Shown here: positions 1 through 32,000 of the stretch, in pieces
Position numbering within the stretch: the first letter of the stretch is position 1
Layout: each line of letters begins with the position of its first letter
NCBI RefSeq assembly: GCF_000023965.1
Contig: NC_013202.1
Coordinates: forward strand, 480,001 to 512,000
Direction of reading: 5' to 3'
Length of the DNA stretch: 32,000 bases
From: Halomicrobium mukohataei DSM 12286
GTDB taxonomy: Archaea; Halobacteriota; Halobacteria; Halobacteriales; Haloarculaceae
Notes under the pieces: model-generated
The model's input: only the letters and a program-made list of their open reading frames with translations
What the model was told of the DNA's origin: nothing
The model's database searches: none
Position numbers and translations under genes: made by a program

Positions 1-18
1 ATCGTGTTGCTGTGCCAT
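1..18 (-). CDS. possible 5' end (MAQQHD...) of a leaderless gene running off the left edge
   Basis: ATG at 18-16 on the minus strand. A TATA-like AGTATATC (minus strand, 50-43) is centred about 28 nt upstream, the spacing seen for most genes here. Only 6 codons are visible and they do not look like the EF-2 N-terminus. Confidence 0.2.
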
Positions 19-169
19 ATCGTGCCCTGCTACGTCAACGGAGATATACTCCGTGGTTTACGACGCCGTCGCGACGGTGATCGCCAGTGCTGGCAGCCGT
101 CCGTGACGAGCGTCCCGGCCCCTGCAACGTACACAGCCACGGCTGGCAGTGTAACGGGGCGTGTCAGAG

Positions 170-183
170 AAAACTGCGCGCAG
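170..183 (-). terminator. candidate terminator of rps12-rps7: palindrome CTGCGCGCAG followed by TTTT (minus-strand sense)
   Basis: Lies 7-22 nt downstream of the rps7 TAA (190-192). Oligo-T tracts are the known archaeal termination signal. Confidence 0.35.
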
Positions 184-189
184 AGAGGA

Positions 190-804
190 TTACCGGGCTG
201 CGGCCGCGACGCGTTCCTTCTCTTCTTTCTGGTTGACCGCGTACGTCTGGACGTCGTTGTTGGCCGCGCCGATGAGCTGCTGGGCCAGCGCGTCCTCGGC
301 GTCCGTCGTCGTCTTGAACGAGTCGCCGTAGACGCCTTCGGCGAGGAACTTCAGTGCCTGGTCGACGCGGCGCTGGGGCGCGACGTCGACGGCCTTCGGG
401 ACGGAGATGCCACCGTACTTCAGGCGGACGGTCTCCTCGCGCGGAGCGCTGTTCTCGACGGCCTCGACGAGCACCTGCACCGGGTTCTCCTCGGTGCGCT
501 CGTGGATCGTCTCGAAGGCGTCCTTGACGATGGTGGTCGCCAGCTGCTTTTTGCCCGTGTTCTCGTCGGTCTGCATCAGGCGGTTGATGAGCCGCTCGAC
601 GATGCTGATCTCCGACTTCTTGAACTGCTTTTCGGAGTGGCGGCCCATCGTGTGGGCGATCGGCGTCACCGTCACGTAGCGCTCGGTCGAGGGGTCCGAG
701 AACTCGATCTCGGTCACGTCCCACTCGCCGAACAGCTGTGCGGGGGCGGCCTCGTCGTCGGTGCCGGCAGGTGCGTCCGGCTCGGGAGCGTCGTCTGCCG
801 ACAT
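190..804 (-). CDS. rps7: 30S ribosomal protein uS7
   Basis: The translation (..HSEKQFKKSEISIVERLINRLM..RLKYGGISVPKAVDVAPQRRVDQALKFL..) is a typical archaeal S7. I set the start at the internal ATG 804 (MSADDAPEP...), 1 nt after the rps12 stop. The 40 upstream codons of the ORF overlap rps12 and are Arg/Ser-rich junk. Confidence 0.93.
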   Translation of the reverse strand: MSADDAPEPDAPAGTDDEAAPAQLFGEWDVTEIEFSDPSTERYVTVTPIAHTMGRHSEKQFKKSEISIVERLINRLMQTDENTGKKQLATTIVKDAFETIHERTEENPVQVLVEAVENSAPREETVRLKYGGISVPKAVDVAPQRRVDQALKFLAEGVYGDSFKTTTDAEDALAQQLIGAANNDVQTYAVNQKEEKERVAAAAR

Positions 805-805
805 G

Positions 806-1234
806 TTATCGCACCGGCTTCTCCGCGTTACCGCGAACCAGTTCGATGAGCGAGACGCCGTTGACCTTCTCGACCTTGTAGTTGACTCCGGAGATGTCAC
901 CCATGGCACGACCCTTCGCGCCACCGATGCCGGCGATCGTCACTTCGTCGTGTTCGTCGATGAAGGAGATCGCACCGTCGCCGGGACAGAACGCCGAGAC
1001 CTGCTTGCCGTTCTTGATCAGCTGGACCCGGACACACTTCCGGATCGCGGAGTTGGGCTGTTTCGCTTCGATACCGATCTTCTCGAGCACGATCCCTCGA
1101 CCCTGGGGCGCACCTTCGAGCGGGTCGGACTTCTGGCCCAGCCCGCGCTCGCGGCGCGCGTAGTCAGAGTCGGACCACCGGTGGTTCTGGCGGTCCTTCT
1201 TGAGTTTGCGTGCGGCGTATTTGCCGTTCGCCAT
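806..1234 (-). CDS. rps12: 30S ribosomal protein uS12
   Basis: [46 protein letters not shown].. is the canonical S12 sequence, in the conserved position before rps7. Confidence 0.97.
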
Positions 1235-1258
1235 ATAGGCTTGCGTATCCCTCGGAGC

Positions 1259-1266
1259 TACTTAAG
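1259..1266 (-). promoter_or_regulatory. TATA-like box CTTAAGTA for rps12-rps7
   Basis: Centred about 28 nt upstream of the rps12 ATG (1234), within the 223-nt gap after nusA. Confidence 0.4.
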
Positions 1267-1347
1267 ACTCCTCTTTCGTCGGCGCGAAACGGACGGAGAA
1301 CGGGTGGTAGCGACTCGCACGCGGGCGGTGAAAGAGACGACGCGAGC

Positions 1348-1396
1348 GGTCGGCTGTCGCGGCTTCTCTAGGTGTCTGACGGTGCCAGCCGACAGC
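1348..1396 (-). repeat. stem-loop with arms GTCGGCTG / CAGCCGAC, related to the palindromic elements at 20220-20285 and 27150-27225
   Basis: Minus-strand reading: GCTGTCGGCTGGCAC-N20-GCGACAGCCGACC. It shares ACAGCCGAC and CTGyCGGCTGkCAC with the other copies. A TTTT run (1408-1405) precedes it, downstream of the nusA stop. Confidence 0.4.
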
Positions 1397-1457
1397 GTCG
1401 CCAGAAAACGTCCACGCCCGTGAGACGCGCGTCGTCACCGGCCGAGGCGGATTGGGT

Positions 1458-1883
1458 CTACGTCAGCTCGATACCGTCCACGTCGAAGTGGCGTTTCGCG
1501 AGCCGGCGGGCGGCATCGATGTTCTTCCCGTCGGCACCGATCGCGACGCCGCGGTCCTCCTGTGCGACCTCGACGTAGGCGATGGTGTCGTCGTTCTCCG
1601 AGATCGTCACGTTGTACACCGCGGCCGGTGCGAGCGTGTTCGCGACGAAGTTCGCAGCCGTGTCGGCGTCCTCGATCAGCTTGACCGCGCGGTCGAGTTT
1701 CGACTCGATGCGGTCGACGACGACGCCGCCGGGACCGATCGCGTCGGCCATCTCGCCGGCCTTGACGACGTAGATTACGCGGTCGTTGTCGTCGTCGATC
1801 AGGCAGTCCCGGACAGTCACGTCTGCCTCGGTCTCGAACAGCGCGATCAGCCGGCGCGCTTCGTCCGAGAGTTCGACGGGCAT
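1458..1883 (-). CDS. nusA: archaeal NusA-like KH-domain transcription factor
   Basis: 141 aa with two KH-like segments (..GPGGVVVDRIESKL.. and ..GVAIGADGKNIDAARRLAKRHF..). It sits in the conserved position after rpoA''. Its ATG overlaps the rpoA'' stop by 1 nt. Confidence 0.92.
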   Translation of the reverse strand: MPVELSDEARRLIALFETEADVTVRDCLIDDDNDRVIYVVKAGEMADAIGPGGVVVDRIESKLDRAVKLIEDADTAANFVANTLAPAAVYNVTISENDDTIAYVEVAQEDRGVAIGADGKNIDAARRLAKRHFDVDGIELT

Positions 1884-3070
1884 CAGTCCTGGCTCGCACC
1901 CATCCGGAGGTCCACGTCGCCGGTGCCGAGCTGGACCGGCTTCCCGACGATCACGTTCTCGATGACGCCTTCGAGCACGTCGACCTCGCCGTGGATCGCG
2001 GCGTCTAACAGGTGATTGACCGTCACCTCGTAGGCCGCACGCGCGAGGACGCTCTCTTTGTTGCCCGAGATGCCGTGGCGACCGATCGACTCGATCTCGC
2101 CGCGGTTGGTCATGATGTCGGCGACCAGCATCAGGTGCCGGATGTTCACGTCGTCGAGCCCCTGCTCTTCGAGCGTGTGCATCGTCTCGTTGATCAGCGT
2201 CTCGCGGGCCGCCTCGATGCCGAGGTTGCGGTAGATCTCGTGGATGTTGTTACACGTCGTCCGGGAGGCGTCGATCCCCTCGATCCCGAGCACGTCGCCG
2301 AAGGCCGACCCCTCGGTGTAGAGGACGAACTCCTCGCCCTCGTCGGTCTCTTCTTTCCGGATGACCACGCGGGAGATGTCCTCGATCCCCTTGAAGACGA
2401 CCTCGCGAAGCTCCTCGACGAGCTGGAGGAGGTCGCGATACGACGGCTCTTCGGGGCCGAACTCGATCATCGTGCCGGCCTGGCGGGTCTGGACGGCCAG
2501 CTTCGACTCGATGGTCTCGGCGATCTCCTCGGCCACGTCCTCGACCTGGTCGACGGTGGGCCACCGCTCCATCAGCGTCTCCTCGTTGAGGTCGATCTGG
2601 ACGAGCATGTCCGCGACGTTGGTCGAGATGTCACCCAGCGCGAGGATGCGCGTGGCCTCGATCTTCCAGACGACCTCGTGGGCCTTCTCCCGATCGGTCG
2701 CGTACTCGTCTTCGAGATGGACCGTCATCATCGGCGTGTCGGGCGTTTTCCGGGCGTCGACCAGCTCGATGAGCCGCGGCAGTCCCTGGGTCACGTCGAT
2801 CTCTGCGACCCCCGCGTAGTGGAACGTGTTCATCGTCATCTGGGTGCCGGGCTCGCCGATCGACTGCGCCGAGACGGTCCCGACCGGGTCCAGCGGATCG
2901 ACGCGGGTCTCCTGGTAGCGCGACTGGACGGCCTTGGCGATCTGGTCCGCCTCCTCGACGGTCACGTCGCGCTCTTCGATCGTACTGTACACGTCGTCTT
3001 TGAGCCGTCGCGGGAGGTCCGTATCCTCCACGATCGCTTCGATGTCGTCGGTTACGTTTGCTCGTGTCAT
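1883..3070 (-). CDS. rpoA2: DNA-directed RNA polymerase subunit A''
   Basis: 395 aa; ..[24 protein letters not shown].. and the C-terminal ..[16 protein letters not shown].. are hallmark Rpo1C sequences. Confidence 0.97.
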
Positions 3071-5988
3071 CAGTCGTCACCCTCCGCCATCCACCAGTCG
3101 TCGGTGTGTTCCGACAGATTGGTCGGCTCGGTGCGTTCACCGAGGAACTCGCTTTTGATGCTCTCGGACTCGAACTCGGCGTCGAGAACGCTGTCCGCGA
3201 TCTCCTCGACGTCGACCGGCGTCTCCTCGTTCGAGGAGACCTGTACCGGCGAGGTGCCGTCTTCGCCGAACTCGAACTGGACGATGTTGTCCGAGGTGTC
3301 CCGGACGGTGCCGTCGTACTGGGCCTCCAGTTCCGAGAGCGCGTTGATCAGACGGCGCTGGAGGTAACCGGACTTGGAGGTCCGGACCGCCGTGTCGACC
3401 AGCCCCTCGCGGCCACCCATCGCGTGGAAGAAGAACTCCTTGGGGTTGAGTCCGGAGCGGTACGACGCCTCCACGAAGCCGTGGGCGTCCGAGGAGAGGT
3501 CGTTCTGCTTGAAGTGTGACAGGGTGCGGTCCTCGTAGCCGCGGTTGATCCGCTCGCCACGGACCGCCTGCTGGCCGACACAGCCGGCCATCTGGGTCAG
3601 GTTGAGCATCGACCCACGCGCGCCGGACTCGGCCATCACGACAGCCGGGTTGTCGTCGTCGAAGTGGTCTCCGGCGATGTCACCGGCGGAGTCACGGGCC
3701 TTGCCGAGCGTCTGCATGATCTTCATTTCGAGGGTCTCGTCGACCGTCCGACCGGGCAGCGACTCCAGTTCGCCCCGATCGTAGGTCTCGATGAGTTCCT
3801 CGACGCGGTCGTAGGCGTTGTCGATGGCCTCGGTGATCTGGGCCTCCGCGGCCTCGGGAACGGACTCGTCGTCGATCCCGATCGAGAACCCGAAGTGCAT
3901 GATCGAACGCATCGCCAGCGCGGCGATCTCGTTGATGAAGATGCGCGCTCGGGTGTTGGAGTACTCCTTGGTGATAGTGTCGACGATCTCGCCGCCGAAC
4001 CCACCGACCGCGCTGTCGTCGATGGTCCCCTCGACGAGCTGCCCGTCCTCGATGATCACGTCGTCGCCGGCCTCGCTGGTGAACGTCAGATCGAGGTCGT
4101 CGGGCAACAGCTCCGAGAAGATGTCGCGACCCGTCCAGTAGGGCGTGCCGTCGTCGTCGACGCCGGATTCGGGCGGGAGCTCGTCGATCCGGGTCGCACG
4201 CAGCAGGTCCAGTGCCTGGGTCTCGTTGAACTCCGGATTAGTGTGAGTCAGCAGATAGGTCCCACTGATGTGGTCCTGAATCGCGCCGATGATGTTCTCA
4301 CCGAAGCGCGGGCTGAGGATCTGCTCCTGGACGCGCATCAGCACGCGAGCCTCGGCACGGGCCTCCTCGTTCTGGAGGGCGTGCATGTTCATCTCGTCGC
4401 CGTCGAAGTCCGCGTTGTACGGCGGACAGACCGTCGTGTTGAGCCGGAACGTCTTGTAGGGCATCACCACGACCTCGTGGGCCATGATGGACATCCGGTG
4501 CAGCGACGGCTGGCGGTTGAAGATGATGATGTCGCCGTCGATCATGTGACGGGACACTTCCCAGCCCGGTTCGACCTTCTCGGCCAACTCCTCGCAGTTC
4601 TTCTCGGTGACCTTCAGTCGGCGACCGTCGGGCCGCTTGACGTAGTTGGCACCGGGGTGGGCCTCGGGCCCGTTGGCGACGTAGCGACGAGCGTTGTCGA
4701 GGTTGCGCTCGTTGACGTTCATCGTCTGGGTCATCTCCTTGGCCACGCGGTCGGGGACGCCGACCTCGTTGAGCGACAGGGTCGGGTCCGGGGAGATGAC
4801 CGTCCGGGCCGAGAAGTTCACGCGCTTCCCGGACAGCGAGCCACGGAAGCGACCTTCCTTGCCTTTCAGGCGCTGAGAGAGGGTCTTCAGCGGCCGGCCA
4901 GAGCGGTGTCGGGCCGGCGGCGTGCCGCTGATCTCGTTGTCCATGAACGTGGTGACGTGGTACTGCAGCAGTTCCCAGAGGTCCTCGATGATCAGCTGGG
5001 GCGCGCCTGCCTCGCGGTTCTCCATGAACCGCTGGTTGATCCGGATGATGTCGACCAGCTTGTGGGTCAGGTCGTCCTCCGAGCGCTGGCCGTTGTCCAG
5101 CGTGATCGACGGTCGCGCGGTGACCGGCGGCACGGGCAGGACGGTGAGAATCATCCACTCGGGGCGAGAACGGGCGGGCTTCATGCCCAGCACCTCGACG
5201 TCCTCGTCCGGGATGTCCTCGAACCAGTCCCGGATGTCGCTGGGCATCAGCTTGTTCTCGTCTTCCTCGGTGAGGTCCACGTCCAGCGCCGACTCGATGG
5301 CCCGACGGTCGTCCTGTCGGGGTCGGAACTCTCCGGAGATGATCTCCTGGACGCGAGAGGGATCGATACCCGTCTCGTCGGCCAGTTCCGAGGGCGTGGT
5401 CCGTTCGCGGCCGGCCTCCTCGTCGGGCTCCATCGCGGCGACGATCCGCTGGGAGTACTCCGAGGAGAGCACGTCCTGGACCTCGTAGTAGGTCGTCGGC
5501 TTCTCGTGTTTGATGTCGTACTGGGGCTCGCCACAGAACGGACAGCGGTCCTTCTTGCGGGCCTGCCGGATCGCGGCCTTGGTCACGTCGTTGACGTCCT
5601 TGCCCAGCTCCTCGGATCGTTCGAGGCGGTCCTCGAACTCCTCGCGTTCGCGTTCGTCGAGACAGAGCCGCGAGCACTCCCGACAGGTCCCGCGCAGCAG
5701 GCGTCGGATGAGCTTGTTGAACCCGACGTGGATGACGGGCGCTGCGAGTTCGATGTGGCCGAAGTGGCCGTTACACGACCCACTGTGCTTGCCACAGGTC
5801 TTACACTCCAGGCCGGGGTCGATCACGCCCAGACGCGGGTCCATCAGTCCCATGTCGATCGGGAACCCGTCGTCGTCGTAGGTGTCGGCCGTGATGACCT
5901 TCGTGGCGCTCATGTCGCGGTACTCCTCGGGATCCATCAGCCCGAAGCTAATGGAACTGATCGATTTGGGTGTCTGTTGTGCACTCAT
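3070..5988 (-). CDS. rpoA1: DNA-directed RNA polymerase subunit A'
   Basis: 972 aa with the Zn-binding [15 protein letters not shown] motif, the catalytic [10 protein letters not shown] motif and the RQPSLHRMS motif. Confidence 0.98.
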
Positions 5989-5990
5989 CG

Positions 5991-7817
5991 TTAGACTGCG
6001 TCTTCCAGTTCGATGCGCGGTGCGATTCCGAGCGCCTTCATCTCGTCGAGCAGGAGCTTGAACGCGTACGGCATCTCGACCTCGTGGATGTCGGTCTCTT
6101 CCTCACAGTTGGGGCAGTAGATGCGGCGTTGCTCGACGTTCTCGACGGCGGTCATGCCACACTCGCCACAGATCTTGATCCACTCGCGGTCGGACTCGTC
6201 GAGGAGCCGTTCCTTGAGGACCATCGCCGCTCCGTGGCCGATCAGCACGTCCCGTTCCATGTGTCCCACGCGCAGGCCGCCCTCGCGGGCACGCCCTTCC
6301 GTCGGCTGACGGGTCAGCACCTGCACCGGCCCGCGTGAACGGGCGTGGAGCTTGTTCGAGACCATGTGGTACAGCTTCTGGTAGAAGATCGTCCCGACGA
6401 AGATCTCGGCTTCGACCTTCTCGCCGGTGACGCCGGAGTACATGACCTCCTTGCCCGAGGACTTGAACCCGCGGTCCTCCAGTGCGCCGCGAAGTTCCGC
6501 CTCGTCTTCGCCCGTGAAGGCGGTGCCGTCGACGCGCCGGCCTTCGAGTGCGCCGACCTTCCCGCCCAGCATCTCCAGTACGTGGCCGACCGTCATCCGC
6601 GACGGCAGGGCGTGTGGGTTGAGGATGAGGTCGGGCACGACGCCGGCCTCGGTGAAGGGCATGTCTTCCTGGGGGGCCAGGTGACCGACGACGCCCTTCT
6701 GTCCGTGCCGGGAGGCGAACTTGTCCCCGAGTTCGGGGATCCGCTCGTCACGCACGGAGACCTTCGAGAGCTTCGAGCCGTCCTCGCCTTCCATCAGCGT
6801 GACCGTGTCGACGACCCCGCTCTCGCCAGAGCGCATCGTGACGCTCGTCTCGCGGCGCTTCTGGGGGCTGAGACCGCCCATGTCGTCTGGCTCTTCGAGG
6901 AACCGCGGCGGCGAGGTCTTGCCCAGCAGGACCTCGTTTTCCTTGACGTTGGTCTCGGGGTTGACCAGTCCGTCCTCGTCGAGGTGGGTGTACGCTTCCT
7001 CGCCGCGTGCGCCCCGCACCTCGTCGTCGGGGATCTCGAAGCGGTCCTCCTGACCGCCGGGGTAGCGCCGTTCCTCGCCCTCGTAGGTCCGGAAGAAGTG
7101 CGAGCGAGCGAGCGCACGCTCGACCGAGCCCTCGTTCATGACCAGGGCGTCCTCGATGTTGAACCCCTCGTAGCTCATCACGGCGACCGTGAAGTTCTGG
7201 GCCGCCGGGCGGTCGTCGTAGCCGATCTGTTCCGTGGTCTGGGTCTTGACCATCGACAGCTGCGGGTAGTGCAGGAGGTGCTGGCGCGTGTCCGGACGAA
7301 TCCGGTAGTTCGCGCTTGGCAGCCCCAGCGACTGCTTGATCATCCCCGACCCCATCGTAATCCGGGGCGAGGCGTTGTGTTCCGGATACGGGATCATCCC
7401 GGCACCGATCCCGAACATCAGCTGTGGGTCCACTTCGAGGTGGGTGTGGTCGTCGGTCACGTCCTCCTCGCTGACTGCGACGAGGATGTCCTCCTCCTCT
7501 TCGGCGTCGATGAACTCGACGACGCCGCGTTCGACCAGTTCCTCGAAGCCCAGTTCGCCGTCTTTGACCTGCTGGACCTCCGATTCCGTGATCAGTGGTT
7601 CGCCGTCCTCGACGACCAGCAGCGGGCGACGGGCCCGGCCGGCGTCGGCGTTGACGATGACTTCGTCCGTCCGATCCTTGACGGAGACGTTGACCATCTC
7701 CGAGACGTCCCCGCGTCGGCGGGCCTGTCGGATCTGATCTGCGAGCTGTTCGGGGTCGGGATGTGTCCCGACCAGACTGCCGTTGACGTACACTTTGGCG
7801 TCGCGTCCCTGACTCAT
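5991..7817 (-). CDS. rpoB1: DNA-directed RNA polymerase subunit B'
   Basis: 608 aa; ..[13 protein letters not shown].. , ..PSRMTVGH.. and a C-terminal Zn ribbon CGECG..CPNC. Confidence 0.98.
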
Positions 7818-7820
7818 GAT

Positions 7821-9383
7821 TTAATCGTCCGCTGGCTGCTCGATTCGCTCGATTCCGGGGATCCCCTGGACCCCCATGTCGGCGAGTTCCTGTTTGAGAT
7901 CCTGTTCGTCTTCGACGTTCTGAGAGAGTTCCATCGCCTGCGCGAAGTTCTTCACCAGACCACAGTTGGGTCCTTCGGGGGTCTCTGACGGACAGATCCG
8001 GCCCCACTGGGTCGCGTGCAGGTCACGCGCCTCGAAGTGTGGCTGGCTCCGAGAGAGCGGCGAACGGAGGCGTCGCAGGTGAGAGAGCACACCCATGTAG
8101 TCGGTCCGGTCGACCAGCTGGCTCACGCCGGAGCGGCCGCCGACCCAGTTGCCCGTCGCGATCGGGTGTTCGAGCCGTTCGGTCAGCACGTCCGACCGGA
8201 CGACCGTCGACACCGAGAGCTGACGGTTGCGCATGTTCGCCCGTTCGAGCTGGTACTTCACGTCGCGTGCCAGCTTGTTCAGCGCGGTCCGGAACAGGTC
8301 TTTCATCAGGTCGCCGCTGACCTTCAGGCGCTTGTTGGAGTAGTGGTCCTTGTCGTCCGCGTCGCGCCGACCGAGCGCGAGTTCGAAGCAGGCTTCCGCC
8401 ATCCGGCAGAGGTAGAAGGCCTTGTTGATGCGTACGTCCTCCTCGTCGACGCCCTCCTCGTGGAGGTGCGGGAGGAGATAGCGGTCGATGACGTAGTTGG
8501 CTCGCTTGAGCTGGTAGTTCTTGCCCTGGCCGGAGGCGACTCGCTCGCCCAGCGTCTCGATCGCGCCCTCGGTGGTCTGCACGTCGGCGGCCTCCAGGTT
8601 CTCCAGCATGAACTTCACGATCTCCGGGTCGTCGCTGACGCGGTGGACGATCTCCTCGTCGGACTCCAGGCCCAGCGCACGCACGAGGGTCACGAAGTTG
8701 ATCGAACCCGAGACGCTCGGGAAGGAGACTTCGAGGATGCCGTCTCGCGTTCGTTCACAGAGGACCAGCGCGCGGTAGCCACGGCGCTGGGAGAAAGTCT
8801 TGGCGACCTGCACGTCGTCGCCGTACTTGGTGTCGTGTTCCGCGAGGATCTTGTTGGGCGCGAGGTCCTCGCTGGTCATCAGGACTCGTTCCGAGCCGTT
8901 GACGACGAAGTAACCGCCGGGGTCGGCCGGGTCCTCGCCGATGTCGATCAGCTCCTCGTCGGTGAAGCCGTCGATGTTGCACTTGTTCGAGCCGACCATG
9001 ATCGGCATGCGGCCGATCTTGGTCTCGGTCTGGTCGACGACGACCTCCTCTTCCTCGTCGCCGCCCCGAACGATCGCCATCTCCATGAAGACCGGCGCGG
9101 AGTAGGTGATGTTTCGCAGTCGGCCCTCCTGTGGGTAGAGCAGTTCCTCGCTGCCGTCGGCCTCGCGGACCCGAGGCGTGACGACGCGCACGTCGCCAAG
9201 TTCGACGAAGACTGGCTCTTGGCCCTCCTTGTCGCCGATGTCGGTCTCGATCGTCTCCTTCTCGTCGACGACCTGCTGCATGCCCCGGTCGAGGAAGGAG
9301 TTGAACGATCGGAAGTGATGCTCCGCCAGGCGCTCCCGCGAGAAGTACTCCCGAGAGATCGCACGTCGGTCGTTGACGTCCAT
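7821..9383 (-). CDS. rpoB2: DNA-directed RNA polymerase subunit B''
   Basis: 520 aa N-terminal half of Rpo2 (..GYFVVNGSERV.., ..HATQWGRICPSETPEGPNCGLVKN..). This is the split-B arrangement typical of haloarchaea and methanogens. Confidence 0.98.
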   Translation of the reverse strand: MDVNDRRAISREYFSRERLAEHHFRSFNSFLDRGMQQVVDEKETIETDIGDKEGQEPVFVELGDVRVVTPRVREADGSEELLYPQEGRLRNITYSAPVFMEMAIVRGGDEEEEVVVDQTETKIGRMPIMVGSNKCNIDGFTDEELIDIGEDPADPGGYFVVNGSERVLMTSEDLAPNKILAEHDTKYGDDVQVAKTFSQRRGYRALVLCERTRDGILEVSFPSVSGSINFVTLVRALGLESDEEIVHRVSDDPEIVKFMLENLEAADVQTTEGAIETLGERVASGQGKNYQLKRANYVIDRYLLPHLHEEGVDEEDVRINKAFYLCRMAEACFELALGRRDADDKDHYSNKRLKVSGDLMKDLFRTALNKLARDVKYQLERANMRNRQLSVSTVVRSDVLTERLEHPIATGNWVGGRSGVSQLVDRTDYMGVLSHLRRLRSPLSRSQPHFEARDLHATQWGRICPSETPEGPNCGLVKNFAQAMELSQNVEDEQDLKQELADMGVQGIPGIERIEQPADD

Positions 9384-9610
9384 CAGGACACCACCAGTCG
9401 ATACACGACTGCCTGATCGGTCGTTCGCGAATTACGGACGATCTTGATCACGTCGCCGACCTCGGCCTCGTCGGGGGTGGCCGGGTCGGTGCGTTTGATC
9501 TTCGGCAGGTCCGTCTTTTTGATGTTGTACTCCTCGAGCACGTCGTCGAGAACGTCCTCGTCGACGATGCTGTGGTCTGGAACGAGTTCGTGTTGGCTTA
9601 CGTCTACCAT
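9383..9610 (-). CDS. rpoH: DNA-directed RNA polymerase subunit H (Rpb5 C-terminal homolog)
   Basis: 75 aa; ..HELVPDH.IV.. and ..LPKI...DP......GDVIKI.R.S.T....VYR.V are characteristic. It is the first gene of the rpo operon and its stop overlaps the rpoB'' ATG. Confidence 0.92.
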
Positions 9611-9892
9611 GTGTGTTGTTGCCGGCGAGTGGAGAAGGTGGCTGTCACGAGATACTACAGGTCGTTATTAGCGGAACGCATTTAACCCTTGCCAAGTCCG
9701 TCTGCAGTAGCTATCGAACGCCGGGCCGGTCGTCGCGTCACCAGAAACTATGCGAACGACCTTCATAGTCGTTTGGGTCCGGGCAGATCTGGCTCTCTCC
9801 GGACCGCAGACGCCGACAGACGACCGGTCGGGCTGGCGCGACGCCGGGCGCTGACCCCACCACGACACCACAACCCAATGACGGCGCGTTTG

Positions 9893-9907
9893 GAAAGCCT
9901 TAATACT
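9893..9907 (+). promoter_or_regulatory. BRE/TATA-like GAAAGCCTTAATACT upstream of the tRNA-Asp pair
   Basis: TTAATA at 9900-9905 lies 31-36 nt upstream of the mature tRNA 5' end (9936). No comparable box precedes the second copy. Confidence 0.4.
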
Positions 9908-9935
9908 ATCACCAGGATACGATGAGATGCGTCGT

Positions 9936-10008
9936 GCCCGGATGGTGTAGTGGCCCATCATACGACCCTGTCACGGTCGTGACGCGGGTTCAAATCCCGC
10001 TCCGGGCG
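9936..10008 (+). tRNA. tRNA-Asp (anticodon GUC), no encoded CCA
   Basis: I folded it by hand: 7-bp acceptor stem GCCCGGA/TCCGGGC, anticodon stem CGACC/GGTCG with loop CTGTCAC, and T arm GCGGG-TTCAAAT-CCCGC. Length 73 nt. Confidence 0.9.
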
Positions 10009-10051
10009 CTTCTGCTGTGAACAGACTGCCGAACAACTGAAAATACGTCGT

Positions 10052-10124
10052 GCCCGGATGGTGTAGTGGCCCATCATACGACCCTGTCACGGTCGTGACG
10101 CGGGTTCAAATCCCGCTCCGGGCG
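10052..10124 (+). tRNA. tRNA-Asp (anticodon GUC), second identical copy
   Basis: All 73 nt are identical to 9936-10008. The 6 nt before each copy (CGTCGT) are also identical. The spacer is 43 nt. Confidence 0.9.
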
Positions 10125-10365
10125 TTCTACGACAGTTCACTCCGCCAGCGAAGCCTCTCGTCGTCGCTCTTCTAGCGAAGTCCCTGCCGTCGAGCAACAT
10201 CCAGCTATCGCTCGCGAAGTCGGTGGCGTGGAGGGGAAAAGTCCCCTCACCCTGTCATAGGTCCGTCCCACCTCGGGAGGCGGACACGGCTGTGATCGGA
10301 CGACGGCGATAAATGCTTTGCGGGGGTGGGGAACTGTTTAGTGTCGGCGCACGAATCTCGCCCGT

Positions 10366-11019
10366 ATGGAGGACGTGGACCGCGAAGCGATGCCGCGGGC
10401 GATCGTCGAGGAGTTTCTGGCACGCGAACGCGGGACGCGCGCGCTGCTGGACGACCTCGAGAAGTTGGCGATCGAGGGCCGGACCGAGGAGTTGCACGAT
10501 CGGATCGAGAACCTCGCCGAGAACGACGAGGCGGTCTTCTACACCGTCGCGTTCAGCCTCGCGGACTCGGTGCAGTTCTTCGGCGACGTGGAGGCCCAGC
10601 TCGACGTGACCGCGGCCGATCGGCTCCGGGATCTGGCCGAGACGTACCCGACGCTGGCAGAACCGTTCGCCGTCGTTCGAACGGAGCTGTCCGAAGACCG
10701 CAAGAACCCGGTGACGAACGTCAGCTACAGCGTCGCCTACCACCGTGGGATCGAGTCGCCGATCGTCACCTACCGCCCGCTGTCGGGCGGGCGAGAACTC
10801 TACGAGTCGCGAGCGACGCCGTCGGAAGTGCTGGGCACGGCCGCAGACCTCGTGGCGGCGACGACCGACGCGCTCGACGTGGCCCTGGAGAGCGATCACT
10901 CGGTCAACACGGAGGAGCTGAGCGAGCTGATCGACCGCCGAGAGCGACTGGAGACGGAGCTGTCGCGCCTGCGTGACGATCTCGACGAGCTCCGGCGGAC
11001 GCCGATCGACGGCGAGTAG
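10366..11019 (+). CDS. hypothetical acidic cytoplasmic protein with a C-terminal coiled-coil-like tail
   Basis: 217-aa ORF with a haloarchaeal acidic composition and high GC3. The competing 392-aa antisense ORF is Ser/Arg-rich junk. I recognised no family. Confidence 0.65.
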   Translation: MEDVDREAMPRAIVEEFLARERGTRALLDDLEKLAIEGRTEELHDRIENLAENDEAVFYTVAFSLADSVQFFGDVEAQLDVTAADRLRDLAETYPTLAEPFAVVRTELSEDRKNPVTNVSYSVAYHRGIESPIVTYRPLSGGRELYESRATPSEVLGTAADLVAATTDALDVALESDHSVNTEELSELIDRRERLETELSRLRDDLDELRRTPIDGE

Positions 11020-11074
11020 CGAGGCCACACCGGATGCGTTTATGTGTCCACGGACAGAAGCACGGAGCGAGCAC

Positions 11075-11374
11075 ATGGGACTGGACCGACTGGCCGAGCA
11101 GGTCGAGAAAGAACGGCGCGACCTCCAGATTCTCGAAGCCGTCATCGAACACGGTCCGATCGGGATCGTCCACCTCGCCGAGGAGGCCGAGGTCCCCGAA
11201 CACAAGGTGCGGTACTCGCTTCGGATGCTCGAAAACGACGAGCTCGTCCAGCCGACGCCAGAGGGCGCGGTTCCCGCCGACGACATCGCCGCGCGGATCG
11301 CGACGATGAACCAGGGGCTAGAGCGACTGCGCGACCGGACCGAGACGCTGAAGACGATTTTCGACGCGGAGTAA
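11075..11374 (+). CDS. small winged-helix DNA-binding protein (putative transcription regulator)
   Basis: MGLDRLAEQVEKERRDLQILEAVIEHGPIGIVHLAEEAEVPEHKVRYSLRMLENDELVQPTPEGA.. has a wHTH-like pattern. I set the start at ATG 11075, with TTTATG at 11039-11044 upstream. Confidence 0.65.
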   Translation: MGLDRLAEQVEKERRDLQILEAVIEHGPIGIVHLAEEAEVPEHKVRYSLRMLENDELVQPTPEGAVPADDIAARIATMNQGLERLRDRTETLKTIFDAE

Positions 11375-11445
11375 CACCGGCTGGACGCTTCGACAGCGAT
11401 ATACTCCCTCGCGAGAGCAGACCCATCGACCACGACGGCACCCAG

Positions 11446-11832
11446 ATGTCAGAGAGCACCTCACACCACACGATCGAAACGCTCGCGCTCGTCGGCGTCG
11501 GCGGGTTCGGCGGTGCGATCGCTCGATACGTGGCCGGGCAGTTCGTCGCCGGCCCCGCGGGGACCATGCTCGTCAACACCGTCGGGAGTTTCGCGCTCGG
11601 CGTCCTCGTCTACGAGGCAGTCCACCTGGGACGGCTCTCCAGTGCGGCGCGGCTGGCCGCGATGACCGGCTTCCTCTCGTCGTTTACCACCTACAGCACC
11701 TTCGCCGTCGAGACGGCCGGCCTGGCTCCGGCGTGGGCGCTCGCGAACGTCGTCGGGAGCTACGCGCTGGGTCTTGCCGGCGTGCTCGCCGGGCGCACGC
11801 TCGTCCAGAGAGTCGGACGGAGGGGTGGCTGA
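11446..11832 (+). CDS. crcB: fluoride ion channel CrcB/FluC, subunit 1
   Basis: 128 aa with 4 TM segments; ..GGFGGAIARY.. , ..TMLVNTVGSFALG.. and ..TGFLSSFTTYSTFAVE.. are CrcB signatures. Confidence 0.9.
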   Translation: MSESTSHHTIETLALVGVGGFGGAIARYVAGQFVAGPAGTMLVNTVGSFALGVLVYEAVHLGRLSSAARLAAMTGFLSSFTTYSTFAVETAGLAPAWALANVVGSYALGLAGVLAGRTLVQRVGRRGG

Positions 11833-12188
11833 TGGTCGGCATCGAGACCGCGACACTCGTCGGGATCGGCGGGGCGCTCGGCGCACTCTGTCGCCACTGG
11901 CTCGCAACGGCCGTCGACAGGGAAGCGGTCCCGCTGGGAACGCTGACCGTCAACGTCGCGGGGAGTTTCGTCCTCGGGCTCGTCACCTTCGCCACGCCGA
12001 GCGAAGGCGTCGCACTGTTCGTCGGCGTCGGTGCCTGCGGTGCGTTCACGACGTTCTCCTCGTTCGCGGTCGAGACGGTCCAGCTGTGGGAATCGGGCCG
12101 TCCACTCGTCGCGGTCGGCAACGCCGTCGCCAACCTCGTGGGCGCGCTCGCGGCCGTCGGCCTCGCGTGGCTCGTCCTCTCGGTGTGA
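11832..12188 (+). CDS. crcB: fluoride ion channel CrcB/FluC, subunit 2
   Basis: 118 aa; ..GGALGALCRH.. , ..TLTVNVAGSFVLG.. and ..GACGAFTTFSSFAVET.. are CrcB signatures. Its ATG overlaps the first crcB stop (TGATG), consistent with a heterodimer pair. Confidence 0.9.
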   Translation: MVGIETATLVGIGGALGALCRHWLATAVDREAVPLGTLTVNVAGSFVLGLVTFATPSEGVALFVGVGACGAFTTFSSFAVETVQLWESGRPLVAVGNAVANLVGALAAVGLAWLVLSV

Positions 12189-12236
12189 GGACGGGCGGCC
12201 ACGGGTTTATGTACCGGGACGGGACCACGACTCGCC

Positions 12237-12686
12237 ATGTTCGTGGAACTGTGGCGCGACGACCGGGCGATCGAAGGGTTGCCGATCAGACTCGTCATCG
12301 CCCTCGTCGTCGGCGTCGCGAGCCTGAGCGTCATGATGAACACCATCTCGGGACTGGACACGATGACCGTCAGCGAGATCGACGTCGACCCCTCGAAGGA
12401 GGTGGTCGGAGAGGGCGAGACGGACGTGACGCTCACGGTCGTCGATCCGGACGGCCAGCCGGTCTCGGACGCGACGGTCGTCGTCACCGGTGGCACCGCG
12501 ACGATGGACGGTGCGGTGACCGCGACGACGGACTCCAGGGGCAACGCCACCGTCACGATCACGCCGCAGTTGGGGCCCAACCAGCAGGAGGGGACAGTGA
12601 CGATCGACGTGAAACCCCCTGCCAGCGGCGGGTACAGCGACCGGCGGCGCAACACCCGAATCCTCGTCGTCGACGACGGTGGCTAG
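12237..12686 (+). CDS. N-terminally membrane-anchored protein with a carboxypeptidase-regulatory-like/Ig-like beta-sandwich
   Basis: One N-terminal hydrophobic helix (LPIRLVIALVVGVASLSVMM), then ..VTLTVVDPDGQPVSDATVVVTGGTATMDGAVTATTDSRGNATVTI.. . TTTATG lies about 28 nt upstream of the ATG. Confidence 0.7.
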   Translation: MFVELWRDDRAIEGLPIRLVIALVVGVASLSVMMNTISGLDTMTVSEIDVDPSKEVVGEGETDVTLTVVDPDGQPVSDATVVVTGGTATMDGAVTATTDSRGNATVTITPQLGPNQQEGTVTIDVKPPASGGYSDRRRNTRILVVDDGG

Positions 12687-12796
12687 GCCACCATCCGCGA
12701 GTCGCCACAGCGACTGGTCGACCCACTCTCGTGGGGCGACCCCGCTGTGTCGGCCGGTAAGCGAGCGTTACGCGCGCCGACGGAGAGAAACGACTC

Positions 12797-12805
12797 TATA
12801 ATTAT
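12797..12805 (+). promoter_or_regulatory. TATA box TATAATTAT for cetZ
   Basis: Centred 30 nt upstream of ATG 12831 and preceded by a purine-rich stretch GAGAGAAACGAC. This supports the internal start. Confidence 0.5.
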
Positions 12806-12830
12806 CCGGTCGTGGGCCAACGACCACCGC

Positions 12831-14012
12831 ATGAACCTCGCCGCAATCGGGTTCGGTAACGCGGGTGGCAAGATCGTCGACAGATTCCTCGCCTTCGAGG
12901 AGCGGTCTGGGCGGTCGCTCACGACAGAGGCGCTCGCGATCAACTCCGCGGAGATCGATCTGGCGAAGTTGGAGGTGCTCCCGCCGGACCGTCGGCTCAT
13001 CATCGGCCAGACCGACGAGCGGGTGAAGGGACGGGGCGTCGGTGCCGATCCGGAGCTGGGCTCGGAGATCGCTCGCCAGGACCTCACCGAGATCGAGCGC
13101 CAGCTAGACACCGTTCCGATCCACGAGACCGACGGCTTTCTCGTGGTCGCCGGGCTCGGCGGGGGAACCGGGAGCGGTGGCGCGCCGGAGCTGGCCGAGC
13201 GGCTCGGTCGGATCTACGAGGAACCGATCTACGGGCTGGGGGTGTTGCCAAGCGCCGACGAGGGCGGTCGTCCCTCGCTCAACGCCGCCCGCTCGCTCCA
13301 GGCCTTCGCCGACGCGACGGACAACCTCATGGTGTTCGACAACGACGCCTGGCGACAGACCCAGGGGTCGGTCGCGGCAGGGTACGACCGGACCAACCGA
13401 GAGATCGCGCGGCGGTTCGTCACGCTCCTGGCAGCCGGCGAACTCGACGGCTCGCAGGTGTCCGAGTCCGCGATGGACGCCAGCGACATCCGCCGGACGC
13501 TGGCGACCGGAGGACTCAGCACGATCGCGTTCAGCCAGGCAGACGTCGAGGCCGAGACGAAATCGAAGCAAGGACTGTTGGGCCGACTGCGATCCAACGG
13601 CGAGAGCCACACCGACGAGGGGGACCTGGCGAAGAAGATCCACGGGCTCGTCCGGAAGGCCGTCCAGTCTCGGCTCACCTGTCCGGCAGACGTCGCCTCC
13701 GCCGAGCGCGCCCTGGTCGTCGTCTCCGGCCCGCCACGCGAGGTCTCACAGAAGGGGCTCCAGCGGGCCCGCCAGTGGCTCGAACGCGAGACCGACAGCG
13801 TCGAGGTGCTGGCCGGCGACGACCCCCGGACCGACGCCGACGCGCTCTCGGTGGCCGTGTTGCTGTCGAACGTCACCGAGGTGCCACGCGTCGACGAGCT
13901 ACAGGAGCGGGCCGTCACGGCACAGGAAAACAGCCGGCAGCAAGCCGCCGAGCGCAGAGCGGAGATCGACGAGTTGCTCACCGACGAGGAGAACGAGCTC
14001 GACCCCCTCTAG
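12831..14012 (+). CDS. cetZ: CetZ-type tubulin/FtsZ-superfamily GTPase
   Basis: MNLAAIGFGNAGGKIVDRF.., the tubulin signature GLGGGTGSGGAP, and ..NLMVFDNDAW.. closely recall Haloferax CetZ1 (from memory). Length is 393 aa from ATG 12831. The upstream 28 codons of the ORF cover the TATA box. Confidence 0.88.
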   Translation: MNLAAIGFGNAGGKIVDRFLAFEERSGRSLTTEALAINSAEIDLAKLEVLPPDRRLIIGQTDERVKGRGVGADPELGSEIARQDLTEIERQLDTVPIHETDGFLVVAGLGGGTGSGGAPELAERLGRIYEEPIYGLGVLPSADEGGRPSLNAARSLQAFADATDNLMVFDNDAWRQTQGSVAAGYDRTNREIARRFVTLLAAGELDGSQVSESAMDASDIRRTLATGGLSTIAFSQADVEAETKSKQGLLGRLRSNGESHTDEGDLAKKIHGLVRKAVQSRLTCPADVASAERALVVVSGPPREVSQKGLQRARQWLERETDSVEVLAGDDPRTDADALSVAVLLSNVTEVPRVDELQERAVTAQENSRQQAAERRAEIDELLTDEENELDPL

Positions 14013-14746
14013 TAGTCGTCCCAGTCGATCCACTCTTGCTCCCAGCCCGCCCGCGACTGGGCGGCCTGCTGGGCGCGTTCGCGGTCCTCGCGGTGGGTGC
14101 GGTTGCGTTCGACGGTGTCTGCCTGCTCGCCCTCGACGAGCATCGGCTGGAAGGCGACGCCACCGAGGCGGCGCTGACTGCCGTCGGCCGCGACGACCGT
14201 CAGCGTCTGCTCGGCCGCACCGAGTGGCATGACCAGGCGACCGTCGTCGGCCAGTTGCTCCCGGAGCGCTCGCGGCGGTTCGACGGCCGCCGCCTCCAGC
14301 AGGATCTTGTCGTAGGGCGCGTACTCGGGGAGTCCCTCGGCCCCGTCGCGACGGTCCACGAGGACCGCCTCGTAGCCGGCCGTCGCGAGGTTCGAACGGG
14401 CGTCGTACACCAGCCGGCGCGTGATGTCGATGGCGTGGACACGCTCGGGGCCGACGATCTCGGCGACGAGCGCGGCCGTGTAGCCGACGCCGACGCCGAC
14501 GATCAGCACGTCGTCGTCCGCCTCGGGGGCCAGCGCTTCGAGGAGTCGTGCCGCGGTGCTCGGTGCGAGGACGCGGGTCCCGAACCGCTCGAACGACCGG
14601 TCGGAGTAGGCCGCTCGGTCGTCCTCGACGAACGCTTCCCGCGAGACCGTTCGCATCGCGTCCGCGAGACGCGGTGTCTGCAGACAGCCCTTGCTCTCGT
14701 GGGTCAGGCTGTCGACCATGTCCTCCCGCAGCACCGCCTGTTCCAT
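14009..14746 (-). CDS. protein-L-isoaspartate O-methyltransferase family paralog with a C-terminal extension
   Basis: SAM-binding motif ..VLIVGVGVGYTAALVAE.. and PIMT-like ..YDKILLEAAAVEPPRALREQLADDGRLVMPLG.. . Start at ATG 14746 (MEQAVLRED..) with TCATATAC 21-28 nt upstream. Confidence 0.82.
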   Translation of the reverse strand: MEQAVLREDMVDSLTHESKGCLQTPRLADAMRTVSREAFVEDDRAAYSDRSFERFGTRVLAPSTAARLLEALAPEADDDVLIVGVGVGYTAALVAEIVGPERVHAIDITRRLVYDARSNLATAGYEAVLVDRRDGAEGLPEYAPYDKILLEAAAVEPPRALREQLADDGRLVMPLGAAEQTLTVVAADGSQRRLGGVAFQPMLVEGEQADTVERNRTHREDRERAQQAAQSRAGWEQEWIDWDDY

Positions 14747-14907
14747 ACCCGAGGTTCCCGCCGGAAGTATATGAATGGCCCGCCCCGGAGCGGCGCGAGG
14801 ATCGACGGCAGAGCGAAATCCGGTGAACCGCCGGGGGCCAATCCCGAGGCACTCGCCCCGTTCGTCCGTGGAAAGATTCACCAGTCCATCGGTCGAAGGC
14901 GATCACG

Positions 14908-15417
14908 ATGCCGGGCACACCCGAGCCGGTCGTCGGGAGCGCAGTCGTGACCCTGGGGCTCGCGGTCGCAGTCGGGACACTCGTCGCCGTGGTTCCGCTG
15001 GTCGTCGGCCGGCGGCCGTCGCCCCGGCGATACGCCGCGGTCGGCGGCGGCGTGTACGCGCTCGCCGTCGGGGGCCTCTGGGCAGTCCCGCGGATCGGCG
15101 TCGCCGGGCTAGGGTGTTCGCTGCCCGGAGACGTGGGAACGTGTGGGCCGTTCGCACTGATCGGCGTCGTCGTCCTCGCCGGACAGGGGGCCGTGGCGCT
15201 GTACACCTACAGCGAGTACGGCTACGTCGTCCCGCTTGGCGCGACGGCGTCGGCGACGCTGGTGCTGGCGTGGTCGTTCCTGCGGATCGGCGGCGAGAGC
15301 GATCCGATGACACTCTACGCGCTCTTTTTCGGGCCGGCGGCGGTGGGCGTCACCTGCGTCCTCGGCGTCTGTGAGGGGATCGTCCGACGGCAGGGAACCA
15401 CGGTCACTGCATCGTGA
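14908..15417 (+). CDS. hypothetical integral membrane protein (about 5 TM)
   Basis: It is the only non-junk ORF in the 657-nt gap between the two methyltransferase genes. It is strongly hydrophobic with high GC3. The overlapping ORFs are Arg-rich. Confidence 0.6.
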   Translation: MPGTPEPVVGSAVVTLGLAVAVGTLVAVVPLVVGRRPSPRRYAAVGGGVYALAVGGLWAVPRIGVAGLGCSLPGDVGTCGPFALIGVVVLAGQGAVALYTYSEYGYVVPLGATASATLVLAWSFLRIGGESDPMTLYALFFGPAAVGVTCVLGVCEGIVRRQGTTVTAS

Positions 15418-16024
15418 CGAACCGGACGCTGCCGTGGTGTTCGCGCTCTAGCTCGCCGTCGGCCCGCTTTCGAGCACGGACGAGCGTCTGGGGCCGTCGA
15501 CCGAGCGGGCCGAGCACCACGCCGCCGGGTCGGAGCTGTTCGACGACGGCTCGGGGAAACCGCACTGGACCACAGGTGAGGTACGCCCGGTCGTACGGCG
15601 CATGTTCGGGCCAGCCTCCGCGGCCGTCGCCCGCCCTGATCGCGACGGTGTCGTAGCCGAGATTTGCCAGGCGCTCGCGGGCCGTCTCGGCGAGGGTGGC
15701 GTGGTACTCGACGCTGTACACTGTGTCCGCGAGTTCGGCGGTCACGGCCGCGTGATACCCACAGCCGGTGCCGATCTCCAGAACCCGGTCGTCGGGGGCC
15801 AGCTCCAGCAGGTCGGCCATGATCGCGACCATGTGCGGTGCGCTGATCGTCTGCCCGTCCCCGATCGGGAGGGGGCGGTCGTCGTAGGCCCGTTCGCGGT
15901 GCTGCTCGGGGACGAACTCGTGGCGGGGGACCGATTCGATCGCCGTCAGCACTCGTTCGTCGTCGATGCGGTCGCTCTCGGCGAGGGCCTCGACGAGCGC
16001 TCGTCGCCGGGCCGCCCAGTCCAT
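15404..16024 (-). CDS. pcm: protein-L-isoaspartate O-methyltransferase
   Basis: ..VPRHEFVPE..AYDDRPLPIGDGQTISAPHMVA.. , ..VLEIGTGCGYHAAV.. and ..YDRAYLTCG are canonical PIMT motifs. Confidence 0.93.
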   Translation of the reverse strand: MDWAARRRALVEALAESDRIDDERVLTAIESVPRHEFVPEQHRERAYDDRPLPIGDGQTISAPHMVAIMADLLELAPDDRVLEIGTGCGYHAAVTAELADTVYSVEYHATLAETARERLANLGYDTVAIRAGDGRGGWPEHAPYDRAYLTCGPVRFPRAVVEQLRPGGVVLGPLGRRPQTLVRARKRADGELEREHHGSVRFVTMQ

Positions 16025-16025
16025 G

Positions 16026-16682
16026 CTACCACGCCGACCAGGCGGTGGTCGACTCGTCGCGGACGTACAGTCGCTTGATGTCTTTCGCGAGGGCGCTGTC
16101 GCGGTCCTGGTCGTACTGTTCGCGGTCGTAGCCGTGGGCGTCGTCCCGGACGTGGAACCCCTCGACGGTGAACTCGTTGTCGCCGAACTCGTCGGTCGCG
16201 CCGACGGTGAACTCGTAGTCGCCGGGGACGTTGAGCTTGAAGCTCTCGGTGCTGTCGTGGCGGCCGTCTTTGGGGTGCATCGTCACGTCGACGGCGACGT
16301 TCCCGACCGCGCGGGTCCAGATCGTCTCGACGTCCTCGGCGGTCCCCTCGTCGACGCGGCCGCCCTCGTCGAGTTCGACCGCGGTGATTCGAACGGTCAT
16401 CAGGGCCTCCTCGGCGTCCAGCAGGAACTCTTCGCCCTTGGCCAGTTCCTCCTCGGCCGGCACGTCGACCTGTGCGCTGAACGACTCGCCGTCCTGTGAG
16501 ACGACGACGCGGCGCTGTACCTCGTCGTCGTCCGGGAGCTGTTCCTTGTGGGTGTGGTCACATTCCGTACAGCGAACCGTCACGTGGCTGCCGGGGCTGA
16601 GCACCTCGTGGACGGTCTCGAAGGCCGGCGAACACGCCGGGCACGGCAGGGCGAGGCGATCGCCCGGTGTCGCGTCTGTCAT
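16026..16682 (-). CDS. archaeal Zn-ribbon protein (I recall this family as COG1326 / the 'HVO_0476 family')
   Basis: MTDATPGDRLALPCPACSP..VTVRCTECDH.. is a C4 zinc ribbon followed by an acidic domain. Start at ATG 16682. It ends 1 nt before the pcm ATG, so an operon is likely. Confidence 0.82.
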   Translation of the reverse strand: MTDATPGDRLALPCPACSPAFETVHEVLSPGSHVTVRCTECDHTHKEQLPDDDEVQRRVVVSQDGESFSAQVDVPAEEELAKGEEFLLDAEEALMTVRITAVELDEGGRVDEGTAEDVETIWTRAVGNVAVDVTMHPKDGRHDSTESFKLNVPGDYEFTVGATDEFGDNEFTVEGFHVRDDAHGYDREQYDQDRDSALAKDIKRLYVRDESTTAWSAW

Positions 16683-16818
16683 AGACGAGCGTACTCGGGC
16701 CGAACGTAAAGGGGCGTCGTCCCGGCCGTCTGGCCGCCTGTGACTGCCGGCCGGGGACGCACAAAACGAGATCGAACCGTACAGAAGGGCCTTACAAACG
16801 GCGACCGACGACGGACGT

Positions 16819-17994
16819 ATGGCACCGATACGCCGCCGCCGAGCCCTCCAGCTGGCGGGCGGAAGCCTCAGCGCGCTCGTCGCCGGATGCGTCGGCGGAT
16901 CACCGTCCGCCGGTACGGACGAGCAGACCGACACACCGACCGACGAACCGACGGAGACGACGACCGACGGACGAACGGAGACGCCCACGTCCGCGACCGA
17001 AGTGACCGGGAGCGAGCAGGTCCGGTATCCGTCGGGCCCGTCAGAGCCCGACTGGGCGGGAGCGGACGCCGTCGGGCACGTCGCGCTGGCGGCCTCCCGA
17101 GAGCGGGCGCGGGCGCTGCTCGCGCCGTTCGAGCTCCCCGAAGCACGACGCGAGCCGGTGGTCGAGTTGCTCCGGGAGACCGACTTCGAGCGATCGCTGC
17201 TGGCGCTGGTCGAGACCGTCGGCCCGAACGGCTGCTACCGGACCGTCGAGGTCTCGAACCTCGCGCTGAGCGGCGACCGACTCGTCGGCGACGCGAGCGC
17301 GGTAGACGAGAGCGACGGCGAAACGGCCTGCACCGAGGCGCTGACTTACCCCGCGACGCTCGTGCGGGTCACCTTCGACGGCAGACCGCCGGAACGGGCG
17401 ACGTTCACGATCACGGACGGCTGGGGCGAGAGTGCCGACGTGACGGGGACAGTCGAGGATCGAATCGGCCCGGACCCCGACGATCTGGCCGGTCACGTCC
17501 GCCCGGACGACGACCCCGTCGTCCGAGAGCCGCTGTCCTGTGACCGCGAGGGGTTCCAGCGCCACGGCAGCTGGGTCGACGATCCACCGTGGGGGCTGGC
17601 CACCGACGACGACGGAGCGCCGACGTTCGCGCTCCGGGTCGACCGACTCGAAGCCGGCGTCGGTGAGACGGTCACGGTCACGATGACCAACGTCGGCGAC
17701 GGCGTCCTGAGCACCGGCAACCGCCACAAGTACGGCCTCCAGACCCAGACAGAATCGGGGTGGGAAGACGTTCGCGGCGCGACCGACGGCGACCCCTTGT
17801 CCTACACCGACGAGGCGATCGGCCACGCCCCCGGCGACGGCTTCGAGTGGACGCTGGAACTCACCGAGGAGGGTCTCGTCGCGGACCACGTCCACGCCGA
17901 CCGGCTGGTCGTCTGTCCCGACCTCGAACCCGGTCGCTACCGCTTCGTCTTCTGGGAGCCCGCCGTGGCCGTGGCGTTCGACCTCGTGGAGTAG
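16819..17994 (+). CDS. Tat-signal lipoprotein, function unknown
   Basis: MAPIRRRRALQLAGGSLSALVAGC has a twin-arginine motif plus the lipobox LVAGC. A Thr/Glu/Asp/Pro-rich linker follows, then beta-rich domains. Confidence 0.78.
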   Translation: MAPIRRRRALQLAGGSLSALVAGCVGGSPSAGTDEQTDTPTDEPTETTTDGRTETPTSATEVTGSEQVRYPSGPSEPDWAGADAVGHVALAASRERARALLAPFELPEARREPVVELLRETDFERSLLALVETVGPNGCYRTVEVSNLALSGDRLVGDASAVDESDGETACTEALTYPATLVRVTFDGRPPERATFTITDGWGESADVTGTVEDRIGPDPDDLAGHVRPDDDPVVREPLSCDREGFQRHGSWVDDPPWGLATDDDGAPTFALRVDRLEAGVGETVTVTMTNVGDGVLSTGNRHKYGLQTQTESGWEDVRGATDGDPLSYTDEAIGHAPGDGFEWTLELTEEGLVADHVHADRLVVCPDLEPGRYRFVFWEPAVAVAFDLVE

Positions 17995-18003
17995 CCGGGG
18001 CGA

Positions 18004-18040
18004 TCACTCTGCCTGTGGCAGTTCCACTGCCACGCCGTCC
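18004..18040. repeat. intergenic copy of a 37-bp direct repeat (36/37 identical to 18063-18099) containing the hairpin GTGGCAGT-TCC-ACTGCCAC
   Basis: TCACTCTGCCTGTGGCAGTTCCACTGCCAC(G/A)CCGTCC occurs twice, 59 bp apart. Confidence 0.9.
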
Positions 18041-18062
18041 TCGCGTGTCGCTTCGCTCCCGC

Positions 18063-18099
18063 TCACTCTGCCTGTGGCAGTTCCACTGCCACACCGTCC
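18063..18099. repeat. second copy of the 37-bp repeat, forming the stop codon and last 11 codons of the aminopeptidase gene
   Basis: The minus strand reads GAC GGT GTG GCA GTG GAA CTG CCA CAG GCA GAG TGA = DGVAVELPQAE*. Confidence 0.9.
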
Positions 18100-19013
18100 G
18101 CGAACACGGTCGGCTCTCGCAAGATGCCGTCGAGGTGGATCGGCGCGGTCGTGTCCCCGCCGATCGCGTGGTCGTCGCCGATCGCGATGTGGACGGTGCC
18201 ACCGGCCTTCTCGTCCAGCAGCACCGAGCCGACGAGATCCCGGACGGCGACGTTGGTCCCGATCCCGAGTTCGGCGAGGTTGTAGGCGGCGTCACCGACG
18301 GTTTCGGCGGCCGCCTCGATCTGCTGGCGGACGGCGTCGTCGCCGATCTCGGTGACGAGCCCGTCCTCGACGGTGAACTCCAGCAGTTCCCCCTCCAGTT
18401 GGCCGTGGGGCATCATGGTCCCGTCGACGACGAAGGTTCCGTCGGCGGTCGTCGGGCTACAGAACACCTCGCCGGCCGGGAGGTTCGACATCTCGCCGGG
18501 CTCGTGGACGATGCCGGTGTCGAGTTGCCACTCGCGGTCGCCCAGCCCGAAGGTGATATCGGTCCCCTGGGGAGAAGTGACTCGGATCTCGTCGGCATCC
18601 TCGACCTGTGCGAGGACGTCTCGACAGTGGCCCGCGATCGCCTCGTAGTCGGCGTCCAGCCCCATCAGGAACACGCCTTCGGTGATTCCGGGGAGCGTCG
18701 CGACCCGGGCACCGGCCTCGTTGGCCTCGCTGCGGGCCTGCGTGTGGCTCAGGCTCTTGGTCGTCGGCGCGAGTACGACATCCGCGCCGGCCATCGCGGC
18801 GGCGACCGGTTCGGGTGGCTCCTCGCCGTGTTGCTCGCCCGGCGGGTACCGGAGGAAGACGGTGTCGTCGCTGATCTCGCTGGCGACGCGGTACAGCGCC
18901 TCGCCGATGGCCGTGCGCTTCTCGTCGGTGACGACGGCACAGGACTCCGTCGACTGGAGGTTCAGACACTGCTCGACCGCGGTTCGGGCCGGCTTTCGGA
19001 GCGACGAGTTCAT
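18063..19013 (-). CDS. M29-family (AmpS/PepS-like) aminopeptidase
   Basis: 316 aa; ..SNLPAGEVF.SP.. , ..GTFVVDG.. and ..LGIGTN.....G..LLDEK..GTVHIAIG are characteristic of thermophilic-type M29 aminopeptidases. Confidence 0.85.
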   Translation of the reverse strand: MNSSLRKPARTAVEQCLNLQSTESCAVVTDEKRTAIGEALYRVASEISDDTVFLRYPPGEQHGEEPPEPVAAAMAGADVVLAPTTKSLSHTQARSEANEAGARVATLPGITEGVFLMGLDADYEAIAGHCRDVLAQVEDADEIRVTSPQGTDITFGLGDREWQLDTGIVHEPGEMSNLPAGEVFCSPTTADGTFVVDGTMMPHGQLEGELLEFTVEDGLVTEIGDDAVRQQIEAAAETVGDAAYNLAELGIGTNVAVRDLVGSVLLDEKAGGTVHIAIGDDHAIGGDTTAPIHLDGILREPTVFADGVAVELPQAE

Positions 19014-19063
19014 GCACGGTAGTGGCCGCCCGACCCACCTAAAGGTACCCGGCCGCGAACAGG

Positions 19064-19081
19064 GTACTCCGAAGCGAGTAC
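19064..19081. promoter_or_regulatory. perfect inverted repeat GTACTC-N6-GAGTAC (= TACT-N7-GAGTA), a candidate TrmB-type operator
   Basis: It lies in the divergent aminopeptidase/gap promoter region, upstream of both putative TATA boxes. It matches the remembered Halobacterium TrmB motif TACT-N7-8-GAGTA. Confidence 0.4.
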
Positions 19082-19105
19082 ATTTCTATCACTAACAATC
19101 ATAAA

Positions 19106-19113
19106 GAATATAG
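19106..19113 (+). promoter_or_regulatory. TATA box GAATATAG for gap
   Basis: Centred about 27 nt upstream of ATG 19137, inside the AT-rich stretch 19081-19113. Confidence 0.5.
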
Positions 19114-19136
19114 TCGCCACCGGCGAACCTCCGTGT

Positions 19137-20219
19137 ATGCTCCGCGTGGGCATCAACGGCTTTGGCACCATCGGGAAACGGGTCGCCGACGCCGTTCGTG
19201 CACAACCAGATATGACGGTCGCCGGAGTCGCCAAACGAACGCCCGACTACGAGGCCGAGATCGCTCGTGATCGGGGCTACTCGCTTTTTGCCGCCGCAGA
19301 GACGACGCCGTTTACTGCGGCCGGAATCGACGTTGCAGGCCAGGTCCGCCAGCTCGTGGCTGCGAGCGACGTCGTCGTCGACGCGACGCCGGCCGGCGTC
19401 GGCGAGCGAAACCGCGCGCTGTACGAGGAGTTAGAGACGCCAGCGATCTACCAGGGCGGCGAAGACGCGAGCGTCGCGCCGGTCAGCTTCAACGCCAGGG
19501 CAAACTACGACGAGGCGGTCGGTGCCGACGCCGTCCGCGTCGTCTCGTGTAACACGACCGGGCTGTCACGTGTCCTGGCACCGCTGGAGGAACGCTACGG
19601 GATCGAGAAAGTCCGCGCGACGCTGGTCCGACGCGGCGGAGACCCCTCACAGACCGGACGCGGACCGATCAACGACACGCTGCCGGACCCCGTCTCGATC
19701 CCGTCCCACCACGCGCCGGACGTCAAGACGGTCTTCCCGGAGCTGTCGATCGACACCATGGGCATGAAGGTGCCCGCGACGCTGATGCACACCCACGCGA
19801 TCAACCTCACGCTCCGGGCGACGCCCACCGCCGAGGACGTCCGCGATCTGCTGACCGCCGAGGGGCGACTGCTGGTGATCCCGGAGCGGCTGGGCATCGA
19901 CGGCGCGGGCAAGCTCAAAGAGTACACCCGTGACGCGGGCCGACCCCGCGGCGACGTGTGGGAGAACTGCATCTGGGCCGAGTCCCTGACCGTCGAACCC
20001 CTGTCGGACGGCCGCGCGGACTGTTACCTGTTCCAGGCAATCCACCAGGAGGCCGACGTGGTCCCCGAAAACGTCGACGCCATCCGGGCGATCGCCGGCC
20101 TCGCCGACGGTCCCGAGAGCGTCGAGCGCACCAACGAGGCCCTGGGGATCGGCTGCGGGCTCGCGGGGATAGAGCCCGACACGACCGCGCCGGCCCGCGA
20201 CGCTGCGAGCGACGACTGA
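19137..20219 (+). CDS. gap: type II (archaeal) phosphorylating glyceraldehyde-3-phosphate dehydrogenase
   Basis: [20 protein letters not shown].. , the catalytic VSCNTTGL, and ..IPSHHAPDV.. . Confidence 0.95.
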
Positions 20220-20285
20220 TACTGCCGGCAGTCACTTCGAGACTCGCCACTGGGGTTGCGAGATCGTTCGCAAACAGCCGACAGT
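20220..20285. repeat. 66-nt imperfect palindromic element (copy A) filling the convergent gap/phosphoesterase spacer
   Basis: TACTGCCGGCAGTCACT..TCGAGA..CTCGC-N10-GCGAG..TTGCGA-N6-TCGCAA..ACAGCCGACAGT. Both arms and the inner hairpin are homologous to 27150-27225. Confidence 0.8.
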
Positions 20286-20289
20286 ACGC

Positions 20290-20778
20290 TCAGAGCCGGT
20301 GGAACTCGATCTCGCCCGACTCGGTGTCGAGGACGGCGACGTGAAGCGGTTCTGGTGCGGCCTCGATCGGGATGCCACCGGGGTTGATCCGGACGGTGCC
20401 ACCGTGTTCTTCGAGCACGCGCTCGTGGGTGTGCCCGTGGAGGACGTAGTCGTAGTTGCCACACCCCACCAGCGCGTCGACGATCGCGGGGCTGGTGCCG
20501 TGGTAGACGGCCACCTCGACCCCGTCCAGAGTCAGCTCACCCATCTCACCGAGGTAGGTGCCGAACTCGTCGATCTGGGCGGCGAGTGCCCACTCGCCGT
20601 CGTTGTTCCCCCGGACCGCGTAGAAGTCGAACGCTCGCTCGAAGGGGGCAGCCGAGAACGGGGCGACGAAGTCACCGCAGTGGACGACGGCGTCGACGCC
20701 GACGGCGTCGAACTGCTCGATCGCTGCCGCGACGAGATCCGTGTCGTCGTGCGTGTCCGAGACGATCCCAACGTGCAT
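20290..20778 (-). CDS. MJ0936/YfcE-family metallophosphoesterase
   Basis: MHVGIVSDTHD.. , ..HCGDF.. , ..GNND.. and ..HGHTH.. are the calcineurin-like motifs. Start at ATG 20778 with AATAT about 27 nt upstream. Confidence 0.87.
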   Translation of the reverse strand: MHVGIVSDTHDDTDLVAAAIEQFDAVGVDAVVHCGDFVAPFSAAPFERAFDFYAVRGNNDGEWALAAQIDEFGTYLGEMGELTLDGVEVAVYHGTSPAIVDALVGCGNYDYVLHGHTHERVLEEHGGTVRINPGGIPIEAAPEPLHVAVLDTESGEIEFHRL

Positions 20779-20895
20779 ACAGACAGGCGACGCCGGACCC
20801 CCATATTCGTACCGGCTACAGAACCGGGCCATAGAACCGACCGATCGAACAGCTAACTCTATTCCGAGCTCATTGTTTACTTTCTTTTGTACAAG

Positions 20896-20906
20896 AAATT
20901 TAATAG
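20896..20906 (+). promoter_or_regulatory. orphan TATA-like box AAATTTAATAG beside the palindrome TTGTACAA
   Basis: It lies in the most AT-rich patch of this spacer (20865-20915). It is not needed by the phosphoesterase gene, which has its own box. An ATG at 20927 lies 26 nt downstream. Confidence 0.3.
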
Positions 20907-21191
20907 TCGGCGACGTATTTCCGGGTATGAGACGCCCTTCGACCGGCCGTGACAGGACCGACGGTCTCGACGCAGCGTCAGACACTACCGCCGGCGACGT
21001 GCCGCAGAGAGAGGACGGCGACTGGGCCGCCCGTCACGGCCGCACGCGTCGCACCTGAGCGGTCCAGCGCTGTTGGCACGAACCAGTCCACCCACCACTC
21101 ACCCCCCACCATTCTCTCTTTCAGTTCGCGAGCGATCGGACAGTGAGAATGTCCCCAAAGACGCGCCGCAGACGACCGTTCACGAGAAGGA

Positions 21192-22367
21192 TCACCGCGT
21201 GACGACCCGAGCGAGCGCCTCGGGATCGTCGACGACCGACAGCACCTTCGTATCGTCGTCCCGGACGAGACGCACCGTCCCAAAGTCGTTCGAGAAGAAC
21301 GTACTCGCGATTCCGGACCCGACCCGGACGTCTGCGATTTCGTGACGGGCGACGCTCCATTGCGGCGCGTCCAGTCTGCGGTCGTACGCGACAACCACGT
21401 CGCCGTAGACGCGATACTCGACCGCCCCGTACGCGAGACGCGCGACGGGAATCTCCAGGACCGCGCGGCCCGCGACGAGCGCGACGACGGTCGAGACGGC
21501 GGCGACGAGACCGAACCAGAGGCCGACGCCGACAGAGACGAGCGCGACGAGGAACCCGTACGGCGGGAGCAGCGCTAGGAGCACCCCGAGTCCGAGCGCG
21601 TGCAGGACGACGCCGCGATCGTCGGTCCCCACCACCGTGATCGGCTCACCGTCGGGGACCGTGATTGGGTCGTCCGCCTCGACCTCCGGCTGCGCACCGT
21701 CGTCGGTCGTGGACGTCACGTCGAGGACGTCTGCGACGAGCTTCGCCGCGACCACGACCGCGAGCGTCGCCGTGAGTCCGACGCCCGCCGAGTCGGCGCC
21801 GGCACCGGCGATCGGGAGCAGGAACCCCGCGATGACGACGGCCATCCACCGGCGCCTCGAGAACGTCGACAGCGCGGAGTGGTGCTCGTACCGCTTCGCA
21901 CGGACGAATTCGGACAGCGTCCCCGCGTGTCGGACGACGACGATCACCGCGCCGACAACGACGCCGGGGAGCACGAGTCCTGCGAGCGAGCCAGACGATC
22001 TCGCGTACCCCCACACCAGTATCGCGACGACCCCGAGTCCGAACAGGACCCAGCCGGCGTTCAAGGCGAACGGGAGGTTCCGGGGATAGATCGGCGGCAA
22101 CCAGTCCACGAGGGTCACGCTGCCGCGTTTCTCACGGAGGCGCTCCAGTGGCACCTGGATGCCGTAGAAGTCGTCGTCGACGGGCCGCGTCGCGAACAGT
22201 GCCTCGACTGACGAACGGGTGACGTACGCGACGGCCTCTATCCAGTAGAGCACGAGCACCGGGAGCAGTTCCCAGTCGAACGCGAAGACGCCGACGAGCG
22301 GCACGGCGTTCACCAAGAGAGCCAGTGCGACGGTCGAACGCCTGTGCGCCGGATTATCCGCCACCAT
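21192..22367 (-). CDS. multi-pass membrane protein: N-terminal DUF6498-like TM domain fused to a C-terminal 2-TM + bacterial-PH (YdbS/YdbT-like) module
   Basis: The N-terminus ..ALLVNAVPLVGVFAFDWELLPVLVLYWIEAV.. resembles DUF6498 (from memory). The C-terminus has two TM helices and then ..YRVYGDVVVAYDRRL...WSVARHEIADVRV.....STFFSNDFGTVRLV.. , a bPH_2-like pattern. Confidence 0.78.
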   Translation of the reverse strand: MVADNPAHRRSTVALALLVNAVPLVGVFAFDWELLPVLVLYWIEAVAYVTRSSVEALFATRPVDDDFYGIQVPLERLREKRGSVTLVDWLPPIYPRNLPFALNAGWVLFGLGVVAILVWGYARSSGSLAGLVLPGVVVGAVIVVVRHAGTLSEFVRAKRYEHHSALSTFSRRRWMAVVIAGFLLPIAGAGADSAGVGLTATLAVVVAAKLVADVLDVTSTTDDGAQPEVEADDPITVPDGEPITVVGTDDRGVVLHALGLGVLLALLPPYGFLVALVSVGVGLWFGLVAAVSTVVALVAGRAVLEIPVARLAYGAVEYRVYGDVVVAYDRRLDAPQWSVARHEIADVRVGSGIASTFFSNDFGTVRLVRDDDTKVLSVVDDPEALARVVTR

Positions 22368-22390
22368 GCGATAATATTCGTTTATTCAAT

Positions 22391-22398
22391 ATAATAAA
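22391..22398 (-). promoter_or_regulatory. TATA box TTTATTAT for the membrane-protein gene
   Basis: Centred about 27 nt upstream of ATG 22367, within the AT-rich stretch 22368-22402. Confidence 0.45.
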
Positions 22399-22538
22399 CT
22401 TACCGAGACAAGACTGCATCGGGCGCCGGACGTGACGGCTTGCCGGACGGCGAATCCGGTGCTGGCCCTGACGAACCGGCGGGACAGCGAAGCGGGAGTC
22501 GCCACGGTGGCGGCTACTCGCCCACAGCGTCGGAGGTG

Positions 22539-24548
22539 TCAGCAGAATCCTGCCTGTGTCGGGTAGGTGTCCGAGCTACAGATGTCCTTTGCGTCCGGTA
22601 GCGCGGAGATGGTGAGCGAACAGATCGCGCCACCCAGGACCGCACACGGCACCGTCCCGAGGCCGAGCGTCGTCAGCGAGAACGCGCCACAGAACGCGGC
22701 GACGCCGTACCCGCAGAGCCCGACGTCCAGCGATAGTCGGATGAACGCGACACAGGCGCCACAGTCGTAGTTCTCGTCGCCGATAGCCTCGAACACGCCG
22801 CTCCCGACGAGAGAGATCATCGACGAGTACCCGGTGATCCTGAGCTTCCACAGGGCCTTGATTTTGAAGTCGTCGATGAACTTGGTCGCGAGCGACTGGA
22901 AGGAGTTGATCGTGTTCGCGACGATCTTGCCACCCGTCACCGCGATCTCGGACGAGGACACGTCGGCGTACTCGATGGCTTCCGCCAGATAGTCGGCACT
23001 AACGTCCTGGATGCCGTCAGAGACGTCCTTCAGACCGTCGTAGATATCACCGATCCAGTCGCCCCAGGGGATGGTGGGGATCCAGTCGCCTTGCGTCTCG
23101 GGTTGGGTCGTCTCGGGCGCGTCGAACTCGTACGTCTCCGTCGAGAGGCCGGCGGCAGCCGTCGAGAGAGAGCCGACCTCAAGCGTGTCGTGACGGAACT
23201 GTTCGATGTTGCCGGCGTCGTTGCGCCACTGGTAGGTGTTCTTGCCGGCGACGACGTCGTCGGTGTCGTGGCGCTTCGTGACGCTGACCGTGCCCTCGTC
23301 ACCCGTTTCGAGGTCGGTGAGTTTGAACGTCACCGAATCGACCGGGTCGGTCGCCGTGTCGGAGGTGATCGTGTAGAGGCCGTCGGCGTCGTGTCGGATT
23401 CGTCCCTCCACCGCCGACGCGAGCTGGTCGTAGGCATCGAGACGCTCGAATTTGGCGGCCATCTGGAGTCTCGCCGAGGACTGCGCGCTCTCGTAGGCCA
23501 TGTAGTCGAACGACACGGTCATCCGCGCGATGCCGACCGACGTGACGTCGCCGAAGTACTGAATCCGTTCGGTCTCGCCGGCAGCGACGGTGACCGTCGG
23601 GTTCTTGTGGACTTCTTCCTCGTAGATGAACGCCTCCGTCGACTCGGTGCTGAACTCGACCGAGCGGTTCTCGGGGGCCGTACAGACCACGCGCTTGGAC
23701 TCGGGGACGATTTCGACGGTCGCGCCGCTCTCGTGTTCGATACGCTCGACGCGCCCGTCGTAGCGCGCGGTCGTCCCGCGCTGGGTCGAGTAGGCACTGA
23801 CGCTGCCGTCTTCGACGCTCGCGTGGGCGTGGTCGCTGTCCGCGTCGCCCGACACCTCGACGGTGACGCCCCGTCCATCTCCGGAGATCTCCATCTCGCC
23901 GGGGAGCGAGGCCGGCAGTGCGTCGTCGGGTTCGAGTTTCTGGTCGTCCCTGCGGACCCAGACCTGGTCGGAGGCGTCGAAGTACGTGAGTTCCCCCGCG
24001 TACGAGATGTCGGTTCGTCCATTGATGGTCCCGCGGACGGTGCGAGCGTTCGGCTTCTCGAGTTCGTCGTCGTCGGCTTCGACACGCCCGCTGGCGGAGA
24101 TGTCGACGTCGACGTGGCCCGGCGCGATGACGGTGAGTGTCTGCTGGGGGAACGCGTCGGGGTCGACGGAGTCGCCGTCGACGACGACCTCCGCCCCGCC
24201 GGAGACGTCGAGTTCGGTGAACTCACCGGAGAAATCGTATGAGTGTGTCTCCCCCTCGATCGTGGCGGTGGCCGCGCCAGCGTCGAGGGATTCGCTCGGA
24301 GCGTCGGTCGCGGAGACGAGTCCGGTGACGGAGAACGTGTAACTGGCCTCACCGCTCGCACGGATGGAGACGCTTCGCGTGACCTCACTGGCAGCGAGCG
24401 AGGGTGTGCCGCGTTCGGTGATGTCGTTGAGACTCGCGTCGGACGCGGCACCAGCCGTGGAAGCACCGATTGCGGTCGCACCGGCGACAGCAATCCCTCG
24501 GAGGACTTCGCGTCGAGACTTGTTCTGATTGTTGTCGTCTGACGACAT
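22539..24548 (-). CDS. Tat-secreted 669-aa protein with a halocin C8-like Cys-rich hydrophobic C-terminal domain (candidate pro-halocin)
   Basis: The twin-arginine signal is NKSRREVLRGIAVAGATAIGASTAGAAS. The middle is acidic and beta-rich. The last ~75 aa (..YDCGACVAFIRLSLDVGLCGYGVAAFCGAFSLTTLGLGTVPCAVLGGAICSLTISALPDAKDICSSDTYPTQAGFC) hold 8 Cys. The ORF call is solid. The function is inferred. Confidence 0.85.
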   Translation of the reverse strand: MSSDDNNQNKSRREVLRGIAVAGATAIGASTAGAASDASLNDITERGTPSLAASEVTRSVSIRASGEASYTFSVTGLVSATDAPSESLDAGAATATIEGETHSYDFSGEFTELDVSGGAEVVVDGDSVDPDAFPQQTLTVIAPGHVDVDISASGRVEADDDELEKPNARTVRGTINGRTDISYAGELTYFDASDQVWVRRDDQKLEPDDALPASLPGEMEISGDGRGVTVEVSGDADSDHAHASVEDGSVSAYSTQRGTTARYDGRVERIEHESGATVEIVPESKRVVCTAPENRSVEFSTESTEAFIYEEEVHKNPTVTVAAGETERIQYFGDVTSVGIARMTVSFDYMAYESAQSSARLQMAAKFERLDAYDQLASAVEGRIRHDADGLYTITSDTATDPVDSVTFKLTDLETGDEGTVSVTKRHDTDDVVAGKNTYQWRNDAGNIEQFRHDTLEVGSLSTAAAGLSTETYEFDAPETTQPETQGDWIPTIPWGDWIGDIYDGLKDVSDGIQDVSADYLAEAIEYADVSSSEIAVTGGKIVANTINSFQSLATKFIDDFKIKALWKLRITGYSSMISLVGSGVFEAIGDENYDCGACVAFIRLSLDVGLCGYGVAAFCGAFSLTTLGLGTVPCAVLGGAICSLTISALPDAKDICSSDTYPTQAGFC

Positions 24549-24570
24549 ACAATACCAACTTTTTCCACTG

Positions 24571-24580
24571 GATAATATAA
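24571..24580 (-). promoter_or_regulatory. TATA box TTATATTATC for the halocin-like gene
   Basis: Centred 28 nt upstream of ATG 24548 and bracketed by AATACCAA (24551-24558) and TTGGTATT (24582-24589). Confidence 0.5.
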
Positions 24581-24676
24581 TTTGGTATTAATATTCCAAT
24601 AAGAATAATTAATCGGGCAGGACGCCAGCGGGTGACGCCCCTCCGAGGACCGGTTGTCAGCACCGCCTCCGAACGG

Positions 24677-25717
24677 CTACGGGCCCTGGTCGAGGAGTGA
24701 CTCGACGAGGGAGCGCTGACTCGCGACGAAGCGCTCGGCTCGCGGTCCCGACCAGTACGGCGCCCACGAGAGCGACGCGACGGTCGACAGCAGGAGGTAC
24801 AGACGGCGTCGCCGCCGGAAGGCCTCGTCGGTGGCCAGCGAGCGTCGATCGCGATACCCTTCGTAGAGCGACGCTCTCACACGCTGTCGTTTGTCACTCC
24901 CCAGCGGTGCCCATCCCGAGCAGTACTGTTCGGTCACGGCGAGTTCGAACTCGTCGTGGACGCTCCGTGCACCGCCCCAGTCAAGTACCGCGCGGACCCG
25001 ACCCGCGCCCTCGTCGACCACGACGTTCCGCGGCTGGTAGTCGTAATGAGCGAGGACCGGATCAACGTCCGGAAGCTCCGGGATCTCACTGTCGAGGACT
25101 GACTGGACCGTCGACGCCAGCCCGTCCAGTCGCGTGTCCCCCTCGATTTCCGCGGCGAGTTCCCAGAGCCACGACTGCCACGAGCTAGCCGGGTCAGTCA
25201 CGGTGAGCGTCCCGTCGTCGACGGTGATCGGACCGAACCCGGACACCGGTCCGCAGTCGTGCAGTGCCGCCAGGTGGCGCCCGGCCTGCCGGACGATGTC
25301 GTCGAGTATCCCATCGGGCCACCCGGTATCCCCGTTCTCCCGAGCGCTCGCCTGCGTCGGGGATCCACCCTCGACGTGCTCCATCACGAACGACGGAGCC
25401 GGCAGGTCGTCGGGTTGCAGGTGACTGCCATACACGTCGGGGACCGGGATCGAGGTGTGGTCGGCGACGTACCGGAGCAGTGCGGGCTCCCGACGGAGTC
25501 CCGTCGCGTCGCCCTCCACAGCGGCCTTGAACACGACGGTCCGCCGGTCACCCTCCTGGTCTCGGACGTCCACACGATACGTCGTCGCCGACCCGGTGCG
25601 CAACGGCTCCGCGTCCAGCACCTCACACTCGATGCCGGCGGCGGCGACCATCAGCGCAATCATCTGTTCGGAGAACGGGTCCGGGTCCCGTTCCTGGAGC
25701 GACGACGGTTCTCTCAT
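24677..25717 (-). CDS. APH/choline-kinase-family phosphotransferase
   Basis: ..HYDYQPRNVVVD.. (the HxDxxxxN catalytic loop) and ..AVLDWGGARSVHDEFELA.. (the D-W metal-binding motif). Start placed at ATG 25717 (MREPSSLQ..) because the upstream 33 codons run through AT-rich promoter-like sequence with a T5 box at -26 to -30. Confidence 0.78.
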   Translation of the reverse strand: MREPSSLQERDPDPFSEQMIALMVAAAGIECEVLDAEPLRTGSATTYRVDVRDQEGDRRTVVFKAAVEGDATGLRREPALLRYVADHTSIPVPDVYGSHLQPDDLPAPSFVMEHVEGGSPTQASARENGDTGWPDGILDDIVRQAGRHLAALHDCGPVSGFGPITVDDGTLTVTDPASSWQSWLWELAAEIEGDTRLDGLASTVQSVLDSEIPELPDVDPVLAHYDYQPRNVVVDEGAGRVRAVLDWGGARSVHDEFELAVTEQYCSGWAPLGSDKRQRVRASLYEGYRDRRSLATDEAFRRRRRLYLLLSTVASLSWAPYWSGPRAERFVASQRSLVESLLDQGP

Positions 25718-25882
25718 GGGCAAATAGTGTAAAACTACAGTCAAAAAGATGTCGGATAGATCTCCTGGCGACGCTGGGCTCTGGTCTGACATCATCGCTG
25801 CCACGTGACGCGACACCGATAGTCGCGCGCGTTATCGAGAACAGCGATGATCGAAAGCGACGCGATCCCCAGACCGAGCGCC

Positions 25883-27100
25883 TCAGTCCTCGCGCTGGAG
25901 GACCTCGACGCCGATCAGCGATGCCCCGGTGAGCGCGCGGATGTACGCCCCGCCCGCGATCGAGACGTGGCCGAAGTCGTCCTCGCTCATGCCGTACATC
26001 TCGATCGCCCGAGAGGTGTCGCCGCCACCGACCACCGAGAAGCAGTCGGTCTCGGCGATCGCTTCCAGCACCGACACGGTCCCGACGGAGAAGCGCTCTT
26101 CCTCGAAGACACCCAGCGCACCCTTCACGAAGACGGCCTCCGAGTCCCGGATCACGTCGGCGTAGCCCTCGGCGGTGTCGCTACCCACGTCCATGAACGA
26201 GACCGTCTTCTCGTCGATGTCGGCCACGTTCGTCTCGGCGCGGTCGCCGTCCTCGTCGGCGTAGGCCATGTCCGTCGCCAGCGTGATCTTCTCGCGGTTC
26301 TCTTCGAGGATCCGCTCGATCAGCTCGTGGTTGTCCGCCCACTGGGAGTCGTAGAGATCGAGGTCGGGATCGAGGTCGAAGCCCACGGGCGCGCCGTCGG
26401 CCCGCAAGAACAGTTCGCCCGCGATCCCGCCCAGCAGGAAGTCGTCGACCGTGTCGCCGAGGTGGTCCATCACGTCGATCACGTCGGTCGCCTTCGTCCC
26501 GCCGACGGCCATCGTCACCTGTCCGTCGAACTCCTTCTGTGCGATGGCGGTGTTTGCCTCGTACTCGGTCTCCATGACGCGGCCGGCGTACGCCGGGAGC
26601 ACGAGCGGGAAGCCCACCAGCGAGGCGTGCGAGCGGTGGGCCGCCGAGTAGGCGTCGTTGACGTATGCGTCGAACTCCGGGGCGAGCGTCCGGACGAACT
26701 CCGTCTCGGCCTTGACTTCGGGGTCTTCCTCGGGCAGTTCCTCGTCACACATCCGGGTGTTCTCCAGCAGGAGCACGTCGCCGCCGCCGAGGTCGTCGAT
26801 AGCGGCCAGCGCGTCCTCGCCGAAGGTGTCGGCGACGAAGTCCACGTCAGTGCCGATGTGTCCGCTCAGGATGTCGGCGTGCTGTTCGAGCGAGACGAAC
26901 GTGTCTCGACCGGGGCGGCCCTGGTGGGCCATCAGCACGGTCTCGAAGCCACGGTCGGCGAGTTCCCGAACCGTCTTCGCGTGGCGTTCGAACCGGCGGT
27001 TGTCCTGCACCGCGCCGTCCTCGACCGGCGAGTTCAGGTCGAGGCGGACGAGGACGCGCTGTCCGTCTGCGAGGTCGTCGAGCGTCTGGAACGCTGCCAT
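25883..27100 (-). CDS. pgk: phosphoglycerate kinase
   Basis: MAAFQTLDDLADGQRVLVRLDLNSPVEDG.. , ..VLMAHQGRPG.. and ..GGGDT.. are archaeal PGK signatures. Start at ATG 27100. Confidence 0.95.
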   Translation of the reverse strand: MAAFQTLDDLADGQRVLVRLDLNSPVEDGAVQDNRRFERHAKTVRELADRGFETVLMAHQGRPGRDTFVSLEQHADILSGHIGTDVDFVADTFGEDALAAIDDLGGGDVLLLENTRMCDEELPEEDPEVKAETEFVRTLAPEFDAYVNDAYSAAHRSHASLVGFPLVLPAYAGRVMETEYEANTAIAQKEFDGQVTMAVGGTKATDVIDVMDHLGDTVDDFLLGGIAGELFLRADGAPVGFDLDPDLDLYDSQWADNHELIERILEENREKITLATDMAYADEDGDRAETNVADIDEKTVSFMDVGSDTAEGYADVIRDSEAVFVKGALGVFEEERFSVGTVSVLEAIAETDCFSVVGGGDTSRAIEMYGMSEDDFGHVSIAGGAYIRALTGASLIGVEVLQRED

Positions 27101-27149
27101 ACGCGAGGAGAGAGGCGTCCGGGAGAAAAAACCGCCCGATCCGTCACAC

Positions 27150-27225
27150 ACTGTCGGCTGTCAGTCTGTGACGAATTTCGCGACCCCGTATCGCGAACCT
27201 CTCGAAACAGTGACAGCCGGCAGTA
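27150..27225. repeat. 76-nt imperfect palindromic element (copy B) directly after the stop codon of the 27226-28059 gene
   Basis: Minus-strand reading: TACTGCCGGCTGTCACTGTTTCGAGAGG-TTCGCGA-TACGGGG-TCGCGAA-..-TGACAGCCGACAGT. The outer stem is 13 bp and the inner hairpin 7 bp. Confidence 0.8.
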
Positions 27226-28059
27226 TCAGCGTGTGAGCTTCGCCTCGTGGTTCTCGTCGAGTTCGCGCAGTCGGTCGCCACACGAGCCACACTCCGCGGC
27301 GATCACCTCGTGGAGCCCACAGCAGGACTCGACGGTGTCTGCCGTCGTCGTGATCTGGCCGCCACACGCGGGACAGTCGTCCCCCAGCGTCCGTAGTTCC
27401 TCGCGGATGGTCGCGCGCTGTTCGACCGGCACGTCGGTCCAGCGGTCGGTCCACGCTGCCATCGCCGCGTCGGTCGCCACGTCCGCGAGCAGCGCGGCCT
27501 CGCTTGGCCACTTGCGAATCCGGTTGTCGATCTCGATGGCCGGGTAGTCGCGGTCCGTCGTCGCGACCGAATCGGGAGCGGCGTCGAACAGGGTCGCCAG
27601 CGTCGCCGGTTCCCGCAGCGAGTCGCGGTTGGCCTCGACGTGCTCGTCTCGCAGCGCCGCAAAGTCCTCGGTGAAGCGGTCGGTCCCGCCGTCACGAGCG
27701 ACGACGCCCTCGTCGGCGAGGAACCGTTCGGGGTCGACGGCGTTCTCGCGGTGCTGCTCGATCTTCTGGATCGTCTCCCACTCCTCGTCGTCCGCCTCGT
27801 GGTCGTCGAAGCGCGCGCGGATCGACTCGGGGAGGTACCGCTTGGTCAGCGTCGGGGTCCCGGGGACGAGATAGCCACGCAGGTAGATCGACACCAGCGA
27901 GAGGGCCAAGACCGCGACGCCGGCCAGCGGGACGACGACGCCGACGAGTGTGCTCGCCACGGCGGCGATGACGACGTTGACGGCGGTACAGGGGACACAG
28001 CGGTTCGGACCGGTGTACTCCGGCCGGCGGACGCGCTCGACCACGGAGAACTCTGTCAT
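27226..28059 (-). CDS. hypothetical membrane protein with a C-terminal Cys-rich Zn-ribbon-like motif
   Basis: Two N-terminal TM helices, an acidic middle, and a C-terminal ..CPACGG..SCCG..CGSCG.. . Confidence 0.72.
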   Translation of the reverse strand: MTEFSVVERVRRPEYTGPNRCVPCTAVNVVIAAVASTLVGVVVPLAGVAVLALSLVSIYLRGYLVPGTPTLTKRYLPESIRARFDDHEADDEEWETIQKIEQHRENAVDPERFLADEGVVARDGGTDRFTEDFAALRDEHVEANRDSLREPATLATLFDAAPDSVATTDRDYPAIEIDNRIRKWPSEAALLADVATDAAMAAWTDRWTDVPVEQRATIREELRTLGDDCPACGGQITTTADTVESCCGLHEVIAAECGSCGDRLRELDENHEAKLTR

Positions 28060-28099
28060 AGAGGGGATTGGTGGTCAGCCGTCAAAACTGGTCGGGCTC

Positions 28100-28630
28100 T
28101 CACCGCACGAGTCGGACGACACACTCGTCGGCGAGAGAATCCTCGTGACCGTCGACGTTGACGTGTGCGCCGAGGGCGTACTCGCCGGGATCGGCCGGCT
28201 CCCACTCGCGCTCTGTCACCCGGAATCGTCCGCTCCACTCGCCGGCAAACTGCTTGCGTTCGCCCCGCTCGAAGTGGAGTTTGCCCTCCTCGTCGGGCGG
28301 GTCGTACTGGTCGACGTGGGACGCTTCAGTGAGGCCCTCGACCGTCCAGGCCCACAGCACCGGGGACCGCGTCGTCAGCGTGATCGGGATCGGCAGCGCG
28401 TTTTTCATCGTCACGCGAAAGGGGATGGCACTCCCGAGTTCGTACTCGGCCTGGGGCGTCTCGATCGACAGTGAGATCGCCCAGCGGCGGATCGCCCTGG
28501 GGACGAGCCACCGGCTCAACAGGCCGCTGTTGACCGAGCGAGCCGACTGTGGTCGGTACTCGTCGTCATCGTCGTCCGGAGTAAAGGGGTCCACGTCGTC
28601 TGGCGGTCCCCCACCGAGCAGTCCGCGCAT
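28100..28630 (-). CDS. hypothetical protein with a probable Ig-like beta-sandwich
   Basis: 176-aa acidic ORF with high GC3. A T5 box lies 27-31 nt upstream of the ATG. I recognised no family. Confidence 0.65.
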   Translation of the reverse strand: MRGLLGGGPPDDVDPFTPDDDDDEYRPQSARSVNSGLLSRWLVPRAIRRWAISLSIETPQAEYELGSAIPFRVTMKNALPIPITLTTRSPVLWAWTVEGLTEASHVDQYDPPDEEGKLHFERGERKQFAGEWSGRFRVTEREWEPADPGEYALGAHVNVDGHEDSLADECVVRLVR

Positions 28631-28729
28631 CGACTGTACGGCGGGTCGGAACGAGCAAAAACCTTGGCGTCTCGGCCGCCGTCCAGTCGTGTCCGACCTC
28701 GACGGTCACCGCGCGGGCGGCCAGCGAGG

Positions 28730-30073
28730 TCAGTCGCCAGCGAGCTCGCCGTCACGGAGGACGGCCGGTGGATCCGGATAGTCGTCCTCGTACAGCAGAC
28801 AGGCGATCTGCTGGCCACCGCGGGTGTGAGTCAACGGCGGGTCCCGTCGTTCACAGGGCGACTCGAAGGCCTCCGCAGCACGGCTGCGTGCGCCGTCCAG
28901 ATCCGCCTGGGCCAGGTCGTCGACCAGATCGGACAGCACCGACTCGACCTGGGGGTCCCCGACCTGCTCGGGGAGCCCGAACTCCTCGCGGACGAGGCGG
29001 TCCAGTTCGTCCCGGCCAGCGTCGTGAGGATCGGTGTCCTCGTCGGCCGGGATCGCCGTCAGAGACTTCAGAGAGTCGGTCCCGGAGAGCCTGATCTTCA
29101 GGTCCATGACGGCACGCCACACGGACTGGTCGAGATCGTACTCGTCGGGCTGGATCACCCGCGGACACCGCGTGTGGAACCGACAGCCGCTCGGCGGGTC
29201 GATCGGCGACGGGACGCTGCCAGACAGCAGCGTCTGGTCTGCCTCCCACAGCGGGTCCGGTTCGGGAATCGCCGACAGCAGCGCTTCCGTGTAGGGGTGG
29301 TGTGGGGGGTTGAACACCGACTCGGTCGGCCCGACCTCGGCGACCTGGCCGAGGTACATCACCGCGATCCGATCCGAGATGTGTTCGACGACGCTGAGGT
29401 CGTGGGCGATGAAGACGTAGGAGAGCCCGAACTCCTCCTGGAGGTCTTCGAGCAGGTTCAGAATCTGGGCCTGGACGGACACGTCCAGCGCCGAGACGGG
29501 CTCGTCGCAGATGATGACCTCCGGATCGACCGCCAGCGCGCGCGCGATGCCGATCCGCTGGCGCTGACCCCCCGAGAACTCGTGGGGGTACCGGTTGGCG
29601 TGACTGGGGTTGAGCCCGACCGTCTCGAGGAGTTCGTAGATCCGCTCCATGCGAGCGTCGCCGCTGGCGATGTCGTGGATGTCCAGGGGCTCGCCGATGA
29701 TGTCTCCGACGGTCAGGCGCGGGTTCAGGCTCGAAAACGGGTCCTGAAAGATGTACTGGAGGTCGGTACGCAGCGATCGCAGCTTCGAGTTCGAGACCTC
29801 GGTGAGGTCGATCTCCTGTTGGCCGTCGTGGTAGTACACCGACCCCTCGGTGGGCTCGACGAGCTGGAGTATCGAGCGGCCCAGCGTCGTCTTCCCGCAG
29901 CCACTCTCACCGACGACACCCAGCGTCTCGCCGGCTTCGAGTTCGATATCGACTCCGTCGACGGCTCTGACCAGCTGTGGCTCGCCGAGCAGCCGGTCGA
30001 CGAAGCCCTCGTCGCTCTCGTAGTACTTCGTGAGCCCCTCGGTTCGGAGGATCGTTCTACTCACGCTGATCAC
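28730..30073 (-). CDS. Dpp/Opp-type ABC transporter ATP-binding protein (OppF/DppF-like) with an enlarged C-terminal region
   Basis: Walker [10 protein letters not shown], signature FSGGQRQR, Walker [13 protein letters not shown] and an oligopeptide C-terminal motif [14 protein letters not shown]. Confidence 0.9.
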
Positions 30074-31124
30074 CCGGTGTGATCTGTGGTTCCTCGCCGT
30101 CGACTTCGACGGTGTAGTCCAGCCCGCCGGTCAGATCGTCCGTGTACTCCAGGCAGGCGGCGGCGTGTTCGCCCGGATCGCCGCTGGCCTCGTGGCCGGT
30201 CTCGGGATCGACGAGCACCGGGTCCTTGCGGGTGCAGGCCTCCTCCGCGTACGGACAGCGGGGGTGGAAGCTACAGCCCGTGGGAACGTCGACGAGGTCC
30301 GGCATCGTGCCGGGGATCGTCTGGAGGCGCTCTCGGGTGTCCCCGATCCGGGGAATCGAGCTCATCAGCCCGACCGAGTATGGGTGTTTCGGGTCGTAGT
30401 ACAGCTCCTCGACCGGTGCCTTCTCGACCGGGCGACCGCCGTACATCACCATCACGCGATCGCACACCTGTGCGATCACGCCGAGGTCGTGGGTGATCAG
30501 CTGGATCGACGTGTCGAACTCGTCGGCGAGGTCCTCGAGCTGGTCGAGGATCTTCGCCTCGATGGTCACGTCCAGGGCGGTCGTGGGCTCGTCGGCGATC
30601 AACAGGTCGGGATCACAGGACAGCGCCATCGCGATCACCGCTCGCTGTTGCATCCCGCCGGAGAACTCGTGGGGATAGTCCGAGTAGCGCGCTTCCGCCT
30701 CGGGGATCCCGACCTCGTCGAGGAGACGGATCGTCCGCTCTTTGGCCTCCTGTTCGCCGTAGTCGAGGTGGTGTCGGATCACCTCGGAGATCTGTTCCCC
30801 GACGGTGTAGACGGGGTTGAGCGCGGTCTGGGCGTCCTGGAAGATCATGGCGATCTCGTTGCCGCGGATCGATCGGACCCGCTCTTCGCTCATCTCCAGG
30901 AGGTCCTCGCCCTTGAACAGGATCTCGCCGCTCTCGATCTGGCCGGGGTCCTCGATCAGGCGCATCAGCGACATCGCGGTGACGCTCTTGCCGGCACCGC
31001 TCTCGCCGACGACGCCGAACTTCTCGCCGCGTTCGATCGTGTACGAGAGGTCGTCGACGGCCCTGACGACCCCCTCTTCCGTGTAGAAGTTCACGGTGAG
31101 GTCGTTGATCTCGACGAGGGCCAT
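30057..31124 (-). CDS. Dpp/Opp-type ABC transporter ATP-binding protein (OppD/DppD-like)
   Basis: Walker A GESGAGKS, signature FSGGMQQR, Walker [13 protein letters not shown] and C-terminal GCSFHPRCP. It overlaps the next gene by 17 nt. Confidence 0.92.
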
Positions 31125-32000
31125 CAGTTACCGCCTCCCTGTTCGACGTCGACGTTGCTCTGGGCGTCCAGCGCGTCGTTGACGCCGTCACCGATCATGT
31201 TCATCGCCATCACGAAGATGAAGATGGCTCCACCGGGGAAGACGGTCGCCCACCACGGGATCGAACCGCCCGGCCCCTGGATGAGCGTCTCGCGGGTCGC
31301 GTCCAGCATCGTCCCCCACTCGGGGGTACCCGGCGGGAAGCCCAGACCGAGGAAGCCAAGCGCCGCCACGCCGATGACGACGGTCCCGATCGACAGCGAC
31401 GCCTGGACGATCAGGGGCGCGATGGCGTTGGGAACGATGTGTCTGAAGATCACCGACCGGTCACGAGCACCGAGCGCCTGGGCGGCCGTGACGTACTGGT
31501 TTTGCTTGACCGAGAGTATCTCACCGCGTATCAGCCGTGCGTAGCCGGCCCAGCCGGGGAAGGCGAAGGCCGCGACCAGTTGCCAGTAGCCACCGCCCAG
31601 AATGGCGATAATCACCAGCGCCAACACGAGCGCCGGGAAGGCAAAGACCGTGTCGACGATCCGCATCATGACCTCGTCGACCCAGCCGCCGTAGTAGCCC
31701 GCGACGGCACCGTAGACGAGCCCGAAGCCGGCAGTGATGAACACGACGACGAAGCCGATCGAGATGCTCGCGCGGCCGCCGACCATCACACGAGAGAACA
31801 TGTCTCGCCCCGAGGCGTCGGTCCCCATCGGATGGGCCAGCGACGGCGGGTCGTACGCCCCGACGTTCGAACCGGGTTCGAGAAAGAGACTCTTCTGGGG
31901 CTCGAAGGGTGCGAGCGAGATCGGCTGGACGGTGATGCCGGCGATCTCGACCGGCCGAGCGAACGTCGTCAACACCACCATGATCGCGACGACCGAGAGC
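31124..32000 (-). CDS. Dpp/Opp-type ABC transporter permease (DppC/OppC-like), 5' end outside the window
   Basis: ..HPMGTDASGRDMFSRV.. and the EAA-type loop ..YVTAAQALGARDRSVIFRHIVPNA.. . The reading frame stays open (..LSVVAIMVVL..) up to the window edge, so the ATG at 31981 is probably internal. Confidence 0.9.
   Translation of the reverse strand, partial: LSVVAIMVVLTTFARPVEIAGITVQPISLAPFEPQKSLFLEPGSNVGAYDPPSLAHPMGTDASGRDMFSRVMVGGRASISIGFVVVFITAGFGLVYGAVAGYYGGWVDEVMMRIVDTVFAFPALVLALVIIAILGGGYWQLVAAFAFPGWAGYARLIRGEILSVKQNQYVTAAQALGARDRSVIFRHIVPNAIAPLIVQASLSIGTVVIGVAALGFLGLGFPPGTPEWGTMLDATRETLIQGPGGSIPWWATVFPGGAIFIFVMAMNMIGDGVNDALDAQSNVDVEQGGGN

Follow-up and report, generated by a model that had tools for sequence, protein, structure and literature searches.

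Why should two unrelated genes be followed, from the stop codon onward, by nearly the same structured sequence? In the 32,000-nucleotide stretch of Halomicrobium mukohataei DSM 12286 analyzed here (the window), this is the case for the type II GAPDH gene (gap) and a DUF8054 gene. A preliminary description of this DNA proposed either a dispersed REP/MITE-like element or a dedicated module at mRNA 3′ ends, i.e., a terminator, a stabilizer or a 3′-UTR sRNA. We find that the first proposal holds, with hundreds of copies, terminal inverted repeats (TIRs), a 3-bp target-site duplication (TSD) and presence/absence polymorphism between close strains. The two elements, copies A and B, are very probably old, partly decayed insertions of a ~78-bp non-autonomous MITE family that is widespread in Halobacteria.

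Results

Two related copies at two stop codons

The look-alike elements lie at the positions given for them in the preliminary description (Table 1), share their outer arms, and are identical in 58 of 79 alignment columns (73%) when A is read on the plus and B on the minus strand; inverting one of the two relative to the other lowers this to 48 of 78. Several finer readings also stood up: the first 20 nt including the TGA differ at a single position, both copies have ACAGCCGACAGT as their 3′ end, and copy A, followed by CGC and then TCA, fills the whole spacer between the convergent gap and metallophosphoesterase genes. The arm pairing claimed for A was recovered as well, whereas the odd pair in B, read earlier as G-U, is C-A on the gene-sense RNA and G-U on the opposite strand only. 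The target duplication is incomplete in both: the intact right-hand TGA of A is gone (20287-20292), and that of B has decayed. The gene-sense RNA fold of copy B stands well above shuffled sequences (z −5.4) and that of copy A is close to them (z −0.9).

A search of the window with the 16-mer arms, allowing up to 3 mismatches, gave five matches, of which four lie in the arms of A and B and one, with three mismatches, lies at 16740; shuffled controls had 0.54 matches on average, and 0 of 100 reached five. An nhmmer profile built from 75 unrelated metagenomic copies matched the window at B (E 4.7e-14) and A (E 2.9e-6) only.

Table 1. Positions of copies A and B, their parts and the adjoining genes in the window
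Feature	Position	Strand	Remark
Type II GAPDH gene	19137-20219	+	stop TGA at 20217-20219
Left target-site triplet of copy A	20217-20219	+	the gap stop TGA; preferred context GAC-TGA
Copy A	20220-20286	+	degenerate 67-nt form of the 78-bp MITE, with a loss of ~11 nt
Outer arms of copy A	20220-20235 and 20271-20286		10/12 core positions pair
Central palindrome remnant of copy A	20243-20262		CTCGC-CACTGGGGTT-GCGAG
Right flank of copy A	20287-20292		CGC then TCA; TCA at 20290-20292 is the stop of the convergent metallophosphoesterase gene
DUF8054 gene	27226-28059	-	stop TGA at 27226-27228 is the left TSD of copy B
Copy B	27149-27225	-	77-nt family member; terminal A now G
Outer arms of copy B	27210-27225 and 27149-27164		13/14 complementary; one C-A on the gene-sense strand
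Central hairpin of copy B	27177-27197		TTCGCGA-TACGGGG-TCGCGAA
Right TSD of copy B, decayed	27146-27148	-	TGT, where the H. katesii orthologue of the copy retains TGA

A family of short elements in Halobacteria

Members of the family are ~78 bp long (TACTGYCGGCTGTAA ... central palindrome ... TTACAGCCGRCAGTA), with a mode of 78 bp, and are short and without coding capacity. The element reads TACTG...CAGTA and consists of TIRs of 14-16 bp (TACTGYCGGCTGTAA), linkers that are short and asymmetric, and a ~20-bp central palindrome (TCGCCACCCCGGGGTGGCGA); in almost every one of 58 aligned copies, the symmetric positions 1-15 pair. A scan of metagenomes with the two arms found at least 120 stretches, most often with a core of 76 nt. 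Immediately outside this core, 100 of the 111 distinct copies among the matches listed have T...A, and neither these ends nor the flanking duplication was built into the search pattern.

Further copies were found in Halomicrobium, Haloarcula, Halovenus, Haloplanus and Natribaculum, as well as at more than 100 hypersaline metagenome loci, where independent copies adjoin unrelated genes. In the genome scan, true copies occurred solely in Haloarculaceae and other Halobacteriales; 49 of the 55 matches were bacterial and apparently chance hits of a GC-rich pattern (one, L051, was inspected), and a match at L014 and the first match at L020 (3033-3085) likewise look like chance. Plasmids in PLSDB with copies belong to Haloarcula, Halomicrobium, Haloplanus and Natribaculum, and the element is present at 15 places on the Halomicrobium plasmid pLC1Hm-01 and at seven on one H. 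mukohataei plasmid. At L020, one element is nested within another. Viral contigs gave two matches to a loose pattern of the two arms, both of them chance hits within coding-like sequence that lacks TA ends and a central palindrome; a stricter pattern gave 0 matches in the viral contigs, the phage collection contained no match to the family, and a literature search with the arm sequences returned unrelated primer matches only.

Sister families share the same architecture with other arm sequences (TAGTGATTAGTGTAAC, TACTGGTGGCTGTAAC and TACTGTCGGACGG), and keep the TA.TG ... TGTAA termini and the TSA duplication.

Target duplication and target preference

Identical 3-nt flanks are present in 83 of the 111 distinct copies among the matches listed (TGA 36, TCA 36, TAA 6 and TTA 5), and still in 79 of 107 among the matches listed once near-duplicate loci are removed. 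A few copies had first suggested a TA-duplicating (IS630/Tc1-like) reading, which was rejected on the large sample, where the direct repeat is the triplet outside the TA. The target logo has C at −1 in 70% of copies and G at +1 in 55%, and occupancy of the preferred, palindromic target C-TSA-G is ~14 times that of other non-coding TSA sites. For copy B, the duplication is intact in H. katesii (L052), where the right flank reads ...GACAGTG TGA GACGG. The element inserts at a TNA triplet, mostly TGA or TCA and preferably within C-TSA-G, and duplicates the triplet in doing so.

Association with stop codons

Among the matches listed, 45 of the 111 copies (~40%) abut a gene-like stop codon, compared with a baseline of 12% of non-coding TNA sites (p 2e-14) that relies on gene calls by ORF length and GC3 only and may be wrong by up to about two-fold. 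The odds ratio is ~10 within convergent spacers and likewise within tandem spacers, and 4.4 inside the C-TSA-G context. By reading of the RefSeq annotations, 6 or 7 of the ~15 copies on pLC1Hm-01 begin or end exactly at stop codons, and on plasmids of H. hispanica, H. mukohataei JP60 and H. urmianum the annotated CDS end is the first 3 nt of the match. Most copies nevertheless lie away from stop codons, and some lie in divergent promoter regions, such as those at L015, at 148226 and 154994 on pLC1Hm-01, and in eight metagenome cases.

Every TNA triplet reads as a stop codon on one of the two strands, and the TSD copy on the gene side re-creates the stop after insertion. The encoded protein is therefore unchanged by an insertion into its stop codon, and the element begins at the base that follows. 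The observation that the similarity between A and B starts exactly at the stop codon is correct, with a cause at the DNA level: the TGA is the duplicated target triplet, and the same sequence follows the TGA of two unrelated genes because the element inserted into either stop codon with duplication. The excess at stop codons may reflect a choice of target or the survival of harmless insertions.

Insertion polymorphism between strains

Copy B is lacking at L190 and L191, in Halomicrobium strains whose GAPDH is 99% identical to that of the window. The site reads CGC TAA TAG GGATC in these strains and CGC TGA[77 nt]TGT GAC GGATC in the window, a net difference of 80 nt, i.e., 77 + 3, and the T6 run 17 nt past the stop is kept there despite the lack of copy B. 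Conversely, L190 and L191 carry a 78-nt copy with TGA/TGA flanks at the stop of a 391-aa gene, where the site in the window is empty and the stop is TAG. The empty alleles (TAA TAG for copy B and TAG for the L190 insertion site) differ from the exact pre-insertion sequence. In the comparison of orthologous spacers that the preliminary description proposed as a check, an orthologue of copy A, likewise degenerate, is present in L190 and L191 and missing from H. urmianum (L192), and copy B is shared with H. katesii (L052) and not with L190 and L191.

Mobilization and competing explanations

The 3-bp TNA duplication and its C...G flanks point to an IS5 (IS1031-group)- or PIF/Harbinger-like enzyme, and the elements would accordingly be moved in trans, by cut-and-paste, by a DDE transposase of one of these types. 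The search for such a partner covered ~1.2 Mb of fetched haloarchaeal DNA, including a 224-kb plasmid with 15 copies, and gave no autonomous element with the same termini. Orphan arms, arm pairs 0.2-4 kb apart and generic pairs of TIR and TNA were negative or due to neighboring MITEs, and no ORF in the fetched loci had a Y-2-R-3-E-6-K motif. The unannotated gaps of pLC1Hm-01 yielded ORFs from a repeat array, from a stretch that looks non-coding and from one putative transposase fragment, none of them a partner, and the genes between paired copies had neither mutual similarity nor a recurrent member. Where a census of Haloquadratum records a target duplication for a canonical haloarchaeal IS type, its length is never 3 bp (PMC3119063).

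The two halves of the element covary: 25 of the 37 symmetric pairs change on both sides, 0 of 500 shuffles reached the observed score, and position 6 of the arm also covaries with its partner. Simple recognition of TIRs by a protein does not predict such covarying halves, and they count against the transposase explanation given above. A bolder reading, tentative and on balance unlikely, is that the ~78-bp family and its sister families together make up a halobacterial superfamily of hairpin transposons, in which the folded palindrome rather than the arm sequence would drive propagation and a candidate enzyme would actively seek out stop codons (GAC-TGA-G), where an insertion does no harm. If true, this would be a safe-harbor strategy undescribed for prokaryotic MITEs.

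Alternatively, the element may be mobile and yet be moved by an enzyme that recognizes structure (HUH/RAYT-like or another enzyme acting on single-stranded hairpins) instead of a TIR-binding DDE transposase, with the hairpin as the conserved feature and TSA as the cleavage or target motif. Covariation of the hairpin across subfamilies, arms included, sister families with the same architecture and different arms, and the lack of an autonomous IS in the ~1.2 Mb fetched all fit such an enzyme, as do the similar-sized “small mobile repeats” of Haloquadratum, whose inverted repeats are unrelated to known transposons and whose mobilization is called “enigmatic” (PMC3119063). We nevertheless hold it to be distinctly improbable. 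The variable middle base of the triplet is the same on both sides (TGA, TCA, TAA or TTA), which makes it a true direct duplication such as staggered DDE cuts typically leave and IS200/IS605 and REP/RAYT systems do not; paired copies enclose no recurrent gene; and the TA.TG and TGTAA termini are constant across sister families, as expected of ends that a protein recognizes.

Selection might also hold a functional RNA module at mRNA 3′ ends (a terminator, a stabilizing hairpin or the source of a 3′-UTR sRNA) near stop codons. The share of listed matches directly after stop codons (~40%), the very stable hairpin of copy B, the covariation of the hairpin across the family, a slight surplus of G-U relative to A-C pairs on the gene-sense strand (45 vs 29, p 0.08) and a slight trend in orientation relative to the gene (21 vs 10, p 0.07) lean this way, although neither of the latter two tests is significant. 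We consider the dedicated 3′-end module of the preliminary description very improbable and not supported, because some copies sit in promoter regions, their orientation relative to the gene is not significantly biased, and neither an Rfam family nor a terminator-like pattern matched A or B. A scan for bacterial-type terminators and promoters found nothing at A or B, and in an Rfam scan of the window only two tRNAs passed the gathering threshold, while relaxing it to E <= 1 still left A and B unmatched. Most copies are off stop codons; on the sense strand both A and B contain a C-A mismatch, and A folds no better than shuffled sequence; copy B is missing from L190 and L191, whose GAPDH is 99% identical to that of the window, with the T6 run downstream unchanged there; and the TSD and the strain polymorphism put placement at the DNA level. 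Finally, chance, local duplication between two spacers or a palindromic protein-binding (regulatory) site, to which two copies 7 kb apart in a 32-kb window with a glycolysis-related neighborhood (gap, pgk) might point, is refuted by the match of both A and B to a profile from unrelated metagenomic copies, by more than 100 independent loci in several genera with unrelated neighbors, by the far lower shuffle expectation and by strain polymorphism accompanied by a TSD.

Discussion

What appeared to be a conserved 3′-end signal is best read as a mobile element, with a stop codon as its duplicated target. For the annotation of haloarchaeal genomes, this means that hundreds of short structured intergenic repeats right after stop codons should be masked as MITEs rather than annotated as RNA genes, terminators or C-terminal extensions. 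In transposon biology, the family is a clear case of an apparent choice of gene-sparing insertion sites, with odds of occupancy at stop codons ~10-fold over other TNA sites in the same spacers. Copies can also serve as strain-level markers, since Halomicrobium strains with GAPDH sequences that are 99% identical differ at two insertion sites.

Comparison with known systems

PIF inserts at CWC-TTA-GWG and IS5 at YTAR. A TNA preference is described for the IS1031 subgroup of IS5 (PMC1676026), and 3-bp TSDs are given for PIF/Harbinger elements (PMC2213677). The family resembles the MITEs of IS5/IS1031 and the related eukaryotic PIF/Harbinger-Tourist MITEs in being short and non-coding, with TIRs, a 3-bp TNA/TWA duplication and a C...G-flanked target. 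It differs from them in the middle base of the triplet, which is mostly G/C (TGA/TCA) and not A/T, and in its near-complete hairpin with covarying halves.

Correia elements (CREE/NEMIS) of Neisseria, like ERIC, RUP and BOX, are often co-transcribed with neighboring genes. With Correia and other bacterial hairpin MITEs the family shares abundance, an intergenic location, the potential to form hairpins, a length of ~70-150 bp and a short fixed TSD, whereas Correia elements duplicate TA, are longer and have a bacterial host. Effects of Correia elements as promoters, terminators and RNase III substrates are documented, while the haloarchaeal family is known here from DNA sequence; we know of no reported stop-codon preference for Correia elements. 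REP/BIME sequences are likewise short, dispersed, intergenic imperfect palindromes with covarying stems, but they lack a TSD, carry a conserved tetranucleotide on their 5′ side and flank an accompanying RAYT gene, whereas the present family has a TSD and flanks no recurrent gene.

In Archaea, the Sulfolobus MITE SM1 is ~79 bp long and mobilized in trans; it is crenarchaeal, attributed to an IS630-type partner and has a TA target. It is likened to the family as an archaeal MITE of nearly equal size. Archaeal MITEs are listed in PMC10969869. The small mobile repeats of Haloquadratum are reported without target duplication, in contrast to the present family, and the larger families among them target IS605-type elements (PMC3119063). 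One of these repeats in Haloquadratum walsbyi, HqIRS41, is 79-80 bp long with an ITR of 17/21 and strain-specific 80(+1)-nt insertions (PMC3119063, Tables S4/S8). Compared by size, ITR score and insertion lengths, it is like the family in its host class Halobacteria, its size, its prominent ITRs and the absence of a known transposase partner.

A family of short hairpin elements in Halobacteria

The preliminary description had reported a near-identical structured element abutting the stop codons of two unrelated genes. Both copies are present as described (see table), with each TGA followed by TACTGCCGGC(A/T)GTCAC and with the common 3' end ACAGCCGACAGT. When copy A on the plus strand is aligned with copy B on the minus strand, 58 positions are identical over 79 columns; turning one copy round lowers this to 48 of 78. 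The arm pattern is far commoner in the window than in shuffled sequence, and the likeness of the two copies is real and exceeds chance by a wide margin. In the window, a profile HMM derived from 75 full-length metagenomic copies matched copy B (E 4.7e-14) and copy A (E 2.9e-6) and nothing else. The G-U pair claimed for the outer stem is C-A on the gene-sense strand in both copies, and G-U only on the other strand. Compared with shuffled sequences, copy B folds far better (z -5.4) and the sense strand of copy A no better (z -0.9). The GAPDH protein encoded beside copy A occurs in an identical version on CP045142.1 (GCA_009217585.1) and on contigs from four sequencing runs, its nearest named relatives being Halomicrobium proteins; together with the H. 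katesii ortholog of copy B, this places the window on a Halomicrobium chromosome.

The earlier suggestion of a dispersed element held, as further copies were found in Halobacteriales genomes, hypersaline metagenomes and haloarchaeal plasmids. When one genome per species was scanned with a two-arm pattern, all true matches fell within Halobacteriales: H. katesii (with the ortholog of copy B), Haloarculaceae H-GB1-1 (with a tandem pair of copies, lying in a divergent promoter region), a Halovenus MAG and Halobacteriales QS_6_64_34; the bacterial matches appear to be due to chance. With the fifth arm base left free and the flanks unspecified, metagenome contigs yielded at least 120 stretches with the element, from hypersaline samples throughout among the matches listed. 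Plasmid copies were found by BLAST in Haloarcula rara, H. marina, H. hispanica, Haloarcula sp. CBA1115, Halomicrobium urmianum, Halomicrobium sp. LC1Hm (15 places), H. mukohataei (7 places), Haloplanus and Natribaculum, and no copy was found in the phages searched. Among the metagenome matches listed, the core is exactly 76 nt long in 83 of 123 cases, and the consensus of 75 full-length copies, TACTGCCGGCTGTAAGTTCGTGAAGATATTCGCCACCCCGGGGTGGCGAATTTCTTCAGTTTGTTACAGCCGGCAGTA, has a central palindrome joined by short asymmetric linkers to terminal inverted repeats of 14-16 bp.

Features of the window and of the compared loci (L-numbers)
Sequence	Feature	Position	Strand	Remarks
Window	Copy A, 67 nt	20220-20286	+	
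Window	Type II GAPDH (gap) gene	19137-20219	+	neighbour of copy A
Window	Metallophosphoesterase gene, stop codon	20290-20292	-	convergent neighbour of copy A
Window	Copy B, 77 nt	27149-27225	-	
Window	DUF8054 gene	27226-28059	-	its stop on one side of copy B, pgk start (also -) on the other
Window	T6 run	27120-27125	-	downstream of copy B
Window	391-aa gene	16819-17994		stop TAG at 17992-17994
Window	Strain-specific segment, ~5.1 kb	20782-25885		between phosphoesterase and pgk genes; AT-rich borders
Window	DUF6498 protein	21192-22367	-	in the segment
Window	669-aa ORF, no Pfam hit	22539-24548	-	in the segment
Window	APH-type kinase	24677-25717	-	in the segment
Window	Two tandem tRNA-Asp(GTC) genes	9936-10009, 10051-10125		42 nt apart
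L190/L191	Site of intact 78-nt copy	7757-7840		TGA/TGA flanks
L188	Three tandem 64-nt units	10081-10280		after gap stop codon
L188	Three tandem 45-nt units	10525-10640		
L015	Two tandem copies	5554-5695		divergent promoter region; shared junction ...ACAGCCGAC TCAC TACTGCC...
L131	Apparent sister family	2236-2316, 3829-3909		TSA flanks; arm TAGTGATTAGTGTAAC
L037	Apparent sister family	477-546		TSA flanks; arm TACTGGTGGCTGTAAC
L020	Apparent sister family	~4126-4202		TSA flanks; arm TACTGTCGGACGG
L188	Apparent sister family	4087, ~5509-5671, ~7261		TSA flanks; arm TACGGACAGTTGTCGG
L185	Unannotated repetitive stretch	114.8-118.5 kb of pLC1Hm-01		

Target-site duplication and insertion differences between strains

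Copies A and B are explained as members of a MITE family with TGA as a 3-bp target duplication. Among the matches listed, T and A lie just outside the core in 100 of 111 distinct metagenome copies, and identical triplets border TACTG...CAGTA in 83 of the 111 (TGA 36, TCA 36, TAA 6, TTA 5), or in 79 of 107 after near-identical loci are collapsed. Because these triplets are direct and not inverted repeats, with a middle base that differs between copies yet agrees within each copy, they represent a true duplication of a TNA target. The observation that the similarity starts at the stop codon stands, its cause being that TGA is the duplicated triplet. Copy B has TGA on its gene side and TGT on the far side, where the H. 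katesii ortholog still has TGA; for copy A, TGA is confined to the gene side.

Comparison of orthologous spacers in relatives, which had been proposed as a check, gave a different outcome for each copy. Copy A is kept in degenerate form in the close strains L190 and L191 (GAPDH 99% identical to that of the window) and is absent from H. urmianum. Copy B is absent from L190 and L191, than which the window is longer by a net 80 nt (77 + 3) at precisely this site, and GGATCGGGCGGTTTTTTCTCC downstream of the site is common to the filled and empty alleles. The same two strains have an intact copy directly behind the TGA stop codon of the 391-aa gene; the corresponding position in the window, where the stop is TAG, lacks an element and represents an empty site of the family. 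At both polymorphic sites the unoccupied allele has a different stop codon, with TAA TAG in place of TGA in the empty allele of copy B. One element is nested inside another in L020.

Other differences were seen around these genes. The strain-specific segment of the window is replaced by only ~110 nt or a small ORF in L190/L191 and in the metagenomic relative L188 (GAPDH 85% identical). The spacer downstream of gap is 605 nt long in L188 versus 70 nt in the window, and the 64-nt units there start with TGAT and end with GGGCGAY, so that each repeats the last gap bases and the stop.

Excess at stop codons

The family shows a strong excess at stop codons as one notable property. With crude but uniform gene calls (ORFs of 80 codons or more that show a GC3 signature), the duplicated triplet is the stop of a gene-like ORF in 45 of 111 metagenome copies among the matches listed, the baseline for non-coding TNA sites of these loci being 12% (p 2e-14). 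Convergent spacers have 21 of 470 stops occupied versus 5 of 1097 other TNA sites (odds ratio 10); the excess is also present in tandem spacers (odds ratio 10) and at C-TSA-G sites alone (odds ratio 4.4, p 7e-4). Read by eye, the pLC1Hm-01 copies at 12941, 70887, 150403, 129981, 159336 and 166625 have an edge exactly on a RefSeq stop, and the matched sequence opens with the last three bases of a CDS in H. hispanica pHH400 and in one plasmid each of H. mukohataei JP60 and H. urmianum. On the same plasmid pLC1Hm-01, the L185 stretch has highly repetitive six-frame translations in which the motif FQTDPCGIEA recurs, and from its sequence looks like a CRISPR array.

Either enzymatic preference or the survival of harmless insertions may account for the excess. 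The gene-side copy of the duplication restores the stop, so such insertions leave the protein unchanged. With its neighbouring bases the target forms a palindrome (C at -1 in 70% and G at +1 in 55% of copies), and non-coding C-TSA-G sites are occupied ~14 times as often as other TSA sites. The -2/-1/+1 logo is similar at non-stop and stop sites, which favours a sequence-based target preference that resembles typical haloarchaeal gene ends (GAC-TGA-G).

The other reading offered at first, a dedicated 3'-end module acting in RNA, is not borne out, since copies also lie in divergent promoter regions, and L190/L191 keep the same T6 run without copy B. A scan for terminator-like patterns found none at either copy, and an Rfam search matched no family there. 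For stop-abutting copies, neither the pair counts on the gene-sense strand (G-U 45 vs A-C 29, p 0.08) nor the orientation relative to the gene (21 vs 10, p 0.07) is evidence for an RNA role. The T6 run lies 26-31 nt before the pgk ATG, so it may belong to the pgk promoter, as the TATA box of a leaderless transcript, and not be a terminator of the DUF8054 gene.

Maintenance of the palindrome

Among 58 aligned copies, position i pairs symmetrically with 79-i in 79% of cells, and both members vary in 25 of 37 symmetric pairs; no slid register and not one of 500 shuffles came near the observed pairing. The supported stems span outer positions 1-15 and inner positions ~21-37 around an internal loop (16-20), and arm position 6, free in the search, pairs as C-G (28), U-A (22) or A-U (3). 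Apparent sister families, in which the arm sequence is different, still have the frame TA.TG.....TGTAAC, the same size, a central palindrome and a duplicated TSA triplet. The L131, L037 and L020 copies were read and are alike in size and architecture, the L188 set is known from arm and duplication matches only, and at least one sister copy (L131 2236-2316) abuts a stop codon. This pairing and covariation, together with sister families that have other arms, indicate that palindromy itself is maintained; its effect may lie in RNA, in a repair process that makes the halves symmetric, or at a single-stranded DNA stage of transposition. In L015, the ATG of the next gene is ~33 nt beyond the outer end CAGTATAAGG of the tandem pair, and this end might in that way provide a TATA-like sequence.

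Relation to known mobile elements

No autonomous partner element was found within the ~1.2 Mb of haloarchaeal DNA examined. The target of PIF/Harbinger elements has C...G flanks. Canonical haloarchaeal IS types with a recorded duplication make 5-11 bp, none 3-bp, in Table S8 of the Haloquadratum census (PMC3119063). TNA preference is the hallmark of the IS1031 subgroup of IS5 (PMC1676026), and 3-bp duplications are made by the eukaryotic PIF/Harbinger elements (PMC2213677), which are related to IS5 and are parents of Tourist MITEs. Given these three likenesses in target, an IS5/Harbinger-like DDE transposase is by analogy the best candidate for the mobilising enzyme, with about an even chance of being the right one.

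Our literature search found no description of this MITE family, and its arm sequences in no paper. In a large automated census (PMC11602168), the archaeal genomes richest in MITEs include one of Halovenus and an unclassified one of Haloarculaceae, so the family has probably been collected in bulk already. The 'small mobile repeats' of Haloquadratum have inverted repeats unrelated to known transposons; HqIRS41, one such repeat of 79-80 bp, shows strain-specific insertions of 80(+1) nt (PMC3119063). HqIRS41 may be a relative of the MITE family described here.

Follow-up and report, generated by a model that had tools for sequence, protein, structure and literature searches.

What does a gene with the overall layout of a halocin precursor, but more than twice the usual length, encode in the haloarchaeon Halomicrobium mukohataei DSM 12286? 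The gene lies in the 32,000 bp stretch of DNA analyzed here (the window). Its ORF (22539–24548, minus strand) has an ATG start and 669 codons in the ORF list and was checked to be real. In the preliminary description, it was considered a large Tat-exported precursor ending in a peptide similar to halocin C8 (HalC8). The properties of the HalC8 precursor, ProC8, cited there agree with the database: ProC8 of Natrinema altunense AJ2 has 283 aa, begins with MKEDNN and ends in a 76-aa peptide with 10 Cys, DIDITGCSAC...NRAGLC. Halocin C8 is, to our knowledge, the best-studied archaeal antimicrobial peptide, and we know of no established target, processing protease or structure for it.

About 20 full-length homologs of the 669-aa protein were found, and its haloarchaeal family comprises about 40 sequences. 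Each named member is annotated as "hypothetical protein", including a Halomicrobium katesii protein with 99% identity. Haloferax larsenii contains both a 310-aa canonical HalC8-like form and a member of the long-form family. A Pfam scan of the whole protein gave nothing useful, and a sequence search of the PDB gave no match. The 3' third of the ORF, previously described as visibly less GC-rich, does show a modest dip (~62% on average vs. ~66% elsewhere), with a stretch of ~200 nt (codons 537–603) falling to 58%; the last 200 nt have 66%, and there is no clear compositional island.

The gene, its upstream region and the parts of its product are as follows:

24549–24618, minus strand: upstream region with 27% GC and a TATA-like box TTATATTA ~25–32 nt before the ATG (from the sequence)
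22539–24548, minus strand: putative gene of a long-form ProC8-like precursor, stop codon at 22539–22541 (ORF list and homologs)
24441–24548, minus strand: Tat signal peptide, residues 1–36 (SRREVLRGIAVAGATAIGASTAGAAS) (R12/R13 conservation, TAT-profile matches)
23499–24386, minus strand: four tandem all-beta repeats of ~78 aa each (internal hhalign, AlphaFold2)
23175–23477, minus strand: HalI-like domain (Hac8_like_N, PF22862-like), residues 358–458 (hhalign)
23064–23174, minus strand: poorly conserved linker, residues 459–495 (pLDDT, identity)
22779–23063, minus strand: acidic helical region preceding the tail, residues 496–590 (predicted helices, family consensus)
22542–22778, minus strand: HalC8-like Cys-rich hydrophobic domain with 8 Cys, residues 591–669 (TIGR04449, hhalign)

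Three features had been overlooked in the preliminary description: a HalI-like domain inside the protein, its repeats and a strictly linked membrane-protein gene downstream. The 70 nt upstream of the toxin genes have 13–33% GC in all eight family loci studied, and the region at 24549–24618 is probably the promoter of a leaderless transcript.

The nine cysteines of the protein occupy the positions reported before (289, 596, 599, 612, 620, 635, 643, 657 and 669), DCGAC opening the tail and AGFC closing the protein. Their claimed concentration in the tail is real: eight fall within 79 aa, while cysteine accounts for 0.96% of the residues encoded by 13 other window genes (binomial P ~1e-6). The tail is also hydrophobic, as had been proposed (19-residue hydropathy of 1.2–1.8 across residues 596–650), and it is close to HalC8 in its general properties (~7.9 kDa, pI 4.05 and GRAVY 0.77 vs. 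7.4 kDa, pI 4.14 and GRAVY 0.89). The AlphaFold2 confidence of the tail is low.

To relate the tail to HalC8 we used the NCBIfam model of HalC8, TIGR04449, with a curated cutoff of 24 bits. The whole window protein scored 15.3 bits and the tail alone 18.4 bits (E 0.003, model positions 1–65 of 69), both below this cutoff. The model matched 22 of 30 family tails (12 of 17 in the close subgroup and 10 of 13 in the divergent one; best E 1.6e-6, nearly end to end). The family tails match essentially this model alone, and no other family was matched repeatedly. One full-length homolog with the same architecture (P0031; 38% identity, E 3e-145) reached 24.1 bits, just at the cutoff. In hhalign, comparison of the tail with one HalC8 sequence gave no information (0.5% probability), so the reference had to be built by aligning nine genuine HalC8 domains from annotated records. 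Compared with it, the tails of the close subgroup gave E 1.6e-4 (50% probability) and those of the divergent subgroup E 8e-8 (94.5% probability). The corresponding scores were 26 and 41, while shuffled and reversed controls scored 12 ± 3 with a maximum of 24, and for both subgroups none of 100 column-shuffled controls reached the real score. Judged from these profiles, the tail is distantly related to the HalC8 domain; the relationship expected from the preliminary description was found, although only as a remote one.

It might be argued that the tail is an unrelated hydrophobic segment rich in Cys, Gly and Ala, resembling halocins by chance or convergence. The window protein stays under the TIGR04449 cutoff, scores can be inflated by biased composition, and the tail profile, run exhaustively in HMMER, retrieved family members only, stopping short of canonical HalC8. 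A word-indexed homolog search with this profile gave one fragment only, and a small HalC8 HMM of our own did not match the window tail. However, the controls remained far from the real profile–profile scores, one family member stands at the curated cutoff, and two independent domains match one known precursor in the same order (see below for the second domain). Taken together, these observations make a chance resemblance very improbable.

The cysteines of the tail are in register with HalC8 C1, C2, C4 (one position later), C5, C6, C7, C9 and the C-terminal C10, while C3 and C8 have no counterpart, leaving the ten-cysteine framework incomplete. Among 32 sequences, C596, C599, C620, C635 and C669 are invariant. 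The tails contain eight cysteines, or six in one subclade, and an odd number was seen only in one truncated fragment from which the beginning of the domain is missing. C612 and C643 were lost together in 13 sequences and singly in none; this co-loss predicts a disulfide bond between them in the HalC8 fold.

The same hydrophobic tail could belong to an uncleaved surface protein, in which a Tat-exported beta-repeat ectodomain would be held by a C-tail anchor and would serve in adhesion, in the envelope or in recognition. The predicted tail helices (594–627 and 632–648) could span or dip into the membrane, and surface proteins typically carry repeat ectodomains. However, hydrophobicity alone suffices for an anchor, while this tail is conserved like globular domains (mean identity 0.36 vs. 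0.36–0.40) and retains its five invariant cysteines. Moreover, an NCBIfam scan of the whole protein revealed no archaeal sorting signal, whether PGF-CTERM or another. Two further arguments come from the HalI-like domain and from the downstream gene.

Residues 358–458, with a predicted structure of a helix-loop-helix and a five-stranded sheet, were compared as a family profile with the HalI domains of canonical precursors, which gave 96.4% probability (E 1.1e-9, 101 columns). The score of 59.4 lies well outside the shuffled null (11.9 ± 2.3, maximum 24.4). With our own HalI HMM, the 669-aa ORF ranked first among the six-frame ORFs of at least 40 aa in the window (E 0.004). The Pfam model PF22862, which matches real ProC8 at E 1.7e-48 as a positive control, had no match in the window protein, and none of the 19 family members scanned reached its gathering threshold. 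Sub-threshold matches were revealed in six of these 19 (best E 1.1e-4), as well as in P0031 and P0040, at the collinear position. By profile similarity, this region is a homolog of HalI, which is the immunity domain in ProC8. With its HalI-like and HalC8-like domains collinear, the protein resembles a precursor known to be cleaved, which speaks against an uncleaved anchor.

At the N-terminus, the twin-arginine signal proposed earlier is borne out: the motif SRREVL precedes a hydrophobic stretch, 19 homologs retain R12 and R13 almost without exception, and the TAT-region models TIGR02811 (E 0.006) and PF10518 (7 of 19 family members) gave weak matches. The Tat signal, the HalI-like and the HalC8-like domains stand in this sequence, so the order of ProC8 is kept. 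Between the last two domains lie a linker and a helical region. The linker is probably disordered, judging by its pLDDT below 50 across residues 478–503, and its mean pairwise identity (0.26) is the lowest among the regions past residue 54. The helical region has predicted helices at 498–510, 518–527, 547–559 and 563–568. The motifs GKIV.N and LWK.R.TGY are kept in its family consensus, and the Lys-rich patch FKIKALWKLRI described before is indeed present at residues 561–571.

It had also been suggested that the N-terminal part does more than provide immunity. In agreement with this, besides the HalI-like domain (358–458) it comprises ~300 aa of tandem beta repeats absent from ProC8. The repeats (residues 55–135, 136–212, 213–292 and 293–350) are similar to each other in internal hhalign comparisons (1 vs. 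2, 98.8%, E 5e-17; 1 vs. 3, 93.8%; 2 vs. 3, 92.9%; 2 vs. 4, 77%) and are modeled by AlphaFold2 with strands throughout (pLDDT ~84–90). Pfam contains no family for them. Foldseek found no significant match of the full model in the PDB (none at E ≤ 1e-3) or among viral structures, and no PDB match at E ≤ 1e-3 for the repeat module modeled alone. A likeness to membrane beta-barrels, indicated by the top non-significant Foldseek matches of the full model, disappeared when the module was modeled alone. A self-cleaving protease was also considered, as H102, D124, S153 and C289 seemed invariant in 19 sequences. With 32 sequences, the invariant residues of the module were Gly, Val, Tyr, Thr, Leu and S153 only, so that the conservation looks structural, and the catalytic role was set aside.

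Downstream of the toxin gene, the following features were recognized:

22368–22405, minus strand: AT-rich stretch with a TATA-like element TTTATTATA ~30 nt before the ATG of the partner gene (from the sequence)
21192–22367, minus strand: partner gene encoding a 391-aa multi-pass membrane protein (PF20108, E 4.8e-14)

The partner has ~8 hydrophobic segments, with a DUF6498 region at its N-terminus and a conserved soluble domain (EYRVY...PQW) at its C-terminus; a sequence search of the PDB with it gave no match. The AT-rich stretch is possibly the promoter of the partner gene itself and is not conserved in all loci. A homolog of the partner is located directly downstream, on the same strand, in all eight independent toxin loci, with gaps of 42 to 188 nt, while the remaining neighbors differ among all of them. 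In the window, the neighbors besides the DUF6498 gene encode an APH-family kinase, a metallophosphoesterase, GAPDH and PGK. The genes halU, halR and halT1-3 (ABC transporter), described for Natrinema halC8, are absent among the neighbors, and canonical HalC8 loci in turn lack DUF6498.

Tandem duplicates of the partner were found in two loci (L021 and L031). In L026 the toxin gene is internally deleted and the adjoining partner is intact, and L045 and L072 contain a 5'-truncated toxin copy lying between partners or after one. Finally, partner-like genes occur in L034, L035 and L039 with no toxin gene in the 1.5–4 kb of upstream sequence at hand. The constant linkage, the duplication of the partner and its retention beside decayed toxin genes suggest a role in immunity, making this protein a candidate immunity or accessory protein. 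It should be mentioned that in hypersaline metagenomes ~70 of 80 loci with DUF6498 homologs have no adjoining toxin gene; thus, DUF6498 in itself is no immunity family, and this general role was rejected. A CPBP-type protease or immunity protein was rejected as well, there being no invariant His or Glu.

For the surface-protein explanation, in which the DUF6498 protein would be a membrane partner and no immunity factor, the rarity of toxin linkage in its family is a favorable point. However, decayed toxin genes beside kept or duplicated partners fit a toxin–immunity pair better, and with the conserved tail and the collinear domains we regard an anchored surface protein as unlikely.

The gene pair could also encode a surface-displayed contact-dependent toxin, its repeat stalk presenting the HalC8-like domain to neighboring cells in the manner of polymorphic toxins, with no release of a diffusible halocin, and the downstream gene providing cognate immunity. 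Long repeats, a toxin-like domain at the C-terminus and a directly adjoining downstream gene would suit such a system, as would the tandem partner copies and the partner-like genes without a nearby toxin gene. However, all 41 family tails are of one and the same HalC8-like type, with no swapping of C-terminal domains. Swapped C-terminal toxin domains are a hallmark of polymorphic toxins. Moreover, delivery repeats (RHS/YD, filamentous hemagglutinin and similar) had no Pfam match in the 669-aa protein, the single RHS_repeat match in one family member had E 0.063, and the HalI-like pro-domain points to processing of the ProC8 type. A precedent is reported in RHS/YD polymorphic-toxin bodies of Halorussus and Nitrolancea that end in HalC8 domains (preprint 10.64898/2026.07.27.741052, citing Makarova et al. 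2019). These fusions share with the long form a HalC8-type C-terminus on a large repeat-containing secreted protein. The long form differs from them in its new ~78-aa beta module, which is not RHS/YD, in its retained HalI-like domain and in its fixed tail type. A contact-dependent toxin appears quite improbable.

The closest known system is ProC8 itself (Natrinema sp. AS7092 and N. altunense; UniProt P83716; TIGR04449 and PF22862). Both proteins come from haloarchaeal hosts and have a Tat signal, a HalI-like domain ahead of a Cys-rich, hydrophobic and acidic C-terminus of ~76–80 aa, and a common Cys framework (an initial C-x2-C and the core F.CG...G..C.......C). The long form is more than twice as long (669 vs. 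283 aa); ~300 aa of tandem beta repeats follow the signal as an insertion, and ~95 aa of helical region precede the tail. It has 8 instead of 10 Cys (C3 and C8 are absent), and, unlike ProC8, the window protein stays under the curated family thresholds. Its loci have a separate DUF6498 membrane-protein gene downstream (8/8) and no halU/halR/halT neighbors. The same two-domain logic is seen in precursors annotated as "halocin C8-like domain-containing protein" (Haloferax volcanii pHV4 WP_004043226, Halobacterium salinarum, Haloferax larsenii), but these are shorter (~300 aa), pass both curated models, contain 10 Cys and have no DUF6498 neighbor. The order of genes, a hydrophobic peptide toxin gene with a multi-pass membrane-protein gene directly behind it, resembles a toxin–immunity pair and matches class II bacteriocin operons with their dedicated membrane immunity protein; there is no sequence relationship, and the immunity role of the DUF6498 protein is putative. 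HmHapP of Haloferax mediterranei (HFX_0892) is a secreted precursor from which an antagonistic peptide is freed by proteolysis, a possible processing route for the long form as well; its active part is N-terminal and helical, and its sequence is unrelated (PMC12893001).

Thus, the cassette is a longer variant of a known archaeal weapon and no new kind of system. We consider it reasonably probable that the gene encodes a long-form precursor of the ProC8 lineage, together with the release, killing and protection that this implies. The Tat pathway would export the folded precursor, in which the HalI-like domain would mask the hydrophobic tail. A protease, which could be an extracellular enzyme of the halolysin type by analogy with HmHapP (PMC12893001), would cleave a few residues ahead of C596 and release a disulfide-bonded peptide of ~79–80 aa (7.9 kDa). 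Like HalC8, this peptide would hit the envelope or membrane of rival haloarchaea. Protection of the producer would come from the freed HalI-like part, from the membrane protein encoded downstream or from the two together, and the repeat module may be a solubilizing stalk or a target-binding part.

It can also be imagined that the cassette is a modular archaeocin comparable to colicins: the repeats would bind a surface structure of the target cell, the HalI-like domain would keep the toxin masked in cis, and the partner would be a resistant paralog of a DUF6498 membrane protein, widespread in haloarchaea, which would itself be the receptor or target of the HalC8-like peptide. We see this as a long shot; if true, it would reveal the cellular target of the halocin C8 family.

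In a census table from 2026, for which a match to the curated HalC8 model was a condition of entry, none of the family members or genera looked up is listed. With named members annotated as "hypothetical protein" and those looked up missing from that census, the halocin-type weaponry of haloarchaea appears to be undercounted. The paired loss of C612 and C643 offers a testable disulfide prediction for the HalC8 fold. This family shows that the ProC8 design (Tat signal, HalI and halocin) occurs also in a far larger form with a repeat module, and in its strictly linked DUF6498 gene it points to a specific candidate, either for an additional immunity factor or for a protein related to the target.

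The window belongs to the core chromosome of Halomicrobium, with genes for RNA polymerase subunits, CetZ, GAPDH and PGK. The following features were recognized around the putative toxin gene:

12747–14012: CetZ tubulin-like gene, near the CPxCG-related zinc-finger gene
16026–16988, minus strand: CPxCG-related zinc-finger protein (PF19769, E 1e-54)
21192–22367, minus strand: partner gene, 391 aa, on the same strand as the toxin gene after a 171-nt gap (PF20108, E 4.8e-14)
22539–24548, minus strand: ORF of 669 aa with an ATG start, the putative toxin gene
22711–22713 and 22618–22620, minus strand: codons of C612 and C643

Four further ORFs, at 10255–11433 (minus), 16819–17994 (plus), 27226–28059 (minus) and 28100–28630 (minus), had no Pfam match; some of them may be spurious in this GC-rich genome.

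The 669-aa reading frame of the preliminary description was recovered with its cysteines at the positions listed there (289, 596, 599, 612, 620, 635, 643, 657 and 669), as were the Tat motif (SRREVL), the Lys-rich patch FKIKALWKLRI (residues 561–571) and a hydrophobic tail starting with ..DCGAC and closing the protein with ..AGFC. The proposed fall in GC content was real in one 200-nt block (58%) but modest, the last 200 nt being back at 66%. The last 79 residues (591–669) hold 8 Cys (binomial P about 1e-6, against a background of 0.96% in 13 other window genes), with a GRAVY of 0.77 and an acidic pI of 4.05.

Genuine HalC8 domains were collected starting from the HalC8 peptide, which led to a "halocin C8-like domain-containing protein" of Natrinema gari; tblastn and a genome scan then added further annotated precursors, found in Haloferax, Halobacterium, Haloterrigena and Natrinema. 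Among them was the ProC8 of N. altunense (283 aa, C-terminal end DIDITGCSAC...NRAGLC). On the NCBIfam model TIGR04449 (curated cutoff 24 bits) the whole window protein scored 15.3 bits and its isolated tail 18.4 bits (E 0.003, model positions 1–65 of 69). The model matched 12 of the 17 close and 10 of the 13 divergent family tails (best E 1.6e-6) and was the only recurring match when these tails were scanned; P0031, a family protein that shares 38% identity with the window protein from end to end (E 3e-145), reached 24.1 bits. In profile-profile alignment against nine authentic HalC8 domains the probability was 50% (E 1.6e-4) for the close subgroup and 94.5% (E 8e-8) for the divergent one, with real scores of 26 and 41 versus 12 ± 3 (maximum 24) for 100 column shuffles of the HalC8 alignment and 14 for its reversal. 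Since plain HMMER did not bridge the family tail and HalC8, we conclude from these profiles that the tail can be regarded as a remote HalC8 homolog at the family level. The HalC8-like tail proposed earlier thus stands as a remote homology, but the window protein itself stays under the curated threshold.

In the alignment C596, C599, C620, C635, C643 and C657 correspond to C1, C2, C5, C6, C7 and C9 of HalC8, C612 lies one position past C4, and C669, like C10, is the final residue. Nothing corresponds to HalC8 C3 and C8, the latter falling within a 4-residue segment missing here. In a 32-sequence alignment spanning identities down to 26%, C596, C599, C620, C635 and C669 never vary, and C657 is kept at a level of at least 90%. 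Both C612 and C643 were present in 27 of 41 tails (in 3 of these the first one is displaced by 1–2 positions) and both were absent from 13, with no single losses; all complete tails have either 8 or 6 Cys, and the only other count is that of one truncated fragment that misses the start of the domain. This joint loss, together with the even counts, suggests that all tail cysteines are engaged in disulfides and that C612 is bonded to C643, the positions corresponding to C4 and C7 of HalC8. The 13 tails apparently form one clade, and the loss may have been a single evolutionary event.

A second resemblance to ProC8 was found upstream of the tail. Pfam scanning of the divergent members gave collinear matches under threshold to PF22862 (Hac8_like_N, the HalI immunity domain), e.g., at 366–457 in P0031 and 368–465 in P0040; such matches were seen in 6 of 19 members (best E 1.1e-4), real ProC8 giving E 1.7e-48 as a positive control. 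Alignment of family residues 345–470 with HalI of seven canonical precursors by hhalign reached 96.4% (E 1.1e-9, 101 columns), with a score of 59.4 versus 11.9 ± 2.3 (maximum 24.4) in the shuffled null, and a self-built HalI HMM ranked the window ORF first among the six-frame ORFs of at least 40 aa in the window (E 0.004). Helices are predicted at residues 353–367 and 371–379, followed by five strands, and the most conserved HalI-like residues (S358, L361, Q362, A365, E368 and R369) lie within this helix-loop-helix, which may be equivalent to the motif named in the title of a paper by Mei et al. cited in PMC11509114. The resemblance to ProC8 might in principle be due to chance; this seems very unlikely, because two independent domains match the same precursor in the same order.

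The rest of the protein consists of additional parts. Residues 55–350 are made up of some four repeats in tandem, each about 78 aa long (hhalign 98.8%, E 5e-17, for repeats 1 and 2; 93.8% for 1 and 3; 92.9% for 2 and 3; 77% for 2 and 4). They are predicted with confidence to be all-beta (pLDDT 84–90) and gave neither a Pfam family nor a significant PDB match by Foldseek; a search of viral models with the whole protein gave no meaningful match. A variable linker (459–495) and an acidic, helical, conserved region (496–590) precede the tail.

The indexed search recovered some 20 homologs of full length, and an exhaustive search with the tail profile yielded 27 cluster representatives and nothing beyond them, nearly all of 600–720 aa with the tail at the extreme C-terminus. 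Mean pairwise identity was 0.36 in the tail, 0.36–0.40 in the globular parts and 0.26 in the linker. Named members come from Halomicrobium, Haloferax (one plasmid-borne), Halosimplex, Halocatena and Halobaculum and are all labelled "hypothetical protein", as is the H. katesii protein that is 99% identical to the window protein. It should be mentioned that Haloferax larsenii (L009/L018, P0011) carries a canonical 310-aa HalC8-like precursor together with a long-form member; several 13–14 kDa halocins of unknown sequence are tabulated for this species in PMC11509114.

The 70 nt upstream of every toxin gene studied (window 24549–24618 and loci L001, L002, L003, L005, L019, L021 and L022) have a GC content of 13–33%, in genomes of about 60–66% GC, with a TATA-like box 25–32 nt before the ATG. 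This would fit a strong or regulated promoter that gives rise to leaderless transcripts. In the window, near-palindromic AATATT/AATTATT elements could be an operator. Some loci, including the window, but not all, also have a TATA-like element before the partner gene, a possible promoter of its own.

The partner has about eight hydrophobic segments, a DUF6498 region and a conserved soluble C-terminal domain. In each of the eight independent toxin loci inspected from the toxin side, the next gene downstream, in the same orientation, encodes a homolog of it (phmmer E 3e-75 to 3.5e-22); five of these loci are metagenome contigs, and the other three are the window, Halosimplex litoreum and a Haloferax plasmid. 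The remaining neighbours differ in all eight. Two tandem paralogous partners follow a single toxin gene at L021:7325–9866 and L031:2682–4755. In L026:3295–3916 two internal deletions (~1.4 kb in total), seen by comparison with the 98% identical metagenome contig L027:1901–3916, wreck the toxin gene and leave the partner intact. At L072:1–4528 and L045:437–3328 a partner is followed by a 5'-truncated toxin copy without signal peptide, and in L072 by a second partner, which looks like a remnant or a tandem cassette. L034, L035 and L039 have partner-like genes and no toxin gene in the available 1.5–4 kb upstream. Duplicated partners with decayed or missing toxin genes are typical of toxin-immunity pairs.

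Of 80 DUF6498 homologs in hypersaline metagenomes, about 70 are paralogs of greater length that lack a neighbouring toxin gene, and DUF6498 genes are absent from canonical HalC8 loci; therefore, the toxin-linked partner is a specialised offshoot of a broader family of membrane proteins. The longer paralog, mostly of 450–520 aa, is widespread in haloarchaea (L028–L102, ~70 loci) and could be the ancestral housekeeping form. A CPBP-type protease identity of the partner was ruled out, as it has no invariant His or Glu. We found no mention of DUF6498 in the literature.

The arrangement of the domains, both remote homologies, the repeats and the linkage to the partner gene are demonstrated here. 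The window protein is homologous to ProC8 and probably works like it; however, it stays below the thresholds of both curated families, has eight instead of ten tail Cys, is longer by a factor of 2.4, contains a new module of repeats and is accompanied by a different partner gene, which is strictly conserved. The general idea of a large protein with a terminal HalC8 domain has a precedent, since such domains are known on large RHS-type proteins (Makarova et al., 2019, cited via 10.64898/2026.07.27.741052). The long-form architecture and the DUF6498 linkage appear undescribed, because the named members carry only the label "hypothetical protein" and those looked up are missing from the 2026 census table (Halosimplex, WP_330632468 and WP_390210934 are not in it, and Haloferax larsenii is entered with its canonical protein only); an earlier listing in Makarova et al. 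(2019) is possible.

We propose that the folded precursor is exported via Tat, the HalI-like domain masking the hydrophobic tail, and would be cleaved a few residues ahead of C596. As HalC8 residue 1 aligns with G590, a peptide of 79–80 aa and about 7.9 kDa is predicted, versus 7.4 kDa for HalC8. The same tail might instead anchor an uncleaved protein at the cell surface, which we consider unlikely; a surface-displayed toxin acting on contact seems less likely still. Extracellular halolysins activate a different haloarchaeal precursor (PMC12893001). Large secreted S8 peptidase genes adjoin the cassette in two of the eight loci (L001:11892–16127, 1411 aa with PKD domains; L021:1601–4885, 1094 aa with a dockerin domain, next to a gene with a weak cohesin match); as processing proteases they are suggestive at most, and may be a coincidence. 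Once released from the cleaved precursor, the peptide would act on the envelopes of competitors, by analogy with HalC8 (summarised in preprint 10.64898/2026.07.27.741052), and protection of the producer may come from the HalI-like part, the DUF6498 partner, or both.
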